The translations under genes were made by a program, and so were the position numbers. This document shows, in pieces, positions 1 to 64,000 of a stretch of DNA of 64,000 nucleotides. How positions within the stretch are numbered: the first letter of the stretch is position 1; every line of letters starts with the position of its first letter. Under the pieces are notes generated by a model, which made no database searches, was not told the origin of the DNA, and saw only the letters and a list, made by a program, of their open reading frames with translations. The stretch spans positions 36,441,703-36,505,702 of the forward strand of contig CP154954.1 of assembly GCA_039621445.1 (NCBI GenBank), in the 5' to 3' direction. This stretch comes from Euglena gracilis. Taxonomy: Eukaryota.

Positions 1-293
1 AAAAAAATCTTCCCAGACCCAAATGCTCAATTAATGGGGGGGTCAAAATTGGTATGGGGGTGGTTCGGGACGCGGGGGGGGGACACGGGGGGGGGACACG
101 GGGGGACGTGGCCCAACCACCCCCACACGTTTTCTTTGGCGTCACCTAAATTTGTGTGTAATTTTCCTTTGGTCAACCAAAAAAACGTGCCCGGCCAAAA
201 TCCGGGACGCGGGGGGACGCGGGGGGAACACCCCCTACTTGTCTGTTAGTCGATCCACGGCATCAAGTCTGTTAGTCGATTCACACCAATTAT

Positions 294-570
294 GGTTAGG
301 AAACCGGCTACAGGGCTTGGGGATAGGGTTAGGGATTGGGTTAGGGTTTGGGTTTTGTTTGGGGTTCGGGTTAGGTAAATGGTTAGGGTTAGGTTAGGGA
401 TAGGGTTTGGGTTTGGGGTGATAGGGTCAGGGATACAGTTAGGGATAGGGTTTTGGATATGGTTAGGGTTAGGGCCAGGATTAAGGATACGGTTAGGAAT
501 AGGGTTAGGGTTAGGGGTAGGGTTAGGGTTGGGGTTAGGGATTAGGGTTATGGTTAGGGATATGGTTAGG
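294..570 (+). repeat. Degenerate interstitial TTAGGG-like repeat array (resumes at 1062-1112)
   Basis: Many GGGTTA/GGGATA/GGGTTT hexamers; the array is split by the 575-1059 insertion. Confidence 0.85.
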
Positions 571-574
571 CTTA

Positions 575-1059
575 CAGTCCCTAGCCGTAAATTGTCCCCC
601 CCCCGAAAATTTTCCCCCCCCTGAAATTTGGGAATTTTCCTGGTTTTGCAAAAGGCTCCGAAACGGGCGAAAACTTTCCCCCCCCCTTCAGCCCCAGAGG
701 AACAGCTAAGGCAGGTGGGTTGGGACTTTTTTTTTGTACATGCAAGGGCAGCACAGCTTCACCACTTGCATGGCCCCTGGGTCAAGGAGTTGGCATCCTT
801 TGGGTTTTTTTGTCCATTGAACCATCCCCGGCATGTATCTATCAATAAGACCCACCGCCCTGAACAGAGGCGTTCGGGAATATACCATAACAACCCCACA
901 ACATACGGCAAATGAATTCCGAATCCCGGTCGGCTTCATGGCTTCAAAGAATAGAAGGGACGGGACAAAGTGCCCGAAACGGCCGAAAATTTCCCCCCCC
1001 CCCTGGTCAAGAGCCCAAAAAACCCTCCCTGGGGGGGGGAAATTTACGGCTAGGGACTG
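575..1059. mobile_element. Tc1/mariner/pogo-type MITE with TA target duplication
   Basis: Perfect 19-bp TIR CAGTCCCTAGCCGTAAATT / AATTTACGGCTAGGGACTG, with TA at 573-574 and 1060-1061. Confidence 0.85.
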
Positions 1060-1632
1060 TAGGGACGTGGTTAGGGTTAGGGATAGGGTCAAGAATGGGG
1101 TTAGGGATAGGGCGTTCCGCAACCGCACCTGTGGGTGGCTATGCGTGTGGCTCCACAAACTCTCCAGACCTGTGCCGACACCAGACGTAGCTTCTGATCC
1201 TGTTTTGTGCTTTCCCTGTCCATCAGTGACCCAAAGTAGGCCAAAAATAGGTGTGGATCGACCTGTTTTGCCGTGAATCGACTAACAGACAAATACTGTC
1301 AAATAAGAGGGGGGGGGTAGTAATTTGGAAGGGAAGGACGGGAATGGAATGGAATGGAATGGAAGGCAGCAGGTTGGTGCCGTTTGGTTTTATTTCCATG
1401 TGATTTGGGGTTATTTTGAAGGGATGGGGTTTGGTGAAAATGGCCCTGTCGCACCTTGGCCCCCACAAAGGGTGTTCACACAAACGGGCAGAAAGCCACC
1501 AGCACCTGGGCCCATTTTCCAGGGTTATTTTGAAGGGCCCAAGTGCAAAAAAAGGCAGGAGGACAAAGGGAAAGGAAGATGCCAACTGTAACAGATGAGC
1601 ACCCCCCATTGACCCCCTCCTGCTGAATATTA

Positions 1633-2077
1633 GGTACTTGTCTGTTATCGTACGACATACCCCCCCCCCTTTTGGTTATGGTACGACGCCCTTTGAACGG
1701 CCAGAATGCTTTCCCTTGGGGTCTGTTTCAGCCCTTTCGGGTGGTTTTTGGGGTTATTTGAAGGGATAGGGTTAGGGTTTCGAATGGCCCTGCCGTACCT
1801 TGGAACACACAAGGAAACCCAAAGGCGGCAGACTGGCAGGGAGAAAGAAAGATAAAGCCCGCCGACCTTCCGGCCCCAAAGGGGATTTGCCATCCTGAAC
1901 AGGCATTTTGCCCAAATTTGGCCGGATTCGAAAAAAGGCTGAAACTTCACCAGGATGGGTCCTTACCCTAACCCCATTCCTCCCAATAACCCTATATAGG
2001 CACCGGAGGAGGAAATGAAGGCGTCGTACCATAACCAAAAGGGGGGGGGGTATGTCGTACGATAACAGACAAGTACC
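1633..2077. mobile_element. MITE with ~58-bp TIRs and 8-bp TSD (Merlin-like ends)
   Basis: 1633-1690 is inverted at 2020-2077. GAATATTA is duplicated at 1625-1632 and 2078-2085. GG termini with an 8-bp TSD are typical of Merlin; the superfamily is an inference. Confidence 0.9.
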
Positions 2078-2469
2078 GAATATTATATAACGTATATGGC
2101 CACCTGCCCCCCCCCAAAAAACAATGGCCATGCGGCCAAAAATCAAAATAAATGACCATCGATGGAGGGCCATGGTGGAAAAAAATCCCATGTATTAAGG
2201 GTTTCAGCAAGACAGTCAACTGGCACAGGCAAGGAACATACACCCGTCCAAGCCTCAAGATGCCTTTAGTAATTGGGATATGACGAGGGATCCCAGGATC
2301 AGTATTTGCTTGATCTACTAAATTCAGCTCAGCAAAGTCATCCTCTGACATGGCTGGGAAGAATTTTTGGTTGGCAGGCTTTTGTGGAAGAAACTCGCGA
2401 TATTTTTGTTTTGATTCTTAATTCTAGATTAAATTTTAACACCAACCGTACGCATTCAGAGCCCTGACT

Positions 2470-3140
2470 CAGTGGTCCTTGGGATGCCAAGTTTGCCCCA
2501 CAACGACAGATGGCTCCTTGCCGGAATGTCCCCGTTGCCACCAACAAATGGATGTTGGAGGAAACCACCTTGTCTGCTGCCCCAAAAACAACACTTTGCG
2601 GCGACATGGTGCCCTCCAGACGTTCGTTTTGGACCTGGCGAGAAGGGCCGGTTTCATGGCTCGACGAGAAGAGGTGGCTGACAACCGGACAAGACCCGGA
2701 GATGTCTTCATCACGAGGTTCGACGCGGACGGACCTGCAGCAGTGGATGTCACGGTCCGCCACCCGTTGCAACCAGCAAACCCGGTCTCCTCAAAGGACG
2801 CCTTAGCACGGTGGCACGAACTACAAGAGGGAGACAAAGAACGCAAGTATGCAGCCACTTGCGAACGGCTGGGATGGACGTTCATCCCGTTTGTGGTTGA
2901 CTGCTTCGGAGGGATGGGGGAGCGAGCGGCAGGATTCATATCGAAGTGCCTCCGCACTGTGTTGGCGCAGACCGATGTTCCTCAACGACGATCGTCAGAG
3001 GCCACGGTATGGCAAGCGCTGAGTCTAACGTTGGCCAGGGAATTGGCTCGCCAGCTGGCTTGGGGGGCAGTGGCGGAGCCATCAGGCGACGTTGATCTCA
3101 CTACCCACACCCCATATGCCACGGAGTAAAAAAAAAAAAA
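2470..3140 (+). pseudogene. 5'-truncated RLE-clade non-LTR retrotransposon (CCHC knuckle plus restriction-like endonuclease)
   Basis: ORF 2479-3129 has CPRC..H..CC, RH and RPGDVFITRFD..AVD, is clearly homologous to 8716-9370, and is followed by an A-run after the stop. Confidence 0.85.
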
Positions 3141-3475
3141 GGGGGGGGGTCAGGGCGAACACCATGTAAACACCTGCGGCCGCTGAGGCCAAGCCAGGCA
3201 GCCTACACCGGCCACCAAGGGCCGGTATTATTGGCTTTGTCCCGATGACACAACATGGTAAGCACACCTGAGAGAAAGCCGAAAGGCCAGACGAACCCGA
3301 AACCTCCATTGAGCACACCGGGGAACAGCCTGCCCCCAACAAGGCCACCCCACCCCGCCTGCTCCCTGCCACCTCACCCCTCGGGCCCTGGCCCCCACAT
3401 GGCCGATTCTGGGTTCACCTGACCACCTTACCCTGAGACTGTCGCTTCTGTACATAGCCTTACCCCCTGAACACG

Positions 3476-3531
3476 TCAAATCCAGTAGGCAGTGCCACTG
3501 GTCGGTGGACTTGGTTCGCCCCACCACCGTT
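3476..3531. other. Conserved twin-hairpin motif, copy 1
   Basis: 56 bp with 3 mismatches to 13443-13498; stems CCAGT-GGC/GCC-ACTGG and CGGTGG/CCACCG. Confidence 0.6.
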
Positions 3532-3888
3532 TGACCGTACGCATGACCAACCACAAGACTAATTAAACCAAAAAACAAGCAAATCACACCTTGCAGCGAA
3601 TGGACCAAGTCTACAAAGACGTCCAAACCCTTACCGCACTGAAAACAGAGCCTTCCCTGCGCCAACTCCCCAAAACCTGAACTTGTCGCTGACACAACCT
3701 CAACACTCAACAGTCCCCATGGCCGTTCCATTGAACCTTTCCTGCCGCTGTACACTTTCCTCTCTCACTCGCTATCCCCCCTCCGTACTGTGCCCCTCAC
3801 CGCCCTTCTACTTCACCCTCGACTCTCCCCGCTCCCACCGACGCCTGTGGATGCTGGTGGATTCCCAAAAAAAATTTAAATTGGTGGC

Positions 3889-3914
3889 ACTTTCTGAGTG
3901 TCTATTTTTTTTCG
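3889..3914 (+). other. Euglenid spliced-leader (SL) exon, integrated relic
   Basis: ACTTTCTGAGTGTCTATTTTTTTTCG matches the Euglena SL exon as I recall it. It is followed by CATATCAC-ATG (3923), not by a GT donor. Confidence 0.85.
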
Positions 3915-3922
3915 CATATCAC

Positions 3923-5804
3923 ATGTCGGACAAGTGAAAGCCCCACCAGGGGTATAGTTTGAAGCTCCGAGTTCGACAAACTGTGGCATTTCATGAGAAG
4001 GCGTTGGAGCCGAGACAGCAGAGAGGAGGATGAAGGAGAAGGTTTCCTTGAAGCAGAAGAGTATGAGAACTATCTGAAACGCAGGTGGGGTTCTTCGTAT
4101 GTGATGTGAATTTTTTGGCGTTTTTTGAATTTTTTTGTAAACAAAATGGTTGCTTTTATGAGCATGAATAATCATTTTTTCTCATTGTCAGCATGAAAAA
4201 ATTCCCCGGTGGAGTTGGAGATTCTCCAAGTCCTCTCCATCAGAAAGTGCACATCCGGGAGCTCCGAAAGGATTTTATATGCGAATATATTTTATATGCC
4301 CAGAACGACCTCGCCAGCTGCGTTGGGAACAGAAGGAAGCTGACAGGAAAAGAAGAGCTGAGTACTGGGGAAGACAGACCAGAAGTCGCAGCAGAAGCCC
4401 TGACAGAAAGAGATTCAATGTTTAACGTGGTGGAAACCCTCCAGACAGGAGGAGTGCAGCTGAGTTCCCTCCAGACTGGAGGTGGCCTGACCAAGAGAGA
4501 CAGGTCAGAGATTCTTCTGCACAGAGAAGACCCCTGCAGCAGCAGCAGGAGTATGAGTAGCAGTTGGGAGACTACCCAGCACAGAGAAGACCCCTGCAGC
4601 AGCAGGAGTATGGGCAGGAGAGAGAGTACCCTGCACAGAGAAGGTCAGACACTGTACATCTGCCATCTGGGGTTATTCCATGGACTACATTTTATCAACT
4701 GCCTTAGCCTTCTCCCAGTTTGTACTCCTCTGCTGCAGCATCTGCCACAGGTCATCAAGTACCCCATCCCCAGTCTGTGATGTATACACCAGCAGCTGCA
4801 GCCACAGCAGGCCTTTCAGGACAAGCTGCAGTTTTGCCTGGCCAGGGCCAGACAATGTGTGGCCAGAACCAGATGTATATGACTCCCCAGCCTGTTTACT
4901 ATGTGGACCCCTCTGGGGCAATGTCTGCAGACCTACCCTGGTGGAAGTACCAGCTGTTGATGGGCCATTCGGTGGGGCACAATGCCATCCCCCCAGGAAC
5001 TGTCAACACCTCAGCAGCAGTGTCCTCTGCCCAGCCAGCCTCTGGAGGGCCTGGGGTCAGCACCCCCCCCCTCCTTACCAAGAAGGAGGAGGAGCCAAAG
5101 CCATTCAGGGAGAGAAAAGGAGGACTGACAGCTCTGGAGCCTCAGCCTCCACATCAACAGCCTCCAGGGCCAAATCCTCTTCTGTTTCCTCATCAGACAG
5201 TGATGACAAGCAGTAGTTGGACTTGCTGAAAGAAAGGCGACGTGAAAGGAAAGAACAGTAGCAAAAAATGAAGAAGCGGACCACACACAGGGAGAAGAAA
5301 CATTCCCATTGTGTGGCTCAGTGCGTGCTGAAGACCCCCCCAAGATTTTCTGCAGCAAAAGTCCAGGAGAGGGGAAGATATACCCCCCCAACTGCAGTTG
5401 GAGAAAAACTCGGCCATGAGTTGATTACCCCCCTTGCCCTGGAATTCGGGCCTGAGCAAGGACAAAGGGAATCCCAAACCCCAGTGATGGAAAAAGGTAC
5501 CCCCACAAGGGAGAAAAAACCGGCGGTGCAAGAAAAAAGACGGCCAGCACCAGGAGGCCCATACAAAATTTTCTCTGTCTTTGACACAGAGATTTGGAAA
5601 GTGGAAGGCCAGTGGTTAAACCCAACGGGCGTCATGTTTGACGAAAAATGCCGGGAGCCGAGGTCTGGTCCGCCCAATTCCCCGGAAAATGCTCCACTGC
5701 AGGAAACCTCTTTAAGCAGCTGGAAGAAAAAATTCCTGCATCAGCGGCAGGAGCGACGGCAGCAGGGGGCACGCTGGTCCACGAGCGGGCGGCACGTAAA
5801 TTGA
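3923..5804 (+). pseudogene. Broken low-complexity (Q/P/S/R-rich) N-terminal coding region with a GT-AG intron at 4085-4191
   Basis: Overlapping ORF pieces 4193-4780, 4720-5229 and 5268-5804. Removing the T-rich 4085-4191 segment joins ...YENYLKR in frame to SMKKFPGG. Confidence 0.5.
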
Positions 5805-7090
5805 CCAAAGTCGTGGACCAATGGCAACAGATGGGACGAAATCGTGACATCCCGGCCAAGGGCCCTTGGGGGCTGCTTTTTTCTGGTGACATCAACCCCC
5901 AGCCTGGACCAACGGCGGGCCCGTGTGGTGAATGTGATCTCCTGCATGTCTTGGTGGAACAACAAGTACAAGACATGTTCAAAATACGGGCGGATGAGGA
6001 GCCTGCAAAAGGACCAGACGGGACGTCACCTCTCTTTCAGGAAAGAGAAGCCTTCTGGGTACAGTGCACCCTGTGTGGGTGGTCAAGGCAAACAATAAAT
6101 TCTGGGTGGTGCTTGTCCCACGTACAGCATTGTGCAGAATTACAAGACATTCTTTGCGGCCCGGGAAACACATTGCTGCAGGTGCCAGAAGAACACCTAG
6201 CCACAGGCAGGGAAGGTGTGGCTTTCAGCGGTGATGTCCCCCTGAACCCGGGCCCCAGGAAGGAATCTGAAGCTCACAAAAGAAAAGCACGTGGCCATGG
6301 GAAAACTGGGCGGGAAGAAGCTGTTCTGACCCATGGTGATGTGGAGCAGAATCCGGGGCCTATGGAAGGCAGCATGGAAGTGGACTTGGGGGGGTGTCAC
6401 ACCTTACAAGGACCGTGTCCCAAAGGTTTGCGCCCTGCATGGGATGACATTGCACATGACCGAAGGACCACGTTGACATTGATCCCCAGAGGAGCGCTGG
6501 GGGAAGTGGCACGAACCCTGACCCTCTTGTTCAGACGATTACGACAAGAAGGCTCTTGGGAGGCCTTTCACTCTTTGTGGTGTTTTCCAAAGGCAGTCCT
6601 GGCAAGCACTGGACAGGGTGGACCATCCCACTGGGCCAGAATTGGGCGGCTGCTGTGTACCAGAGCCAAGGCGTACCTGGAAAAAGACGTCCATGAATGC
6701 TGGGAGTCGTCCAGGCCGTCGGAAGCGAATTTCGGATCCAGCGTCAAAACCCGATCAGCAAAAAGTAAAGAGGAGGAAATCCAACAAGAAGCCTTTCTCA
6801 ACAGAATGCAGAAACTGGTGGAAAGAGGGGCAACGGCAAAGGCGCGTCAGGCAATGTTGTCAGACGGAGTCCAAGATGCAAATGATGCAAAAATTCGTGA
6901 GCGTTTACGTCTGCTTCACCCATCAGAAGATCCGCCCGGGAAATGGCCCCCCGATGGAAGAGTGCGCCTGCCAGTCCCTGAGGGACAAGAAGGAGACGCC
7001 CACATGAAAAAGGCCGTGAGACGGGCCATCCTGTCCTTCAAAAACGAAACAGCAGGAGGACCGAGCGGGCTGACCATCTCAAAACATTGA
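5648..7090 (+). pseudogene. Retrotransposon polyprotein segment with three 2A-like motifs and a Cys/His zinc-finger-like region
   Basis: GDINPQPGP, GDVPLNPGP and GDVEQNPGP; CTLC...H..HC; ends in the TAGGPSGL motif that precedes RT in this clade. Confidence 0.8.
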
Positions 7091-8181
7091 TCTCCGCACA
7101 GGCTGCGGGCTGTGGTGATGATTTACTGGAAGAAATCTCCGCCTTTGTCTTCTCGGCAATCCAACAAGGACTGCCTTTGGAAATGGGGTCCATCTTGGCA
7201 GGAGCACGACTGACGCCGTTGAGAAAGAAGAAACCACAAACAGATGCTGCCGGTAATGTGATGCTGCATACGGACAACAATTTGCAACACGAAGGAACCA
7301 GGCCAATTGCGGCAGGAGAAGTTTTAAGACGGTTGCTTGCCAAAGTTCTGTTAAAAGAAGCCACTGTACGAAACACTCTGATTGACGGGCTGCCTGGGCA
7401 AGTCGGTGTAGGCCATTCTGACGCTTGTGCTCTCACCAGTATTGCACTGCAACAAATTGTTCAAGGACTGCAAAAGGCAGGGAAAACAGAATGGGCTGTT
7501 CTGCAGCTGGATTTTGCAAACGCCTTCAATCAATTGAAACGGGAACCCATGTTACATCAAGTGCGACAGCAGGTACCACACATGACAGCTTGGACTGAAT
7601 CATGCCATGGTTCACATTCCCCTTTGTATTGTGGAAACACAAGCCTGAGGTCCAAAACGGGAGTTCAACAAGGGGACCCTTATGGCCCGGCTCTTTTCTG
7701 CATTGCGGTGCAACCTTTGGTCAACAAAATTGCAGAAATGGTGCCATGGCAGTGCTGGTACCTGGACGACTGCCATCTAATTGGATCCATGGAACAGCTG
7801 GATCGTGTGGTGCGCATGCTTTTGGCAGACGGTCCTGCGATTGGGGTCAGTCTGAACATGGACAAATGTCGGCTGTGGGGCCCAGCCGTCAATGATGCCT
7901 TTCGCAGATTGCCACAGGGAAGCAGTGTGTTGCAACGAATACCGGCAACATCCTTTGTGGAGGGATCTGGAATCAAAGCCCTGAGGATACCTGTGACGTA
8001 CCCGGGAGATGACACGTTTGTGCGATCCATTTGGCAGGACAGATTGAAAGCTTGTGAAAAATTGTGCTACTTGCTGCAGTTCATTCCTTCCGGCCACATT
8101 CGTTTCCACCTGTTGCGCCAGTGCATTGCCAGCTGCAAAGTAAATGATCTTCTACGAGGAACACCGCTTGAACTCTTCTGA
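7087..8181 (+). pseudogene. Non-LTR reverse transcriptase domain
   Basis: RPIAAGEVLRRL, LDFANAFN, GVQQGDPYGP, YLDD (7759), GVSLNMDKC. Confidence 0.95.
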
Positions 8182-9370
8182 AGATATGGTACGGCTCTTC
8201 TCTGCCCTGGTCCGTGACAGTTTGAGCAATATTGCACGAAGACAGCTCACTGAAGCTCGATGGGAGCAATCCACCATCCCCATTCGACTGGGAGGCCTGG
8301 GCCTGCACGATGCAATAAAGACCAGGCCAGTGGCCAGATGGGCTGCTATTTTGGATTTCTGCAAAAGAGCAGAACACAGTGTCTCGTTCCCGAAAGAACT
8401 TGAGCTATTACCATCAGACTTCGTTCTGACAGGTCGCACAGTCGAACAAATCACGGGGGAGAGTCATTTGACAACTTTGATACTACAGGACTCCAATCGG
8501 ATTCCTCACCTGGGGAAAGTGGAAAGTTCCCAGAAGTTCTGGAACGACAAGCTCTCTGAGAAACGAGGAGCTGACTTGGTAACGCATTCCACCGGGGCTG
8601 ACAAGGTGCGTATTTTGAGCCAACAGAAACCTCATGCATTGGCGTGGGTGGCAGCAAACCCTTGTGCAGCAAAAAAGACATTGATGCCCCCAGGTGAATT
8701 CCGAGCAGTTCTACAATGGACTCTGGGATGACTGTTGTAGCTCCACACGAAGGTTTGGAGGCAAAGTGTCCACGATGTGAGACAGTGATGGATGACCAAG
8801 GGAATCACCTGGTTTGTTGCACAAAAAAACAATTTGGCACGGCGACATGCAGGAATTCAAAACTTCATCCTGCAGCTGGCACAGGCGGCAGGCTATACTG
8901 CTCGGCGTGAAGAGGGCACTGGAGATGGAAGACGACCTGGGGATGTTTTCATCACTAGGTTCGATGCAAACGGCCCGGCTGCAATAGATGTCTCAGTGCG
9001 GCATCCACTGGCGCCGTCCCACCCAGTGACTGATCAAAGTTGGGAACGCTGGCATGAAAGACAGGAGAAAGAAAAAGTGACAAAGTACAAAGATGTATGC
9101 AGCAGGCTGGGATGGTCACTTGTGCCCCTGGTCCTGGATTATTTTGGTGGCATTGGTGATGAAGGCAGAATCTTTTTGGGGACCTGCATCCGAGCCATCC
9201 TGGGGCAGAAGGAGCCCTGGGAAAGAAGATCCTGCGAAGCAGAGTGCTGGCAAGGACAAAGCACTGTGTTGGCCCGAGAAGTGGGTCGACAACTGTCGTG
9301 GGCTCAATGCCTGGGATCTGAAGATATGCAAAGTCCTGTTCTGGCGCATCAACCTTATAATCTGGACTAA
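8144..9370 (+). pseudogene. Thumb/linker, CCHC knuckle and RLE endonuclease (frameshifted)
   Basis: PIRLGGLGL; CPRC..GNHLVCC; RRHAGI; RPGDVFITRFD..AIDVSV; KVTKY. Confidence 0.9.
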
Positions 9371-12300
9371 AGCACAACCTGCAGGAGGACACAAAGAATG
9401 TTTCCCGCAGGCTGCTGAAAATCAAAGGCTACTGCTGAGACCGTCCCATCACAATGATGAACAGCAGTATAGTATGTAAGCAACATACCACAATTTGGGA
9501 CAGCAGCCAGAACCGACAAAGATCGGAAATGCATATGACGCACAAAAAACCGGTCTGAGAATACTTCCTCAGCTCCTCCAGTCCCCCCATCGCCGGCCCA
9601 TCGCCCTTGCTCTATGTACTTTGCACTTTGCGGTCCACTGGCCACCCAGGACCTCTTCCAGCCATGACCAACAACATCGGGAAAACAAGGCTTGGGACAC
9701 AAAGAGCTCTGTCACAACAAACAGCTTGCACTTGCATTGCACACGATTCTCATCGTATCCCAGAAACGATGAGTCAAAAAAGCCTGGTCTGAAAACACTT
9801 CATCTTCACGCAACAAGACAAAACAGGATTTGGCCCACCATGCTGGCCCATCCTGGCACCATGTAATCTGAGGCACCACCAATCACCGGCGTTAGTTATG
9901 ACCACAAAGATCGAAAATATGGCACATGAGACACAAAAAAGATCGACAACGGCCCTCTTACCCTGTGACACGGCTTTGTACATTACGCATATATATTGAA
10001 CCCGTAACTCCACGTGGTGGCATTGGAGATGAAGACAGAATCTTTTTGGGGACCTGCATCCGAGCCATCCTGGGGCAGAAGGAGCCCTGGGAAAGAAGAT
10101 CCTGCGAAGCAGAGTGCTGGCAAGGACTAAGCATTGTGTTGGCCCGAGAAGTGGGTCGACAAATGTCGTGGGCTCAATGCCTGGGATCTGAAGATATGCA
10201 AAGTCCTGTTCTGGCGCATCAACCTTATAATCTGGACTAAAGCACAACCTGCAGGAGGACACAAAGAATGTTTCCCGCAGGCTGCTGAAAATCAAAGGCT
10301 ACTGCTGAGACCGTCCCATCACAATGATGAACAGCAGTATAGTATGTAAGCAACATACCACAATTTGGGACAGCAGCCAGAACCGACAAAGATCGGAAAT
10401 CCAGCATATGACGCACAAAAAACCGGTCTGAGAATACTTCCTCAGCTCCTCCAGTCCCCCCATCGCCGGCCCATCACCCTTGCTCTATGTACTTTGCACT
10501 TTGCGGTCCACTGGCCACCCAGGACCTCTTCCAGCCATGACCAACAACATTGGGAAAACAAGGCTTGGGACACAAAGAGATCTGTCACAACAAACAGCTT
10601 GCATTTGCATTGCACACGATTCTCATCGTATCCCAGAAACGATGAGTCACAAAAGCCTGGTCTGAAAACACTTCATCTTCACGCAAGAAGACAAAACAGG
10701 ATTTGGAGCACCATGCTGGCCCATCCTGGCACCATGAAATTTGAGGCACCACCAATCACCCGCGTTAGTTATGACCACAAAGATCGGAAATATGGCACAT
10801 GAGACACAAAAAAGATCGACAACGGCCCTCTTACCCTGTGACACGGCTTTGTACATTACGCATATATATTGAACCCGTAACTCCACGTGGTGGCATTGGA
10901 GATGAAGGCAGAATCTTTTTGGGGACCTGCATCCGAGCCATCCTGGGGCAGAAGGAGCCCTGGGAAAGAAGATCCTGCGAAGCAGAGTAGGACTAAGCAT
11001 TGTGTTTGAATGTCCGAGGTCCCCTTACAACGGACCTGACTTCTGGAGCCCCTTCCTTTACTTGACATCCCTTTCACTGAAATCTCTTTCCCAAAATCCC
11101 ACTTCCAGCAGCAATGACCAAACTTGAAATAAACTTGCGCCGCAGACAAAATCAAACAAATACAATCTCAGGAAAGTAATCCCAGACAACAGAGTGAACA
11201 GTGTATGTTGACAGCCACCTACAGACAGCACCATCATTTTTTCTGTGAATTAGGATCTGCCTGTTTGAATTAGGCTTCACCCTGTGATTTCATGGTGACC
11301 ATAAAAATGGACCTGGACCACTCCCACCCCCCTGCTCAAGAGATTGCCCTCGGCAATCTGACCTGACTCCAATTTGGGCCAGGTGCATCGAAATTTTTGG
11401 GGGAGCCAGGCAAAAAAGTGGTCCATTTGAAATTGCAATGGTACTGTCCTGGGTGATTGCCTTCACACCTGCCACCGACACACTACACAGCACACAGGGG
11501 TGACACGATCTGAGTGACTATGTTACAGCCAATGAATGATTAGCAGCCAAATTGCAGCACACTTCTGCGGCATCAGGCCACATCGGATAAATTCTTTCGC
11601 AGCCGATCCACAGGTGTACACACAGTACCGCGGCGTCAGGCCACAGTCAAAGACAAATACCCAGCAGCCGACCACAATCAAAGTTGCAGCAAATTGTAAT
11701 TACCAATCACAATCACTTTGCAATGTCCAATCTGGTCCCCAATTTTGTCCATCAATCTTCAAACCTTCAAATCTTTTTTGGTGGTCGAGCCATCTCCGCT
11801 GTAGCCGTCTGGCCCTTGTCCGCCTTTTGCAAAATGTTTGGCAAGCCACGGATTCCAGTCTCAGAGAATCTGTCTGGCAGGCAACTGAACGACATCTCAC
11901 CAAATCTGGCTGTACATCTCGATGGCGTCCCCTGTTCGAACTGGACTGGGACACTGTCCTGATACACTGTTCATGAATGTCCGAGGTCCCCTTACCACGG
12001 ACCTGACTTCTGGAGCCCCTTCCTTTACTTGACATCCCTTTCACTGAAATCTCTTTCCCAAAATCCCACTTCCAGCAGCAATGACCAAACTTGAAATAAA
12101 CTTGCGCCGCAGACAAAATCAAACAAATCGAATCTCAGGAAAGTAATCCCAGACAACAGAGTGAACAGTGTACGTTGACAGCTACCTACAGACAGCGCCA
12201 TCATTTTTTCTGTGAATCACGATCTGCCTGTTTGAATTAGGCTTCAGCCTGTGATTACATGGTGACCATAAAAATGCACCTGGACCACTCACATGTTGGC

Positions 12301-13028
12301 CCGAGAAGTGTGTCGACAACTGTCGTGGGCTCAATGCCTGGGATCTGAAGATATGCAAAGTCCTGTTCTGGCGCATCAACCTTATAATCTGGACTAAAGC
12401 ACAACCTGCAGGAGGACACAAAGAATGTTTCCCGCAGGCTGCTGAAAATCAAAGGCTACTGCTGAGACCGTCCCATCACAATGATGAACAGCAGTATAGT
12501 ATGTAAGCAACATACCACAATTTGGGACAGCAGCCAGAACCGACAAAGATCGGAAATCCAGCATATGACGCACAAAAAACCGGTCTGAGAATACTTCCTC
12601 AGCTCCTCCAGTCCCCCCATCGCCGGCCCATCACCCTTGCTCTATGTACTTTGCACTTTGCGGTCCACTGGCCACCCAGGACCTCTTCCAGCCATGACCA
12701 ACAACATCGGGAAAACAAGGCTTGGGACACAAAGAGCTCTGTCACAACAAACAGCTTGCATTTGCATTGCACAGGATTCTCATCGTATCCCAGAAACGAT
12801 GAGTCACAAAAGCCTGGTCTGAAAACACTTCATCTTCACGCAAGAAGACAAAACAGGATTTGGCCCACCATGCTGGCTCATCCTGGCACCATGTAATTTG
12901 AGGCACCACCAATCACCCGCGTTAGTTATGACCGACAAAGATCGAAAATATGACACATGAGGCACAAAAAAGATCGACAACGGCCCTCTTACCCGGGAAG
13001 CCGGTGACACCGCTATGTACATTACGCA

Positions 13029-13036
<8 letters not shown>
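9145..13036 (+). repeat. Three tandem ~870-bp copies of the retrotransposon 3' end
   Basis: Units start at 9145, 10015 and 10888 (TGGTGGCATTGG). The third unit is interrupted by the 11007-12293 insertion. Confidence 0.9.
11007..12293 (-). mobile_element. Non-autonomous miniature LTR retrotransposon (TRIM-like)
   Basis: 320-bp direct repeats 11007-11326 and 11974-12293 with TG...CA ends; TSD TGTT (11003-11006, 12294-12297); minus-strand purine tract at 11327-11337; no convincing ORF. Confidence 0.9.
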
Positions 13037-13350
<314 letters not shown>

Positions 13351-13442
13351 CCCTTCATTGCCCAAGAGCTAGAGTGTCTAAAAAAATACTAAATTACAAT
13401 TAAAAAAAAATTAAATTAATTATCATAACCGCCTGCGGACCT

Positions 13443-13498
13443 TCAAATCCAGTAGGCTGTGCCACTGGTCGGTGGATTCGGTTCGCCCCACCACCGTT
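13443..13498. other. Conserved twin-hairpin motif, copy 2
   Basis: Near-identical to 3476-3531. Confidence 0.6.
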
Positions 13499-13534
13499 CT
13501 CGCTTTCTGGTCCTCTTAATTCTAGCAAAAAAAA

Positions 13535-14260
13535 GGCCTGAAAACGCCCCCTCAACACCACCACTGGCCTGAAAAGGCCCTGGGCCTGAAAAGGCCCCAT
13601 CTGCTACAGGGCCTGACAAGGCCCGTCCAGCCAGTGGGCCTGAAAAGCCCCCCCCCCGCCTTTGGGCCTTCAAAGGCACCTCCATTTGGGCCTGCAAAGG
13701 CCCCTCATCTTGGGCTTCCAAAGGCCCCCCCTTTGGGCCTGCAAAGGCCCCACCATTAAGTGCTACTTTCAGCTCCAAGGTCTTCTTTTCTGTGTTCTGC
13801 ATTGCATCCCAAACCTTTGATCAATTGAAGTGGCAAACCCCCAGTTTTCACAGCACATGTTACACCAAAAGCTGTGACACATTTTGCAGCAGTTTTGACT
13901 TGACATTGAAAAACATTTTGCCACCCCAACCCCTCAATGACACTTTTTGCAGCAGTTTGACTTGAAATTGAAAAACATTTTGCCACCTCAACCCCTCAGT
14001 GACACCGTTTCACCCCAGTGTCCTGCAAAGTCACTGGGCCTGCAAAGGCCCCCCTGTGAAACCATTTCGATCTGTTGCACCATTTTGCCCCAGTGGCCTA
14101 AAGGCCATGGGCCTGCAAAGGCCCCCTTCCAACACCATTTTGCTCCAGTGGCCTGCAAAGACCCTGGGCCTGCAAAGGCCCCCCTGTGACACCTTTTGGT
14201 CCTGTTGCAGCATTTTGTCCCAGTGGCCTGCAAAGGCCATGGGCCTTCAAAGGCCCCCCC
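13535..14260. repeat. Cluster of ~16 short palindromes GGGCCT-N4-AGGCCC
   Basis: GGGCCTGCAAAGGCCC and variants recur at irregular spacing in two groups. Confidence 0.8.
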
Positions 14261-14289
14261 TGCCACCATTTTTGCTCTCAGCTTGAAAA

Positions 14290-16690
14290 GCCCCCGACGA
14301 ACTGGCGAGCCACGTTCCTCCACATTTTGGCCTGCAACAGTGGCCACCCAGCCAGACAGCACATCCACTTTTTGGTCTGCAACAGTGGCCCCGCAGCCAG
14401 CCAGTTCTGCCAGATGCTGCTGGCCTTCAACCTTCCCTCAGCAATATGAATTTGACAACCCCCAGGTTACCTCTCCGCTGACCGGAAAAGACCACCCAAC
14501 GTCGGCCAAACAAAGAAAAGTGCTTGTGCCTTACACTCCTGCGAAATACAGGACACAGCCTACACTGGCAGCATCGGGGGGAGCGGGCCGAGGTCGGTCT
14601 TTACTCAGCTGCGGGGACATTGAAAGTAACCCCGGACCTCCTACAGACCCACCATTTGTTCCGTGTGAGGATATTGACATGGCGCCAGCATCACAAATCT
14701 CCATCCCTCCTGCTGCACCACCGCCCGCAGAGCCCCCGTCGGTGGCGGGTGAGGACGTTGACATGGCGCCAGCATCACAAATTTCCATCCCGAGGGCCGG
14801 CTTCGATCGGTACCATCTTCTGGACGCGCGGCTTCGAGTCCCGATGAGCTAAACTCCGATCCGGGGGTGCACGGGACTTGAACCAGCCATGGCATACGGC
14901 GCTGCCAGGCGGGGTAAGGAATGGCTGCCATATGGCGGGAAGTTCCGATGGCGCCGAGGTAGAAATCAGCAACCAGAGGCTCGACCCTGGCGTGCCTGAT
15001 GGGTAAGGGCCGGCGAACCATAGATTCAACGGCGTTTGCCCACCTGACGTGTCACGATTAAACCATTGCGGCTTCGGCCGAGCAGTGACACCAAAGACAA
15101 GCAACCCCTATCAAGCACGCCATCGCCAAGCATCAGGAGCTGAGGCAAGGGATGGAGGACTCCGAGTGCCTCGAACCCTAGGGCTAATGCCCCCTGGCGG
15201 AGTGTAGCTCCACATCCGAGAAAGTGAAACGCTTGGGTCCAGCAAGTTTTTAAAAAAAAGTCGGCCCACCACCGTTGGAGGAGATTTGAGAGCAAAAAAG
15301 GGCATTTGTCATGGATTGCTACGGGGGCATGCGACAGGAAGCGCGCTCCTTGATGGCCACCCTCCTCAAGGCCCTTTTGGGGCAGCGGGAAGGGTGACAT
15401 CGGCCGCGGAAGCAGGCATTTGGCAAGGCCTTCCTTCACACTAATGAGAGAAATCAGCAGATAGCTCGTTCGGAGCTTGTATTCTTCCAAATATGAGATC
15501 ACCCTGTCTTCCGCCCACTCACCATATTCTGTCTGAAGGCCTTTGAGCTCTCAACAAAAATCACCAACATTGACCTCTCACCTGCCGTTTACACCCCAAG
15601 TTCAGATTACAAAATGAGCAAAGAAGGCACAACTCAGTAACCCCTAGTAACCCCTTGAGCAGAGCCACACGCCGAGCCAAAGACATATCAACGGATCACA
15701 AAGACGCGGAGAGAAGCAAAACACACAACAGCCAAAAACCCGACACAAACACGCCATCCCGTTTCAAAAGAGGTACAAACGCCCCCTCCCCGCCCAATAT
15801 ATATTGAAGGTGACCTTTGCTCATCTTCCTCTAACCACTAACCTCCGCACCCTGAACAAGCATCACTCAGCACTCTTTTGTACATTACACCCAGAGTATA
15901 AACAACCCGCGACGTGTGGCGGCACAGGGAGTAACAAGGGGGTTCCTCTTGTGGCGAGGGCCAAAAGAGACGTTTCCCTGGCCCGGGGCACGATTTGGGT
16001 GAAGCTGTGCTACCTACCGTGTGCTTCTGCAAAAAAGGCGAGGGCGAAAAGAGACGTTTACGTGGGCCCGGGGGACGGTTTGGGTGAAGCTGTGCTACCC
16101 ACCGTGTGTTCGTTATCACTAAAAAAAAGAGCCCATGTTCTCACGGCATTGGTGGAGGAAGGCGCACTGTCCAAGGCCGCTAAGCTGTTGGTGTCAAATG
16201 GGCTTGTCAACTCGCAGGAACCAGGTGTGGAAGCCGTACTGAGGGACCTCCATCCCCAGCACAGCCACACTTGGTCCCGGCAGGGGATTGGCCCACCTCG
16301 ATTGCCTGCCGCCTGGTGGACGAGGGCATGGACGAAGAGGAGAGCAACGAGCAGTGGTCCAAGCGGGCGGACCATCTGGGCTGCGTCCAATCCACCTCAG
16401 TGAAAGTTGCCGAAAGCTGGGGGGGGCCTGGTCCAAGCCCTCGGCAAGCTTGCTGCGACGGCCCTGACCACATCATTCCCGGAGAGCGTGCGAGAAGTGC
16501 TATGCGCCTCCACGCTCATCCCGCTCCGCAAGAAGGATGGGGGGTGTGCGGCTCATTGCTGTCGGGGACACCCTCCGGCGAGTGGCGGGCAAGTGCCTTC
16601 CCCATTCTGAAGCGGTGACGATAGAGTTGGCAGCCCCACAACCGCGGCAGTGCGGGGTGGGAGTGCGCAACGCCGCCGAGATGGTGGGCA
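14290..16690 (+). pseudogene. 5' part of a second decayed CRE-like non-LTR retrotransposon, with a T2A-like peptide
   Basis: GRGRSLLSCGDIESNPGP (core 14616-14639); LVEEGALSKAAKLLVSNG is homologous to LVERGATAKARQAMLSDG of element 1; ASTLIPLRKKDGG and IAVGDTLRR. The 5' boundary is approximate and 15060-15940 may be unrelated DNA. Confidence 0.7.
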
Positions 16691-17809
16691 TGACGACCTT
16701 TTGAGGTCGACCGCCGGGCGGCGGAGTTTTTCCCTTTTAGAAGGCCTTTTGAGGGCGGTTTTGCTCTAATTTTAAGGCTTTCTAAAGATTTTTATTAAAA
16801 TTCCCTCTCCTAGGGCGCCCATGGTTTGGTTGTGCAAGGAGAGAGATTGAGTGATGCTAGGTAATCCCAAGGGGTGATTTTGGGTTTATTTAGCACAATT
16901 TAAGCTTTTTATGCATTTTTCCTTTGGTTTTAAGGGAAAATGTTGGATTTGGTGAGAGCGCTTGCAAGCGCTTGGATCAGATTTTTCTGAGATTGGCGCC
17001 TGAGTTCCTGGAGTTTTTGCAGGGGTTTGCAAAGCTCAATAATGATGGAATTCAGCATGATTTATCAAAATCAAGGGGGGAAACCTTGATTTTGACATGG
17101 GTTGGTTGATTTTGATGCAATGGGCAAGGATTTGGGATTTGAGAGCGCTTAGGAATCAGCGCACTCAATCCTAAATTTAACTGCCCATCAAGGGCATCAA
17201 AATCACATTCCTCTTCACAGGGTTTTCCTCTATTTTCCTCTTCACTTGTTTCACCATTGCATTTGTTGTGTCAATTACAACCAATTACATTCAATCATTG
17301 AACTTGGATTTACAATTGGAATTGCAAATGGAAGGACAACAAATCAATCAAGAAAGCTCAATTGAAGAAGGTGAGGTTTGTCTTCCCCCCACCTCATCTG
17401 TGGGAAAAGGGGCAGGGGGGTGGGTCTCTTCAACTCAGGCAACCACAGGCCAAATTTCACCCCAAAACCCCCTTTTTGGCCCAGAAACGGTGAGAAATGA
17501 CACCCAGGGGGGGGTGTTGGCTCTCACTGGTTCAGCTGAGCAGGGAGGGGTTGAAACCCCAAAGGCACCCCCCTTGGAGATCCCAGTGACACCCCCGTCA
17601 GGGGTCGGGGAGGGTCCACTGGGAAGTTCCTCCTTGGAAATGATGGCCCAGTTTCGGCCACAGGGGGGGGGGCCAGAATGGGAAAAAATTTCCGACACAA
17701 GTCGGCTCGAGGAGCCAAAAAACGATCCTACGCCGGAAACTGGCCCGGGGCGGGGGTTTCCGCTTCACCCCAGTGCTGCCGGGGGACATGGCAGCACGGG
17801 GGTGAAACA
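16691..17809 (+). repeat. 5' LTR (1119 bp)
   Basis: TG...CA ends; direct repeat of 28791-29906; strong hairpin at 17764-17806. Confidence 0.95.
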
Positions 17810-20800
17810 TGGTAAGCAGAGGTTGATCCTTCAGCCTTCAGTCGGAAATTTTGGGTTGGAAATCCCTGCTCAGAATGTTTTCTTTGATGATCAGCCAATG
17901 GCCCAATCTCAGATGGCAAATCTGACGATTGGAGTTTCGGGGAACAGGGATTTGGGACCCGAAACCAGTTTGGCTGGACTCAGAACCCCCACAAATATGG
18001 GACAGATGTTGGAATTTCAGGGTGGGGATGGCCAGGTTGTCATTTCCAACCAACCGTGTTTTCCAGAGCCTTTTTCAGGGGTTTTGCCTTTGCAAAATAT
18101 GGGGTACGGTTTTGTGCTGCCTGAGTTGCAACCTCTCCCAGACTTTTCATGGGTGCAAAATTTAGGGAATCTGCCATCATTACCCGCTTTTGCATTGCCT
18201 TTGCCTCCAGCTCAACCAGTTTCTTCAACACCAGCCCAAGAGCCGGTGGCACTTTTGCAGTTTTCCCAACCATCCCAGGTAGATGGGCTGGCGAAGGAAA
18301 CGGCAAGTGCCTCGGCATGGCAGGGGGTGATAACCCCAGCCCAGTTTTCTTTGAAAAGCAAGCACAGGTCAATGTGCTGGGCTTAAACAATAATAATAAC
18401 TGGGACAGCAGCGAACGGGTCAGAGCAGAAGTCGAGCAGGCAGAGGAAAACCCGAAGGACCAGCCCAGCTCTACTTCTGCTCGACGACCCCGAACACCGG
18501 CTTCATCACCAGGCAGTGATGAAGTTCAGCAAAAACGGCTGCACCGTGAGGTTGATCACGGTCAGCCAGCAGCTGCTGCAGCCCCCCAGCCTCCTCATAT
18601 TTTCATCGAGGGGGGTGAGGAGGAGGTCCAACCCCCAGCCTATGAAAGTTCTGAAGCCACCCCCAGGGGGGGTTCACAAAATCAGGAATTTGAAGACCCC
18701 TGGGGGCAGTTTTTACAAAGTAACAGAGACCTCCAGTGGACTGTGCAGCACCTGACTTTTCGGGTTTTGGCTTTGGAAAAAGCCAACGAAGAGTGGGTTC
18801 TGCAGCAGCAGCAGCAACAACCCCCCGCAGTCGACATCCACCTGGTGGAGCACATGGCTGCACGAATCGAAGAAACGGCCAGGGCTGACTGCCTCCATAT
18901 TTTTGAACTTTTTGAGAAAAAATGTGAGGCCCAGGTGCAAATTTCTGTGCAAAAAATTGACGCACAGGCACTTGAACTTTTTGTCGGGCAGGAAAAAAGT
19001 TTTGAGGAAAAACTGGCCCAGCAGTTTTCTTCGAGCCGTGATCAGTTTTTGGCCCTGAGGCAGGAATTTTTACGAATTTTGGACAGCCTGCCACAGGAAA
19101 TTTTTAAGCAGGTGCAAAATCAGGTGGCTGCCTTACCAATTAAGGATCTCGTGCTTGAAAATTTTCAGCGGTTTGCTGAGAATTTTAAAGCCGCCCAGCC
19201 AGCTCAGGGGGGGGAGGCAGAAACTCTCCAGGAGCTGGCCGTTGTCGCTGCCAAAATCGTTGAAGTTCAGGCTGACCTGGTATCGCTGCGTAGTACGGTA
19301 CAGGGCCAGGCTCAGCAGCTCCAGCAGTTCGCTGATTATGTTCGCCAGCTGGGTGAGCAAAATTCAGCAATGAATACGGCCCTCCATAGTTTTGGTGGTG
19401 GTATTCAGAAACTGCACCAGAATATTTCAGATGAAGTAGGGAAACGACACTCAGAAATGCAAAAACTGTTGACGGATTGTCAGCAGAATTTTCAGAGTGT
19501 TCATCAGCAGATTTTTTCCCAGGAGAAAAAATTTGGTGGGCTGGTGGAGGAATTAAGGCAGGGACTTGCAAAAGTTGGGGGGAACACTTTCGAGTTGCAG
19601 AAAGTGTTGCAGGATTTACAAAAAAATGGACCCGTACACCCAACTGCAGAACCGAGAGGAGTTTTGCAAAAAAATTCTGACATGTGGTGGCTGCGGCAGG
19701 GCAGCCAGCAACCCCTGCACCCAGTTGGGCTGCCACAGCCTGGGCAGCAGCTGGCCCAGCAGCCTGTCATCCAGCTGGCCCAGCAGCCTGGCCAGCCAGC
19801 AGGCCAGCCGCAGCCTGCTCACGGGCTGCCAAGGGGGCTGGGCCTGCCGTCAGCTGGACAGCAGCAGCCCCTGGGGCAGCCTTCCAGCTCACTGGCCAGC
19901 ACGGTGCCCAGTGCTGACCCAGCTTTTTCAGATCAGATTATTTCTCAAAATAAATCTGCAGGTTCAAACATTTCCCCTCCCTTAGTTATTGAGGGGGGAT
20001 TTGTTTTGGAGGACACGCAAGACACGGCAGTGGTTTCTTCTGTGTCATTGTGTGTCCCTCCACACGTTTCTGCAGCCCCTGCTTTCTCGATTAGGCCTAT
20101 CGGGACAGGGGGGGCTGCAGCCAACCCAGGACACGGGTTGGGTTTTCCTTTTATCGGTGACCCAGTAGCTTTTGAAATTTTGCAGGGAGGTGCTAAGCCC
20201 TATTTTGATGAATCGGGCAGCATTTCCTGGCAAGATTTTGAAGTAGATTGGAATCTTTACTGGGACAGGTTGACATCAGGGAAACCGTATTCTGATTTGC
20301 AAAAGCTGCAGGTTTTTGAGGCATGTTTAGGACCCAGATTAAGGGAGGAAATCAGGCTCTATCGGTTGAATGGAGCTAAATTAAGTTACCCCACCATATT
20401 AGCCCAATTCCAGAACCGTTATGCCTCGAGTAAGGGGCTGACGGCTCGGAAAATATGGCAGGAGGTAACTATGGTAAACGAAGGAAAAATTACCCGGGCT
20501 GATCTGCAAGAATTTTGGATTAAATTTTGCAGTGCCTGGCACCATGTAAAGGATGCCACAGCCGGGGAGGCTCGGAGATTATTTTTGGAAAGAATTCCTC
20601 CTTTTTTAAGCAAGTTTTGCATAGAAGAGGAGGATAACCGAGCCCGTAAACAACCCATTGTCAGGCTCACAGGGATACCAAATCCCACGGTGGATGGGAT
20701 TAAAAGGAGTGTGAGCCAGATCACTGGGGGGATTGATCCACGGAAAGTGGTTATCAAAAACCCTGGTGCCATTTGCCTTATTTATTTCAGTTCTTCGGAG

Positions 20801-21520
20801 GAGGCACTGAAATTAACAGCCGTAAATGGAAGGAAATTGCAGGGAATGGAAAATTTCCTCAACGCCGAATTGGTGGAACAACTAATGACCGTTGAGGAAA
20901 TGTTTGCTTTTGCCGAGGGCAGGTTGGCTCTTCGGGAGAAGCAGGATTTGGCTTTGAATCAGCACCATTTTCCCAGATTATTCAGCAAATCAACAACAAA
21001 AGGCTCAGGGAAAATACAGGTGTTGGAAAAAGGCCAAACCCCCCCGGTGTCCCCAACCTCTGTGTCAACACCAGCGGCTGGGGGGCAGGGTCACACCTCA
21101 AAATCTGCCCCACAGCCAGCTCCAAAGGGAGATAAGGGGCCAGCCCAGCCAGCCCAGCGGGGCAGGTCCCCTTCTTCGTCTTCGCGGCCAGGTGCAGCTT
21201 CATGGTCGCGAACCCAAAGTCCAGCACCCCCAGCCCGGCAAGGCAAGGGGGGGCAGACCTGGACCCCGCAGGCATCGGGTAGGGGCAGGTCCCCATATCC
21301 ATGCTTCAACTGTGGGGAGTGCGGGCATTATTTTTATGAGTGTGAAAAACCGCTGAGTGAGGCCCTTGCTAAATCTAAGGATTTTTGGCAAAATAATGGA
21401 AAAGGCAAGGGGCAGCCCAAGGGTAAAGGGCAGCCAGCCACTCAGCGAAATTCCTCAGGCAAGGGGGGTGCATGGTCAAAGGGGGGTGGGCCCACCTCTT
21501 CTCCCCCTGGGGCCCAATAG
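17328..21520 (+). CDS. gag: Very long Gag-like protein (frameshift near 18350): P/G-rich N-terminus, coiled coil, capsid-like region, RRM-like insert, CCHC knuckle
   Basis: ORFs 17268-18386 and 18149-21520; CFNCGECGHYFYEC (21302-21343); TAG stop at 21518-21520. Confidence 0.75.
17810..17825 (+). promoter_or_regulatory. Primer-binding site, tRNA-iMet-like
   Basis: TGGTAAGCAGAGG directly follows the LTR and resembles the iMet-type PBS TGGTAGCAGAGG with one extra A. Confidence 0.7.
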
Positions 21521-21633
21521 GGGGGCCAGGGGCAGTTTGAGAAGGGGGGGCTGCCCATGGCCGTGTCTCTCCCCCCTGTGAGGAAAACGGTGTAAATATT
21601 TCTGATTCAAAAAACTGGGTTGTACAGGATTTT

Positions 21634-22848
21634 ATGGCTGATTCAGGGTGTGGTGAAAAACATTCTTTGGATCAGCCCCCCAGATTTTTGAATCGGACTC
21701 GTTACTCCTGGAGGGAAGGAAAATGTTCAAGGGTTCCCATTTTGCATTCAAACCTGCCACAGCCCAACCCCCCACCATCAGCCCAGCGACCTCAGGCATT
21801 AGATTTATTCGCTGGCACAGGTTCGGTGGGGAGGCGGTTGGCAGAAAGGGGGTATGAAGTTTTGTCAATTGAAAATGCTCCCTGGACGGACTTCCACCCC
21901 CACACAGACATTTTGACCTGGGACTACAGGCGATACCCGGTTGGATTTTTTGAGGTTATTGCCGCTAGTCCCCCCTGTAATATTTATTCCACGGCTTATA
22001 ACCCCAGGCCAAGGGATTTCTCCCAGGCGGATGCCCTGGTGGAGAAAGCCCTGGAAATTATAAATTATTTTCAGCCAAAGTTGTGGTGGTTGGAGAACCC
22101 CCGCACTGGTCTTTTGCGAAATAGGGAGGTGGTGAAAAACCTGCCCTATATCGACATTGATTATTGTCAGTTTTCGGATTGGGGTTATAAAAAGCCCACA
22201 CGCTTCTGGTGCTGCCCAGCCATTTCACAACTACGGTCGGTGTTGTGTGATGGCGAATCGTGTCCTAACCTGGTGATGGGGGACAATGGGCAGTTCCGGC
22301 ACCGTGAATTGTTGGGGGGCAGAAAAATGAAGTTTACCCCCCGACAAAAAGGAAGAATACCCCCCCTGGTGATTGATTATCTCCTAAGTGCTGGGGATTT
22401 TCTGGGGGGGCAGCCCAAAGAAATTTCCCAAAATTCCCAGGATTTTGAGGAATGGGAAATTCCAGACCGTTGTTGTCATTTGGCCAACACCTTGAAGGTT
22501 AATCAGGTGTTGCCCATTGAAAACGAGCTGCAACTTTTGATGCTATCACAGACGTATCTCCCTAACGGAGATACCAAGCAGCTCAAAGTTTTGGTGGACA
22601 CGGGAGCCCAGGTGAACCTGGTCAAAAGGTCCATCGTTCCAAAACATTTGGCCAGGTCACCACGAATGCCTATTCGGCTGGTGGCTGCCAATGGCCAATG
22701 TGTTTTGGGGGGCGACCAGTGTATTAAGTTGGAGTTGGGTTTTCAACGCAGGGGTACGGGGCAGGGGGGCACCCAGGCCTTGTACCTCGAAGGGGAATTC
22801 TACCTCGCGGATATTGAGGTAGATGCTATATATCATTTCCATGGTTAG
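21634..22848 (+). CDS. C5-cytosine DNA methyltransferase fused in frame to a retroviral-type aspartic protease
   Basis: Motif I LDLFAGTG, motif IV SPPC, motif VI LENP, motif VIII-like YKKPTRFW; then VLVDTGAQVNLV (22597). Confidence 0.9.
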   Translation: MADSGCGEKHSLDQPPRFLNRTRYSWREGKCSRVPILHSNLPQPNPPPSAQRPQALDLFAGTGSVGRRLAERGYEVLSIENAPWTDFHPHTDILTWDYRRYPVGFFEVIAASPPCNIYSTAYNPRPRDFSQADALVEKALEIINYFQPKLWWLENPRTGLLRNREVVKNLPYIDIDYCQFSDWGYKKPTRFWCCPAISQLRSVLCDGESCPNLVMGDNGQFRHRELLGGRKMKFTPRQKGRIPPLVIDYLLSAGDFLGGQPKEISQNSQDFEEWEIPDRCCHLANTLKVNQVLPIENELQLLMLSQTYLPNGDTKQLKVLVDTGAQVNLVKRSIVPKHLARSPRMPIRLVAANGQCVLGGDQCIKLELGFQRRGTGQGGTQALYLEGEFYLADIEVDAIYHFHG

Positions 22849-23254
22849 CCGAACATGGTTTGGGTGTGTTCCCACACCATAAGGCTTTGGTTTTTGACAA
22901 CCCTAATCTGACTTTCTTGTACGGGTGGGATACAAGAAATCAGAAACGGAAATCCCATAAGGGGAAGAAAAAACACAATTCACAAAAAAGAATTGGGGTT
23001 GTGGTTTCTGACTTCGGAGAATCCCCTGAAAACGCACCAACCACGGAGTCCCTTGAAAATGAAAAGGTGTGGTTGGACCTGCAAAAAATGAATTTGCACC
23101 TACCCTTGCAAGGCTTTGATATGCAACCAAAATTCCTTGGCAAGAAGGAATTGCATACCATAGCTCAGCATCTCACCGAATCACCAGCCGAGGACAAGGC
23201 AGTGAATGCCATAATCAGGCTCGCGACTCGGGTGAGAAGGAGGACCCCAGGGTA

Positions 23255-24117
23255 GTGGCATTTCGGAACAGAATTTTTCAGGATTTTGAAGGGGAGGTGT
23301 TGGGTACGGAGGTACCCCCTGACCCTCCCGTTCGGGGACCTTATGGGTACGCCCAGATTCCTCTGAAGGAGGGGGCTGTACCCACAAGGCAAAAACCTTT
23401 GTCTTACATGGTGAAAGATTTGAAGCTCACAAAAAGGTCACACAGGAATGGTGGGACCGGAAATTTGTTGAGCGTTTGCCCAAGGGAACAGTTTCGGAAT
23501 GGCTGTCCGTAACATTTGTAGTGCCGAAAAAAGGAGGCGAATGGAGGGGAGTGGTAGACATGCGGGGGCCTAACAGTCAAACTAGGCGTGTGTCCTACCC
23601 CCTTCCCGTAATTGAAGACCTCCTGGTAAAACAAGGTGGAAACATGATGTTTTCCATCTTGGATTTACGGCAGGCTTTCCACCAACAGCCGTTGGACCCG
23701 GAAAGCCGGCCCATCACATGTTGTAGTACCCCCCTCGGTCTTTTTCAGTGGAGGGTTAATGTGATGGGTCTAACAAACGCAAGCCATCATGTTCATCAAA
23801 TGATGGAGGATCGCCTCTTCCCGGTGGGGGACGTGGCTGATCCTTACATCGACGACATTTTGATTGGAACTCGAGTGGGTCCTGGTGAGGATTTACTCGC
23901 AGCACATGACAAGGATTTGCGAAGAGTCCTTGAAGTTTTACGAAAAGACAGATTTGTAGCCGACAAAAGAAAATGCCGTCTTTTCGTAAAAGAAGTTGAG
24001 TTTTGTGGCCATGTTCTGGGTGGTGGGGTGAGAAAACCATCCCCTGGAAAGCTAATGGCCATTGAAAAATGGGAGCTACCCCAAACAATCACGGGTCTAC
24101 GTGCTTTTTGGGGTTGA
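23255..24117 (+). CDS. pol: Ty3/gypsy reverse transcriptase (frameshifted)
   Basis: VPKKGGEWRGVVDMRGPN, LDLRQAFHQ, MGLTNA, YIDD (23845), VEFCGH. Confidence 0.92.
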
Positions 24118-24830
24118 CAAATTATTACAGCTCCTATGTGAAGGATTACGCCCACATTGTCGCTTGCCTTCAAGATAAGCTCAAAGTTTCTCGAGTGGAC
24201 GGCAAGAAGGGTTCCAAGAAAAGGATTTCTTGGGAACCATCCGACATTGAGGCATTTGAAAAAATTAAATCACTGTTGTGCAGTGAATTAATTTTACAAC
24301 ACGTTAAGCCAGACAAACCATTTGTTTTAAGAGTGGATGCCAGCCAGTATGCGGTTGGTGCCACCCTTGAACAATTGGTTGGGGAGGATAGGGCTCCTAC
24401 TCCTGAAGACGTACGGGCCAAGCGTACTGTGCCTGTCGCCTTCATGAGTAGGAAGCTAACGGGCAGCCAAAGAAACTGGGTACCTAGGGAACAGGAGACT
24501 TATGCCATAATCCTAGCCTTACAAAAGTGGGAATCATGGATTGGGCTGCAGCCCGTCCTGGTTCTCACGGACCACAAGGCTCTAGAATCTTGGGCTAGAG
24601 AGGTTCTAGACACACCAAGTGGTCCCATTGGGAGAAGGGCTAGGTGGCATCAGATTTTATCAAAATTTGACTGTCGGTTGGGTATATCCCGGGGCGGGAG
24701 AATACCATAGCCGATTTGTTGTCAAGATGGGCTTACCCGGCCTCCCAAGCCTTGAAGGACATTTCAAGGCATGGGTCAGCCCTTGACACCGAGGAAATGA
24801 GGGAAATCATTCAAACAGAAAAAATGGAGG
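24069..24830 (+). CDS. pol: RT connection and RNase H (frameshifted)
   Basis: FLGLTNYY, VDASQYAVGATL, EQETYAII, TDHKAL, ADLLSR. Confidence 0.9.
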
Positions 24831-25002
24831 AAGCCGAATGTATGTGGCTACGGTTGGTGGACCAACCAACCACAGCCAACACATACATTCGTGGAGTCAC
24901 CACACGGGGTGGTGCTACCACGGGGTCCGGGGACGCGGGTGGACGGTGCACACGACCGGGGGATAGGAAGTCAGAACCACTTGGAGGAACAAAACCCCAG
25001 GG

Positions 25003-26784
25003 TTGGGTTCAACCTCCACCCCCAAGGGAGAAAAAGGAAAACATGTTTCATTCTCAACTCGGGTTGACGAGTTTGGGAATGAGACAAGTCTTGTGGAGGA
25101 GGTCCAAGAGCCAAGGGGGGAGCATTTTCCATTGACACCCACTTCTATACCAGCTTCGCCAACAATGCCAACCCCTGAACCTGCTGCCGCGGCTACCACT
25201 GAGGTACCTGGGGCAGACCGAGAATCACCTGTGTTGTCTTCAGGTGGTTTGAGTGGTGAGGGGGGGGAAGCCACTTCTACAACCGATTCCTCACCCATCC
25301 CCCCTGGTTCTGTGTGGGATTTATCGTGGAAGGAGGAATATTTAAAATGTCCCCGTTGGTCACCAATTTTTCAGGCTACCCAGGATTCAAAGGTGCCGTG
25401 GCCTGAAAATATCAAGGTTTTTGGTGACAAAATGTTTTTCGAGGAGAGGCTTTGTGTGCCCAAATCTCTCCAAGAAAAACTCATTCGGGATCACCACTCA
25501 TACCAAGGGCATGTGGGATTCCCAAGGCTGTGGGAATGCATGTCCCTTAGGTATGATTGGGCTGATTCCTCACTCGCTCGAGATTTTGCTAAAGGAGTCA
25601 TGGGCCTTTGTGGGACTTGCCAAGCGTGCCGAAGGCCGGCGAGTCTTAAGGGTTTAGTGGAATCTACACCCATACCCCCAGCCGTAATGTATTCGGTGGC
25701 CCTTGACATGTTTAGCATGCCTCTCGTGGAGTGGGAAGGCAATTCTTACGACTCCATGCTTGTGTGTGTGGATCGTCACTCCGGTTGGATAGTGGCGATC
25801 CCCCACCTAGCAAAAGGATTTACGGGAGCCAAGGCAGCCAAGCAAATGCTGTTGCATGCTTGGCGACCTTTTGGCGTCCCTTCCATTATTACTTCCGATC
25901 TAGGCTCACACTTTGTCGCCGGTTGGTGGCAGACAATGTGTGCCTTGATGGGAATTAGGCAAGCCTACTCCCAGGCCTACCATCACCAGGCGAATGGTAG
26001 GGCGGAGAGGGCTGGCCAACAAATAATGGAACGGCTCAAAAAAATTCAGGTTGAGGACAAGTTGAATTGGGTTGAAGCCCTCCCCCAAGCACTAGATCGT
26101 ATCCATGATACGCCGGGGGAGAGTGGCCTAAGCCCATTTCAAATCTTGTTCGGTCGACACCATTCATTGGGCGGTCTACCTTATGAACCGTTAAGGGATT
26201 GTGAAGATGCCAGGTCATTTTTCTCTCGGCAAAGAGAAATTGATTTGGTAGTGGCTGGCAAAATGAATAATTTGCATGCCAAGCAATGTGCTCGGGCCAA
26301 CCGTGGTTTAGACGGTTGGGAGCCATTGGAGGTGGGGAATCTGGTGTGGTACCTGAGACCCCCCGATAGTGGCACAAAATTGGATTCCCGTTGGTTGGGC
26401 CCTTGCAAGGTTACCGCAAGGGAGGGAATTCATTCTTACCTGATTGAGGTTAAACCGGGCTATATTATGAAGGCCCATCGGAAGGCTTTGAAGGTGTATG
26501 TGGAGGACCCCACATCCGATAAGCCTATCCCCCTGTTTTTCCACCGGCGGACGGTACCTGAGGCGGAAGGTGCCCCAGATACCTGGTTAGTGGATAAAAT
26601 CCTAAACCACAAATTCGTTAAGGGAAAAATGTTTTTCTTAACGAAGTGGCAAGGGTTTGAGGAAGCGAATTGGGAACCGGTGGAACATTTTTTCCAGGAG
26701 TACAATGGCGACGTAATAGCGTATTGCCTGGGAAAAGGGTTGCCGTTAGATGTCTCTAAGGATTTAAAGGCAACGGCAACCTGA
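25003..26784 (+). CDS. pol: Integrase with C-terminal chromodomain
   Basis: HHCC zinc domain; D (VALD), D (TSDLGSHF), E (GRAER); WLGPCKV; chromodomain WLVDKILNHK...FLTKWQGFEEANWEP. Confidence 0.93.
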   Translation: MGSTSTPKGEKGKHVSFSTRVDEFGNETSLVEEVQEPRGEHFPLTPTSIPASPTMPTPEPAAAATTEVPGADRESPVLSSGGLSGEGGEATSTTDSSPIPPGSVWDLSWKEEYLKCPRWSPIFQATQDSKVPWPENIKVFGDKMFFEERLCVPKSLQEKLIRDHHSYQGHVGFPRLWECMSLRYDWADSSLARDFAKGVMGLCGTCQACRRPASLKGLVESTPIPPAVMYSVALDMFSMPLVEWEGNSYDSMLVCVDRHSGWIVAIPHLAKGFTGAKAAKQMLLHAWRPFGVPSIITSDLGSHFVAGWWQTMCALMGIRQAYSQAYHHQANGRAERAGQQIMERLKKIQVEDKLNWVEALPQALDRIHDTPGESGLSPFQILFGRHHSLGGLPYEPLRDCEDARSFFSRQREIDLVVAGKMNNLHAKQCARANRGLDGWEPLEVGNLVWYLRPPDSGTKLDSRWLGPCKVTAREGIHSYLIEVKPGYIMKAHRKALKVYVEDPTSDKPIPLFFHRRTVPEAEGAPDTWLVDKILNHKFVKGKMFFLTKWQGFEEANWEPVEHFFQEYNGDVIAYCLGKGLPLDVSKDLKATAT

Positions 26785-28039
26785 AAAAGGGGGAAAGGAG
26801 AGGTGAAAAAGGGCCTGGAGTGGTTGCCTGGGGGGGGGGGTCCCATTCTATGCCCCTTCACAGATGCAGGTGGACCCCATCACAAGGGCTGAGGCCCTGG
26901 GAAAAATGACGGGAGTTTCCTCGTCATTGGTTTCATTTTTTTTTTTTTTTTTTTCATTCACCACCACACCCTGGTTTGGGTGAGGCTGGTGTGGGCAATC
27001 GAGGACATTTCATTGCCCCTGTTGATTTTTCTGTCATTTTCCATTGAACTCCCGTGAAAGGATTTCAAGGGTGAATGAAAGATTCTCGTGGCTAGGCGGA
27101 AACTAGCCCGGGATCTTATTTTTTGCACGGGTGGGTGATTTCCAATCAAAGGATCCCACCCTGGAACGGGAAGGGAGATTGCCAACAACAACAAAAGCGA
27201 AACGTTGAATGAGTGCATGATTGCCACCCGTTTTGTTTATGTTGTTGTGGGTGGATTCCGGTTTGGAAGTTTCACCAAAAATTCTTAAAGAGGACAAACC
27301 ACCGGAAGCACAACCGAGGGTTTGTTCTTTTAACAACCTTCTCCAAGTATTGGAGGGGGGGGGGGTTAATGACAATGTGGCTTTGAGGTTGCCCCGTCGG
27401 TTTGGCTGGGCTAAGCCACATTGCTAAATTTTCGGTGTGCATGGTTTGCCACCACACTAAGGGAAGGCAAACCGGCACCCAAGGAAGACGCCGAAGCCCA
27501 TCGACTTGAACAACAACAAAAATTGTCGAGTCAATGGCTTTGGCGACCATCACCACTTGGGGGCATTATTGCCCGTCCACCGTCATGGTGTTGAATTTAT
27601 CCATTGGTGATGGTGTATTGTTGTATTATTGGGATTTTGGTTGTATTTTTGGTGTGGTCCCGTTTCGTCTGCCTACTCAGGTCCATCAACAAGGCTGAAG
27701 CAGCTGATTTTTGGTATTGATGGACGAGGAGGTGGAGTTGATGTGTGAGCATGCGGAGATGGTAACTTTGCCGTCTGCCGTTTGCAACTCGCTCTGACCA
27801 CTACACCTGTTTTCGCACCTGTTTTCAAGAAAGAGGAATCTGTGATTTTTCATTTCTCCCTTCTCACGGGTCGGTGACACTCGTGGGGGAGTCCTTTTCT
27901 CCAATCGGTTTGATTGGGTTGTACAATCATACCCCCCACCTTTGGGCAAGTGGAGCCCGAAACCCCGGTTAGCTTGATCGGGGGGGGGGGGGCGTGTTAT
28001 CACTTCCAAAAAAAAAAAAGAAGTGAGTGGTCTTCTTCA

Positions 28040-28430
28040 ACCTCCCCACCGGGGGGGGGGGGCAAGGCAAGCCCTCCCTTTGCCCGGGGGGGGGGGGGGG
28101 GTTGCCCAAGGCTTTCCCCTCGGGGGGGGGGGGGGCAAGGCAAGCCCTCCCTTTGCCCGGGGGGGGGGGGGGGGGGCGGTTGCCCAAGGCTTTCCCCTCG
28201 GGGGGGGGGGCAAGTCAAGCCCACCTCTCGCCGGGGGGGGGGGCAATCTTCTCCCCAAGTCTTTCCCCTCGGGGGGGGGGGGGGCAAGTCAAGCCCACCT
28301 CTCGCCGGGGGGGGGCAATCTTCTCCCCAAGTCCTTCCCCTCGGGGGGGGGGGGCAAGTCAAGCCCACCTCTCGCCGGGGGGGGGGGGAAGCTTATCCCC
28401 AAGGCCTTCCCCTCGGGGGGGGGGGGCTGA
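28040..28430. repeat. G/C-run tandem repeats (~60-bp units) in the 3' internal region of the LTR element
   Basis: Repeated GGCAAGGCAAGCCCTCCCTTTGCCC and GGCAAGTCAAGCCCACCTCTCGCC units separated by G-runs. Confidence 0.85.
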
Positions 28431-28780
28431 TTTGCATCTATCGCCGAAAGGATTTTTGGTGATAATGAACCCTCCATTCCCTTCACGGTTGGGAATACCG
28501 TGGGGGGGGGGGGCTGATTTTTATCCATTCAAGAAAGGATTTTTTTTGAGTGGTGTTGGACCCCCATTTCCTTTCACGGTGGTGAGAACCGTGGGGGGGG
28601 GGCTCGGTGTGGTGGAACGGGATCTATGGGTTATAGATTCCTCCTCACCGTTACGCCACCACCTATGCACGTTGCCGAACAATGTTGTCGCAATTGCGTT
28701 GCAAAAATTCAAAGTGTCTTTCATTCCCATCCCAAGGAAAGCGAGAAGGAGGGGGGGTGAAACCCCCGACTTTCGTCGCA

Positions 28781-28790
28781 AGGGGGGGAG
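28781..28790 (+). promoter_or_regulatory. Polypurine tract
   Basis: AGGGGGGGAG immediately before the 3' LTR. Confidence 0.85.
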
Positions 28791-29906
28791 TGACGACCTT
28801 TTGAGGTCGACCGCCGGGCGGCGGAGTTTTTCCCTTTTAGAAGGCCTTTTGAGGGCGGTTTTGCTCTAATTTTAAGGCTTTCTAAAGATTTTTATTAAAA
28901 TTCCCTCTCCTAGGGCGCCCATGGTTTGGTTGTGCAAGGAGAGAGATTGAGTGATGCTAGGTAATCCCAAGGGGTGATTTTGGGTTTATTTAGCACAATT
29001 TAAGCTTTTTATGCATTTTTCCTTTGGTTTTAAGGGAAAATGTTGGATTTGGTGAGAGCGCTTGCAAGCGCTTGGATCAGATTTTTCTGAGATTGGCGCC
29101 TGAGTTCCTGGAGTTTTTGCAGGGGTTTGCAAAGCTCAATAATGATGGAATTCAGCATGATTTATCAAAATCAAGGGGGGAAACCTTGATTTTGACATGG
29201 GTTGGTTGATTTTGATGCAATGGGCAAGGATTTGGGATTTGAGAGCGCTTAGGAATCAGCGCACTCAATCCTAAATTTAACTGCCCATCAAGGGCATCAA
29301 AATCACATTCCTCTTCACAGGGTTTTCCTCTATTTTCCTCTTCACTTGTTTCACCATTGCATTTGTTGTGTCAATTACAACCAATTACATTCAATCATTG
29401 AACTTGGATTTACAATTGGAATTGCAAATGGAAGGACAACAAATCAATCAAGAAAGCTCAATTGAAGAAGGTGAGGTTTGTCTTCCCCCCACCTCATCTG
29501 TGGGAAAAGGGGCAGGGGGGTGGGTCTCTTCAACTCAGGCAACCACAGGCCAAATTTCACCCCAAAACCCCCTTTTTGGCCCAGAAACGGTGAGAAATGA
29601 CACCCAGGGGGGGGTGTTGGCTCTCACTGGTTCAGCTGAGCAGGGAGGGGTTGAAACCCCAAAGGCACCCCCCTTGGAGATCCCAGTGACACCCCCGTCA
29701 GGGGTCGGGGAGGGTCCACTGGGAAGTTCCTCCTTGGAAATGATGGCCCAGTTTCGGCCACAGGGGGGGCCAGAATGGGAAAAAATTTCCGACACAAGTC
29801 GGCTCGAGGAGCCAGAAAACGATCCTACGCCGGAAACTGGCCCGGGGCGGGGGTTTCCGCTTCACCCCAGTGCTGCCGGGGGACATGGCAGCACGGGGGT
29901 GAAACA
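28791..29906 (+). repeat. 3' LTR (1116 bp)
   Basis: Direct repeat of 16691-17809. Confidence 0.95.
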
Positions 29907-32279
29907 TCCGGCGAGTGGCGGGCAAGTGCCTTCCCCATTCTGAAGCGGTGACGATAGAGTTGGCAGCCCCACAACCGCGGCAGTGCGGGGTGGGAGTGCG
30001 CAACGCCGCCGAGATGGTGGGCATGCGCCTGCAACGCTGCGTCTAGCCAAGCCACCTCCAAGGGGACAACGACTACGTGGTGTTGCAGGTGGATATGCGC
30101 AATGCCTTCAACTCCACCAGCAGGGATGCAATGCTCCGGGGGTGCTTGGCCAAGGTACCCACGGCGTACAACTGGCTGCGCTTTTGCTACAGTGGATTAA
30201 GTCCGTTGTTTTGCCAAGGGCGCTTCCTATGTACAAGCCAGATCGGAATGCATCAATGCGACGCATTGGGCTTTGCACTGGGCTTGGACTACGCCCTTGA
30301 CTAGTGATTTGCCCGGGACTTGGCATGGGAGCCTTGGTACCTCGACGACGGCCACATCGTGGGGAAACCAGCGTTGGCGTTGGCCCGCCTCCATGGCCTC
30401 GGCACGGTCTGGGAGCGAGTAGGCCTCCACCCCAATTTGGCCAAGTGCAAATTTTGGGGACCTGGGATGCAAACGGTCAATCAAGCCGGGCCACATTACC
30501 CAGAAGGTTTGGCAAAAGGCCACTTGGGACGACAAGTGCCCATGATTCCCTTTGGAGGACCGAAGGGCATCACGACCCTGGCCGTCCCAATTGATGCCCC
30601 GCGGGAGCATCGCACAGCACAAGAGGACACGCCAAGAGCACCGCAATGCCAAGCTGTATAGGAAGAGACCGTGGACATGGCGACCTTGCTCTTGGAACGG
30701 CTCAGGGGATACCCAGAGGGGCAAGTGCGGCACGCACTTTTGCGGTAGTGTCTTGACGGATGTCTGGTGGTCCAGCTCCTCCGATCAACAGAGAGAGAAA
30801 ACACACGGGACTCCCCGCTCATTCTCAGGGCACGGCTGCAGGAAGCCATACAAGATCCCCTCGGACTGGGAATCACCGAAAGTTCATGGGATCAGGTCTC
30901 CCTGCCCCTCCGCCAAGGAGGACTCGGAATCTCGGACCCCGAAGTGTTGCAACCCGCGGCACGTATGGCGGCCTTGCTGAACCTGGGGATGCACGGCAGC
31001 CAAGCGGTGGGGGTGCCAGCCTCGGCGTTGGCAACCCCATCCCCGGACATGCAAGACATGGTACAACGGTTGCGGCAACAGCTTGGCCCCAACATGGATC
31101 CCGTGGCCAGCTGGCTCGCGGGCACCACCCCACTCTCCTCCGCAGCACCAGAACACGCCACCCAACGGTGGTGGGCTTAGAAAGTGGCGTAAAAGCAGAG
31201 CCAGCGAGTGGACGCGGTCGGCTCTGCCAGGGACCGGGTGAGACGGGCTTGCCAAAAGGGACCGGTGGCAACAGGATGGCTGCAGACTTTGCCCAGCAAG
31301 GCACAGCACACAGCTTTCTCGGACACCCAATACTAGCTGCTACTGCGGTGGTGGCTTGGCCTGCCCATCCTCCCTTCAGGGGTCACGTTGCCGGGGTGGT
31401 CCCGTGTCCCGGGGTCACTTCGTCTGCTGCGAGCAGAAAGGAAATACCCAACGGCACAATGCATTCCGAGATGCTTTTGCGGCGATGTGTGCCTGGTACA
31501 ATATTGCGGCGGAGAAGGAGGTAGAGTGTTTGGCGAACAAAAGACCAGCCGATGTTCTCCTCATCAACATGTCACGGGAGCAACAAGTGGCAGTCGATTT
31601 CGTCTACAGCCACCCCGTGGGGCTGAGAGAGCACCCACTGGTGGTGGACAATGCCCGCAGGCATTGCAACCAGGTGGAAACCAGGAAAGTGCAAAACGGA
31701 TGGGCCCCTTCAGCAAAGGGGTGGAGCTTCTCACCCTTCGGCCTGAGCACATGGGGAGGCCTGGGTACCTCTGCCAAGGCGGTGCTGTCTGAGGTCACCA
31801 AAATGGCCACCGCAGACATGCGGGGATGGCAAAGACAAGGGCCCTGCAAGAAATGCAGGTAGCATTATCGGAGACACTCATGCGCCACGTGGCGCGGAAG
31901 CTATCCGCCAGGGACCGCGTGGAGGAGGCCCTGCACCCATGGTAAGTCCCCAACTCCCACCGCAGACCACACCAAAAGCGAGCAAGACCAAGACCAAGAG
32001 GGCCACAACCCACAAAGTGCGGAGGTTCACCACGGAAACACCTCCCCCCCCCCCAAAACGCGGCCCCCCGCACAAAAAAAACCAAATAAAAGAGAAGCCG
32101 CCAAAAAAAAAGAGCCCACACGCCAGGCGAAAGGTATCCGGCCAACGAGGCGACAAAGGGGAGTGGAGCCGGCAAAAGCAAGACACACGCAAAGTGTAGC
32201 CCGCCCGACCTGGACTCCACAAGGTGAGAAGAGAGTGCACGCGCGACCCAGCAAGCCGGCTATCGCCCCTAAAAAAAAA
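29907..32279 (+). pseudogene. 3' part (RT-RLE-3'UTR) of the second CRE-like element, with many stops
   Basis: VDMRNAFNS, WYLDDG, LRQGGLGI, HFVCC..RHN, RPADVLL..VAVD; the A-run at 32271-32279 is taken as the approximate end. Confidence 0.85.
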
Positions 32280-32906
32280 GTTCTCACGCTCTCCCAGTTA
32301 TTTTTCTTCGCTTTGTTGGCGTGGGCTTGCTGGTGTTTCATAAGCAAAGGGATCAAGACGAGGAAACAAGGAAGCTGAGGTGAGGGTTTCAGCCGTGAAG
32401 CAAGTATAGTCAATCGGTAAGAAATTTAACAGGTGTGGTTGAGATGATGGGGGCATCAACGCGTCTCTTCGAACAATTTGAGCTTGAATTGCTGTTGGGC
32501 TGATAAACTAAAAGACCAAAAATACAGGACATTTTGGGAATCTTTTGGAACCATTTCCGAAAGGGTGGCCCTTTTTTGTTGGCTTGAAATAAATTCCATT
32601 TCCACAGGATTTTCGCTGAAATCGCCAGTGAAGGACCCTTCGTTCTCAAAGCCACGCTATTCCGCCAACAGAGATTCTTCCCCAACAATGTCAAAACTTA
32701 AAACTTGGCAGCGGGTCGGCATGCGTGGGGGCAACGGAGGTTCGTCGACCGGGTCTCTGGGGTACGCTGGCCTGCAGGGTAGGTACGCGCTGTGGGGGGA
32801 GCGATTGGGTGGTGGACGGTGGGGCAGGGGAAAGGATGCGCAGTAGAGCGCATCCCTCGCTGACGCGGATCGCACGGAGACGGGGCGGGCGAAAATGGAA
32901 TGGAAA

Positions 32907-33147
32907 CTCGTACTCCCTCGGGGAGGACCGTCAAGGGAGGAAGGGAGACCGAGGGCGGAGCACAAAGACATTTTGAGCCCGACCCCCCCCCCTCCCATTG
33001 AAAAAAATTGCCTTCAAACGCCCTCGGCCAGAAAGTGGGGCTAGGGGGGAAGAGGAGGGGGGACCCCTACAGAGGAAGAGAAAGCACCATTGTCGCCACG
33101 AACAAGGCATGGCCTCACAATTGTCAAAGTGCGTTGCCCGGCGTGTC
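32907..33147 (-). mobile_element. Diverged miniature DIRS-end derivative
   Basis: Similar to the reverse complements of the DIRS right end and left end, with no ORFs. Confidence 0.55.
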
Positions 33148-33681
33148 CTTCGACGTTAAAGGCGCCGGGTGAATCGGGTCGATCGCAGCACCTTCGGGGA
33201 TAAACTGCTTTCTAGCCGGGCCTCTGTTGAGGACACCTCGGGCTCCGCACTTTGCCCTTGTGAGGCCATGCCTTGCTCGCCGGCGGTGTTGTTTGGATTG
33301 TTTGGGTGCGTTGGGTTAGGAGTCCCTGCTTAGTGCCTTTTTTTCGCCGGAGTTGGCTGATTCATAATTTGCTCTTCGACAACCCAGAAGAAAGGAACTT
33401 CAATTCAAAGAAGCTGCTTATTGAATTTCAAAGAATTGAACCAATCAAATTATCCGGAAGGTGACACTCGTGGAGAATATCGAATCCAATTTTGTTGACA
33501 TATTCAAGACTTCAATGAGAAATGCAATTGTCAACACGAAGAAGAGCGTCGCTGAACAACAAGAACTGGCTGCAGCCACAGCTGGACGACCTGACGGCGC
33601 GGTACAACCGTGGCGATCCGTGGCTGTCCCTCCCACCCCAGAAAAAGTTTCTGAAAAACCACCCAGTGACAGCCACAGAAT

Positions 33682-36491
33682 TTGGCAGACAGTGGTCAGA
33701 AAAACCCGAAGGACACCAAAGCCAAGGCAGCTGTCAAACCACAACGGCAAAGGCCATGGAGGCCCAAATCGCAGTTACACCAATACCTTGTTCAAGCTGG
33801 GCCATGGCGGCCAAAACAGCAAAGGCCATGGTGGCCGATGGAACAAAGGCCAGGGTGGCCAACATTACCAAGGCCAGGGTGGCCGATTCCACAAACAAAT
33901 GCCCAGTGGCAGGGGCAGGACAGGTCCACATCACCCCCCCCCAATCATTTCTTCATCAAAAACCCCATCAGGGGAAAAGGATTGGCCCCCAGAGGCCCCC
34001 CAAGATTTTCAATGGGCATGGCGCCCAAGATCAAAGAGAAGTCAATGGGGACATCAAGAAGGCCAGTGGGCCCAGAATTATCATCAAGGCCACTGGGGCC
34101 ATTGTCATTCTTATTGGGCTCAACACCATCCACAACAATTCAAGGCCACTGGGGCCATCAATTATCAGAAGGGGAAAAACCCCAGAAGCTAAAAGGCTGT
34201 CCCCCAGCAGGGGGTTTCAATGTACGGTGGCAGCCCCAGGAGGATGCCCCCAAAGGGGCAATAGAGGACAAGGGGGCAACCCCCCCTCAATATTCCTTAT
34301 CAATGCCCATGGCAGGGGCAAACCAAAACAAGGGGGAGACCCAACATGGGGCCCCTATGGTATGTCAATCGACAACGCCAATGACAAAGTGGAGGATCAG
34401 AGAGTCTGTGAGCAAAGCATGCACACCCCCCCAGCCACCTTCAGAGAATGCTCAATCCCTAGTGGCACCAGGGGTGCAATGTCCAACACCCCCCACCCAG
34501 CAACCCAAAAATCATCTAATTGGGAAAATAAATTCCATGGAGGAAAAATGGGGAGACACCCCCCTGTACCAGAGACTTCAGAAAAGTCTAAAATGGTGGT
34601 CAAAAAATGCCACCCCAGCAACATGTCAACTAATCCAAAATGGAATTCAACCCCCCTGGGTAAATCCCCCAAAATTGTCCACCCACCCAAAACCCAGAGC
34701 CAATCTGGACCTGAACCAGGCAGAAAAAATCCTCCTGGATTACGAAAAAACTGGGGCAGTGAAACGGGTTTGGGATTCAAAAACCCAACATTTGATCCCA
34801 TGGTTTTTAATTTCAAAACCAGAAGGGGGAACAACCAAGTGGAGAATGATCAGCGACTGCAGAGAAATAAATCTGCAGTTTCAAGTAAAACCTTTCAGGC
34901 TGGATCACATCCAGCACATTTTTCCAGTTTTGGGAAAAGGCCACTGGGCAGCCAAAATAGACCTAAAGGATGCCTATTTTCATATTCCAGTAAGTCCAGG
35001 CCTCAAACCATTTTTAAGGCATCAGGTGGGGGGGCAGACCTGGGAATTTCAAACAGGCTGCTTTGGGCTAAATATAATGCCCCAAATCTTCATGTCGGTA
35101 ATGAAAACATTCGAAAAGCTGTGGAGAAAAAGGGGCATCCAGGTGTATATTTACCTGGACGACATTTTGCTGGTGGCCCCCACCCAAAACACATTGCAAA
35201 ATTACCTGGACAGAGTTGTCAAAGATTTGCTGGATTCTGGGTTCAAAATAAATATAAAAAAGTCCACCCTCCAGCCCACCCAAGTGGTAACCCATCTGGG
35301 TTTTCAACTAAACTTCCAGGAAGGAAAGCTACAGGTGCCCCCCCAGAAAGTCAAAACCATAAAAAAGGAGCTGGGAAAAATCGTGAAAAAAGATTACATG
35401 TCAAAAAGGCAGTTGGCTGCCATTCTGGGCCAAATAAGATGCAATCTAATGGCCCTGCCCTTTTTAAGGGCTTTTACAGACACCCTGGCAAATTTTCTGG
35501 TGGCAAAGTCCACAGCCCCCTGGGACTCAAAACACCCCATTTCCCAGGAAATCAAAGCCCAATTAAGGGAAATAAAAATTCTGCTAGACACCTGGGGGGG
35601 CAGACCCTTCCCCCAAAATGCAACCAGAATGTAGCACTCAGACAGCAGCACCCATGCCTGGGGGGGGCTAGACATCCACACAGGAGAAATTGTGCAGGAA
35701 CTTTGGAGAAAAGACTACATTTTGCACATCAATGTAAAGGAGCTCAGTGCAGCAATCAGCACTGTGAAAAGTTTGAGCAAACCTGGAGAAACCGTTTCCT
35801 TGTCAGTGGACAACCAGGTAATTTATTTTTACCTAACAAAAGGTGGGGGCAGAAAGGACCCCTTCAACAAAATGCTAAGACCATTTTTCAAGTGGTGCAT
35901 GGAGCACCAAGTAAACCTCCAAGTCAACTGGGTGCCTTCAAAGGAATGCCTAGCAGACCCCATCAGCAGGTGGGAAATGGACAGGGGGGATTATTCTTTA
36001 GACCCCCAACTTTTTCAATGGCTGAGACAACAGTTCAAAGATTTCATAAATCTGGAAACAGATTTATTTGCCTCCCCGGCAACAAAAAACTGCCCAAATT
36101 TGTGGCCAGGTGGCCCCACTGGGAAGCAACAGCAGTAAATGCATTACAATGTCCACTGGACAGCATGGGGGATCTTTATGCAAACCCCCCCTGGTCAATA
36201 ATTCAAAAAATTTTACCCAGGTTGAAAATGTTTCCCCAGACCAAAGTTTTGATGGTCACCCCCTACTGGGATTCAGCCACCTGGTGGCCCCAATTAATAA
36301 AAATGAAAGTTCCAGGGACCCCCTGCCTGAAAATCACCCCCTACAAGGGCATGTTCACCAATTGCAAGGGGGAACAAATGCCACCCCCCAGGTGGCCCCT
36401 CCTTTGCATGATTTGCTCAGGCAAATTTTGTAAGGGAAACAAATTCAGGTTAAAACCATTGAAGATTTCCTGGGGAGAAACCCCAGTTTAA
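33682..36491 (+). pseudogene. DIRS RT - RNase H - N6-adenine methyltransferase (stop at 35632, frameshift near 36075)
   Basis: IDLKDAYFHI, FGL, YLDD, SDSS..WGG, HINVKELSA, VDN, DLFAS, YANPPW. Confidence 0.9.
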
Positions 36492-37600
36492 AGCGTTATC
36501 AGAGTGCCTTTGCACTTCTGTGGGTAATTTTGGAACAAATGGGGGTGCCCCCCCCTGAAGCCACCACAGACCAGGTGGCTGACGCTTTAATTCAATTATT
36601 CCAATTTTCCAAGGCCCAAGCCCGTAATGCCTATAGTGCAATGCTTTTGATTCCGGGGTTTGGTGGGCTGAGATTCCACACTCTGTTAACCCCCTACAAG
36701 AGGCTTTGGAACCAAAACTTGGAGAAGTATGGGGCATTTTGGGATCCCCTCCCAATCCTCCTGGGGCTGGCAAAGGCGCCTATGCCCACTGATATTTGTA
36801 CATTGCGTACACAACTGATTTTTTGTTCACGCATCCTCTGTTTATATCGATCCTCAGATTTGGCACAAGTCAAACGAACCACCAGTGTTTTGGGTAGGGC
36901 ACCCTACATCAAGATTAAGTGTAAAGGACAAAAATTTCACAAATGGGAACGGGGGGTGTCCATTCCCCAATGTCCCCAAATAAGTCCATTTCATTTAATG
37001 ATGTGCTATGTGGCTGCTACAGGTTTATTCGTCAGACCTGGGGGCCCCCTTCTGATTTCATTAAAACCCCCCTTCAGGGCCATAAGTGCAGACACCATTG
37101 CTTCTATCACAAAAGATTTCTTGGCCAAGCATGGGGTGACCCCCCAGGTGTGGGGGGCCCACTCCACCAGAGGAGCAGGAGTTGGTTTACTCAAAAAATT
37201 GGGCCTTTCTGCCCAAGAAGTTTGCGAAATTGGCCAGTGGAAGGGGGTGGAGGCTTTTACAGCCCATTATCAACGACTTGGTGCCCAAGGTGCCCTGGAA
37301 AATGCCCTGGCCCCCCTAATTTCAGTGCACAATCTGGCCTCACAAGGGCAAAGTGCGGAGCCCGAGGTGTCTCGTACTCCCTCGAGGCAAGCCGACCAGG
37401 GAGGAAGGGACACCGAGGGCGAAGCACAAAGACCTTGTGAGCCCGACCCCCCGACCCGTAAAAAAAAAATTTGTGTTCACAAGCCCTCGGTCAGAGAGTG
37501 GGGGCCAGGGGGGGGAGAGGGGGGACACCCCCCAGGGACAAGAAGCCACGTCGCCAAGTCGGAGCAGCATCGTCAGCCAACTCCGGCGAGGCGGCACTAA
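36434..37600 (+). CDS. DIRS tyrosine recombinase
   Basis: LYRSSDL (R), HSTR (HxxR), IGQW, HY (catalytic Tyr). Confidence 0.9.
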   Translation, partial: GKQIQVKTIEDFLGRNPSLKRYQSAFALLWVILEQMGVPPPEATTDQVADALIQLFQFSKAQARNAYSAMLLIPGFGGLRFHTLLTPYKRLWNQNLEKYGAFWDPLPILLGLAKAPMPTDICTLRTQLIFCSRILCLYRSSDLAQVKRTTSVLGRAPYIKIKCKGQKFHKWERGVSIPQCPQISPFHLMMCYVAATGLFVRPGGPLLISLKPPFRAISADTIASITKDFLAKHGVTPQVWGAHSTRGAGVGLLKKLGLSAQEVCEIGQWKGVEAFTAHYQRLGAQGALENALAPLISVHNLASQGQSAEPEVSRTPSRQADQGGRDTEGEAQRPCEPDPPTRKKKICVHKPSVREWGPGGGEGGHPPGTRSHVAKSEQHRQPTPARRH

Positions 37601-38263
37601 GCAGGGACTCCTAACCCAACGCACCCAAACAATCCAAACAACACCGCCGGCGAGCAAGGCATGGCCTCACAAGGTCTTTGTGCTTCGCCCTCGGTGTCCC
37701 TTCCTCCCTGGTCGGCTTGCCTCGAGGGAGTACGAGACCCCCGCGGGTCTGACGACCTGCTGGACTGCTGCCTTACCCCCCCACCCCAGGAAAGGGATCA
37801 CCCGAATCCTAGCAGAGTTGGCCCGACATGAAGACAATCAGAGCGAAACAACATCATTGATACAGCCTTTTGCAAGCAAACGCGCAAACGCTCCCGTCGA
37901 CTAAGAACGGGAGCTGAGAGGGCCAAATGGTCAGTCAACCGACCAGGCGCGGGTACTGGTTTTTGGAAAACAAACAAAGAAGACATTGCCCGCGATCAAC
38001 GGAGAAGGTTAGAAAAACTTCCAGCCGCCCTTCTGGCGGTTGGAAAAGCTTTACAAAGCTCCGATGGGGAGGGCCGGGCTGCCCCTGGCAGGCTGGACAA
38101 GTGGCTCAGCGTGTGCAGGGGAACGGTCTCGAAGGCAGGTCCTTTCTGAAGCCAGATGGCGCCGCAACTCCTCCCTTATTAAAGGGGTGACTGGCTTTTA
38201 CAGTTGGCTGAGTGGTTTTTTTTTGGTACAGCCAATGGCGGCGCAGGAATTTTTTCCCTTTTT

Positions 38264-38767
38264 TCGTACTCCCTTGAGGCAAGCCGAAAAGGGAGGAAGG
38301 GACACCGAGGGCGAAGCACAATGGCAAAGTGCGGAGCCCGAGGTGTCCAGAAAAAGGGAGACTTTTGAGAAGCCTAAGGTAAATTTGTGGCACATTTCTT
38401 TGGAAACCTCGTGCTCCTCACTTTTTCCTTGTCCCGCAAGGTCTTTGTGCTTCGCCCTCGGTGTCCCTTCCTCACTTGTTGGTTTACCGCGAGGGAGTGC
38501 GACTTGCTGAGCCCTTTTCTGCTGCCGTGCATGCCTGTTCCGAGAAGGAACGGAAGAGGAGCCTTTGGTGGAAGCGGCGCCTCGCCCGGGGCGAGGTGCA
38601 TCATCTCCACCATGGCCTTAACTGCCATTCCCCCCTTTAGAATTAAAAACAAACGCTGCTTTCCCTGGGTGTCCATTCCTCCCTGGCTTGTTTTTTTTTC
38701 AAACTCCCGCGCTCCCTCCAGGAAAACTGATGCCGAGGGCGAAGCGCAAAATGCCTTTCGAGGTGTC
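38264..38767. mobile_element. Cluster of three tiny DIRS-end derivatives (38264-38347 minus, 38403-38503 plus, 38703-38767 minus)
   Basis: Each is left-end and right-end sequence joined directly; the third is highly diverged. Confidence 0.6.
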
Positions 38768-40615
38768 CCTGCTTCTCTTTTTTGTAAGAAAAGAGAAAGG
38801 GGGGGGTGGACGACCCCCCGTCTTTAAAAAAAATTTTATTCGTTTTTTTTTTGGTCGCAAACCCCGCATGGGTTTTTTGGCGATTTTTCTTTGTCTGACC
38901 ATGCTCAAAAATGATGGGCAATTTTCAGGGTTGAGGAGGTCATTTTGGATTTGGGGATCGGATTTTCACCAACAAATCCCCAACTAATTAACTCCCCTTT
39001 GGCTGACCCACGAATCCAAGGGGATTCAGAAGCGATGGGGGGGGGGGACGGAGGGGAACCAGCGTGCACAACACGTCAATGAATTATGTCAAAAAGAGTT
39101 GGTTGGGCAAGGTTTACGCTCGCTCTAAGGGAAGGGAGTGAAACGATGCGGTGCAGCGGTGGTCAGAACCCTGAGCAAAGGAAAACACACACATATTTTC
39201 ATTCTGGGCCGGTTGCTGAAAACCTCTGGGCGTCCAAAACCTTGGTGGGGGGGTCTTATTTTGGTTGATTTCTTCACAAACCGGAAATTGCACCATGCAC
39301 ACAAATTGCAGTGAACCCCCCGGGGGGAGTCTCTAGCAGGGCAAGCCAGTGTAATTCTTTCCCCAGCGGCAGGCGCAATTGCTGGAAAATTTGTATCACA
39401 CCCCCAAAAGCCCGCCAAAAATGCCCCTTTTAGCAATTTTTGGATTTTTTGAACAAAATTAGTGGGGGACAAACCGTTAAAAACCCCATTTCCACCTCGG
39501 CGCACAGTGAAGGAGAAAAATTTATTCCAGCGGGGGGGGACCCCTGGACCCTCTCCCAAAAATAAAAACTGCGGCGAAACCGGCCGAACTTTGTAATCCT
39601 AATTTGCTCAAAGACCCCAGGCCTCAAGCTCAAGCCTCAAGCCTCAAGCCGGGAAGAAAAAAGCCACTAGCTTGACCCCCCCCCTGGCGGAGGGGGGGGC
39701 ACAAATAACACGCCGTCCTTTGTCATTTTTGTGCCCGAAAGAATCTAAAAGAAGAAAATTTCAGGGAAATTTTTCTCCCCGCTCAGCGCCACAGTTTTCA
39801 TTTAAGGGATTGGTATCTTGGGGGCTCTTGTTTCATCTTGGGAGGTCTTGGGGTGCAGTTTTACCTTCATCTGTTCCATTTTGTGATGCGAACTTTCCAA
39901 GGTGCGGTGTTGAAAACTGTGCTGGACATCGATCAGGGTGTACAGTGGGATACACTACTAACAGCTGTCACCGATGCCTGCTGAGCGTTCCGCCTTCCAT
40001 TCCGCTTACACACGTGCTGCAAGGCAGCCAGGCTCTAACGGGGGTGGCGCTGGGCCACTGAGTGATGGAAACGTATGCCGGGCAGCGCAGGTCAAGCAAG
40101 ATAGAAGTCCAGAAGTCCTCCGACCCCTCACGGCCCTGCGACATGGACCTCCCGCTGGTGGCCATCCCGGAGGACGGACAGCGTCGCCCCCTGGGGTCCC
40201 CGAAGGAAGTTGACCAGCTGCGCCGCCTCGCGCACGGGGTGGCCGGCGCACGCCGTGATGACGTCCCCCTCCTCCAGCCCCGCCTGGAACATGGTCCGTT
40301 GGAGGACGGCACAACGCGGAGCGGCGATGCAGGCTTCAACGCAGGACGAATCAAATCCACGTCCGCCTGTCTCCCCGTTCGTCTGCCATCTTCCAGTCCT
40401 GAGGACCCCCCAAACCTGCGATTCACTTCCCAAGCTGCTTAAGAGATCTCACCCGCCTTGTCGACTCTCCTGATCGTCTCCATGAAAATGGGCCAGATGG
40501 ATGTTCTCATACACGACAGGCACGCGCAAACAAACGCAAACAGGAGGGTCGGCACACCTTTTGGGCAACGGACGGCCGCTGGACGCGGGTCACAGCCAGC
40601 CCCGAGGGGGTGCTC

Positions 40616-41069
40616 TGGAGCAGGCTGTTGCTTAAAGACCCTGGGGGAGTCCTCTGGCTTGCCATTTTGCTAGACAACGGAAAAAATGGAGCTAGACCCC
40701 CCTCCCCCCTGGGGGGGGGGGGGGAAGGGTGTCCGAGGTCCCCCTGGCTGGGAAAAAAAGTTCCTCCAGCGCTGTGTGCCGAGGTGGACATGAGGTTTTT
40801 AGTGCATTTTTGGCCTATTTTGTTCCAAAAAAAAATCCCCCCAAAAGCCGAAAATGGGCATTTTTGGCCAGTGTTGGGGGTCCAAAAAAATTTTGGCGCT
40901 TCGCGCTGGTCATTGGAAAAAGAAAACATTTTTCCACTAGCCAGCCTTGCCAGACCCCGGCGGGGGGGTCTGCCAGGGTAGGGTTTCCATCAGCCAAATT
41001 TGGACAAGCTGCAGTCCAGCCCCCCCTCCCCCAGGAGGGTGCTGAGAACCCTCAAGCAGGAGCCTGCTC
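40616..41069 (-). other. Euglenid non-conventional intron (duplicate at 55589-56042)
   Basis: No GT donor; CAG at +4..+6, CTG at -8..-6, paired ends. Removal restores PLGLALQSTPSGLAVTRV of the PDZ domain. Confidence 0.8.
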
Positions 41070-43584
41070 TGGAGGGCCAACCCCAGCGGGCCCACCCTTG
41101 GCCGCGCGGTCGGCATCGCCGCGAGGGCATGCAGGAGGTCCCCCGCAGGGATGGGCGGATCCGGCAGGGGATGCCCCCCCCGTTCCGAACCCCCGCCCGC
41201 GTCCGCATACGTTGGGGTGTTGGGGGCCACTCGTCGGGTGTGCACTGCATGTCATCACTGCTCCCCGAATGACAACAAAGCGCAATGCCCACAAATGCCG
41301 CAAATGCCATCTCTGACCCTCATACAAATGCACCAGGGACGGCGTGGAGCAACCGAAGGGAGACGAAGAAATCAAATTGACTGTTTGGACAAGAAACCGA
41401 AGACAAAAAAACCAAGTAAGTCACTTGGATGGGGAGGGGCAGTTGATCAACCACTCAGTCAGTTAGCCCACTCTGGGGACAAAATGACTCTGGGGAACTG
41501 GGTTCAGAACGTCAGAAACGCTTTTCTGTTGGAACAACAATGACCGGTATCCTGCTGCAGCATTCTAAGTGATGCCGGGAATTCCAGTGGGAGAGAGGTT
41601 TGAGACGGGTCAGGCGCCCCTTCCCCCGCGTGCTCCCCGCCAGGCGTGAGCGCCTGCCGCAGCGCCTCCTCCTCCAGCAGCAGGCGGCGCTGGTCCGCCA
41701 CGCAGCGGAGGTCCGCCCTCAGGTCGTCCAGCGCGGCGGTGCGGTGCTGCAGCTCCGCGGCGAGGGCCCGGACCTCCGGCAGCGCGTCGGCGGGGGCCGG
41801 GCCGAACTGCCGCGCCCACCGTGAGGGGGGGGGTGGGTTGCTTGGGGCCCAGGCTTGGCCCAGCCAAAGCGGGCTGGCTTCGGTTTGGCGCCCACGGAAG
41901 AGTAAGCTCTTCTTGGGCATCCCACACCACGCTGGAGCTGGTTCTTCGACACAGGACCAGAACCGGGCAGACCTGCGCAATTTGCTGGGGGAGGGGCAGA
42001 TGACGAGCCTTAGGTGGATTATTCCCAGTTGGTGTGCATGTTCCTCGGAAAGAATTTGGATTTCAAGTGGACAAAAATGCGTAAGGGGGAGCAAGCCGAA
42101 AGCTTTTTTTGCTGCGGAGAGGGGGGAATGAAAATCTGTTGGCTGTGGTGTGCACAATATGTGAATTTGATGAAACCCTGGTTTCCCCAGCCTGGCAACA
42201 CCCCTGTCCCCTGGGCTCTGCAGTTCAGTGTTCAGCCCAGGGTGGGGGTGGCAGAGCCGGCAGGGGCGTAGGGGCGGAGGCGGCTCACCTCCTGCGCCAG
42301 CACGCAGATCTGCTCCTGGCGGCGGGTGTCGAAGGCGCGGACCACCTCCATCTCCGCCTCCAGGCGCTGGAGTTCCTGCGGCGGGGAGGTACTGTCCCAG
42401 TCTCCCCTTGCCGCATGGCGCTTGGGGACATCACCCGAAAAATACAGCAGGTGGATCCTTCCAACAATGTGTTTATTATTTGGTGGCTTTTTTGGGGGCA
42501 TATTGAGGGGGTACCAAGTTGCCCATGGACAATTAATTAACCTTCCAAATAACCAAATACAAAGCCCCCCCTCTGGGGAAGTGCCACAGCGCCAGCGGCG
42601 TGGGATGGACAGGAAAATTTCCCGAGATTTACCATTTTGTGAAGATTTCAGGAATTATTTCAGGCAATAATGAGCTTGGCAATGTTGGTATAAAAAATGG
42701 TGTGCAATATCGCTTAAAAATGGCAGAATTTGGGCAAAAAAAATGATTGCGAAATTCTTTTGGGAAACTCAAATGCGTTTGCCCCAGATATTTGATTTCC
42801 TGTCCAACTATAACCCCTCAAATATCAACCCCTCTGAGAGCTTTGAAATCCCGGGCTGATGCCGCTTTGTCTTCACCAGATTTTTACCAAGACCCTTGCC
42901 CTGGGGCCACATACACACACGCACACACATATGTATCCCCTCCCCACTTATCCCAGGCACAGCACCGTAAAAACACACACACACACACGCACACCTTGCA
43001 CAAAAAAAAATAAAAAAAAACAATGCACAAAACACAAAAAAAAAAAAAAAAAAAAAAAACAAGGGGAAACTGCAAACAACCACCAAATACAAACAACCCT
43101 TATGAGAGATGAAATTTTCATTCAAAAAATGTGCTTTGAACGGCCAAATTCTCGACATAAAGCAAACTACATATTACAACTCCACATATAAAAAACAACC
43201 CCAAACCCAAATATGTACAATAAACCCAAATGAGCGCTTTCATTCAGGGTGGGTACAGGAAAAATGATGTTTTGATGGTTTGACAATCAGGTGTATCTGT
43301 GTTGTGCTGTGCTGTGGTGCTCAAACCTGCACGTCCTCTTTGTCGACCATTCAACGCGGCGGTGTGACGGACACTCAGGCGAAAGCACGGACAGAGCACA
43401 CCTGTTCCTTCTCCGCCAGGTCCCTCTCCGTTGGGGCAATCGATCGCTCACCGTCCATCAGCACCCAGTCGGGCGATGGGCCACGAGGGGAAGCGGTGGC
43501 GGCAGGCGCCCCATCCAGAAACAGGCACACCTTGAATCCCTTGCTGGGTCTCGGAACCTCCAGCCGGCCACAGGGGGCGTCATT

Positions 43585-43585
<1 letters not shown>

Positions 43586-43664
<79 letters not shown>
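43586..43664. repeat. (CA)n microsatellite (duplicate at 58497-58561)
   Basis: Seen directly in the sequence. Confidence 0.95.
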
Positions 43665-43665
<1 letters not shown>

Positions 43666-43992
43666 GGGATGGGGAGCTGGGCGGGGGGCAGGAGGCGGGG
43701 CTGGCCAGCCCCGGCGTACTGGTAGACCCGCCTTACCGTCTGCACCGTCACCTGCTGCTGGATGGAGGTGGCCTCGCGGCCGCTGTGGCTCGCCGGGCTG
43801 GGGCTGGCGGAGGGGGAGGGGGGCGGCAGCGGGGCTGGCCCGGGGGCAGTCCGCGGCGGGCCTGGAAGGCGAATGTGAACTCCCCCGGGGGAACGACCCG
43901 ACTTTCTTTGCCGGGTCCCCTTTTGTTGGTTCTCGTCCGAGCGCCATCGGGGGGGGGGGGTGTCCCGCCGCAACGCACCACAACGCCACTGA

Positions 43993-45289
43993 CTTAGACG
44001 GCCGGGAATGCACTTTTCTTGTTGAGTCACAAAATTATGACAGTTTTAGTGAAAATGCGCATCCGCACATTTTGGACGCGGAGTGCGCAGGTGCGCATTT
44101 TGCATGGTTTGATGCCTCTTCCAGACTGGGAGTAAACACCATAAAAATGAGCTGTTTGGATATTACACGACCACAGGGACCATCCCCTTGTTTTCTGGTT
44201 CAACCACGTATTATGCTGTTTACAGCTGTTTCCCGACGACTGTTGTACAGTGCGTGGCTGGACTCACACTCGGCACACTCCACACGACATGCGGAACACG
44301 GGCGACGCACGCCAACCTGGACCTGGGTGTGCCACCTTGTGTTCACGGGTGCGTGCTGATGGCTCCTGGGGGCAGGGCCTGGTGAACCCGGGATGAGCAT
44401 GGGAGGGAACACCTTGCAGGCATGGAGACACAGCCCTCCCACGGTCAAAACAACAGGTGTATTACTGAGTGTCAAGGCCGAAGAATGCGCACCTGCGCAT
44501 TTTTTGGAAACCCCCAAAAATGCGCAGGTGCGCATTTTTTGGAATGGGCACAGCCTGTGGGAAGGGGGAATGCGCACACGAGCATTGATGTTGAAGGACA
44601 CACTGGGTACGGCCAGTTGTTTGCCTGCCTGGAATCCGAGCTGTGCACCGCTATGATGTGGTTTCAGGCTTGCAGAACATGGGTGTGTGAGGGGGAGATG
44701 AACCAACAGAATCACCCTGGGCAACCATGTCGTGGTACCAGACCGCACCCTGGAACGCCACACCTGCAGCGGCGTGGAAAACCCTGGGCTCGGCGACAGC
44801 AGGTGTCAAGGCACAAATTCATGTCCTTCAGTGATAGGGGAACTGCCCCCTGCAGTGCAAGTCATTGAGCAAATCAGAATGCGCACCCGCGCATTCCACT
44901 TCACCCGCTGCAGTCCAGTGCCCAGCCCAGCCTGCGCTGCTCTCATGAACGTGTGGAGCACGTAACAACACACAGGCAACGGTACCCCACCCAGCGGAGG
45001 TGGTGGGCCAGTTGGTGCCAGCGTTGTCTGACCCCACGCCCCAGAGCGTGCATGGCAGCACACAGCCAATGGTCGCACTGAACAACCTTACGTTGGGCTG
45101 CGGTACGAGGTGCAAGAAGCACTGTGCCCAACAATTAGGGTCAGCGCAGGGGGTTGTGTCTGGTACCACACACAGTGCTCACGGGGTTGGCACCTCGAGA
45201 GCGAAACACGCCTGTCACCACCTTCGGCATCATTCCCCCAAAACGGTCTGTAAACACAGAATTAATTCACAATCCAAATGGACTCAAAG
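43993..45289. mobile_element. Left part of the palindrome-rich TIR element, truncated by the duplication junction
   Basis: Matches 58893-60189. Confidence 0.85.
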
Positions 45290-45293
45290 GATA

Positions 45294-47246
45294 GGAGCCT
45301 TGGTACCTCGACGACGGCCACATCGTGGGGAAACCAGCGTTGGCGTTTGCCCGCCTCCATGGCCTCGGCACGGTCTGGGAGCGAGTAGGCCTCCACCTCA
45401 ATTTGGCCAAGTGCAAATTTTGGGGACCTGGGATGCAAACGGTCAATCAAGCCGGGCCACATTACCCAGAAGGTTTGGCAAAAGGCCACTTGGGACGACA
45501 AGTGCCCGTGATTCCCTTTGGAGGACCGAGGGGCATCACGACCCTGGCCGTCCCAATTGATGCCCCGCGGGAGCATCGCACAGCACAAAAGGACACGCCA
45601 AGAGCACCGCAATGCCAAGCTGTATAGGAAGAGACCGTGGACATGGCGACCTTGCTCTTGGAACGGCTCAGGGGATACCCAGAGGGGCAAGTGCGGCACG
45701 CACTTTTGCGGTAGTGTCTTGACGGATGTCTGGTGGTCCAGCTCCTCCGATCAACAGAGAGAGAAAACACACGGGACTCCCCGCTCATTCTCAGGGCACG
45801 GCTGCAGGAAGCCATACAAGATCCCCTCGGACTGGGAATCACCGAAAGTTCATGGGATCAGGTCTCCCTGCCCCTCCGCCAAGGAGGACTCGGAATCTCG
45901 GACCCCGAAGTGTTGCAACCCGCGGCACGTATGGCGGCCTTGCTGAATCTGGGGATGCACGGCAGCCAAGCGGTGGGGGTGCCAGCCTCGGCGTTGGCAA
46001 CCCCATCCCCGGACATGCAAGACATGGTACAACGGTTGCGGCAACAGCTTGGCCCCAACATGGATCCCGTGGCCATCTGGCTCGCGGGCACCACCCCACT
46101 CTCCTCCGCAGCACCAGAACACGCCACCCAACGGTGGTGGGCGTAGAAAGTGGCGTAAAAGCAGAGCCAGCGAGTGGACGCGGTCGGCTCTGCCAGGGAC
46201 CGGGTGAGACGGGCTTGCCAAAAGGGACCGGTGGCAACGGGATGGCTGCAGACTTTGCCCAGCAAGGCACAGCACACAGCTTTCTCGGACACCCGATACT
46301 GGCTGCTACTGCGGTGGTGGTGGCTTGGCTTGCCCATCCTCCTTCAGGGGTCACGTTGCCGGGGTGGTCCCGTGTCCCGGGGTCACTTCGTCTGCTGCGA
46401 GCAGAAAGGAAATACCCAACGGCACAATGCATTCCGAGATGCTTTTGCGGCGATGTGTGCCTGGTACAATATTGCGGCGGAGAAGGAGGTAGAGTGTTTG
46501 GCGAACAAAAGACCAGCCGATGTTCTCCTCATCAACATGTCACGGGAGCAACAAGTGGCAGTCGATTTCGTCTACAGCCACCCCGTGGTGCTGGGAGAGC
46601 ACCCACTGGTGGTGGACAATGCCCGCAGGCATTGCAACCAGGTGGAAACCAGGAAAGTGCAAAACGGATGGGCCCCTTCAGCAAAGGGGTGGAGCTTCTC
46701 ACCCTTCGGCCTGAGCACATGGGGAGGCCTGGGTACCTCTGCCAAGGCGGTGCTGTCTGAGGTCACCAAAATGGCCACCGCAGACATGCGGGGATGGCAA
46801 AGACAAGGGCCCTGCAAGAAATGCAGGTAGCATTATCGGAGACACTCATGCGCCACGTGGCGCGGAAGCTATCCGCCAGGGACCGCGTGGAGGAGGCCCT
46901 GCACCCATGGTAAGTCCCCAACTCCCACCGCAGACCACACCAAAAGCGAGCAAGACCAAGACCAAGAGGGCCACAACCCACAAAGTGCGGAGGTTCACCA
47001 CGGAAGCACCTCCCCCCCCCCAAAACGCGGCCCCCCGCACAAAAAAAACCAAATAAAAGAGAAGCCGCCAAAAAAAAAGAGCCTACACGCCAGGCGAAAG
47101 GTATCCGGCCAACGAGGCGACAAAGGGGAGTGGAGCCGGCAAAAGCAAGACACACGCAAAGTGTAGCCCGCCCGACCTGGACTCCACAAGGTGAGAAGAG
47201 AGTGCACGCGCGACCCAGCAAGCCGGCTATAGCCCCTAAAAAAAAA
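45294..47246 (+). pseudogene. Duplicated 3' part of the second CRE-like element
   Basis: Matches 30328-32279. Confidence 0.85.
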
Positions 47247-48488
47247 GTTCTCACGCTCTCCCAGTTATTTTTCTTCGCTTTGTTGGCGTGGGCTTGCTGG
47301 TGTTTCATAAGCAAAGGGATCAAGACGAGGAAACAAGGAAGCTGAGGTGAGGGTTTCAGCCGTGAAGCAAGTATAGTCAATCGGTAAGAAATTTAACAGG
47401 TGTGGTTGAGATGATGGGGGCATCAACGCGTCTCTTCGAACAATTTGAGCTTGAATTGCTGTTGGGCTGATAAACTAAAAGACCAAAAATACAGGACATT
47501 TTGGGAATCTTTTGGAACCATTTCCGAAAGGGTGGCCCTTTTTTGTTGGCTTGAAATAAATTCGATTTCCACAGGATTTTCGCTGAAATCGCCAGTGAAG
47601 GACCCTTCGTTCTCAAAGCCACGCTATTCCGCCAACAGAGATTCTTCCCCAACAATGTCAAAACTTAAAACTTGGCAGCGGGTCGGCATGCGTGGGGGCA
47701 ACGGAGGTTCGTCGACCGGGTCTCTGGGGTACGCTGGCCTGCAGGGTAGGTACGCGCTGTGGGGGGAGCGATTGGGTGGTGGACGGTGGGGCAGGGGAAA
47801 GGATGCGCAGTAGAGCGCATCCCTCGCTGACGCGGATCGCACGGAGACGGGGCGGGCGAAAATGGAATGGAAACTCGTACTCCCTCGGGGAGGACCGTCA
47901 AGGGAGGAAGGGAGACCGAGGGCGGAGCACAAAGACATTTTGAGCCCGACCCCCCCCCCTCCCATTGAAAAAAAATTGCCTTCAAACGCCCTCGGCCAGA
48001 AAGTGGGGCTAGGGGGGAAGAGGAGGGGGGACCCCTACAGAGGAAGAGAAAGCACCATTGTCGCCACGAACAAGGCATGGCCTCACAATTGTCAAAGTGC
48101 GTTGCCCGGCGTGTCCTTCGACGTTAAAGGCGCCGGGTGAATCGGGTCGATCGCAGCACCTTCGGGGATAAACTGCTTTCTAGCCGGGCCTCTGTTGAGG
48201 ACACCTCGGGCTCCGCACTTTGCCCTTGTGAGGCCATGCCTTGCTCGCCGGCGGTGTTGTTTGGATTGTTTGGGTGCGTTGGGTTAGGAGTCCCTGCTTA
48301 GTGCCTTTTTTCGCCGGAGTTGGCTGATTCATAATTTGCCCTTCGACAACCCAGAAGAAAGGAACTTCAATTCAAAGAAGCTGCTTATTGAATTTCAAAG
48401 AATTGAACCAATCGAATTATCCGGAAGGTGACACTCGTGGAGAATATCGAATCCAATTTTGTTGACATATTCAAGACTTCAATGAGAA

Positions 48489-51459
48489 ATGCAATTGTCA
48501 ACACGAAGAAGAGCGTCGCTGAACAACAAGAACTGGCTGCAGCCACAGCTGGACGACCTGACGGCGCGGTACAACCGTGGCGATCCGTGGCTGTCCCTCC
48601 CCCCCCAGAAAAAGTTTCTGAAAAACCACCCAGTGACAGCCACAGAATTTGGCAGACAGTGGTCAGAAAAACCCGAAGGACACCAAAGCCAAGGCAGCTG
48701 TCAAACCACAACGGCAAAGGCCATGGAGGCCCAAATCGCAGTTACACCAATACCTTGTTCAAGCTGGGCCATGGCGGCCAAAACAGCAAAGGCCATGGTG
48801 GCCGATGGAACAAAGGCCAGGGTGGCCAACGTTACCAAGGCCAGGGTGGCCGATTCCACAAACAAATGCCCAGTGGCAGGGGCAGGACAGGTCCACATCA
48901 CCCCCCCAAATCATTTCTTCATCAAAAACCCCATCAGGGGAAAAGGATTGGCCCCCAGAGGCCCCCCAAGATTTTCAATGGGCATGGCGCCCAAGATCAA
49001 AGAGAAGTCAATGGGGACATCAAGAAGGCCAGTGGGCCCAGAATTATCATCAAGGCCACTGGGGCCATTGTCATTCTTATTGGGCTCAACACCATCCACA
49101 ACAATTCAAGGCCACTGGGGCCATCAATTATCAGAAGGGGAAAAACCCCAGAAGCTAAAAGGCTGTCCCCCAGCAGGGGGTTTCAATGTACGGTGGCAGC
49201 CCCAGGAGGATGCCCCCAAAGGGGCAATAGAGGACAAGGGGGCAACCCCCCCTCAATATTCCTTATCAATGCCCATGGCAGGGGCAAACCAAAACAAGGG
49301 GGAGACCCAACATGGGGCCCCTATGGTATGTCAATCGACAACGCCAATGACAAAGTGGAGGATCAGAGAGTCTGTGAGCAAAGCATGCACACCCCCCCAG
49401 CCACCTTCAGAGAATGCTCAATCCCTAGTGGCACCAGGGGTGCAATGTCCAACACCCCCCACCCAGCAACCCAAAAATCATCTAATTGGGAAAATAAATT
49501 CCATGGAGGAAAAATGGGGAGACACCCCCCTGTACCAGAGACTTCAGAAAAGTCTAAAATGGTGGTCAAAAAATGCCACCCCAGCAACATGTCAACTAAT
49601 CCAAAATGGAATTCAACCCCCCTGGGTAAATCCCCCAAAATTGTCCACCCACCCAAAACCCAGAGCCAATCTGGACCTGAACCAGGCAGAAAAAATCCTC
49701 CTGGATTACGAAAAAACTGGGGCAGTGAAACGGGTTTGGGATTCAAAAACCCAACATTTGATCCCATGGTTTTTAATTTCAAAACCAGAAGGGGGAACAA
49801 CCAAGTGGAGAATGATCAGCGACTGCAGAGAAATAAATCTGCAGTTTCAAGTAAAACCTTTCAGGCTGGATCACATCCAGCACATTTTTCCAGTTTTGGG
49901 AAAAGGCCACTGGGCAGCCAAAATAGACCTAAAGGATGCCTATTTTCATATTCCAGTAAGCCCAGGCCTCAAACCATTTTTAAGGCATCAGGTGGGGGGG
50001 CAGACCTGGGAATTTCAAACAGGCTGCTTTGGGCTAAATATAATGCCCCAAATATTCATGTCGGTAATGAAAACATTCGAAAAGCTGTGGAGAAAAAGGG
50101 GCATCCAGGTGTATATTTACCTGGACGACATTTTGCTGGTGGCCCCCACCCAAAACACATTGCAAAATCACCTGGACAGAGTTGTCAAAGATTTGCTGGA
50201 TTCTGGGTTCAAAATAAATATAAAAAAGTCCACCCTCCAGCCCACCCAAGTGGTAACCCATCTGGGTTTTCAACTAAACTTCCAGGAAGGAAAGCTACAG
50301 GTGCCCCCCCAGAAAGTCAAAACCATAAAAAAGGAGCTGGGAAAAATCGTGAAAAAAGATTACATGTCAAAAAGGCAGTTGGCTGCCATTCTGGGCCAAA
50401 TAAGATGCAATCTAATGGCCCTGCCCTTTTTAAGGGCTTTTACAGACACCCTGGCAAATTTTCTGGTGGCAAAGTCCACAGCCCCCTGGGACTCAAAACA
50501 CCCCATTTCCCAGGAAATCAAAGCCCAATTAAGGGAAATAAAAATTCTGCTAGACACCTGGGGGGGCAGACCCTTCCCCCAAAATGCAACCAGAATGTTG
50601 CACTCAGACAGCAGCACCCATGCCTGGGGGGGGCTAGACATCCACACAGGAGAAATTGTGCAGGAATTTTGGAGAAAAGACTACATTTTGCACATCAATG
50701 TAAAGGAGCTCAGTGCAGCAATCAGCACTGTGAAAAGTTTGAGCAAACCTGGAGAAACCGTTTCCTTGTCAGTGGACAACCAGGTAATTTATTTTTACCT
50801 AACAAAAGGTGGGGGCAGAAAGGACCCCTTCAACAAAATGCTAAGACCATTTTTCAAGTGGTGCATGGAGCACCAAGTAAACCTCCAAGTCAACTGGGTG
50901 CCTTCAAAGGAATGCCTAGCAGACCCCATCAGCAGGTGGGAAATGGACAGGGGGGATTATTCTTTAGACCCCCAACTTTTTCAATGGCTGAGACAACAGT
51001 TCAAAGATTTCATAAATCTGGAAACAGATTTATTTGCCTCCCCAGGCAACAAAAAACTGCCCAAATTTGTGGCCAGGTGGCCCCACTGGGAAGCAACAGC
51101 AGTAAATGCATTACAATGTCCACTGGACAGCATGGGGGATCTTTATGCAAACCCCCCCTGGTCAATAATTCAAAAAATTTTTACCCAGGTTGAAAATGTT
51201 TCCCCAGACCAAAGTTTTGATGGTCACCCCCTACTGGGATTCAGCCACCTGGTGGCCCCAATTAATAAAAATGAAAGTTCCAGGGACCCCCTGCCTGAAA
51301 ATCACCCCCTACAAGGGCATGTTCACCAATTGCAAGGGGGAACAAATGCCACCCCCCAGGTGGCCCCTCCTTTGCATGATTTGCTCAGGCAAATTTTGTA
51401 AGGGAAACAAATTCAGGTTAAAACCATTGAAGATTTCCTGGGGAGAAACCCCAGTTTAA
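48489..51459 (+). CDS. DIRS RT - RNase H - N6A methyltransferase (one +1 frameshift near 51180)
   Basis: ORF 48489-51401 holds YLDD, RNase H, DLFAS and NPPW in one frame; the C-terminus is in ORF 51190-51459. Confidence 0.9.
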
Positions 51460-52430
51460 AGCGTTATCAGAGTGCCTTTGCACTTCTGTGGGTAATTTTG
51501 GAACAAATGGGGGTGCCCCCCCCTGAAGCCACCACAGACCAGGTGGCTGACGCTTTAATTCAATTATTCCAATTTTCCAAGGCCCAAGCCCGTAATGCCT
51601 ATAGTGCAATGCTTTTGATTCCGGGGTTTGGTGGGCTGAGATTCCACACTCTGTTAACCCCCTACAAGAGGCTTTGGAACCAAAACTTGGAGAAGTATGG
51701 GGCATTTTGGGATCCCCTCCCAATCCTCCTGGGGCTGGCAAAGGCGCCTATGCCCACTGATATTTGTACATTGCGTACACAACTGATTTTTTGTTCACGC
51801 ATCCTCTGTTTATATCGATCCTCAGATTTGGCACAAGTCAAACGAACCACCAGTGTTTTGGGTAGGGCACCCTACATCAAGATTAAGTGTAAAGGACAAA
51901 AATTTCACAAATGGGAACGGGGGGTGTCCATTCCCCAATGTCCCCAAATAAGTCCATTTCATTTAATGATGTGCTATGTGGCTGCTACAGGTTTATTCGT
52001 CAGACCTGGGGGCCCCCTTCTGATTTCATTAAAACCCCCCTTCAGGGCCATAAGTGCAGACACCATTGCTTCTATCACAAAAGATTTCTTGGCCAAGCAT
52101 GGGGTGACCCCCCAGGTGTGGGGGGCCCACTCCACCAGAGGAGCAGGAGTTGGTTTACTCAAAAAATTGGGCCTTTCTGCCCAAGAAGTTTGCGAAATTG
52201 GCCAGTGGAAGGGGGTGGAGGCTTTTACAGCCCATTATCAACGACTTGGTGCCCAAGGTGCCCTGGAAAATGCCCTGGCCCCCCTAATTTCAGTGCACAA
52301 TCTGGCCTCACAAGGGCAAAGTGCGGAGCCCGAGGTGTCTCGTACTCCCTCGAGGCAAGCCGACCAGGGAGGAAGGGACACCGAGGGCGAAGCACAAAGA
52401 CCTTGTGAGCCCGACCCCCCCCACCCGTAA
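51402..52430 (+). CDS. DIRS tyrosine recombinase, copy 2
   Basis: R, HSTR, W and Y residues as in copy 1. Confidence 0.9.
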   Translation, partial: GKQIQVKTIEDFLGRNPSLKRYQSAFALLWVILEQMGVPPPEATTDQVADALIQLFQFSKAQARNAYSAMLLIPGFGGLRFHTLLTPYKRLWNQNLEKYGAFWDPLPILLGLAKAPMPTDICTLRTQLIFCSRILCLYRSSDLAQVKRTTSVLGRAPYIKIKCKGQKFHKWERGVSIPQCPQISPFHLMMCYVAATGLFVRPGGPLLISLKPPFRAISADTIASITKDFLAKHGVTPQVWGAHSTRGAGVGLLKKLGLSAQEVCEIGQWKGVEAFTAHYQRLGAQGALENALAPLISVHNLASQGQSAEPEVSRTPSRQADQGGRDTEGEAQRPCEPDPPHP

Positions 52431-55100
52431 AAGAAAATTTGTGTTCAAAAGCCCTCGGTCAGAGAGTGTGGGCCAGGGGGGGGGGGGAGAGGGGGGACAC
52501 CCCCCAGGGACAAGAAGCCACGTCGCCAAGTCGGAGCAGCATCGTCAGCCAACTCCGGCGAGGCGGCACTAAGCAGGGACTCCTAACCCAACGCACCCAA
52601 ACAATCCAAACAACACCGCCGGCGAGCAAGGCATGGCCTCACAAGGTCTTTGTGCTTCGCCCTCGGTGTCCCTTCCTCCCTGGTCGGCTTGCCTCGAGGG
52701 AGTACGAGACCCCCGCGGGTCTGACGACCTGCTGGACTGCTGCCTTACCCCCCCACCCCAGGAAAGGGATCACCCGAATCCTAGCAGAGTTGGCGCGACA
52801 TGAAGACAATCAGAGCGAAACAACATCATTGATACAGCCTTTTGCAAGCAAACGCGCAAACGCTCCCGTCGACTAAGAACGGGAGCTGAGAGGGCCAAAT
52901 GGTCAGTCAACCGACCAGGCGCGGGTACTGGTTTTTGGAAAACAAACAAAGAAGACATTGCCCGCGATCAACGGAGAAGGTTAGAAAAACTTCCAGCCGC
53001 CCTTCTGGCGGTTGGAAAAGCTTTACAAAGCTCCGATGGGGAGGGCCGGGCTGCCCCTGGCAGGCTGGACAAGTGGCTCAGCGTGTGCAGGGGAACGGTC
53101 TCGAAGGCAGGTCCTTTCTGAAGCCAGATGGCGCCGCAACTCCTCCCTTATTAAAGGGGTGACTGGCTTTTACAGTTGGCTGAGTGGTTTTTTTTTTGGT
53201 ACAGCCAATGGCGGCGCAGGAATTTTTTCCCTTTTTTCGTACTCCCTTGAGGCAAGCCGAAAAGGGAGGAAGGGACACCGAGGGCGAAGCACAATGGCAA
53301 AGTGCGGAGCCCGAGGTGTCCAGAAAAAGGGAGACTTTTGAGAAGCCTAAGGTAAATTTGTGGCACATTTCTTTGGAAACCTCGTGCTCCTCACTTTTTC
53401 CTTGTCCCGCAAGGTCTTTGTGCTTCGCCCTCGGTGTCCCTTCCTCACTTGTTGGTTTACCGCGAGGGAGTGCGACTTGCTGAGCCCTTTTCTGCTGCCG
53501 TGCATGCCTGTTCCGAGAAGGAACGGAAGAGGAGCCTTTGGTGGAAGCGGCGCCTCGCCCGGGGCGAGGTGCACCATCTCCACCATGGCCTTAACTGCCA
53601 TTCCCCCCTTTAGAATTAAAAACAAACGCTGCTTTCCCTGGGTGTCCATTCCTCCCTGGCTTGTTTTTTTTCAAACTCCCGCGCTCCCTCCAGGAAAACT
53701 GATGCCGAGGGCGAAGCGCAAAATGCCTTTCGAGGTGTCCCTGCTTCTCTTTTTTGTAAGAAAAGAGAAAGGGGGGGGTGGACGACCCCCCGTCTTTAAA
53801 AAAAATTTTATTCCTTTTTTTTTTTTGGTCGCAAACCCCGCATCGGTTTTTTGGCGATTTTTCTTTGTCTGACCATGCTCAAAAATGATGGGCAATTTTC
53901 AGGGTTGAGGAGGTCATTTTGGATTTGGGGATCGGATTTTCACCAACAAATCCCCAACTAATTAACTCCCCTTTGGCTGACCCACGAATCCAAGGGGATT
54001 CAGAAGCGATGGGGGGGGGGGACGGAGGGGAACCAGCGTGCACAACACGTCAATGAATTATGCCAATAAGAGTTGGTTGGGCAAGGTTTACGCTCGCTCT
54101 AAGGGAAGGGAGTGAAACGATGCGGTGCAGCGGTGGTCAGAACCCTGAGCAAAGGAAAACACACACATATTTTCATTCTGGGCCGGTTGCTGAAAACCTC
54201 TGGGCGTCCAAAACCTTGGTGGGGGGGTCTTATTTTGGTTGATTTCTTCACAAACCGGAAATTGCACCATGCACACAAATTGCAGTGAACCCCCCGGGGG
54301 GGAGTCTCTAGCAGGGCAAGCCAGTGTAATTCTTTCCCCAGCGGCAGGCGCAATTGCTGGAAAATTTGTATCACACCCCCAAAAGCCCGCCAAAAATGCC
54401 CCTTTTAGCAATTTTTGGATTTTTTGAACAAAATTAGTGGGGGACAAACCGTTAAAAACCCCATTTCCACCTCGGCGCACAGTGAAGGAGAAAAATTTAT
54501 TCCAGCGGGGGGGGACCCCTGGACCCTCTCCCAAAAATAAAAACTGAGGCGAAACCGGCCGAACTTTGTAATCCTAATTTGCTCAAAGACCCCAGGCCTC
54601 AAGCTCAAGCCTCAAGCCTCAAGCCGGGAAGAAAAAAGCCACTAGCTTGACCCCCCCTGGCGGAGGGGGGGGCACAAATAACACGCCGTCCTTTGTCATT
54701 TTTGTGCCCGAAAGAATCTAAAAGAAGAAAATTTCAGGGAAATTTTTCTCCCCGCTCAGCGCCACAGTTTTCATTTAAGGGATTGGTATCTTGGGGGCTC
54801 TTGTTTCATCTTGGGAGCTCTTGGGGTGCAGTTTTACCTTCATCTGTTCCATTTTGTGATGCGAACTTTCCAAGGTGCGGTGTTGAAAACTGTGCTGAAC
54901 ATCGATCAGGGTGTACAGTGGGATACACTACTAACAGCTGTCACCGATGCCTGCTAAGCGTTCCGCCTTCCATTCCGCTTACACACGTGCTGCAAGGCAG
55001 CCAGGCTCTAACGGGGGTGGCGCTGGGCCACTGAGTGATGGAAACGTATGCCGGGCAGCGCAGGTCAAGCAAGATAGAAGTCCAGAAGTCCTCCGACCCC

Positions 55101-58100
55101 TCACGGCCCTGCGACATGGACCTCCCGCTGGTGGCCATCCCGGAGGACGGACAGCGTCGCCCCCTGGGGTCCCCGAAGGAGGTTGACCAGCTGCGCCGCC
55201 TCGCGCACGGGGTGGCCGGCGCACGCCGTGATGACGTCCCCCTCCTCCAGCCCCGCCTGGAACATGGTCCGTTGGAGGACGGCACAACGCGGAGCGGCGA
55301 TGCAGGCTTCAACGCAGGACGAATCAAATCCACGTCCGCCTGTCTCCCCGTTCGTCTGCCATCTTCCAGTCCTGAGGACCCCCCAAACCTGCGATTCACT
55401 TCCCAAGCTGCTTAAGAGATCTCACCCGCCTTGTCGACTCTCCTGATCGTCTCCATGAAAATGGGCCAGATGGATGTTCTCATACACGACAGGCACGCGC
55501 AAACAAACGCAAACAGGAGGGTCGGCACACCTTTTGGGCAACGGACGGCCGCTGGACGCGGGTCACAGCCAGCCCCGAGGGGGTGCTCTGGAGCAGGCTG
55601 TTGCTTAAAGACCCTGGGGGGGTCCTCTGGCTTGCCATTTTGCTAGACAACGGAAAAAATGGAGCTAGACCCCCCTCCCCCCTGGGGGGGGGGGGGAAGG
55701 GGTGTCCGAGGTCCCCCTGGCTGGGAAAAAAAGTTCCTCCAGCGCTGTGTGCCGAGGTGGACATGAGGTTTTTAGTGCATTTTTGGCCTATTTTGTTCCA
55801 AAAAAAAATCCCCCCAAAAGCCGAAAATGGGCATTTTTGGCCAGTGTTGGGGGTCCAAAAAAATTTTGGCGCTTCGCGCTGGTCATTGGAAAAAGAAAAC
55901 ATTTTTCCACTAGCCAGCCTTGCCAGACCCCGGCGGGGGGGTCTGCCAGGGTAGGGTTTCCATCAGCCAAATTTGGACAAGCTGCAGTCCAGCCCCCCCT
56001 CCCCCAGGAGGGTGCTGAGAACCCTCAAGCAGGAGCCTGCTCTGGAGGGCCAACCCCAGCAGGCCCACCCTTGGCCGCGCGGTCGGCATCGCCCCGAGGG
56101 CATGCAGGAGGTCCCCCGCAGGGATGGGCGGATCCGGCAGGGGATGCCCCCCCCGTTCCGAACCCCCGCCCGCGTCCGCATACGTTGGGGTGTTGGGGGC
56201 CACTCGTCGGGTGTGCACTGCATGTCATCACTGCTCCCCGAATGACAACAAAGCGCAATGCCCACAAATGCCGCAAATGCCATCTCTGACCCTCATACAA
56301 ATGCACCAGGGACGGCGTGGAGCAACCGAAGGGAGACGAAGAAATCAAATTGACTGTTTGGACAAGAAACCGAAGACAAAAAAAACCCAGTAAGTCACTT
56401 GGATGGGGAGGGGCAGTTGATCAACCACTCAGTCAGTTAGCCCACTCTGGGGACAAAATGACTCTGGGGAACTGGGTTCAGAACGTCAGAAACGCTTTTC
56501 TGTTGGAACAACAATGACCGGTATCCTGCTGCAGCATTCTAAGTGATGCCGGGAATTCCAGTGGGAGAGAGGTTTGAGACGGGTGAGGCGCCCCTTCCCC
56601 CGCGTGCTCCCCGCCAGGCGTGAGCGCCTGCCGCAGCGCCTCCTCCTCCAGCAGCAGGCGGCGCTGGTCCGCCACGCAGCGGAGGTCCGCCCTCAGGTCG
56701 TCCAGCGCGGCGGTGCGGTGCTGCAGCTCCGCGGCGAGGGCCCGGACCTCCGGCAGCGCGTCGGCGGGGGCCGGGCCGAACTGCCGCGCCCACCGTGAGG
56801 GGGGGGGGGTTGCTTGGGGCCCAGGCTTGGCCCAGCCAAAGCGGGCTGGCTTCGGTTTGGCGCCCACGGAAGAGTAAGCTCTTCTTGGGCATCCCACACC
56901 ACGCTGGAGCTGGTTCTTCGACACAGGACCAGAACCGGGCAGACCTGCGCAATTTGCTGGGGGAGGGGCAGATGACGAGCCTTAGGTAGATTATTCCCAG
57001 TTGGTGTGCATGTTCCTCGGAAAGAATTTGGATTTCAAGGGGACAAAAATGCGTAAGGGGGAGCAAGCCGAAAGCTTTTTTTGCTGCGGAGAGGGGGGAA
57101 TGAAAATCTGTTGGCTGTGGTGTGCACAATATGTGAATTTGATGAAACCCTTGTTTCCCCAGCCTGGCAACACCCCTGTCCCCTGGGCTCTGGAGTTCAG
57201 TGTTCAGCCCAGGGTGGGGGTGGCAGAGCCGGCAGGGGCGTAGGGGCGGAGGCGGCTCACCTCCTGCGCCAGCACGCAGATCTGCTCCTGGCGGCGGGTG
57301 TCGAAGGCGCGGACCACCTCCATCTCCGCCTCCAGGCGCTGGAGTTCCTGCGGCGGGGAGGTACTGTCCCAGTCTCCCCTTGCCGCATGGCGCTTGGGGA
57401 CATCACCCGAAAAATACAGCAGCTGCATCCTTCCAACAATGTGTTTATTATTTGGTGGCTTTTTTGGGGGCATATTGAGGGGGTACCAAGTTGCCCATGG
57501 ACAATTAATTAACCTTCCAAATAACCAAATACAAAGCCCCCCCTCTGGGGAAGTGCCACAGCGCCAGCGGCGTGGGATGGACAGGAAAATTTCCCGAGAT
57601 TTACCATTTTGTGAAGATTTCAGGAATTATTTCAGGCAATAATGAGCTTGGCAATGTTGGTATAAAAAATGGTGTGCAATATCGCTTAAAAATGGCAGAA
57701 TTTGGGCAAAAAAAATGATTGCGAAATTCTTTTGGGAAACCCAAATGCGTTTGCCCCAGATATTTGATTTCCTGTCCAACTATAACCCCTCAAATATCAA
57801 CCCCTCTGAGAGCTTTGAAATCCCGGGCTGATGCCGCTTTGTCTTCACCAGATTTTTACCAAGACCCTTGCCCTGGGGCCACATACACACACGCACACAC
57901 ATATGTATCCCCTCCCCACTTATCCCAGGCACAGCACCGTAAAAACACACACACACACGCACACCTTGCACAAGGGGGAACTGCAAACAACCACCAAATA
58001 CAAACAACCCTTATGAGAGATGAAATTTTCATTCAAAAAATGTGCTTTGAACGGCCAAATTCTCGACATAAAGCAAACTACATATTACAACTCCACATAT

Positions 58101-58495
58101 AAAAAACAACCCCAAACCCAAATATGTACAATAAACCCAAATGAGCGCTTTCATTCAGGGTGGGTACAGGAAAAATGATGTTTTGATGGTTTGACAATCA
58201 GGTGTATCTGTGTTGTGCTGTGCTGTGGTGCTCAAACCTGCACGTCCTCTTTGTCGACCATTCAACGCGGCGGTGTGACGGACACTCAGGCGAAAGCACG
58301 GACAGAGCACACCTGTTCCTTCTCCGCCAGGTCCCTCTCCGTTGGGGCAATCGATCGCTCACCGTCCATCAGCACCCAGTCGGGCGATGGGCCACGAGGG
58401 GAAGCGGTGGCGGCAGGCGCCCCATCCAGAAACAGGCACACCTTGAATCCCTTGCTGGGTCTCGGAACCTCCAGCCGGCCACAGGGGGCGTCATT

Positions 58496-58562
<67 letters not shown>

Positions 58563-61500
58563 GGGATGGGGAGCTGGGCGGGGGGCAGGAGGCGGGGCTG
58601 GCCAGCCCCGGCGTACTGGTAGACCCGCCTTACCGTCTGCACCGTCACCTGCTGCTGGGTGGAGGGGGCCTCGGGCCCGCTGTGGCTCGCCGGGCGGGGG
58701 CTGGCGGGGGGGGGGGGGGGCGGCAGCGGGGCTGGCCCGGGGGCAGGCCGCGGCGGGCCTGGAAGGCGAATGTGAACTCCCCCGGGGGAACGACCCGACT
58801 TTCTTTGCCGGGTCCCCTTTTGTTGGTTCTCGTCCGAGCGCCATCGGGGGGGGGGGGGGGGGTCCCGCCGCAACGCACCACAACGCCACTGACTTAGACG
58901 GCCGGGAATGCACTTTTCTTGTTGAGTCACAAAATTATGACAGTTTTAGTGAAAATGCGCATCCGCACATTTTGGACGCGGAGTGCGCAGGTGCGCATTT
59001 TGCATGGTTTGATGCCTCTTCCAGACTGGGAGTAAACACCATAAAAATGAGCTGTTTGGATATTACACGACCACAGGGACCATCCCCTTGTTTTCTGGTT
59101 CAACCACGTATTATGCTGTTTACAGCTGTTTCCCGACGACTGTTGTACAGTGCGTGGCTGGACTCACACTCGGCACACTCCACACGACATGCGGAACACG
59201 GGCGACGCACGCCAACCTGGACCTGGGTGTGCCACCTTGTGTTCACCGGTGCGTGCTGATGGCTCCTGGGGGCAGGGCCTGGCGAACCTGGGATGAGCAT
59301 GGGAGGGAACACCTGGCAGGCATGGAGACACAGCCCTCCCACGGTCAAAACAATGGGGGTGTCACTGAGTGTCAAGGCCGAAGAATGCGCACCTGCGCAT
59401 TTTTTGGAAACCCCCAAAAATGCGCAGGTGCGCATTTTTTGGAATGGGCACAGCCTGTGGGAAGGGGGAATGCGCACACGAGCATTGATGTTGAAGGACA
59501 CACTGGGTATGGCCAGTTGTTTGCCTGCCTGGAATCCGAGCTGTGCACCGCTATGATGTGGTTTCAGGCTTGCAGAACATGGGTGTGTGAAGGGGAGATG
59601 AACCAACAGAATCACCCTGGGCAACCATGTCGTGGTACCAGACCGCACCCTGGAACGCCACACCTGCAGCGGCGTGGAAAACCCTGGGCTCGGCGACAGC
59701 AGGTGTCAAGGCACGAATCCATGTCCTTCAGTGATAGGGGAACTGCCCCCTGCAGTGCAAGTTATTGAGCAAATCAGAATGCGCACCCGCGCATTCCACT
59801 TCACCCGCTGCAGTCCAGTGCCCAGCCCAGCCTGCGCTGCTCTCATGAACGTGTGGAGCACGTAACAACACACAGGCAACGGTACCCCACCCAGCGGAGG
59901 TGGTGGGCCAGTTGGTGCCAGCGTTGTCTGACCCCACGCCCCAGAGCGTGCATGGCAGCACACAGCCAATGGTCGCACTGAACAACCTTACGTTGGGCTG
60001 CGGTACGAGGTGCAAGAAGCACTGTGCCCAACAATTAGGGTCAGCGCAGGGGGTTGTGTCTGGTACCACACACAGTGCTCACGGGGTTGGCACCTCGAGA
60101 GCGAAACACGCCTGTCACCACCTTCGGCATCATTCCCCCAAAACGGTCTGTAAACACAGAATTAATTCACAATCCAAATGGACTCAAAGAAGCGAACACT
60201 ACTGGTTAGTCCTTACCCCAAAATTTCTCCAGGCCCTTGAGATTGTGAGACAGGCACAAAAACATCACAACAAAAACTTGCCGACAAACCCAGTAATTTT
60301 TTCCGTTCTGCTTTTTCTGTGTATTCCACTGTGTCATACCAAGGGTAAACGGATGAGAAAGGGACTTCAATGCCCCAGGAAGTTCCTCAGTGACGGGCAC
60401 CCTAATTCCCAAATGCGGTCAGCAGCCCTTCATGGCATGAGTGAAAAGCTGGTGAATGCGCACATGCGCAAAAAATCGTCCTGTGCCTTTCTTTGAATGA
60501 CAGCCACACCGTCGAATATTTTCACTCCCAGGTGGGCTGCCACCACCCACGCCAACTCCCCCCGCCTGGCATAGGCTTGAAACCACACAGCTGAAGTGTA
60601 GACCTTCCTGGGAGGATCGAATGGTGTCCGAGGACGTGGCAGCCCTGGAGCGAAACACGGCAGATGAGTACCACCACCTGTGGTCTTGCTGGCAACAAAC
60701 GTCACCCACCACACAGAACCCTTTTTTATCATGAACTCAGAGTCGACGCTCCAGCACTGCAAACTACACAACCCCTGGCCGCTGTGAAGACAAGGGAAAG
60801 CACATATGCACACACCACCCCATCCGCAATGGCTGCAGTCAAACATGGCACATTGGGGTGAATGCGCACATGCACATTCCCTTCTTGTGTCTCCCCTTAC
60901 AGCACCCTGATAGGAGGTTGCTGACAGAGCCATGCCAAACAACTCAGCACACAAGGTGGAGGCACAGCCCAGGAGACGTTCACCCTACTCTGGCGGCATC
61001 CTTTTGCTCGATGAGATGCCTTCGAAATCGCTGACAAAAAGGCTAACAGTGCATCATGGGGGTAGCCCTGTCCCAATGCTGTGCTGGCACTGGGTTCAGG
61101 AGTGCGAGACACAGCTCCCCACAACACAGAGAATGCGCACCTGCGCACTCCCCCTCACGGAATGCGCAGGTGCGCACTCTTGTGGATGCCCAGCGCTGCT
61201 CCCCTCCTGCTCTCCTGCAGATAGAATCACAGCCAGCCAGCGAAGGAATGGCCTCAAGAGTGCGCACGTGCGCATTCTTGTGCCTCATGCAATCTCGGAG
61301 AGGAGCCATTTTATGTTGTTTGTGAGGGCTGTTCTGGAGGGTGTGGTCTGTGGCAGAAAGGCTTGAGGCGGGTCTCCGCTCCATAGCTTTAAAAACCAGT
61401 GACACACAGGAAAGGGGTGCAAGCCAGCCCCCCCCCCTTTCCATACCCAGCACCCCATCCCAAACCTCACACCCAAACACAGGTGGTCACACATGGTGAT

Positions 61501-63110
61501 GTGCCGTGGTGCCTATGAGAAGGCACATGGGGAGCGGACGGCGTGCGCCACTGGAGGGATGCTGTGCCTGCACGTGTCACAGAGGGGTGCAGTGCACCGT
61601 ATGGAATGGCAAACAGCAGGCAGCCTGAGGAGGGTAACGAGCCCTCCCCAACACACATCTGGTGTGGATTTAAACACACCCACCCCGCCACCCTCTGAAT
61701 GCAGAGTACACGCACACAACAAACATTCACCATCGCCCCCTTGTGCCCTGCTTCCAGCACAGGGCACAGAACCTTCCATCCACTCTAACCGTATAGACCA
61801 CAGTGCCCTACCCACAACCACCCCTGGGAGCCACAATAACCGTCCAACACTTCAGGAAAAGGCCGGGACGGGGAGGGGGGTGAATGCGCACCTGCGCATT
61901 CACTGGGGTCCACAAAACAGGGGGGGGGAGGGGCAGCCACAGGTGCAACGCCTTCACCTGACGAGGGTTCGTCCTCGTGAAACAGTGTTTTGTGTCGCAC
62001 CTACTTCGGCAGACGGGGGTTTTCCCTCGGTCCGCGGAGGTGCTAAACCGTCATTTTCAAAACGAAAAAAAGTCGATTTGCCCAGGAAAAAACCCCGGGA
62101 TCGAAGGTGGTGGTACCCATTTTGGTACTAGTGGTTTCACTTGACGGGTCGGCCGCCCCGTCAAGTGGTGGCGACACACTTGGTCTCAAAAGAATGCGCA
62201 GGTGCGCAAAAAACCACCAAAAGTGAAAAGTGCATTCCCGGCCGTCTAAGACTGAGTCACATTTGGACATTCCCGCCCCCCGCGTCACACATGCCGGCCA
62301 CCCCAGGCCGCGCCCTGCGCAGCGCCGCCGAGGCGGGGCAGGACGCGGTCGAGGTGGGCCTGCAGGGCGTCCGCCCGGTCCCGCTCCGCGTCCGCGGCGG
62401 CCTCCCACGCCGTGCCGCGCTGCACCGCGTCCTGCAGCTGCCGCTCCAGGTCCGCGTGGCGCTCCCGCCGGGCGTCCAGCTCCACCCGCGTCTCCTCCAG
62501 CTGCCGCTCCATTGCCGCCAGGGGCCCGCCCCGCCACCGGGGCACCAACCTCCCCCTCCCCCCGGCACCTTGGCCTGGGCCATGTTGGCCCCAACAGGCC
62601 AGGGGGGCCAACTTTGGGGGAAGAGCACGTTGACCCCAGCAAGGGGGTAACAAGCTGGGGCCAACAAACAGCATTTCTTCGGACATGATGTGGCTTGGGA
62701 AAGTACATATTGCAGTGGTCTCCCGGATCTGATTCCGCTTCGGTGGCCACGCAGTGACCCAAGCAAGCAAGGGCTGTCACTGTGGGGCTGTCAGTGTCAG
62801 GATGGCAGCAGTGGCCTCCCACCCCAAACAGCACAGGATGGCCTTGGGTGGACCAGAGCGCAGCTTTACGGGTCCAACCATCAGCACCCCCTCCCCAACG
62901 TCCGCAAATCCCCGGCAGGGGTGAGACCCTGGGCTCCACCTCACGGGCGTGGACCTTCACCCAGTCCACCTGCCCCTGGTGGTCCCACTGGCGCCGGAAG
63001 TCCTGCCGCTGCGTCTCCAGCACGCCGGCGAGGTGCGCCGCCGCCTGCGCCCGCGTGGTGGCGGCGCCGGGCGACGCACTGGGGTCGGCACAACCCCGTG
63101 GCTGGAGGCG
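55101..63110 (-). CDS. Host multi-exon gene: coiled-coil protein with C-terminal PDZ domain (5' end probably outside the window; several exon borders uncertain)
   Basis: GC-rich exons encode AAMERQLEETRVELDARR, ERDLAEKEQ|ELQRLEAEME (GT-AG, phase 0), EVRALAAELQHR and LGLALQ|STPSGLAVTRVQRPSVAQK|AGLEEGDVITACAGHPV (PDZ); last exon 55101-55256. Confidence 0.75.
58893..62250. mobile_element. 3.36-kb non-coding TIR element with 5-bp TSD, intronic
   Basis: Perfect 26-bp TIR CTTAGACGGCCGGGAATGCACTTTTC; ACTGA at 58888-58892 and 62251-62255. Confidence 0.9.
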
Positions 63111-63183
63111 ATCATCGGGAGGGAGAAGCAAGCACGCACAAGGCATTAAGCGCGGTTCTCAATTATGGAAAAGGAAACAGAGG

Positions 63184-64000
63184 CTTAGACGGCCGGGAAT
63201 GCACTTTTCTTGTTGAGTCACAAAATTTAGGCAGTTTTAGTGAAAATGCGCATCCGCGCATCTTGGACGCGGAGTGCGCAGGTGCGCATTTTGCATGGTT
63301 TGATGCCTCTTCCAGACTGGGGGTAAACACCATAAAATTGAGCTGTTTGGATTTAACGCGACCCCAGGAACCACCCCCCAGTATTCTGCTTCAACCACGT
63401 ATCATGCTGTTTACAGCTGTTTCACGACGACTGTGGTACAGTGCGTGGATGGACACACACTCAGCACACTCCACACGGCATGCGGAACACAGACGACGCA
63501 GGACGCAGGGAAGCCTGGACCTGGGTGTGACACCCACCTTGTGTTCACCGATGTGTGCTGATGGCTTCTGGGGGCAGGGCCTGGTGAACCTGGGATGAGC
63601 ATGGGAGGGAACACCTGGCAGCCACAGAGACACAGCCCTCCCAAGGTCAAAACAATGGGGGTGTCACTGAGTATCAGGGCCGAAGAATGCGCACCTGCGC
63701 ATTTTTTGGAAACCCAAAAGAATGCGCAGGTGCGCATTTTTTGGAATGGACACAGGCTGCGGGAAGGGGGAATGCGCACACGCGCATTGATGTTGAAGGA
63801 CACACTGGGTATGGCCTGTTGTTTGCCTGCCTTGAATGCGAGCTGTGCACCGCTGTGATGTGGTTTCGGGCTTGCAGAACATGGGTGTGTGAGGGGCAAT
63901 TGAACCAAGAGAATAACCCTGGGCAATCATGTCGCTGTACCAGACCACACCCTGAAACACCACACCCGCAGCAGCATGGAAAACCCTGGGCTCGGCGACG
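63184..64000. mobile_element. Independent, more diverged insertion of the same TIR family (runs off the window)
   Basis: Same left TIR and colinear sequence, with a different left flank. Confidence 0.88.

What the first reader, a model, noticed from the sequence alone, without database searches (positions are those of the whole stretch)
3889..3930. Complete spliced-leader exon fused to the 5' end of a CRE-like retrotransposon
Seen: a full SL exon followed by 8 nt and an ATG, with no GT donor, at the head of coding-like sequence leading into the RT. Known: CRE/SLACS/CZAR elements target SL genes in trypanosomatids, and relic SLs mark retro-recycled mRNAs in dinoflagellates. Inference: either the element RNA is trans-spliced and was reverse-transcribed to its capped end, or the element inserted at the exon boundary of an SL gene.
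Basis: partly seen in the sequence, partly recalled or inferred. Interest (0 to 1): 0.75.

Follow-up and report, generated by a model that had tools for sequence, protein, structure and literature searches.

The report
Spliced-leader-capped retrotransposon copy in Euglena
A dead copy of a jumping gene in a Euglena-type genome still carries, at its front end, the short leader that the cell normally adds to finished messenger RNAs, which shows that a mature RNA was copied back into DNA.

Summary
Window 3889-3914 is an exact 26/26 copy of the Euglena gracilis spliced-leader (SL) exon. It is unique in the window, is followed by CA rather than a GT donor, then 8 nt and an ATG (PMC6242988). That ATG opens only a 4-codon ORF.

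Recognisable retrotransposon sequence starts about 1.35-1.95 kb further on. It is a decayed polyprotein with three 2A-like peptides, a zinc finger, an RT (Pfam RVT_1, YLDD intact) and a C-terminal CCHC/restriction-like endonuclease. Its best solved relatives are R2 proteins.

A 16-bp direct repeat (15/16) flanks 3883-13401. It starts 6 nt before the SL and follows an A-rich tail.

Best reading: one target-primed reverse transcription event copied a trans-spliced, polyadenylated RNA to its 5' end.

Insertion into an SL gene, as in CRE/SLACS, is not supported. Membership of the CRE clade was not tested.

It stays open whether the leader (3915-5268) is the element's own. None of 18 relatives shares it, and no Euglena genome could be searched.

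Precedents are dinoflagellate relict SLs and SL-bearing Hydra transposon transcripts. I found no Euglena report. Moderately interesting.

The parts
3867..3882 (+). 5' copy of the putative target-site duplication (AAAAAAAATTTAAATT)
   Evidence: Only two matches in the window at up to 2 mismatches (3867-3882 and 13402-13417), with 0.14 expected. It is the longest 1-mismatch match of the 99-nt 5' flank anywhere in the window on either strand; the next best are 14 nt.
3883..3888 (+). 6 extra nucleotides (GGTGGC) between the repeat and the SL
   Evidence: Read directly. Origin unknown. The 8-mer TTGGTGGC recurs at 9144, but 8-mer matches are expected by chance.
3889..3914 (+). Complete spliced-leader exon copy, 26/26, with no GT donor after it
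   Evidence: unique, 0 mismatches, 0.00 expected. SL sequence from PMC6242988.
3915..5268 (+). Leader of unknown ownership. It holds a 4-codon uORF (ATG 3923), a 38-codon ORF from ATG 3993, an AT-rich intron-like segment at 4085-4191 (GT..AG, 31% GC), and residual open frames (frame 1 at 4189-5229 with 3 stops; frame 0 at 4557-5804 with 2 TAG).
   Evidence: No Pfam family. No real homologue of 4193-4777 or of 4708-5226. 0 of 18 relatives match it.
5269..9370 (+). Decayed polyprotein of an RLE-type non-LTR retrotransposon. Parts: N-terminal peptide; 2A-like peptides ending at 5911, 6256 and 6361; C2H2-like zinc finger at 6065-6133; RT (RPIAAGE 7300, YLDD 7759-7770); degenerate CCHC; endonuclease motifs RPGD 8933 and AIDVSV 8981. 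There are frameshifts near 5642-5804, 7066-7072 and 8168, and in-frame stops at 8729, 8738 and 8786.
   Evidence: Pfam RVT_1 E=5e-15. 2A motifs. 38-45% identity to P0001 over 5834-9358. 18 of 18 relatives match the RT. Stops. The start at ATG 5269 is inferred: it lies 214 codons before the end of 2A-1, against 207 in P0001.
9371..13379 (+). 3' region. Three tandem 870-bp units begin inside the ORF at 9145 (9145-10014, 10015-10884, 10888-13035). The third is split by a nested 1.28-kb element at 11007-12289 with 317-bp terminal direct repeats. A (TA/GA)n microsatellite lies at 13036-13345, followed by 34 nt of unique sequence.
13380..13401 (+). A-rich tail (AAAAAAATACTAAATTACAATT) that runs into the A-run of the 3' repeat copy
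13402..13417 (+). 3' copy of the putative target-site duplication (AAAAAAAAATTAAATT, 15/16)

Best explanation
The SL at 3889-3914 is a DNA copy of the 5' end of a mature RNA. The RNA had been SL-trans-spliced and polyadenylated, and target-primed reverse transcription (TPRT) copied it all the way to its 5' end. I take that RNA to be the full-length mRNA of an R2-like, restriction-like-endonuclease (RLE) non-LTR retrotransposon. It consisted of the SL, a leader of about 1.35 kb, a polyprotein punctuated by 2A peptides (N-peptide, 2A, zinc finger, 2A, 2A, RT, CCHC/endonuclease), a 3' region and an A-rich tail. The element's own RT/endonuclease nicked an A/T-rich site, primed on the tail and copied through the SL, leaving a 16-bp target-site duplication and 6 extra nt at the 5' junction. 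The copy later decayed through frameshifts and stops, underwent an internal tandem duplication of its 3' part, and received a nested insertion.

Shown: the exact SL without a donor; the element's domains; the flanking repeat and A-rich tail; the decay.

Inferred: that the template was trans-spliced (from the exact exon boundary); that the leader belongs to the element; that the element's own enzyme did the copying; and that such elements depend on host transcription plus trans-splicing for their capped 5' end.
For: 1. The SL is an exact 26/26 match, unique in the window, and ends precisely at the exon's 3' end with CA rather than GT. SL RNAs use a GT donor, and more than 70% of E. gracilis transcripts are trans-spliced (PMC10679874, abstract and introduction passages).
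2. One 15/16 direct repeat of 16 bp brackets 3883-13401. The 3' copy follows an A-rich tail. It is the best flank match in the whole window on both strands, with only 2 hits at up to 2 mismatches against 0.14 expected.
3. Between 3915 and 9400 there is no A-run longer than 7 and no repeat of the 5' flank of 14 nt or more, so nothing marks a separate polyadenylated retrocopy ending before the element.
4. The element is a real RT/RLE retrotransposon: Pfam RVT_1 E=5e-15 with YLDD intact; 38-45% identity to the intact 1736-aa protein P0001; a family profile hits R2 proteins best, 9nl3_A at E=5e-20 against L1 ORF2 at 2e-7.
5. Relatives sit on contigs with 0.6-2.1 kb of non-ORF sequence (P0001 5794 nt for 1736 aa; P0003 7645 nt for 1849 aa; P0006 5887 nt for 1613 aa), so a leader over 1 kb is within the family's range.
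6. A neighbouring relative (2440-3141) ends in A13, so this kind of element is polyadenylated.
7. TE transcripts that carry an SL are documented in Hydra, in about 30% of TE Iso-Seq reads (PMC12220107, passage).
Against: - Only one copy could be examined.
- 0 of 18 protein relatives match 3915-5833 at E<=1e-3.
- The leader has no intact ORF, no Pfam family at curated cut-offs and no real homologue among 1.84 billion representatives.
- The leader holds a 107-nt AT-rich GT..AG segment (4085-4191) whose removal would join two open frames. That is odd for a copy of a fully processed RNA.
- Part of the leader read through its stops gives a weak, sub-threshold SR-25 (splicing-associated protein) match: E=2.9e-5, 24.2 bits against a cut-off of 40. 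It is probably compositional but is compatible with a host-gene origin.
- The flanking repeat is low-complexity A/T and separated from the SL by 6 unexplained nt.
- About 4 kb of rearranged sequence lie between the stop codon and the tail, whereas the neighbouring relative has its poly(A) directly after the stop codon.
Confidence: 0.5

Rival explanations
1. Hitch-hiking or chimeric template. The SL and leader (3889 to about 5268, or to 5830) come from a host (or other) trans-spliced transcript, not from the element. Either the element already lay inside that transcript, for example in its 3' UTR, and the whole RNA was retroposed. Or the RT switched from the element RNA to a second RNA during one TPRT event, as in L1 chimeras.
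For: 0 of 18 relatives share the leader. By analogy with P0001 the polyprotein starts at ATG 5269, so the leader is not needed for the ORF. The leader shows R/S-rich and S/basic clusters and a weak SR-25 match (E=2.9e-5, below cut-off). There is an intron-like segment at 4085-4191. A single TSD-bounded unit is equally expected under this model. L1 chimeras with other RNAs are described (10.1101/2025.02.02.635956; search listing and abstract only).
Against: No poly(A) remnant longer than 6-7 nt lies at any candidate junction. No homologue of the leader's ORF pieces was found in databases that do hold relatives of the element. No second SL marks the element's own 5' end.
Confidence: 0.3
2. Two independent insertions: an SL-bearing processed retrocopy happened to land just upstream of an unrelated, possibly 5'-truncated, element copy.
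For: The window is packed with nested retroelements. A 5'-truncated relative lies only 750 bp upstream.
Against: There is no A-run of 8 or more and no repeat of the 5' flank of 14 nt or more between 3915 and 9400. The only good flank repeat lies beyond the element, at 13402.
Confidence: 0.07
3. DNA-level link to an SL RNA gene. Either the element inserted at the exon/intron boundary of a dispersed SL gene (CRE/SLACS/NeSL-style targeting), or a master copy in an SL gene was co-transcribed from the SL promoter and carried the exon along as a 5' transduction.
For: Most described CRE and NeSL elements insert into SL exons (PMC3636483 section 8 passage; PMC4640811 passages). Some Euglena SL genes are dispersed (PMC2784804 passage).
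Against: It requires an insertion exactly after nt 26, which trans-splicing gives for free. The window has no SL intron, no second SL fragment and no 5S rRNA gene. 3889-3995 does not fold unusually (z=-0.72). The bracketing repeat is non-SL A/T-rich DNA upstream of the SL.
Confidence: 0.06
4. Artefact or chance: a cDNA-derived read mis-assembled into the genome, or a chance match.
For: None specific.
Against: A 26/26 match has 0.00 expectation. The copy is embedded in decayed, rearranged genomic repeats with a flanking direct repeat.
Confidence: 0.03

Closest known systems
Relict spliced leaders in dinoflagellate retrogenes (mRNA recycling)
   Same: An SL sequence encoded in genomic DNA at the head of a retroposed unit, taken as proof that a mature trans-spliced RNA was reverse-transcribed (PMC3942190 retroelements section passage; PMC6050394 and PMC5585692, search listing and abstracts only).
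   Different: The lineage differs (a Euglena-type SL). The unit carries a retrotransposon's own RT/endonuclease polyprotein rather than a cellular gene. The SL is complete and single, not a truncated relic behind a new SL. My searches found no report for euglenids.
CRE clade and NeSL: SL-gene-specific RLE non-LTR retrotransposons (CRE1/2, SLACS, CZAR, NeSL-1)
   Same: RT followed by a CCHC/restriction-like endonuclease, an N-terminal zinc finger, a host from Euglenozoa, and physical association with an SL sequence.
   Different: Those elements sit inside SL RNA genes with SL-gene sequence on both sides. Here a whole SL exon lies only at the 5' end, inside the duplicated target, in non-SL DNA. 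Clade membership by RT phylogeny was not tested. Neither the three 2A peptides found here nor the SLBP-like and Dam-like domains found only in relatives are features I know from CRE elements (recalled).
SL-trans-spliced transposon transcripts in Hydra
   Same: Shows that TE RNAs use the host's SL trans-splicing; 30.9% and 29.7% of TE Iso-Seq reads carry an SL (PMC12220107 passage).
   Different: That is RNA-level evidence. The passage I read does not report SL copies at the 5' ends of genomic insertions.
L1Tc/ingi and other non-LTR elements with 2A peptides
   Same: D(V/I)ExNPGP ribosome-skipping motifs inside a non-LTR polyprotein. GDVEQNPGP at 6335-6361 fits the consensus (consensus from 10.64898/2026.09.24.754024 abstract).
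   Different: The published cases I saw are APE-type elements (PMC3708506, title and abstract). This one is RLE-type and has three 2As in a row. Relatives use them to separate an SLBP-like RNA-binding domain, a zinc finger and a Dam-like methyltransferase.
R2 retrotransposons (solved structures)
   Same: Best sequence-profile matches in the PDB: 9nl3_A at 5e-20, 9dou_A at 9e-20, R2Bm 8gh6_A at 5e-9. The order RT then CCHC then endonuclease is the same.
   Different: Only the RT part aligned. There is no rDNA target here. Identity is low.

Membership tests
Retroposed copy of an SL-trans-spliced RNA (relict-SL retrocopy) | Complete SL exon in DNA, ending exactly at the exon's 3' end, with no splice donor or SL intron after it | tested here: met
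   26/26 match at 3889-3914; the next bases are CA; 3889-3995 has no SL-RNA-like fold.
Retroposed copy of an SL-trans-spliced RNA (relict-SL retrocopy) | A-rich 3' tail and target-site duplication bracketing the unit | tested here: met
   15/16 repeat of 16 bp at 3867-3882 and 13402-13417, after an A-rich tail at 13380-13401. It is the best flank match in the window. Caveat: low-complexity A/T sequence, and 6 extra nt at the 5' junction.
Retroposed copy of an SL-trans-spliced RNA (relict-SL retrocopy) | No introns relative to the source gene | tested here: inconclusive
   The source is unknown. A 107-nt AT-rich GT..AG segment (4085-4191) would join two open frames if removed.
Retrotransposon whose own mRNA is SL-capped (the SL is part of the family's 5' end) | Independent copies or transcripts of the family share the same SL-leader junction | not testable with these tools
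0 of 18 protein relatives match the leader. 0 SL matches (up to 5 mismatches) in 60 distant loci from other organisms.
RLE-type (R2/CRE group) non-LTR retrotransposons | Reverse transcriptase domain | tested here: met
   Pfam RVT_1 E=5e-15 against a cut-off of 29.6 bits; YLDD at 7759-7770. The profile hits R2 proteins best.
RLE-type (R2/CRE group) non-LTR retrotransposons | CCHC motif and PD-(D/E)xK-type endonuclease C-terminal to the RT, with no N-terminal APE | tested here: met
   Invariant C807, C810, H820, C824, R832, H833, E854, R862, D865, D880 and K910 in 6 relatives. The window copy keeps RRH, RPGD and AIDVSV, but its CCHC is destroyed by 3 stops. No Pfam or PDB match covers this domain. 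The motif names are recalled.
CRE clade (CRE1/2, SLACS, CZAR) | Site-specific insertion inside SL RNA genes, with SL-gene sequence on both sides | tested here: not met
   There is a single SL, only on the 5' side. No SL fragment, SL intron or 5S gene lies elsewhere. The flanking repeat is A/T-rich non-SL DNA.
CRE clade (CRE1/2, SLACS, CZAR) | RT phylogeny groups with CRE references | not tested
   No CRE, NeSL, R4 or HERO reference sequences were reachable. None of the 18 relatives carries an informative name. The Atlas gave only unnamed RVT_1 clusters.
2A / StopGo peptides | C-terminal D(V/I)ExNPG|P motif | tested here: met
   GDVEQNPGP (6335-6361) fits. GDVPLNPGP (6230-6256) is close. GDINPQPGP (5885-5911) is degenerate. 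Activity is not testable here.

The most novel reading that the evidence does not exclude
Euglena RLE-type retrotransposons have no promoter of their own. They ride on host transcription and obtain cap and translatability by SL trans-splicing. Every full-length daughter then writes the SL into DNA, so the SL becomes a heritable 5' terminal part of the element. Its T8 tract, followed by the AG at 3931-3932, could act as a ready-made 3' splice site for the next round. If so, SL-tagged insertions would give a genome-wide, datable record of retrotransposition and of mRNA recycling in euglenids, parallel to but independent of dinoflagellates.
Probability: 0.25. Interest if true: 0.75.

Novelty: new variant of a known kind. 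Interest (0 to 1): 0.55.

Why it matters
The finding is direct sequence evidence that a mature, trans-spliced RNA has been reverse-transcribed into a Euglena-type nuclear genome. The unit concerned contains the very kind of enzyme that can do this. If the SL proves to be the regular 5' end of this family, three things follow:
- It would show how a promoter-less retrotransposon lives in a trans-splicing host.
- It would give a simple 26-nt tag for finding full-length insertions and retrogenes genome-wide.
- It would extend the 'mRNA recycling' idea from dinoflagellates to euglenids.

It also draws attention to an unusual element family, RLE-type with three 2A peptides; relatives add SLBP-like and Dam-like domains. 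If the leader turns out to be a host transcript, this is an ordinary chimeric retrocopy.

Tried and rejected
1. SL RNA gene reading. Rfam at gathering thresholds on the whole window gave 0 matches. Permissive scans of 3100-4300 and 12900-14300 gave only a weak snoRNA hit and microsatellite hairpins. ARAGORN found 0 tRNAs. The fold of 3889-3995 has z=-0.72.

2. Homologues of the leader.
- 4193-4777: none of 444 candidates scored.
- 4708-5226 against 1.84 billion representatives: 1 hit, P0002, a 2003-aa repeat protein matched through an 'EEKKG'-type repeat in 11 stretches. I judge it spurious.
- Pfam at E<=10 on five pieces: nothing.
- Read-through with X at stops: only a sub-threshold SR-25 match.

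3. SLBP-like domain in the window copy. A 3-sequence HMM built from relatives found nothing there; the best E in the window was 1.1, elsewhere. My by-eye resemblance is dropped.

4. Second or partial SLs. Only chance-level fragments were found.

5. A 56-nt motif shared by 3476-3531 and 13443-13498 (94.6%). I considered it as a conserved 3' UTR or as a target. It lies outside the bracketed unit, has no Rfam match and shows no covariation. Left unexplained.

6. Clade naming. The PDB single-sequence search gave 0 hits.

7. Keller et al. 1992 (SL-RNA gene sequence) is not held, so the sequence upstream of the SL could not be compared with real SL genes.

8. The genome-contig scan gave 60 loci at 23-38% identity, all labelled bacterial MAGs, and none holds the SL. 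They are of no use for the 5' junction.

bioRxiv supplements were not consulted.

Full report
**The observation**

Window 3889-3914 reads ACTTTCTGAGTGTCTATTTTTTTTCG. PMC6242988 (Introduction passage) gives exactly this 26-mer as the invariant spliced leader (SL) of Euglena gracilis mRNAs. An SL-specific primer in PMC5654406 holds the same 26 nt.

It is the only match in the window at up to 3 mismatches on either strand, with 0.00 expected in 100 shuffles. A sliding search with 12-16-nt parts found only chance-level fragments. The best is a 12-nt exact match near 19446-19457 (-), which has no T-run.

The exon copy is followed by CA, not the GT donor that SL RNAs use (PMC10679874 introduction passage). 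That ATG, however, opens only MSDK-stop. The organism is therefore E. gracilis or a close relative; this is an inference from the SL.

**What lies downstream**

An RT (Pfam RVT_1, E=5e-15) lies in the ORF piece 6982-8178, and YLDD is intact at 7759-7770.

The piece 5642-7087 carries three 2A-like peptides:
- GDINPQPGP, ending at 5911
- GDVPLNPGP, ending at 6256
- GDVEQNPGP, ending at 6361

A C2H2-like zinc finger lies at 6065-6133, between the first two.

The C-terminal piece 8789-9367 keeps RRH, RPGD and AIDVSV motifs. These align with the invariant CCHC and endonuclease residues of six relatives.

A word-index search found one intact relative, P0001 (1736 aa). It is 38-45% identical to the window over 5834-9358. 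A second search found 17 more relatives. All 18 match the RT region. A profile of six of them hits solved R2 proteins best (9nl3_A at 5e-20), ahead of L1 ORF2 (2e-7).

The element is therefore a non-LTR retrotransposon of the restriction-like-endonuclease (RLE) type.

It is a dead copy. There are frameshifts near 7066-7072 and 8168, and one somewhere in 5642-5804. There are three in-frame stops in the CCHC region.

**Where the element begins**

P0001's similarity starts at 5834. Its ORF starts 207 residues before the end of its first 2A. In the window, ATG 5269 lies 214 codons before the end of 2A-1. I therefore take 5269 as the likely start of the polyprotein.

The 1354 nt between the SL and 5269 make up a 'leader', and I could not assign it. 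Evidence on the leader:
- It has no intact long ORF.
- It has no Pfam family at curated cut-offs.
- Two of its longest frames have no real homologue.
- 0 of 18 relatives match it.
- It does show remnants of coding. Frame 1 is open over 4189-5229 apart from 3 stops. Frame 0 is open over 4557-5804 apart from two TAGs, both in a CAGTAG context.
- Read through with X at the stops, frame 0 gives a sub-threshold SR-25 match (E=2.9e-5, 24.2 bits against a cut-off of 40). This is probably compositional.
- A 107-nt, 31% GC segment (4085-4191) has GT..AG ends. Removing it would join the ATG-3993 frame to the 4193-4777 frame. I cannot explain this segment.

**Is the SL part of the same insertion as the element?**

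The 99 nt upstream of the SL were compared with the whole window on both strands. The longest match with one mismatch is 16 nt: 3867-3882 against 13402-13417 (15/16). The runners-up are 14 nt. The 16-mer has only these two hits at up to 2 mismatches, with 0.14 expected.

The 3' copy directly follows an A-rich stretch (13380-13401) and merges with it. This is the classical picture of target-primed reverse transcription (TPRT) on an A/T-rich site.

Inside 3915-9400 there is no A-run longer than 7. No repeat of the 5' flank of 14 nt or more lies anywhere in the window outside 13402-13417. So nothing suggests a separate retrocopy that ends before the element.

The bracketed unit (3883-13401) contains, in order:
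- 6 extra nt (GGTGGC)
- the SL
- the leader
- the polyprotein
- a rearranged 3' region, made of three tandem 870-bp units that start inside the ORF at 9145, the third split by a nested 1.28-kb element with 317-bp terminal repeats, and then a (TA/GA)n microsatellite

Caveats: the repeat is low-complexity, the 6 extra nt are unexplained, and the long 3' region contrasts with the neighbouring relative, whose poly(A) follows its stop codon directly.

**Mechanism**

The boundary falls exactly after nt 26. That is what trans-splicing produces and what a DNA-level accident would not. More than 70% of E. gracilis transcripts are trans-spliced (PMC10679874 abstract). Hydra shows that transposon RNAs can receive SLs (PMC12220107 passage).

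I therefore read the SL as the reverse-transcribed 5' end of a mature RNA (about 0.85 for this step). I read the RNA as the element's own mRNA (about 0.5 overall).

The main rival (0.3) is that the leader is a host or other transcript. It could have been co-retroposed with an embedded element, or joined by template switching.

The remaining rivals are weak:
- Independent adjacent insertions (0.07).
- An SL-gene origin (0.06). There is no 5S gene, no SL intron, no second SL piece and no SL-RNA-like fold. The target duplication is non-SL DNA.
- An artefact (0.03).

**Comparison with known systems**

- CRE, SLACS, CZAR and NeSL elements are RLE-type elements that insert into SL exons (PMC3636483 and PMC4640811 passages). 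This element shares the enzyme architecture but not the defining location. Its clade could not be tested.
- Dinoflagellate relict SLs are the closest functional precedent (PMC3942190 passage; abstracts).
- My searches found no report of SL-bearing genomic retrocopies or retrotransposons in euglenids: 'Euglena + spliced leader + retrotransposon' (18 papers), 'spliced leader + retroposition + relict + euglen', and 'non-LTR retrotransposon + spliced leader + trans-spliced + target site duplication'. These searches cover open-access text only.

**Limits**

The one genome-contig scan returned 60 distant loci from other organisms, none with an SL.

Noticed in passing
window 2440-3141: A 5'-truncated relative of the element, endonuclease part only. 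It is 49-62% aa identical to 8825-9301 and 51% to P0001. Its stop codon TAA runs straight into A13, followed by G9. It lies 750 bp upstream of the SL and outside the bracketed unit.
   Followed up: partly
window 3476-3531 and 13443-13498: A 56-nt motif shared at 94.6% identity. One copy lies upstream of the 5' repeat and the other just downstream of the 3' repeat. It is far better conserved than the neighbouring elements. Two hairpins are predicted, with no covariation, no Rfam match and no tRNA. Function unknown.
   Followed up: partly
window 4085-4191: A 107-nt, 31% GC segment with GT..AG ends and a pyrimidine run before the AG, inside the leader. Its removal would join the ATG-3993 frame to the 4193-4777 frame. 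An intron-like feature inside a unit that starts with an SL is unexpected.
   Followed up: partly
window 9145-13035: Three tandem 870-bp units (97% identical) made of the last 225 nt of the polyprotein ORF plus 645 nt downstream. Both inter-unit junctions (unit 1 to 2 and unit 2 to 3) carry the same 17-nt filler. The third unit is split by a 1.28-kb element (11007-12289) with 317-bp TG..CA terminal direct repeats (96.5%) and a TGTT duplication.
   Followed up: partly
window 14190-16691 and 29907 to about 31900: A second, distant RLE-type element (about 30% aa identity) with one consensus 2A (GDIESNPGP, about 14613-14639) and no SL. It is split by a 13.2-kb Ty3/gypsy-type LTR retrotransposon (16691-29907; 1.12-kb LTRs 99.6% identical; Pfam RVT_1, RNase H, integrase and a weak chromodomain).
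   Followed up: partly
window 30325-45289 and 45291-60189: A 14.9-kb tandem segmental duplication (98-99% identical). It includes the 3' half of the second element and another RT-bearing ORF (33670-35631, RVT_1 E=2e-21). A weak match to the Dam-like part of P0001 lies just downstream, at 35989-36132 and 50955-51179.
   Followed up: no
proteins P0001, P0003, P0006 (relatives, not in the window): Intact relatives are single polyproteins cut by three consensus 2A peptides each. They separate an SLBP-like RNA-binding domain (PF15247, precomputed for P0003 and P0006), a zinc finger, a Dam-like adenine methyltransferase with NPPF (PF05869 precomputed for P0003; sub-threshold in P0001) and the RT-endonuclease. 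3 of the 15 relatives examined have 2As. The window copy lacks the methyltransferase segment and shows no SLBP-like domain. A 2026 preprint on DAM-carrying retrotransposons notes LINE-like RTs with DAM in Euglena but treats them as LTR/DIRS elements or artefacts (10.64898/2026.05.21.726589, passages).
   Followed up: partly
loci L001-L060 (genome contigs): 60 loci in records titled as bacterial MAGs encode relatives of this RT-endonuclease protein at 23-38% identity. Many come from one 'Dehalococcoidia' assembly and one 'Nitrospirales' assembly. This looks like eukaryotic DNA binned into MAGs. None holds the Euglena SL.
   Followed up: no
window about 19446-19457 (-): A 12-nt exact match to SL positions 3-14, inside the LTR retrotransposon, without the T-run. 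Judged to be chance (about 0.1 expected).
   Followed up: yes

Follow-up and report, generated by a model that had tools for sequence, protein, structure and literature searches.

Architecture of the element and its likeness to R2

At 5262-9358 of the window, by which we mean the whole 64,000 nt stretch of Euglena gracilis DNA analysed, lies an R2-like non-LTR retrotransposon that has decayed (Table 1). A tblastn search with the full-length database relative P0001 traced one element across 5834-9358, in frames 2, 1 and 2. Most of the 166 database relatives obtained in a separate protein search (see below) match the conserved domain at the N-terminus of the RT protein. The Pfam scan assigned RVT_1 (E 5e-15) to ORF 6982..8181 and no Pfam family to the other five window ORFs scanned, placing the 2A-like motifs described below ahead of a reverse transcriptase, as an earlier reading of this DNA made without database searches (the sequence-only reading) had stated. 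The upstream leader ORF likewise matched no Pfam family, and the local HMM detected no SLBP-like domain in it, the best E value in the window (0.28) lying elsewhere. Downstream of the element follows a tandem array of 3' ends with a period of ~870 nt (3' UTR repeated at 9145-13000). A 21-nt dinoflagellate spliced-leader motif had no match within 3 mismatches, and a weak C-5 methylase ORF adjoining a gag-like ORF would, with PMC5890265, suggest a dinoflagellate origin only as a guess.

Table 1. Coordinates of the element, its 2A-like motifs and related fragments in the window.
Feature	Position	Strand	Remarks
RLE tail of an upstream family member	2455..3117	+	51% identity to P0001 residues 1513-1734
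Upstream leader ORF	5262..5764	+	out of frame with the motifs in the window copy; stop-free frame 5262..5804 overlaps the start of 5642..7090
Motif 1, LLFSGDINPQPGP	5873-5911	+	degenerate 2A: E->N, N->Q
CCHC zinc module, 115 aa	5909..6253	+	C-x2-C-x14-H-x3-C, between motifs 1 and 2
Motif 2, VAFSGDVPLNPGP	6218-6256	+	2A with E->P
Motif 3, VLTHGDVEQNPGP	6323-6361	+	canonical 2A/StopGo core GDVEQNPGP at 6335-6361
Predicted break in motif 3	6356-6358 / 6359-6361		G / P
Conserved N-terminal domain of the RT protein	6359..7072	+	begins at the StopGo proline; 43% identity to P0001 residues 745-964
Reverse transcriptase	7066..8169	+	other frame (frame 1); 45% identity to P0001 residues 965-1336; RVT_1 at 7294-7878
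C-terminal CCHC and restriction-like endonuclease (RLE)	8111..9358	+	38% identity to P0001 residues 1320-1734; in-frame stop and frame disturbance 8724-8823
Fourth 2A, LLSCGDIESNPGP	14601-14639	+	GDIESNPGP, canonical; in a second, fragmented family member (14586-16695)
Further P0001 tblastn fragments	10016-10228, 14586-16695, 29891-31841, 45289-46809, 50955-51191

Fourteen long relatives were aligned (A1), and the resulting profile was compared with solved structures. The best solved relatives were R2 and LINE-1 ORF2p. The match to R2 (9nl3_A, E 2.3e-29; 9dou_A, E 3.8e-29) ran from RT motif 0 through the CCHC and the RLE and included the CCHC, RH, PD and D.V motifs of R2, while LINE-1 ORF2p was matched over the RT only (E ~1e-13). 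Within alignment A1 the residues C1535, C1538, H1548, C1552, H1561, E1582, P1591 and D1593 are nearly invariant. R2 was reached by the 14-sequence profile only, as phmmer with P0001 alone returned no PDB match at E<=0.01. No APE/Exo_endo_phos domain was found by Pfam in the window ORFs or in the 14 relatives scanned. For the RLE tail, the look-alikes in the Atlas were eukaryotic clusters. The R2-spanning profile match combined with the lack of an APE domain indicates an RLE-type, R2-like non-LTR retrotransposon, which bears out the earlier guess that the element belongs to the RLE type.

The likeness to R2 (9nl3, 9dou, 8gh6) thus comprises a single ORF with an RT followed by a CCHC and a PD-(D/E)xK RLE, over ~730 profile positions (E ~2e-29). 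It ends towards the N-terminus: the alignment to the solved chains begins at RT motif 0 and leaves the N-terminal DNA-binding region of R2 (before ~411 of 9nl3_A) unmatched. In place of a fusion, the window element has its N-terminal zinc module delimited by 2A motifs.

2A-like motifs in the window and in other copies

All three 2A-like motifs lie in the stop-free frame 5642..7090 (+) identified by the ORF scan, with coding sequence on both sides of each, so that the sequence-only reading was right in assigning them to one frame. Their 8-residue cores map to 5888-5911, 6233-6256 and 6338-6361, and the 13-mers given in Table 1 begin 15 nt before each core. It was also right that only the third is canonical. 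Motif 3 alone among the three fits GD(V/I)ExNPGP, and the class-A core D(V/I)ExNPG/P is present in motif 3 and in the peptide at 14601-14639; motifs 1 and 2 lack it owing to the substitutions listed in Table 1. A hydrophobic or leucine-containing stretch precedes the core by 5-8 residues in motif 1 (GLLFSGD), motif 3 (AVLTHGD) and the peptide at 14601-14639 (SLLSCGD), and the corresponding stretch of motif 2, GVAFSGD, is a weaker fit to LLxxGD. Motifs 1 and 2 bracket the Cys/His module as described before (C 6065-6067, C 6074-6076, H 6119-6121, C 6131-6133), and a spacer of 35 aa separates motif 2 from motif 3.

The idea that the motifs are chance occurrences was addressed with 200 dinucleotide-preserving shuffles of the window translated in six frames. 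Bare NPGP, with 5 occurrences in the window compared to a shuffle mean of 3.36 and 52 of the 200 shuffles reaching 5, is common enough to be in line with chance. However, GD[VI]..NPGP occurred 3 times in the window (two in this element and one at 14601-14639) and in none of the 200 shuffles (mean 0.0, maximum 0), and GD[VI]...PGP 4 times compared to a shuffle mean of 0.015. The codons used for identical residues differ among the four motifs in the window, which implies conservation at the protein level. An insertion of an unrelated endogenous RNA-virus fragment upstream of the RT is contradicted by the relatives, in which the same layout is found within uninterrupted ORFs continuous with the RT-RLE, and Pfam scans revealed no viral domain. 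We therefore regard both explanations, chance and virus fragment, as refuted for practical purposes.

The state of other copies was assessed by comparing contigs from four public runs with 5200-9400 at >=80% likeness. Three of these are DNA runs and represent three organisms; the fourth, X17, was guessed to be RNA and may be DNA, and contributed 9 contigs on 5200-9400. In the window copy the frame is broken near 5764, 7068 and 8168 and again between 8724 and 8823, so the description of a single-ORF element does not apply to this copy. At each of these five places, where the window frame shifts or meets a stop, other copies carry indels relative to the window: a 1-nt indel at 5764 in 4/4 runs, and indels at 7068, 8168, 8724 and 8823 in 3/3 DNA runs. 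The indel at 5764 would bring the frames 5262..5804 and 5642..7090 into register and thereby join the motif frame to the upstream leader, implying that the protein starts further upstream than the sequence-only reading had recognised.

Conservation of the motifs among copies, which that reading had made a test of its proposal, was found in part. The other copies retain motif 3, one of its Pro codons being changed synonymously (6355 G>A), and upstream of it 6315 A>G turns Glu into Gly and restores the GRG typical of the family. For motif 2, the best-supported differences included none that the other copies share. Motif 1 reads GRWGLLFSGDINPLPGP in the other copies, in which 5901 A>T gives L for Q and 5865 C>G gives R for P; the resulting NPLPGP is still not NPGP. 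Since copies without the frame breaks of the window also have a non-canonical motif 1, the degenerate form is common to the subfamily and not a result of the decay of the window copy, which leaves room for a residual role. In the JGI metagenomes, a protein-guided scan for close relatives matched 93 stretches, none of which was confirmed, and the exact DNA pattern around motif 2 had no match. The window copy itself is a dead copy with one intact motif, and its biology is ordinary.

Serial 2A sites and the cassettes between them in related proteins

We searched 1.84 billion representatives with the 482-aa frame and obtained 166 proteins at E<=1e-3, of which the best 150 were used. Among the matches listed, NPGP is present in at least 27 of 151 relatives, invariably as part of GRGxxLL(S/T)CGD(V/I)ExNPGP. 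A set of 153 proteins (61,069 residues) contained 43 perfect GD[VI]ExNPGP cores as well as 7 one-off variants, including one with HPGP. The consensus over 47 motif contexts was GRG..LL(S/T)CGD(V/I)E.NPGP, with L or I at positions -12/-11 in 44/47 contexts (L in 32/47) and E retained at the core position in 43/47. Among 158 relatives, NPGP was present once in 16, twice in 7, three times in 7 and four times in 1. P0001, P0152 and P0153, single predicted proteins of 1736, 1849 and 2004 aa that are each encoded on one 5.8-8.2 kb contig, carry 3, 3 and 4 canonical sites internal to the protein.

Not all members of the family share the feature. Upstream of the conserved N-terminal domain of the RT, 58 relatives have more than 25 residues; 39 of these have no NPGP there and 19 do, and 10 of the 20 relatives of >=900 aa are without NPGP. 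Some of the NPGP-less relatives are truncated gene models, but in P0016, P0070 and P0118 an upstream stretch of 170-260 residues is free of NPGP.

The degenerate motifs of the window have canonical counterparts in these proteins. Motif 1 aligns to canonical 2As of P0114, P0054, P0079 and P0001, and motif 2 to the canonical 2A at the end of the P0001 zinc module; together with the zinc module they align to P0001 residues 182-329, a region containing its first two 2As. Motif 3 and the 35-aa spacer match the 2A ends of segments of other relatives. The existence of uninterrupted relatives with serial canonical 2As, and the alignment of the window motifs to these sites, make a virus-like co-translational split of the protein most likely the design of the family. 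The sequence-only proposal of a polyprotein split during translation is therefore supported at the family level, where 3-4 canonical 2As precede the RT in uninterrupted proteins of 1736-2004 aa, but not with regard to graded efficiencies, discussed below.

A different function of the GD(V/I)ExNPGP stretches, as linkers, protease sites or interaction sites unrelated to ribosome skipping, would be compatible with the fact that StopGo activity in the family is read from sequence alone. However, agreement with class-A viral 2As extends beyond NPGP to the entire 18-residue consensus, cleavage of ~99% is tabulated for the cores GDVESNPGP, GDIESNPGP and GDVEENPGP in viruses (PMC8623073), and no protease domain was detected in Pfam scans of the window ORFs and the relatives. 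We consider this explanation very improbable.

When the relatives were cut at their 2A sites and the pieces compared, four kinds of module recurred: CCHC, Dam-like, SLBP-like and RT-RLE. The CCHC module of the window is shared by P0001, P0014, P0054, P0077, P0114, P0133, P0153 and others, and a local HMM of the zinc module found it in 11/159 proteins. In alignment A3 of relatives, its residues C53, C56, H71 and C75 hardly vary. Coincidence of zinc-module starts with 2A ends in the local HMM search was set aside, because the HMM seeds had been cut at those ends; when whole proteins were aligned (A2), 5/6 rows had a 2A or a relic of one directly upstream of the zinc module. An AlphaFold2 model of the module had a mean pLDDT of 72.3 and a pTM of 0.54. 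Foldseek against the PDB returned no match at E<=0.001, the best being the LINE-1 ORF1p RRM-CTD (E 1.3, probability 0.15), and with VIA-align no chain out of 48,161 reached a Z of 5, the highest being 4.1. Weak rows of the latter search included spliceosomal and TUT zinc fingers and dsRBDs.

The Dam family (PF05869, cut-off 28.1 bits) was recognised in P0022 (31.5), P0077 (31.3) and P0035 (28.7) and, below the Pfam cut-off, in six further relatives (P0001, P0026, P0032, P0152, P0153 and P0156). SLBP_RNA_bind (PF15247, cut-off 27 bits) was found in P0076 (74.3) and P0152 (50.6), and the local HMM added SLBP-like domains in P0046, P0001 and P0156. Neither the Dam-like nor the SLBP-like cassette was detected in the window copy by Pfam scan or local HMM. 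The order of the cassettes varies, being leader, zinc, Dam, RT in P0001 and Dam, zinc, RT in P0153 and P0077, and the zinc module is present twice in P0114 and P0079. Consecutive 2As separated by only 11-47 aa are seen repeatedly among the relatives, similar to the spacer in the window.

These modules bear on a further explanation, according to which the motifs act mainly as translational attenuators that, through ribosome drop-off or lowered abundance, hold the RT-endonuclease low and do not serve to make discrete proteins. It is in keeping with the lowered abundance reported for 59% of tested ORF2p-associated 2A-like sequences (10.64898/2026.06.17.732966) and with the down-regulation of the downstream product proposed by Odon et al. 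(PMC3708506); moreover, back-to-back 2As with spacers of 11-47 aa add no cassette but would multiply attenuation. Against it, the cassettes between the 2As are recognisable folded domains (SLBP-like, CCHC, Dam-like), and the 2A or relic directly upstream of the zinc module in alignment A2 fits discrete release. As the main role of the motifs, attenuation appears unlikely to us. Attenuation and release of discrete proteins are not mutually exclusive.

Tentatively, and with a confidence that falls just short of even, we propose that this R2-like lineage is organised as a picornavirus-style modular polyprotein, in which up to four StopGo connectors stand between interchangeable SLBP-like, CCHC, Dam-like adenine methyltransferase and RT-endonuclease cassettes. 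If this is true, cassettes could be gained, lost, duplicated and reordered without fusion to the enzyme, and 'ancient' single-ORF non-LTR elements would have arrived, through recoding, at a function like that of ORF1, separately from the APE-type lineages.

Proposed mechanism and comparison with known systems

We consider it likely that intact members of the family produce several polypeptides from one ORF via StopGo, and that the window subfamily has kept only the RT-proximal site canonical, motifs 1 and 2 being relics of an ancestral three-site layout. At a class-A 2A/StopGo site (GRGxxLL(S/T)CGD(V/I)ExNPG/P) the ribosome would fail to make the Gly-Pro bond; the upstream product would be released, and the ribosome would then resume at the proline or drop off. 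The 2As would thus delimit interchangeable cassettes ahead of the RT-endonuclease, namely an SLBP-like RNA binder, the CCHC zinc module and a Dam-like methyltransferase, and these accessory proteins would be made free of the enzyme. Ribosome drop-off would leave them in molar excess over the RT-endonuclease, and a single-ORF element might in this way obtain the equivalent of an ORF1. The same argument of accessory excess was made by Odon et al. for APE-type elements without ORF1 (PMC3708506).

In the window subfamily, where a canonical core is found at motif 3 only, the break would be expected after 6358. The canonical sites of the family are predicted to be active. The GDVEQNPGP core of motif 3 is listed for several picornaviruses (PMC8623073). 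With regard to retrotransposons, most 2A-like sequences were reported to reduce protein abundance and not to skip cleanly, and highly active peptides were found in only 43/580 RT-element contigs (10.64898/2026.06.17.732966, 10.64898/2026.09.24.754024).

Motifs 1 and 2 are probably inactive. They are altered at E14 and N16, and deep mutational scanning of F2A and P2A found every substitution at D12, E14 and N16 to stay below the activity threshold, save E14H in P2A (10.64898/2026.09.24.754024); non-LTR 2As with an E to S change were inactive as well (PMC3708506). Inactivity of both would leave leader and zinc module fused as one N-terminal product. The sequence-only reading had instead envisaged graded efficiencies; on such a model all three motifs would be active and their sequence differences would tune the amounts of leader, zinc module and RT. 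Several observations suit this notion: motifs 1 and 2 retain upstream context (GLLFSGD and G..AFSGD, other copies also having GR upstream), copies from three organisms, which lack the frame breaks of the window, share the non-canonical motif 1, and L1Tc copies have been reported with 2A variants of varied activity (PMC3708506). But the window copy is dead, the homologous sites of distant relatives are canonical, with the core E conserved as described above, and the changes in motifs 1 and 2 hit the positions at which published work found no tolerance. A gradient is thus quite unlikely, and motifs 1 and 2 are most likely relics.

The occurrence of 2As in non-LTR elements as such is well established. 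They are known from L1Tc/Ingi of trypanosomes and from Rex1, Crack, L2, CR1 and similar metazoan clades, all APE-type, with the site near the ORF2p N-terminus (PMC3708506, PMC3894237), and the proposed role there is to free N-terminal functions and to lower the amount of RT protein. In retrotransposons, StopGo has been discussed as characteristic of APE-type ('young') elements, where it occurs once, at the ORF2p N-terminus. The available text of the same two papers describes the REL-endo clades as single-ORF and mentions no 2A for them. Whereas the APE-type elements described there have an N-terminal APE endonuclease and one 2A each, the R2-like family has a C-terminal RLE, no APE and 2-4 2As bounding distinct cassettes. 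The parallel to L1Tc drawn in the sequence-only reading consequently extends to the mechanism but not to the element, L1Tc being APE-type with one 2A. Similar in layout are picornaviruses and other RNA viruses with multiple 2A-NPGP, in which serial and back-to-back StopGo sites with identical cores are reported (PMC11512398, PMC8623073); these RNA virus genomes, however, carry capsid and replicase modules, while the R2-like family is a chromosomal retrotransposon.

Eukaryotic genes with up to three 2As, and 2As in TSAR lineages including dinoflagellates, were reported (Cell Rep 2025, PMC12338488), and 2A-like sequences were found on ORF2p-like proteins of 16 species, non-LTR-like elements dominating among RT-associated 2As (10.64898/2026.06.17.732966, 10.64898/2026.09.24.754024). 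Some of these resemble the present family in combining 2A-like sequences at non-LTR RT N-termini with accessory domains; examples are the OTU deubiquitinase of a Symbiodinium necroappetens ORF2p and, in Haematococcus, the Josephin/PPR domains of Dualen/RandI elements (10.64898/2026.06.17.732966, 10.64898/2026.09.24.754024, PMC12338488). In their available text, these screens describe no R2-like family in which 2As bound each of the SLBP-like, CCHC or Dam-like cassettes, and no eukaryotic protein with four 2As, and our literature search in the accessible texts found no such RLE family either; supplements may list members. The StopGo paper in PNAS 2026 (PMC12846837) mentions neither 'tandem' nor 'reverse transcriptase'. 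2As in non-LTR elements and up to three per eukaryotic protein are thus already known, and serial 2A-bounded cassettes in the R2-like branch are apparently new.

The interest lies mainly in this architecture at the family level and not in the window locus. In the R2-like branch StopGo would be used several times per ORF, each use bounding a recognisable domain. The family is thereby a natural setting in which to test how separate RNA-binding and accessory proteins, and what ratios of them, can be obtained by a single-ORF element. The family also provides a set of natural serial 2As, including back-to-back pairs and E14/N16 variants, for activity mapping. R2 proteins are under development for gene insertion (PMC13586686), so the natural co-expression of R2 accessory factors may interest that field. 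The SLBP-like RNA binder and the Dam-like methylase would enlarge the accessory repertoire of non-LTR elements; a preprint on Dam-bearing retrotransposons covers DIRS and LTR elements, its available text containing neither 'DAM-LINE' nor 'LINEs' (10.64898/2026.05.21.726589).

Accessory domains and 2A variants among relatives

R2-like non-LTR proteins related to the main element carry SLBP-type RNA-binding domains (P0076, P0152 and P0046) and Dam-type adenine methyltransferase domains (P0022, P0077 and P0035), and in each case the domain is bounded by 2A peptides. The retroelement Dam domains that a preprint (10.64898/2026.05.21.726589) describes are all in DIRS and LTR elements.

The Asn preceding PGP is replaced naturally in two of the database relatives, P0014 (GDVQTQPGP) and P0022 (GDVEQHPGP), and further variants at this position, NPQPGP and NPLPGP, occur in the subfamily to which the window's element belongs. 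Together, these variants could serve as a natural test of how far this residue tolerates change.

Family members and the 3'-end array

The fragmented second member of the family, recognized by its match to the 1736 aa relative P0001, includes a canonical 2A peptide, LLSCGDIESNPGP (14601-14639), followed by pieces resembling the RT N-terminal domain and by an RLE tail that is out of order.

The 3' end of the main element, comprising its last ~70 codons and the 3' UTR, forms a tandem array at 9145-13000 with a period of ~870 nt and three copies that are 98-99% alike. This array may have arisen through repeated 5'-truncated insertions at a single site or through unequal exchange.

Features in the window beside the main element
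Feature	Position	Strand	Remark
(AG)n/(AT)n microsatellite	13050-13306		3' of the tandem array
Second, fragmented family member	14586-16695		matches P0001
Gag-like ORF (1131 aa, CCHC knuckle), then weak C-5 cytosine methylase ORF	18125-22848
5'-truncated RT-RLE copies, more distant subfamilies	29891-31841, 45289-46809		29-33% identity to P0001
Lone fragment like the Dam-like cassette of P0001	50955-51191
Recurring peptide string pair	38081/53053	minus
Recurring peptide string pair	44313/59213	plus

Other features

The ORF downstream of the gag-like ORF matched the C-5 methylase profile PF00145 weakly: the E-value was 0.001, and the score of 19 bits fell short of the 22-bit cut-off. A methyltransferase-bearing retroelement has been described for Symbiodinium (PMC5890265), and the Euglena locus may represent a similar element.

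Identical peptide strings recur on both strands at ~38070-44330 and 53040-59230, spaced ~15 kb apart, which suggests a segmental duplication of ~15 kb.

What the first reader, a model, noticed from the sequence alone, without database searches (positions are those of the whole stretch)
21634..26784. Chromodomain LTR retrotransposon whose pol starts with a C5-cytosine DNA methyltransferase fused to the protease
Seen: one ORF holds the C5-MTase motifs DLFAGTG, SPPC (catalytic Cys intact), ENP and YKKPTRFW, and runs in frame into the DTG protease, followed by RT, RNase H, integrase and a chromodomain. Known: DNMT-carrying retrotransposons have been described in dinoflagellates and charophytes; I know of no euglenid case. 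Inference: the MTase is cleaved from Pol and packaged, so it could methylate the new cDNA. The element would pair an epigenetic writer with a chromatin reader, for self-marking or evasion of host defence.
Basis: partly seen in the sequence, partly recalled or inferred. Interest (0 to 1): 0.9.

Follow-up and report, generated by a model that had tools for sequence, protein, structure and literature searches.

The report
Retrotransposon carrying its own cytosine methyltransferase
This is a young chromodomain LTR retrotransposon whose polyprotein begins with a small virus-type DNA cytosine methyltransferase; it is a close but adenine-methylase-less cousin of the 'EpiLTR' elements described in Euglena gracilis in 2026.

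Summary
ORF 21541-22848 carries C5-methyltransferase motifs (DLFAGTG, SPPC, ENP, YKKPTRFW) in frame with a DTG protease. RT, RNase H, integrase and a chromodomain follow.

The element spans 16691-29906. It has near-identical TG..CA LTRs, a CCHC gag and a 117-nt flanking duplication.

The frame breaks in pol are single-base gaps next to same-base runs. Contigs from independent runs lack these gaps.

The methyltransferase is real and under constraint:
- 2688 representative homologues were found.
- The catalytic residues are invariant.
- pN is below pS in 10 of 10 pairs.
- Retroelement copies form one clade; the nearest outsiders lie on dsDNA-virus contigs.

Intact environmental polyproteins share the same domain order.

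By RT-RNase H the window groups with methyltransferase-only elements. These are sister to a group that holds a Euglena gracilis transcript and the Dam+methyltransferase forms. No Dam domain is present here.

A 2026 preprint already describes Euglena LTR elements with Dam, DNMT and a chromodomain. This is therefore a new variant of a known kind. cDNA methylation remains an inference.

The parts
16574..16690 (+). Left copy of a 117-nt direct duplication of target sequence. It lies inside a LINE-like RT reading frame.
   Evidence: Identical to 29907-30023. The translation across the flanks reads RT-like motifs.
16691..17809 (+). 5' LTR, TG...CA termini
   Evidence: Matches 28791-29906. The two LTRs differ by one substitution and by the length of one G run.
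17810..17829 (+). Primer-binding-site-like sequence starting TGG, directly after the LTR
   Evidence: Read from the sequence. No tRNA gene in the window to compare it with.
18125..21520 (+). gag-like ORF (1131 aa stop to stop; first ATG at 18149). CCHC zinc knuckle at 21302-21343. Ends in TAG at 21518-21520.
   Evidence: Pfam gives only weak coiled-coil-type matches.
21541..22848 (+). First pol ORF: C5-methyltransferase followed in frame by the aspartic protease
21802..22371 (+). Methyltransferase core, about 190 aa. Motif I DLFAGTG, catalytic SPPC, ENP, DYC, YKKPTRFW, CDGESC, RHRELLGG, IPPLV.
   Evidence: Motif coordinates. Every family-invariant residue is present. No indel against read contigs inside this span (table 4, rows shown).
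22597..22608 (+). Protease active site DTGA
   Evidence: Aligned with the protease regions of P0001, P0032 and P0212-P0215.
23323..24117 (+). Reverse transcriptase (YIDD at 23845-23856)
   Evidence: PF00078, E 2.2e-18. 70-75% identical to P0212-P0215.
24066..24710 (+). RNase H
   Evidence: PF17917, E 4.5e-25. 77-80% identical to P0212-P0215.
24967..26784 (+). Integrase (HHCC at 25492-25629, rve core) with a C-terminal chromodomain (26584-26724)
   Evidence: The chromodomain is below the Pfam cut-off here but above it in relatives P0032 and P0079.
21543..25002 (+). Seven single-base gaps of the window relative to read-derived contigs, at 21543, 22830, 23215, 23395, 24104, 24670 and 25002. Six cause the frame breaks in pol; the first sets the gag/pol frame.
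   Evidence: table 4. Each gap lies next to a run of the same base. The frame path comes from tblastn.
28042..28426 (+). G-rich tandem repeats of about 72 nt in the 3' untranslated region
   Evidence: (family D2).
28780..28790 (+). Polypurine tract AAGGGGGGGAG directly before the 3' LTR
   Evidence: Read from the sequence.
28791..29906 (+). 3' LTR
29907..30023 (+). Right copy of the 117-nt target duplication

Best explanation
SHOWN: a 13.2-kb Ty3/gypsy-type, chromovirus-like LTR retrotransposon (16691-29906), recently inserted into a LINE-like element. Its order is LTR, gag (CCHC), TAG, then pol = compact C5-cytosine methyltransferase, aspartic protease, RT, RNase H, integrase and chromodomain, then LTR.

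The methyltransferase belongs to a family of 'mini' C5-methyltransferases about 205 aa long. It has motif I, a catalytic Pro-Cys, ENP, a K-P/R-T-R-x-W motif and four invariant Cys/His residues.

In my sample the retroelement-borne copies form one clade. The nearest outsiders sit on dsDNA-virus contigs. In related elements the module occupies different places in Pol, with or without a Dam-type adenine methylase.

The window's lineage is the methyltransferase-only sister of the group that holds a Euglena gracilis transcript and the Dam+methyltransferase ('EpiLTR'-type) forms.

INFERRED:
- The enzyme is made as part of Gag-Pol. After the one-base correction seen in reads, gag and pol share a frame, separated by a single TAG, so Gag-Pol would need stop-codon read-through.
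- It is carried into the particle and methylates the element's own new cDNA, or DNA at the integration site.
- In a host whose CG sites are methylated by default, the new copy would then resemble host DNA. The chromodomain steers integration.
- The four invariant Cys/His residues probably bind zinc.

The confidence given covers the whole statement. The anatomy and family assignment alone I hold at about 0.9, and the cDNA-methylation role at about 0.5.
For: Anatomy:
-.

Family assignment:
- PHROG 757 and 363 give E 4e-11 and 1e-10.
- PF00145 matches at E<=0.01 in 8 of 10 long relatives and at E<=1e-3 in 26 of 36.
- A profile of 48 sequences hits DNMT1 structures across motifs IV-VI at E 2.9e-5.
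- Annotated phage C5-methylases match at about 28-35% identity, E down to 8e-15.

Constraint on the domain:
- G18, C72 (the PPC cysteine), S76, E111, P113, C135, T146, C167 and P200 are invariant in 48 sequences that are 36-51% identical to the window.
- The same residues, plus K144, R147, C162 and H180, are 94-100% conserved in both the 89-row retroelement clade and the 131 other rows.
- pN (0.20-0.43) is below pS (0.73-0.88) in 10 of 10 pairs of five stop-free methyltransferase ORFs.
- Identity of the window to P0212-P0215 is 56-59% in the methyltransferase, against integrase 54-58%, protease 40-48%, chromodomain 38-44%, RT 70-75% and RNase H 77-80%.

Not a chimera:
- Uninterrupted polyproteins of 1735-1916 aa have the same order (P0212-P0215).
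- Single ORFs occur in L002, L004 and L009.
- A 2159-nt contig of run X8 spans 22249-24403 (table 8).

Intact frame elsewhere:
- Read contigs carry one extra base at each of the seven breaks. This holds for every contig spanning the place in X8, and in X4 at all places but one (23395: 24.2 of 58.1 depth). In X1 only part of the depth shows it (table 4).

Clade structure:
- FastTree, 220 rows: all 10 rows with retroelement context and both Dam rows fall in an 89-row clade (support 98) that holds none of the 53 viral rows.
- IQ-TREE quick, 86 rows: a 40-row set with SH-aLRT 99.
- 0 of 80 viral loci and 4 of 80 metagenome loci have RT, integrase or protease beside the methyltransferase.

Placement of the element:
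- RT-RNase H tree, 51 rows: window plus P0212-P0215 at 97. A 19-row clade at 99 joins them to the group of P0221 (Euglena gracilis) and P0216-P0218 (methyltransferase-Dam-protease).

Host context (preprint, section 10, read):
- The window's CpG observed/expected ratio is 0.56, against 0.94 for GpC.
Against: - No activity, target sequence, cleavage site or packaging was tested.
- The window's own PF00145 score is below Pfam's cut-off (19 against 22 bits). NCBIfam finds nothing.
- No structure could be predicted, because the tool was not ready. The completeness of the fold, with a target-recognition part of only about 40-50 aa, and the zinc site are therefore unverified.
- The element is not clearly more CpG-depleted than its flanks (0.49 against 0.54-0.60). 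This gives no signature of self-methylation.
- In run X1 most of the depth at the break sites shows no extra base (for example 9211 of 114435 at 24104). Many copies may truly carry the gaps, or short contigs may hide them.
- Rare copies with the methyltransferase deleted exist in X1 (joints 21925>22449 and 21911>22768, one contig each). The domain is thus dispensable for persistence of a copy.
- RNA downstream of the TAG folds no better than shuffles (z 0.25). The TAG could be private to this copy.
- The preprint places the Euglena and Cymbomonas DNMTs as sister to DNMT4. My viral-outgroup result used no reference eukaryotic DNMTs, so a viral origin is not established.
- The flanking duplication is 117 nt, not the 4-6 nt usual for such integrases (recalled).
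Confidence: 0.6

Rival explanations
1. The domain is conserved and catalytic but does not act on the element's double-stranded cDNA. It might methylate RNA (the genomic RNA or the tRNA primer, as DNMT2 does for tRNA), or single-stranded or hybrid replication intermediates. It might instead serve as a DNA- or chromatin-binding tether.
For: - The target-recognition part is very short: about 40-50 aa between KPTRFW and IPPLV.
- De Mendoza et al. 2018 (PMC5890265, discussion read) raised RNA methylation for SymbioLINE-Dnmt, which failed to methylate DNA in yeast.
- No excess CpG depletion of the element over its flanks.
Against: - The closest relatives outside retroelements are stand-alone genes of about 200-213 aa on dsDNA-virus contigs, beside other DNA methylases.
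- Annotated phage relatives are named DNA cytosine methylases.
- Profile matches to solved structures are to DNMT1, not DNMT2.
Confidence: 0.2
2. The methyltransferase mainly benefits the host, or limits the element itself. It would mark new insertions for silencing, in line with the chromodomain steering them to heterochromatin, rather than camouflaging or protecting the cDNA.
For: - De Mendoza et al. 2018 list this option.
- The preprint reports low or undetectable LTR expression in E. gracilis.
- 7 of the 24 listed transitions among copies involve CpG sites.
Against: - The family is very abundant in the runs of organism A: 7828 contigs were laid in X1.
- The LTRs of this copy differ by one substitution, so the lineage is not visibly held back.
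- No direct test either way.
Confidence: 0.12
3. The methyltransferase is a passenger: a captured viral gene fragment that is inert and drifting.
For: - The window's Pfam score is sub-threshold.
- Copies with the domain deleted exist.
Against: - Catalytic and structural residues are invariant across clades.
- pN is below pS in 10 of 10 pairs.
- Conservation equals that of integrase.
- 23 of 50 related polyproteins keep the domain, in several positions.
Confidence: 0.05
4. Assembly or nesting artefact: the methyltransferase belongs to another inserted sequence, or to a mis-join, and not to this element's pol.
For: - The window has single-base errors or gaps in pol.
- The preprint warns of chimeric transposable elements and assembly artefacts in E. 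gracilis.
Against: - The methyltransferase and protease share one ORF in the window.
- They also share ORFs in independent assemblies: P0001, P0032, P0212-P0215 and L002.
- Contigs of other runs bridge gag to pol and methyltransferase to RT (table 8).
Confidence: 0.02

Closest known systems
Euglena gracilis 'EpiLTRs' / Euglena DAM-LTRs (Fernandez-Moreno et al., bioRxiv 10.64898/2026.05.21.726589; abstract and sections 5-8, 10, 11, 13 read)
   Same: - Ty3/gypsy-like LTR element with a chromodomain and a C5-methyltransferase in pol.
- By RT-RNase H the window lies in a 19-row clade (SH-aLRT 99) with EukProt Euglena_gracilis_P000113 and with methyltransferase-Dam-protease polyproteins.
- The methyltransferase modules are homologous, at 51-54% identity.
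   Different: - No Dam domain here: tblastn with two Dam queries and a motif scan were both negative.
- The four closest polyproteins also lack Dam.
- Identity to the named E. gracilis transcript is only 67% in RT and 53% in integrase.
- I could not compare with the preprint's own sequences, because supplements are closed.
KnitGypsy-Dnmt3 of Klebsormidium nitens (de Mendoza et al. 2018, PMC5890265; sections 6, 7, 9, 11 read)
   Same: - An LTR Gypsy-type element with a DNMT inside the Pol ORF.
- The DNMT is under purifying selection.
- The same idea applies: methylation of the new cDNA.
   Different: - That DNMT is a Dnmt3 of host origin. This one is a methyltransferase of about 205 aa whose nearest outsiders are viral. 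At E<=0.01 its profile finds only DNMT1 among solved DNA methyltransferases.
- That element's repeats are DIRS-like; here there are plain LTRs.
SymbioDIRS-Dnmt3 and SymbioLINE-Dnmt of Symbiodinium (same paper)
   Same: Retrotransposons that encode a cytosine methyltransferase. SymbioDIRS-Dnmt3 methylated CG de novo (abstract).
   Different: They belong to other retrotransposon classes (DIRS with a tyrosine recombinase; LINE ORF1) and other DNMT lineages.
Chromoviruses (Ty3/gypsy elements with a chromodomain at the end of integrase; recalled)
   Same: LTRs, gag CCHC, protease-RT-RNase H-integrase-chromodomain order, TG..CA termini.
   Different: - An extra methyltransferase ahead of the protease.
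- A 117-nt rather than a short target duplication.
- Ordinary chromovirus-like polyproteins (P0259-P0261) are only 25-34% identical and serve as the outgroup.
Small C5-methyltransferases of dsDNA viruses (PHROG 757/363; IMG/VR contigs)
   Same: Same motifs and the same invariant Cys/His set. 34-44% identity over about 200 aa on 80 viral loci.
   Different: Those are stand-alone genes beside primase, ribonucleotide reductase and other methylases. None of the 80 has RT, integrase or protease nearby.

Membership tests
C5 cytosine methyltransferase superfamily (PF00145) | Motif I, S-adenosyl-methionine binding FxGxG | tested here: met
   DLFAGTG at 21802-21822. G18 is invariant in 48 sequences.
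C5 cytosine methyltransferase superfamily (PF00145) | Motif IV, catalytic Pro-Cys | tested here: met
   SPPC at 21967-21978. The Cys is 99-100% conserved in both clades. It aligns with PPCQ of DNMT1.
C5 cytosine methyltransferase superfamily (PF00145) | Motif VI, ENV-type glutamate | tested here: met
   ENP at 22093-22101. E and P are 100% conserved. Aligned with LENV of DNMT1.
C5 cytosine methyltransferase superfamily (PF00145) | Motifs VIII-X and a target-recognition domain (complete fold) | tested here: inconclusive
   Candidates are conserved (KPTRFW; IPPLV). The Pfam match covers only profile positions 5-113 of 324.
C5 cytosine methyltransferase superfamily (PF00145) | Score above Pfam's gathering cut-off | tested here: not met
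   The window scores 19 bits against 22. Relatives pass: P0053 29.1, P0026 27.2, P0032 25.3.
C5 cytosine methyltransferase superfamily (PF00145) | 5mC-forming activity | not testable with these tools
   Needs an enzyme assay or methylome data.
Ty3/gypsy chromovirus-like LTR retrotransposon | Two direct LTRs with TG..CA ends, a PBS after the 5' LTR and a PPT before the 3' LTR | tested here: met
Ty3/gypsy chromovirus-like LTR retrotransposon | gag with a zinc knuckle; pol order protease-RT-RNase H-integrase | tested here: met
Ty3/gypsy chromovirus-like LTR retrotransposon | Chromodomain at the C-terminus of integrase | tested here: inconclusive
   Chromo scores 21 bits against a cut-off of 25.1, E 3.2e-4. 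The homologous region of P0032 (28.2 bits) and P0079 (32.3 bits) passes.
Ty3/gypsy chromovirus-like LTR retrotransposon | Short (4-6 nt) target-site duplication (recalled) | tested here: not met
   The flanks share a 117-nt identical duplication instead.
EpiLTR (Fernandez-Moreno et al. 2026) | Dam-type adenine methyltransferase domain in the element | tested here: not met
   No tblastn hit at E<=0.01 with the Dam parts of P0044 and P0053. No [DNS]PP[YFW] motif in a coding part. No Dam match in Pfam for the six ORFs.
EpiLTR (Fernandez-Moreno et al. 2026) | DNMT domain plus chromodomain in an LTR element | tested here: met
EpiLTR (Fernandez-Moreno et al. 2026) | DNMT in the clade sister to DNMT4, together with the Cymbomonas elements | not tested
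   No reference DNMT4 or Cymbomonas sequences were at hand; supplements are closed.
EpiLTR (Fernandez-Moreno et al. 2026) | Host is Euglena gracilis | not testable with these tools
   No genome is held and run organisms are coded. The best protein identities in the database are 76% (methyltransferase fragment) and 59% (integrase). The nearest named relative is E. gracilis.
Dnmt3-bearing retrotransposons (KnitGypsy-Dnmt3, SymbioDIRS-Dnmt3) | The DNMT domain is of the Dnmt3 family | tested here: not met
   The profile search of solved structures lists only DNMT1 and generic methyltransferases at E<=0.01, and no DNMT3 chain. The nearest relatives are viral mini-methyltransferases.

The most novel reading that the evidence does not exclude
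A whole, environmentally widespread lineage of chromovirus-like retrotransposons carries a mini C5-methyltransferase. It was captured once from a dsDNA virus and then moved around inside Pol: before the protease, between protease and RT, or between RNase H and integrase. It was repeatedly combined with a Dam methylase. The methyltransferase-only form seen here is the state from which the Euglena 'EpiLTRs' arose. The enzyme, with a conserved Cys3-His site, methylates the cDNA inside the particle so that new copies enter a fully CG-methylated genome already looking like host DNA.
Probability: 0.3. Interest if true: 0.7.

Novelty: new variant of a known kind. Interest (0 to 1): 0.45.

Why it matters
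Retrotransposons that carry their own DNA-methylation enzymes turn the usual picture, in which methylation silences transposons, on its head.

This element shows that the Euglena-type 'epigenetic toolkit' elements have a sister form with the cytosine methylase only. The methylase is a very small virus-like enzyme. The module has been moved around within Pol in many uncultured eukaryotes.

That gives a compact enzyme to test for cDNA methylation. It also gives a natural series of architectures, with and without Dam, for asking what each writer contributes.

The basic phenomenon has been in print since 2018, and for Euglena since May 2026.

Tried and rejected
Database and family searches that gave nothing:
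- NCBIfam: no match for the methyltransferase-protease ORF.
- Single-sequence search of solved structures: only E 0.13 to DNMT1. The profile search did better.
- Dam domain: sought by tblastn, by motif (the only hits lie in G-rich repeats) and by Pfam. Absent.
- A second copy in the window: none.
- Rfam and tRNA scan: nothing in the window, so no help with the host or the primer.

Tests that were uninformative:
- Read-through structure after the TAG: folding energy no better than shuffles, z 0.25.
- dN/dS: synonymous sites are saturated in most pairs (7 of 10). Only pN<pS and three ratios (0.05-0.21) can be given.
- Same-genome dN/dS could not be done, because read laying gives summaries only. 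Of the 40 listed differences of 303, 24 are synonymous and 16 are not, and none lies in the methyltransferase core.
- Integrase searches for a near-identical named protein: best 59% identity, and no EukProt hit in the near-length search.

No fold search was therefore possible.
- Two literature searches timed out. They were repeated in other words.

Weak hints only:
- Run X20 is a leaf-litter metatranscriptome. It holds 0.26 of the sampled words and had 31 contigs laid, with three of the 30 depth bins uncovered. It sits in an RNA library but is not shown to be transcribed.
- Runs labelled 'RNA?' are guesses.

Not used: complex prediction, because no binding claim is made.

Full report
**1. The observation**

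A stop-to-stop scan under the standard code gives ORF 21541-22848 (435 aa). It holds these motifs, all in one frame:
- DLFAGTG at 21802-21822
- SPPC at 21967-21978
- ENP at 22093-22101
- DYC at 22159-22167
- YKKPTRFW at 22186-22209
- IPPLV at 22357-22371
- DTGA at 22597-22608

Downstream Pfam finds:
- RVT_1 (E 2.2e-18, 23323-24117)
- RT_RNaseH (E 4.5e-25, 24066-24710)
- In 24967-26784: rve (E 2.5e-9), Integrase_H2C2 (E 4.9e-4) and Chromo (E 3.2e-4, 21 bits against a cut-off of 25.1)

Upstream lies a gag-like ORF, 18125-21520, with a CCHC knuckle at 21302-21343.

**2. Is the methyltransferase real?**

Pfam alone is weak: PF00145 gives 19 bits against a cut-off of 22, E 1e-3. NCBIfam finds nothing. 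Other evidence is strong:
- PHROG DNA-methyltransferase families 757 and 363 match at E 4.1e-11 and 1e-10.
- An exhaustive HMMER search of 1.84 billion representatives with window:21763-22455 found 2688 proteins at E<=1e-3, 1268 at E<=1e-10 and 186 at E<=1e-30. The best is E 7.6e-71 at 51% identity.
- PF00145 is matched at E<=0.01 by 8 of 10 long relatives and at E<=1e-3 by 26 of 36 others.
- A profile of 48 sequences hits DNMT1 structures at E 2.9e-5, aligning motif IV (PPC) and motif VI (ENV).
- Cultured phage genomes hold annotated C5-cytosine methylases at about 28-35% identity, E down to 8e-15; 62 records matched.

In the 48-sequence alignment G18, C72 (the PPC cysteine), S76, P105, E111, P113, C135, T146, C167 and P200 are invariant.

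In a 220-sequence alignment the same residues, plus K144, R147, C162 and H180, are 94-100% conserved. This holds both in the retroelement clade (89 rows) and in the remaining 131 rows. The window has every one of them.

C135, C162, C167 and H180 look like a Cys3-His metal site. That is my inference.

Five methyltransferase ORFs for which DNA was at hand (window, L001-L004) have no stops. They show pN 0.20-0.43 against pS 0.73-0.88 in 10 of 10 pairs.

**3. The element**

- **LTRs.** They are 16691-17809 and 28791-29906, begin TG and end CA. They differ by one substitution and by three bases in the length of one G run.
- **Priming sites.** A TGG-initiated primer-binding-like site follows the 5' LTR. 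AAGGGGGGGAG precedes the 3' LTR.
- **Flanking duplication.** The element is flanked by an identical 117-nt direct duplication (16574-16690 = 29907-30023). This lies inside a LINE-like RT reading frame that continues across the empty site. Such a long target duplication is not what this kind of integrase is known for (recalled). I leave it unexplained.
- **Copy number in the window.** There is only one copy.

**4. The frame breaks**

tblastn with intact relatives shows pol running through frames 1>3>2>1>3>2>1, each step a shift of -1.

I laid contigs of four public runs on 18100-26800. They carry one extra base at 21543, 22830, 23215, 23395 (or 23397), 24104, 24670 and 25002.
- In X8, and in X4 at all places but one (23395: 24.2 of 58.1 depth), every contig that spans the place has the extra base.
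- In X1 only part of the depth does, for example 30883 of 43203 at 21543 and 9211 of 114435 at 24104 (table 4).

Each place adjoins a run of the same base. I read these as homopolymer under-calls of a long-read assembly, or else as private deletions of this copy. Either way, intact copies exist.

With the extra G at 21543, gag and pol are in one frame, separated only by TAG 21518-21520. That suggests stop-codon read-through. Two points weaken this:
- The RNA after the stop folds no better than shuffles (z 0.25).
- None of 27 relatives with 100 or more residues upstream of the methyltransferase has a CCHC in the same ORF. That fits a gag/pol boundary there, but not a specific mechanism.

**5. 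Relatives and architecture**

All the nearest proteins come from unnamed environmental assemblies. A search with the integrase ORF among longer proteins returned 50 polyproteins. By BLAST against the window's domains:
- 23 of 50 hold the methyltransferase, 15 hold a Dam-type domain and 9 hold both.
- Many of the rest are cut short at the N-terminus.

The four closest (P0212-P0215, 1735-1916 aa) are uninterrupted and have exactly the window's order. Their identities to the window are:

| Domain | Identity |
|---|---|
| Methyltransferase | 56-59% |
| Protease | 40-48% |
| RT | 70-75% |
| RNase H | 77-80% |
| Integrase | 54-58% |
| Chromodomain | 38-44% |

The methyltransferase is therefore as conserved as integrase.

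Other orders occur:
- methyltransferase-Dam-protease (P0216-P0218, P0236)
- methyltransferase-protease-Dam (P0223, P0226)
- protease-methyltransferase-RT (P0248, and with Dam in P0251 and P0254)
- RT-RNase H-methyltransferase-integrase (P0238, P0252, and L004 as one 1488-aa ORF)

In an RT-RNase H tree of 51 rows (IQ-TREE quick, LG+G4):
- The window groups with P0212-P0215 (SH-aLRT 97).
- This group lies in a 19-row clade (99) with the group of P0216-P0218 and P0221.
- P0221 is EukProt EP00667_Euglena_gracilis_P000113. It is the only named relative found.

**6. Where the methyltransferase comes from**

Pattern scans found 558 relatives in metagenome contigs and 164 in IMG/VR viral contigs; 80 of each were kept.
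- RT, integrase or protease lie beside the methyltransferase in 4 of the 80 metagenome loci and in 0 of the 80 viral loci.
- On the viral contigs sampled it is a stand-alone gene of about 200-246 aa. Its neighbours include a D5-type primase, ribonucleotide reductase, endonuclease VII, a glycosyltransferase and other DNA methylases.
- One contig carries a giant-virus label in its name.

In a FastTree of 220 rows, all 10 rows with retroelement context and both Dam rows fall in one 89-row clade (support 98) with none of the 53 viral rows. An IQ-TREE quick run on 86 rows gives the matching 40-row set SH-aLRT 99 (134 rows were left out by random sampling).

This fits a single capture of a virus-type enzyme. 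However, the trees are unrooted and hold no reference eukaryotic DNMTs. The preprint places the Euglena and Cymbomonas DNMTs as sister to DNMT4. I could not test that.

**7. Abundance and variation**

- Of the 24 runs listed, 20 hold the stretch or a part of it, across 15 studies. The organisms are coded A-D, plus one leaf-litter metatranscriptome.
- In X1, 7828 contigs were laid, so the family has many copies.
- Of the 40 best-supported differences shown (of 303), 35 lie before the methyltransferase core (32 in gag) and none within it. 24 are synonymous and 16 are not. 7 of the 24 transitions touch CpG sites.
- Two X1 contigs skip most of the methyltransferase (21925>22449 and 21911>22768), so deleted derivatives exist at low depth.
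- CpG observed/expected is 0.49 in the element and 0.54-0.60 in the flanks, with GpC at 0.85-0.97. The whole region looks CG-methylated over evolutionary time. The element shows no clear extra depletion.

**8. Mechanism**

Shown: a conserved, apparently complete catalytic motif set inside Pol, in a lineage that keeps it under selection.

Inferred:
- The enzyme is translated as part of Gag-Pol and enters the particle.
- It methylates the new cDNA or the integration site.
[quoted passage not shown] In such a host, self-methylation would let a new copy match host DNA.
- De Mendoza et al. 2018 proposed the same for SymbioDIRS-Dnmt3 and showed de novo CG methylation by retrotransposon DNMTs (abstract and discussion).

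Rivals are an RNA or hybrid substrate, a self-limiting or host-serving role, an inert passenger, and an artefact.

**9. Comparison and novelty**

The concept dates from 2018 (PMC5890265; sections 6, 7, 9, 11 read).

For Euglena, bioRxiv 10.64898/2026.05.21.726589 (May 2026) describes LTR elements with a chromodomain, Dam and DNMT, and names them EpiLTRs. Its screen began from Dam domains. Full-text searches for Euglena + retrotransposon + DNMT, for Euglena gracilis + genome assembly + LTR + methyltransferase and for retrotransposon + DNMT + chromodomain + Ty3 gave no other relevant paper.

Three things are not in the parts of that preprint I could read, and may be in its supplements, which are closed:
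- the Dam-less, methyltransferase-first form seen here
- the virus-like affinity of the enzyme
- the several positions of the module in Pol

I rate this a new variant of a known kind, of moderate interest.

**10. Limits**

- No structure prediction, fold search or Atlas look-up could be run.
- The host could not be named.
- Activity is untested.

Noticed in passing
window 16574-16690 and 29907-30023: An identical 117-nt direct duplication of target sequence flanks the element. This is far longer than the few bases usual for integrase-made duplications. The target is a LINE-like RT reading frame that reads through across the empty site.
   Followed up: partly
window 30325-45289 and 45291-60189 (also 63184-63999): A tandem duplication of about 15 kb (12.7 kb at 99.3% plus 2.2 kb at 98.2%). 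Each unit holds a long RT-bearing ORF (33519-36491; 48486-51401, PF00078 E 8e-22). A third, 90%-identical piece lies at the window's end.
   Followed up: no
window 28042-28426: Five copies of a repeat of about 72 nt made of long G runs, in the 3' untranslated part just upstream of the polypurine tract.
   Followed up: no
window 9145-13035: Tandem repeats of about 870 nt at 96-97% identity, next to another RT-bearing ORF at 6982-8181.
   Followed up: no
L004 1-4467; P0238, P0252, P0079: Relatives with the methyltransferase between RNase H and integrase in one uninterrupted ORF. Other relatives have it between protease and RT, or next to a Dam domain on either side.
   Followed up: partly
L100, L101, L088, L083, L138, L081 (IMG/VR contigs): The viral homologues are stand-alone genes of about 200-246 aa. 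Their neighbours are further DNA methylases (N6_N4, EcoRI-like), a D5-type primase, the ribonucleotide reductase small chain, endonuclease VII and a TET-associated glycosyltransferase. Several contigs have 25-29% G+C.
   Followed up: partly
window 1-64000: CpG is depleted throughout (observed/expected 0.56) while GpC is not (0.94). This is what long-standing CG methylation would leave.
   Followed up: no
window 21911-22768 (run X1): Two contigs of run X1 join 21925 to 22449 and 21911 to 22768. These are copies that have lost most of the methyltransferase. They occur at low depth relative to the family (table 5).
   Followed up: no
window 21518-21550: With the extra G seen in reads, gag and pol are in one frame with a single TAG between them. 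No special RNA structure follows the stop.
   Followed up: partly

Follow-up and report, generated by a model that had tools for sequence, protein, structure and literature searches.

In the window analysed here, a stretch of 64,000 nucleotides of Euglena gracilis DNA (contig CP154954.1, positions 36,441,703 to 36,505,702), a gene encoding a PDZ domain is interrupted by a 446-bp insert with CAG...CTG inverted ends, and its RNA loses this insert together with exactly one copy of the 8-bp direct repeat that flanks it. The insert is thus a genuine nonconventional intron, and this intron is a terminal-inverted-repeat (TIR) element plus one 8-bp duplication. We consider it to have arisen most probably as a MITE-like insertion with an 8-bp duplication, which is now spliced as a nonconventional intron (probability of about 0.7). 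Directly observed are the anatomy of the locus, the loss of exactly 454 nt from RNA, a PDZ frame that stays open and the agreement with the published splicing code. In E. agilis, nonconventional introns make up 71.8% of the total. The hypothesis that they stem from MITEs has so far been based on inverted ends, which are demanded by the splicing code, and on short 'TSD-like' repeats; the present locus displays the full predicted anatomy undecayed, with inverted ends, an 8-bp duplication and an exact removal from RNA that restores a domain-coding frame.

The features of the locus are collected in Table 1. A sequence-only reading of this DNA had described a 446-bp insert with imperfect inverted ends and a perfect 8-bp repeat on both sides. 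The insert and its ends are as described. The two copies of CTCTGGAG agree at 8/8 positions, but the actual direct repeat is longer and comprises 10 nt (TGCTCTGGAG, 40611–40620 and 41065–41074). Symmetric inverted ends are obtained only with the 8-bp parse of this 10-nt repeat; a parse of the element with a 9–10-bp duplication was rejected, as it destroys the symmetry. In its size (446 bp), TIRs (11/13), duplication (8/8) and non-coding nature the insert shows features of a MITE. No Pfam family was found in the two long frames lying largely on the insert, an Rfam scan of 37700–45300 gave only sub-threshold matches to hairpin-like miRNAs, none of which explains the insert, and no tRNA was found in the 64-kb window.

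Table 1. Positions of the insert, its flanking duplication, the surrounding exons and related features, numbered from the first nucleotide of the window.
Feature	Position	Strand	Remarks
Left copy of 8-bp flanking duplication, CTCTGGAG	40613–40620		Direct repeat runs 2 nt further left, to 40611
Insert, CAG...CTG ends	40621–41066		446 bp; interior contains modules of high copy number in the DNA run
Left terminal inverted repeat, CAGGCTGTTGCTT	40621–40633	+	
Right terminal inverted repeat, reverse complement CAGGCTCCTGCTT	41054–41066	-	11/13 identical to the left one
Right copy of 8-bp flanking duplication, CTCTGGAG	41067–41074		
Nonconventional intron, published-code register	40616–41069	-	454 nt; GAG-CAG...CTG-CTCCA, next exon begins with G; mRNA identical in ten further registers
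Upstream exon (5' side on the minus strand)	41075–41141	-	Encodes the PDZ start; one 8-mer copy if the intron is placed at 40621–41074
Downstream exon	40557–40620	-	PDZ continues; then conventional GT-AG intron 40283–40556
Exon with C-terminal half of the PDZ domain and stop codon	39996–40282	-	
Interior module	40740–40881		71% alike over 146 nt, inverted, to 39400–39538 of the neighbouring 838-nt intron
34-nt core	40992–41025		Depth in X12 about 136,000, against about 5–10 for flanking unique contigs; abundant in RNA runs too
Copy 2 of the structure, insert 55594–56039 with the duplication on both sides	55586–56047	-	In the tandem duplicate

Evidence for removal comes from the joint 40610>41065, at which 454 nt (the insert and one copy of the duplication) are skipped with 10 ambiguous letters. 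This joint is carried by one 1080-nt transcript contig (run X15), one 930-nt transcript contig (X16) and one raw read (X21, of which about 5 in 100 of the run was read to obtain this single junction read). The two contigs come from two different studies and also skip the remaining introns of the gene. X15 and X16 were labelled RNA by guess; we argue that they are RNA because their contigs skip introns and are absent from the DNA run X12. In X12 the joint has a depth of 0, and contigs of this run cross both borders of the insert (39478–40718 and 41006–41823); this DNA comparison covers one of the 14 DNA runs in which half or more of the words sampled from the stretch occur. An index of sequencing runs listed no RNA run for the stretch. 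The check by junction reads proposed with the sequence-only reading thus comes out in its favour: the minus-strand mRNA lacks exactly 454 nt.

GT-AG junctions had been named beforehand as one outcome that would tell against this reading. Because of the 10-nt slide of the joint, 11 registers are equivalent, and none of them has GT-AG, GC-AG or AT-AC borders (GG..CA, AG..GC, CA..AG, GC..GA, AG..AG, GA..CA, AG..CC, CA..TC, CC..CT, TC..GC and CT..TG). Removal of the 454 nt yields a single open frame of 277 codons that ends in the exon at 39996–40282, and the spliced protein aligns with the PDZ domains of P0001–P0003 without a gap across the joint (E = 7e-13), which bears out the claim that taking away the insert and one copy of the duplication restores the PDZ frame.

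The published code for nonconventional introns of Euglena is 5'-N3CDG.../...CH'GN5-6|R, with a strict 3-nt spacer at the donor and a 5-nt spacer as the best at the acceptor (Nomura et al., 2025, PMC12501133). The register at 40616–41069 fits this code: CAG lies at +4 to +6 and CTG at -8 to -6, as had been claimed, and a purine opens the next exon. The exact positions of the cuts can only be inferred, because the 10-nt repeat hides them. The offsets of 3 and 5 nt do add up to the 8-bp duplication at this intron, again as claimed, and the product here is therefore scarless.

In the minimum-energy fold of the minus-strand RNA, the ends form a terminal 9-bp stem (GAGCAGGCU), followed by a 2x2 internal loop and then by 14 pairs, five of which are G-U; the z-score of the whole fold is -2.54. 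The pairing of about 18 nt with G-U pairs that had been described for the minus strand is thus present, but the stem is longer (9 + 14 pairs). The end pairing is not strand-specific, because the ends of the plus-strand RNA pair at least as well by energy (-41.1 versus -35.5 kcal/mol for the minus strand). Strand-specific G-U pairs were considered as a sign of selection at the RNA level and rejected: in register, the sense strand has five G-U pairs where the antisense strand is mismatched, but one or two differences run in the opposite direction and, by energy, the pairing of the antisense ends is no weaker. Since the splicing code itself demands inverted ends, they are not independent evidence for a transposon.

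A repeated 8-mer alone would be unremarkable. In the de-duplicated window there are 407 pairs of CAG...CTG, 40–3000 bp apart, with at least 10/13 inverted-end matches. The flanking 8-mers of 406 of these agree at 0–6 of 8 positions, and identity at 8/8 occurs only at the present insert; by our arithmetic, about 0.01 such cases are expected by chance in the window. The enrichment of 8-nt identity anticipated for introns of this class was tested in the six other non-GT-AG introns of the gene, in which the 8-mers agree at 6, 3, 7, 2, 3 and 0 of 8 positions. With the focal intron left out, the excess over locally displaced 8-mers has P of about 0.01; in a cross-pairing control among the gene's introns, four of the 42 cross pairs reach 6/8 and one reaches 8/8. 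Because several of the ends are C-rich, the excess is not significant against cross-pairing, and we draw no support from it.

The interior of the insert is highly repetitive, with a depth in X12 of 643 to 16,273 over the bins of the insert compared with about 5–10 for flanking unique contigs. Contigs of X12, X15 and X16 join 40868, 40870 or 40894 straight to 40992–40996, suggesting that related copies whose interior is shorter exist elsewhere. Among the matches listed for the read runs, the left terminus falls in a contig of unique depth, and no loose contig ends occur at 40621 or 41066. No further copy with the same ends was found: the window contains no end-to-end match besides the tandem duplicate, metagenome scans with the left terminal 24-mer and with the high-copy core (one degenerate position) gave 0 matches each, and a search at the protein level, in which the 160-codon open frame of the insert stood in for other copies, returned 79 candidates, none of them significant. 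Resemblances between subterminal parts of the insert and the 838-nt intron (13/14 and 13/15 matches, E = 0.16–0.55) were judged to be due to chance.

The copy in the tandem duplicate has the same structure, as the sequence-only reading had noted: its insert is accompanied by both copies of CTCTGGAG (55586–55593 and 56040–56047), and it is 99.3% identical to the first. It lies within a tandem duplication of 14.97 kb (30325–45289 versus 45291–60189), and the insertion is presumably older than this duplication.

The following course of events is proposed. A non-autonomous, MITE-like DNA element of 446 bp with TIRs would have landed in the exon for the beginning of the PDZ domain, and its insertion would have duplicated 8 bp of the target, CTCTGGAG; the direct repeat is thus probably a target-site duplication (TSD) made by a transposase. 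The element would now serve as a nonconventional intron of the euglenid type. In the pre-mRNA of the minus strand, pairing of its inverted ends may place the two 8-mer copies side by side, and the nonconventional splicing machinery, acting according to the published code, would cut 3 nt upstream of CAG and 5 nt downstream of CUG. Removal would then comprise the element and 3 + 5 = 8 nt, that is, one copy of the duplication, and would give back the pre-insertion coding sequence without a scar.

Repair of a double-strand break could account for the locus without a transposase: a staggered break that was filled in would leave a repeat of 8–10 nt, the insert would be filler DNA captured from dispersed repeats, and the CAG/CTG pairing ends would be a matter of luck or a later acquisition. 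This was the reading given by the authors themselves, in 2016, to the 8-nt direct repeats at the recently gained intron 4 of gapC in E. agilis ACOI 323 (PMC4770533). It agrees with an interior that is a patchwork of modules high-copy elsewhere, with a full repeat of 10 nt rather than 8 and with the result that no further copy with the same ends was found. We nevertheless regard it as improbable here, since filler would need to have, by chance, inverted ends alike at 11/13 positions (23 RNA pairs) and beginning precisely at the repeat's inner borders. The symmetric ends moreover leave exactly 8 bp, a standard TSD length, the target fits nTnnnnAn, and the window contains a second TIR element with an 8-bp duplication (1633–2077).

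An origin as an old nonconventional intron, or as one moved by reverse splicing of a circular RNA, would make the identity of 8–10 nt a coincidence or a result of intron sliding. Of the introns of both kinds in E. agilis, 84.4% do have short direct repeats at their flanks (PMC12501133), and nonconventional introns are excised as full-length circular RNA after the conventional introns are removed (PMC11282704). Coincidence is opposed by the chance expectation of about 0.01 for the window, and reverse splicing produces no target duplication. The intronic parts of both copies of the repeat are still identical although they are free of coding constraint, which indicates a young age. We accordingly consider this origin very improbable.

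The locus can be compared with several known systems. The present intron resembles the other nonconventional introns of euglenids in having no GT/GC-AG borders, CAG at +4 to +6, CTG at -8 to -6 with a purine next, pairing ends and direct repeats at the junctions (PMC12501133; Milanowski et al., 2014, 2016). Like others of its kind, it also has a conventional intron as its neighbour within the gene. It differs from them only in degree, in that its 8-mer is complete and undecayed (10 nt in all), and the identity of the intron with an element plus one duplication is therefore directly visible. Whereas the youth of gapC intron 4 was shown by its absence from other strains (PMC4770533), the present insert has inverted ends, a target pattern and an exact removal proven by RNA. 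Introners and MITE-derived introns of Micromonas, dinoflagellates and tunicates are likewise DNA transposons that landed in exons and are removed from RNA, with the duplication helping to define where removal takes place; those introns are described as spliceosomal, with splice sites that come partly from the element or the duplication (PMC11282704), whereas here a CAG/CTG hairpin code that does not look spliceosomal is used.

The sequence-only reading had offered the locus as a mechanistic origin for the whole intron class. The case is indeed clean, but it is less novel than supposed, because a MITE origin with TSD-like repeats is already in print for nonconventional introns (PMC3935182; PMC11282704; PMC12501133); the locus cleanly illustrates a view already held, according to which transposon insertions are the source of these unusual introns in Euglena-like algae. 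In the literature searched we did not find the '3 + 5 = 8' reading or a link to hAT elements. In a bolder form of that reading, the spacer rule of 3 and 5 nt would exist because its sum equals the 8-bp duplication of a CAG...CTG-ended (hAT-like) family, the machinery being in effect an RNA-level excision system that is matched to that transposon and erases the element and one duplication scarlessly. This generalization is doubtful. If it were true, such elements could have spread freely into exons and come to form most of the introns of euglenids. The MITE hypothesis is now sharply and cheaply testable on existing data: in the register of the code, flanking identity is expected at exactly eight positions (on the left five exonic and three intronic, on the right five intronic and three exonic) and should be strongest in young introns. 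If this prediction holds, the splicing code would be tied to the staggered cut of a transposase.

As to the kind of transposase, hAT-like is our best guess, and a tentative one. hAT elements typically have an 8-bp TSD and the terminal motif YARNG (PMC3014272), and Hermes prefers the target nTnnnnAn (PMC10368747). The 8-bp duplication is present, since 8 bp alone of the 10-nt repeat is compatible with symmetric ends, and in CTCTGGAG, read on either strand, position 2 is T and position 7 is A, a fit with a chance of about 1 in 16. These two features agree with the hAT-like character that had been claimed, but both termini read CAGGC and agree with YARNG at only 4/5 positions, the window is without a transposase and no further copies with the same ends were found. 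The insert shares with MITEs of the hAT superfamily an 8-bp duplication fitting nTnnnnAn, termini in CAG, inverted ends that are short and imperfect, a small size and the lack of coding capacity (PMC3014272; PMC10368747), and differs from them in its fifth terminal base, which is C and not G. Among the 55 long frames scanned in the window (13 + 42) there was no DNA transposase, and the mobile-element families found were reverse transcriptase, RNase H and integrase only. No report of hAT elements in Euglena or other euglenids was found in the literature searched.

Mutator-like elements make duplications of 9–10 bp and P elements of 8 bp. The same mechanism with a superfamily other than hAT, namely Merlin (8–9 bp), P or, if the whole 10-nt repeat is the duplication, a Mutator-like element, is rather unlikely. 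It would agree with the 10-nt direct repeat, the incomplete YARNG and the lack of any paper found on hAT elements in Euglena, and Merlin elements with 8-bp TSDs are the only DNA transposons that we found reported for E. gracilis (PMC8101967). A duplication of 9 or 10 bp costs the symmetry of the inverted ends. The Merlin families of E. gracilis share the 8-bp target duplication, but their TIRs start with 5'-GG and their termini are GG...CC, against CAG...CTG here (PMC8101967); since a GG...CC parse of the insert leaves unlike flanks, membership of Merlin was rejected. A Merlin-like MITE with inverted ends and an 8-bp duplication stands at 1633–2077 of the same window, and TIR elements with 8-bp duplications thus occur in this genome.

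The 446 bp insert at 40621–41066, which a sequence-only reading had described as a hAT-like insertion spliced without a scar, is removed from RNA as a nonconventional intron, and its removal leaves no scar. The region 37700–45200 was mapped with the sequencing runs X15 and X16 (contigs, probably of RNA), X21 (raw RNA reads) and X12 (DNA). One X15 contig of 1080 nt and one X16 contig of 930 nt correspond to a minus-strand exon chain, the joints of which are listed in the table. At the focal joint exactly 454 nt are missing, with ten ambiguous letters, which corresponds to the insert together with a single flanking 8-mer, as had been predicted. This joint is absent from the DNA run (depth 0), in which contigs 39478–40718 and 41006–41823 span both borders of the insert; the joined form therefore arises in RNA, and the DNA sample contains the insert too. 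Both transcript contigs also contain a 14 nt microexon, which lies between the non-GT–AG introns 41334–41644 and 41142–41319.

When the exons are joined by their coordinates, a single open frame results, 277 codons long and with its stop in exon 39996–40282. The C-terminal exon alone yields a weak PDZ match (PDZ_6, E = 2e-5, under the Pfam cut-off), and the spliced protein aligns with three proteins of PDZ families (P0001–P0003) at 40–43% identity (E = 7e-13 to 6e-10). This alignment is gapless from just before the focal joint, across the position of the next conventional intron, to the end of the domain, which bears out the expectation that removal of the insert restores the PDZ frame.

None of the 11 equivalent registers of the focal intron has GT–AG, GC–AG or AT–AC ends. 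In register 40616–41069 it reads GAG-CAG...CTG-CTCCA, followed by G as the next exon base, and matches the Euglena code 5'-N3CDG.../...CH'GN5-6|R, defined genetically by Nomura et al. (PMC12501133), in which the donor spacer of 3 nt tolerates no change, and the acceptor spacer is best at 5 nt, with 6 nt tolerated. The ends of the minus-strand RNA pair through a 9 bp stem, a 2x2 loop and then 14 bp including five G-U pairs; in each 8-mer, the three letters that adjoin the insert form part of the 9 bp stem. The sole conventional intron of the gene is 40283–40556 (GT–AG after a shift of 1), and in four other introns triplets of the types C-D-G and C-N-G lie within the code register or close to it. 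Such a mixture fits a euglenid; nonconventional introns make up 71.8% of the introns of E. agilis. The end stem of the 452 nt intron is 11 bp long and includes two G-U pairs. The 8-mers on either side of this intron, CCCCCACC and CCCCCGCC, agree at 7/8 positions, which may be chance, as the flanks are C-rich. For the 838 nt intron, the stop codon lies upstream, in exon 39996–40282.

Features of the insert, introns of the PDZ gene and minus-strand joints (window positions)
Feature	Position	Strand	Basis or remark
Left duplication copy, CTCTGGAG	40613–40620		Sequence
Insert with CAG...CTG ends, 446 bp	40621–41066		Sequence
Right duplication copy, CTCTGGAG	41067–41074		Sequence
185 nt intron, PDZ gene			CAG...CTG, N5
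178 nt intron, PDZ gene			CAG...CTG, N5
452 nt intron	41792–42243		CTG...CGG, pairing through G-U instead of CAG/CTG
838 nt intron	39158–39995		CGG...CTG, N6 acceptor spacer; in 3' UTR
Joint	43497>43683	minus	Read from contig pieces, X15/X16
Joint	42379>43406	minus	X15/X16 contigs
Joint	41791>42244	minus	X15/X16 contigs
Joint	41141>41645	minus	X15/X16 contigs; 14 letters between, microexon 41320–41333
Focal joint	40610>41065	minus	X15 contig (n = 1), X16 contig (n = 1), X21 raw read (n = 1)
Joint	40282>40557	minus	X15/X16 contigs
Joint	39157>39996	minus	X15/X16 contigs

The left end of the insert is CAGGCTGTTGCTT; its right end, read as reverse complement, is CAGGCTCCTGCTT, and the two agree at 11 of 13 positions. 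The proposed perfect 8 bp flanking repeat holds at both borders (8/8), but the full direct repeat is actually 10 nt long (TGCTCTGGAG; repeat finder, with a slide of 10 for the joint). The chance of two extra letters is about 1 in 16, and 8 bp is the parse with symmetric inverted ends, because 9 or 10 bp would leave the ends unequal. Repeats of an 8-mer within 3 kb are frequent by chance; the focal configuration is not. Among 407 CAG...CTG pairs of the de-duplicated window with inverted-end matches of at least 10/13, flanking identity was 0–6 of 8 in 406 and 8/8 in the focal element alone. A second scan, with any termini and an exact 6 nt seed, gave 13 matches with 8/8 flanks among 6,641 pairs: nine are AT/GA microsatellite near 13.0–13.3 kb, two (1656–2054 and 37388–37719) have palindromic flanks merely prolonging a longer inverted repeat, and the remaining two are the focal element and a separate MITE at 1633–2077. 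This MITE (445 bp, GG...CC) has near-perfect inverted ends of ~58 nt (65 nt at 98% by the repeat finder, including a palindromic stretch of the flank) and a perfect 8 bp duplication, GAATATTA. Its GG ends and duplication length resemble those of the E. gracilis Merlin families, and by the features given in PMC8101967 it is Merlin-like; elements with inverted ends and 8 bp duplications thus do occur in this genome.

A transposon origin of the focal intron is likely; we estimate a probability of about 0.7 for an insertion of transposon type. In its favour, the duplication directly abuts the inverted ends, and 8 bp is a standard length for a target-site duplication. Its sequence fits nTnnnnAn, the target preference of Hermes (PMC10368747), on both strands. 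The main rival is that the flanking repeat arose by double-strand-break repair, as Milanowski et al. read the eight-nucleotide repeats of a young, newly gained E. agilis intron (PMC4770533). The interior of the insert, in favour of a transposon, is composed of dispersed-repeat modules: X12 depth in three insert bins is 643, 906 and 16,273, and in the 34 nt core 40992–41025, which is abundant in the RNA runs also, ~136,000, against ~5–10 in flanking unique contigs. At 41006 the common variant of this core has T and the window A. Contigs of X12, X15 and X16 link 40868, 40870 or 40894 straight to 40992–40996, the pattern expected if related copies with shorter interiors lie elsewhere, and module 40740–40881 is repeated inverted in the neighbouring 838 nt intron (71% identity, 146 nt). 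The inverted ends are not independent evidence for a transposon, since the splicing code itself requires them. The search for other copies of the insert found none with the same termini in the window beyond the tandem duplicate, in two metagenome scans or at the protein level; the left terminus lies in a contig of unique depth, and no loose ends at the insert termini occur among the mapping rows listed. Nor do the scanned long frames of the window encode a DNA transposase, their mobile-element families being limited to reverse transcriptase, RNase H and integrase.

The 8 bp duplication and CAG ends agree with hAT, but the insert ends, both CAGGC, match the typical hAT terminal motif YARNG (PMC3014272) at only 4/5 positions. 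No report of hAT elements in Euglena was found in open-access full text and bioRxiv, and the only DNA transposons found reported for E. gracilis are two Merlin families with 8 bp duplications and GG termini (PMC8101967); the focal element shares the duplication length, but its ends are not GG. We therefore leave the element unassigned; among known superfamilies 'hAT-like' is the best guess, though less likely than not.

In the focal intron 3 + 5 = 8 is exact, and removal by N3/N5 cuts of any CAG...CTG element with an 8 bp duplication would leave the pre-insertion sequence. The class test was confined to the six other non-GT–AG introns of the PDZ gene, the code-register 8-mer identities of which are 6, 3, 7, 2, 3 and 0 of 8. 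Compared with locally displaced 8-mers, two values of at least 6 are unlikely (P ~0.002; sum, P ~0.01). When different introns were cross-paired, 4/42 pairs reached 6/8 and one reached 8/8, since several ends are C-rich (e.g. CCCCC and CCGCC before the purine); under this control the supposed enrichment is not significant (~0.1 by arithmetic; six introns, one gene).

The locus fits the suggested transposon origin of the intron class, but a MITE-like descent had already been proposed (PMC3935182, PMC6221363, PMC12621601, PMC11170887); frequent 'TSD-like' repeats, with CAG at +4 to +6 and CTG at −8 to −6, have been described (PMC11282704), and the spacers of 3 and 5 nt are published (PMC12501133). 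The equation of 3 + 5 with the duplication length and the hAT link were not found in open-access full text or bioRxiv. The locus shows the anatomy predicted by the MITE hypothesis and offers a sharp test of it.

The same anatomy recurs at 55586–56047, as had been noticed, with 99.3% identity across the insert. Both copies sit in a 14.97 kb tandem duplication (30325–45289 versus 45291–60189; two blocks, 99.3% and 98.2% identity) and therefore represent one event, not two. The unit duplicated across 30325–60189 contains the entire PDZ gene and a reverse-transcriptase ORF, and RNA variants at 40073 and 40208 deviate from its first copy. Long plus-strand ORFs at 33519–37597 and 5642–8178, one of them within the duplicated unit, have reverse-transcriptase domains without integrase (LINE-like). 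An LTR retrotransposon at 16691–29907 has LTRs of 1120 bp that are 99.6% alike (16691–17810 and 28791–29907) and ORFs for reverse transcriptase, RNase H, integrase and a chromodomain. Another dispersed repeat, 43975–45200 (X12 contig depth 4,600–10,000), adjoins the 5' end of the PDZ gene, and part of it occurs again at 58893–59697 and 63184–63999 (~90% identity). The long hairpin-like palindrome 38293–38473 (X12 bin depth ~51,000, many variant joints) gives sub-threshold matches to one and the same miRNA-precursor model on either strand and probably represents a further dispersed foldback element.
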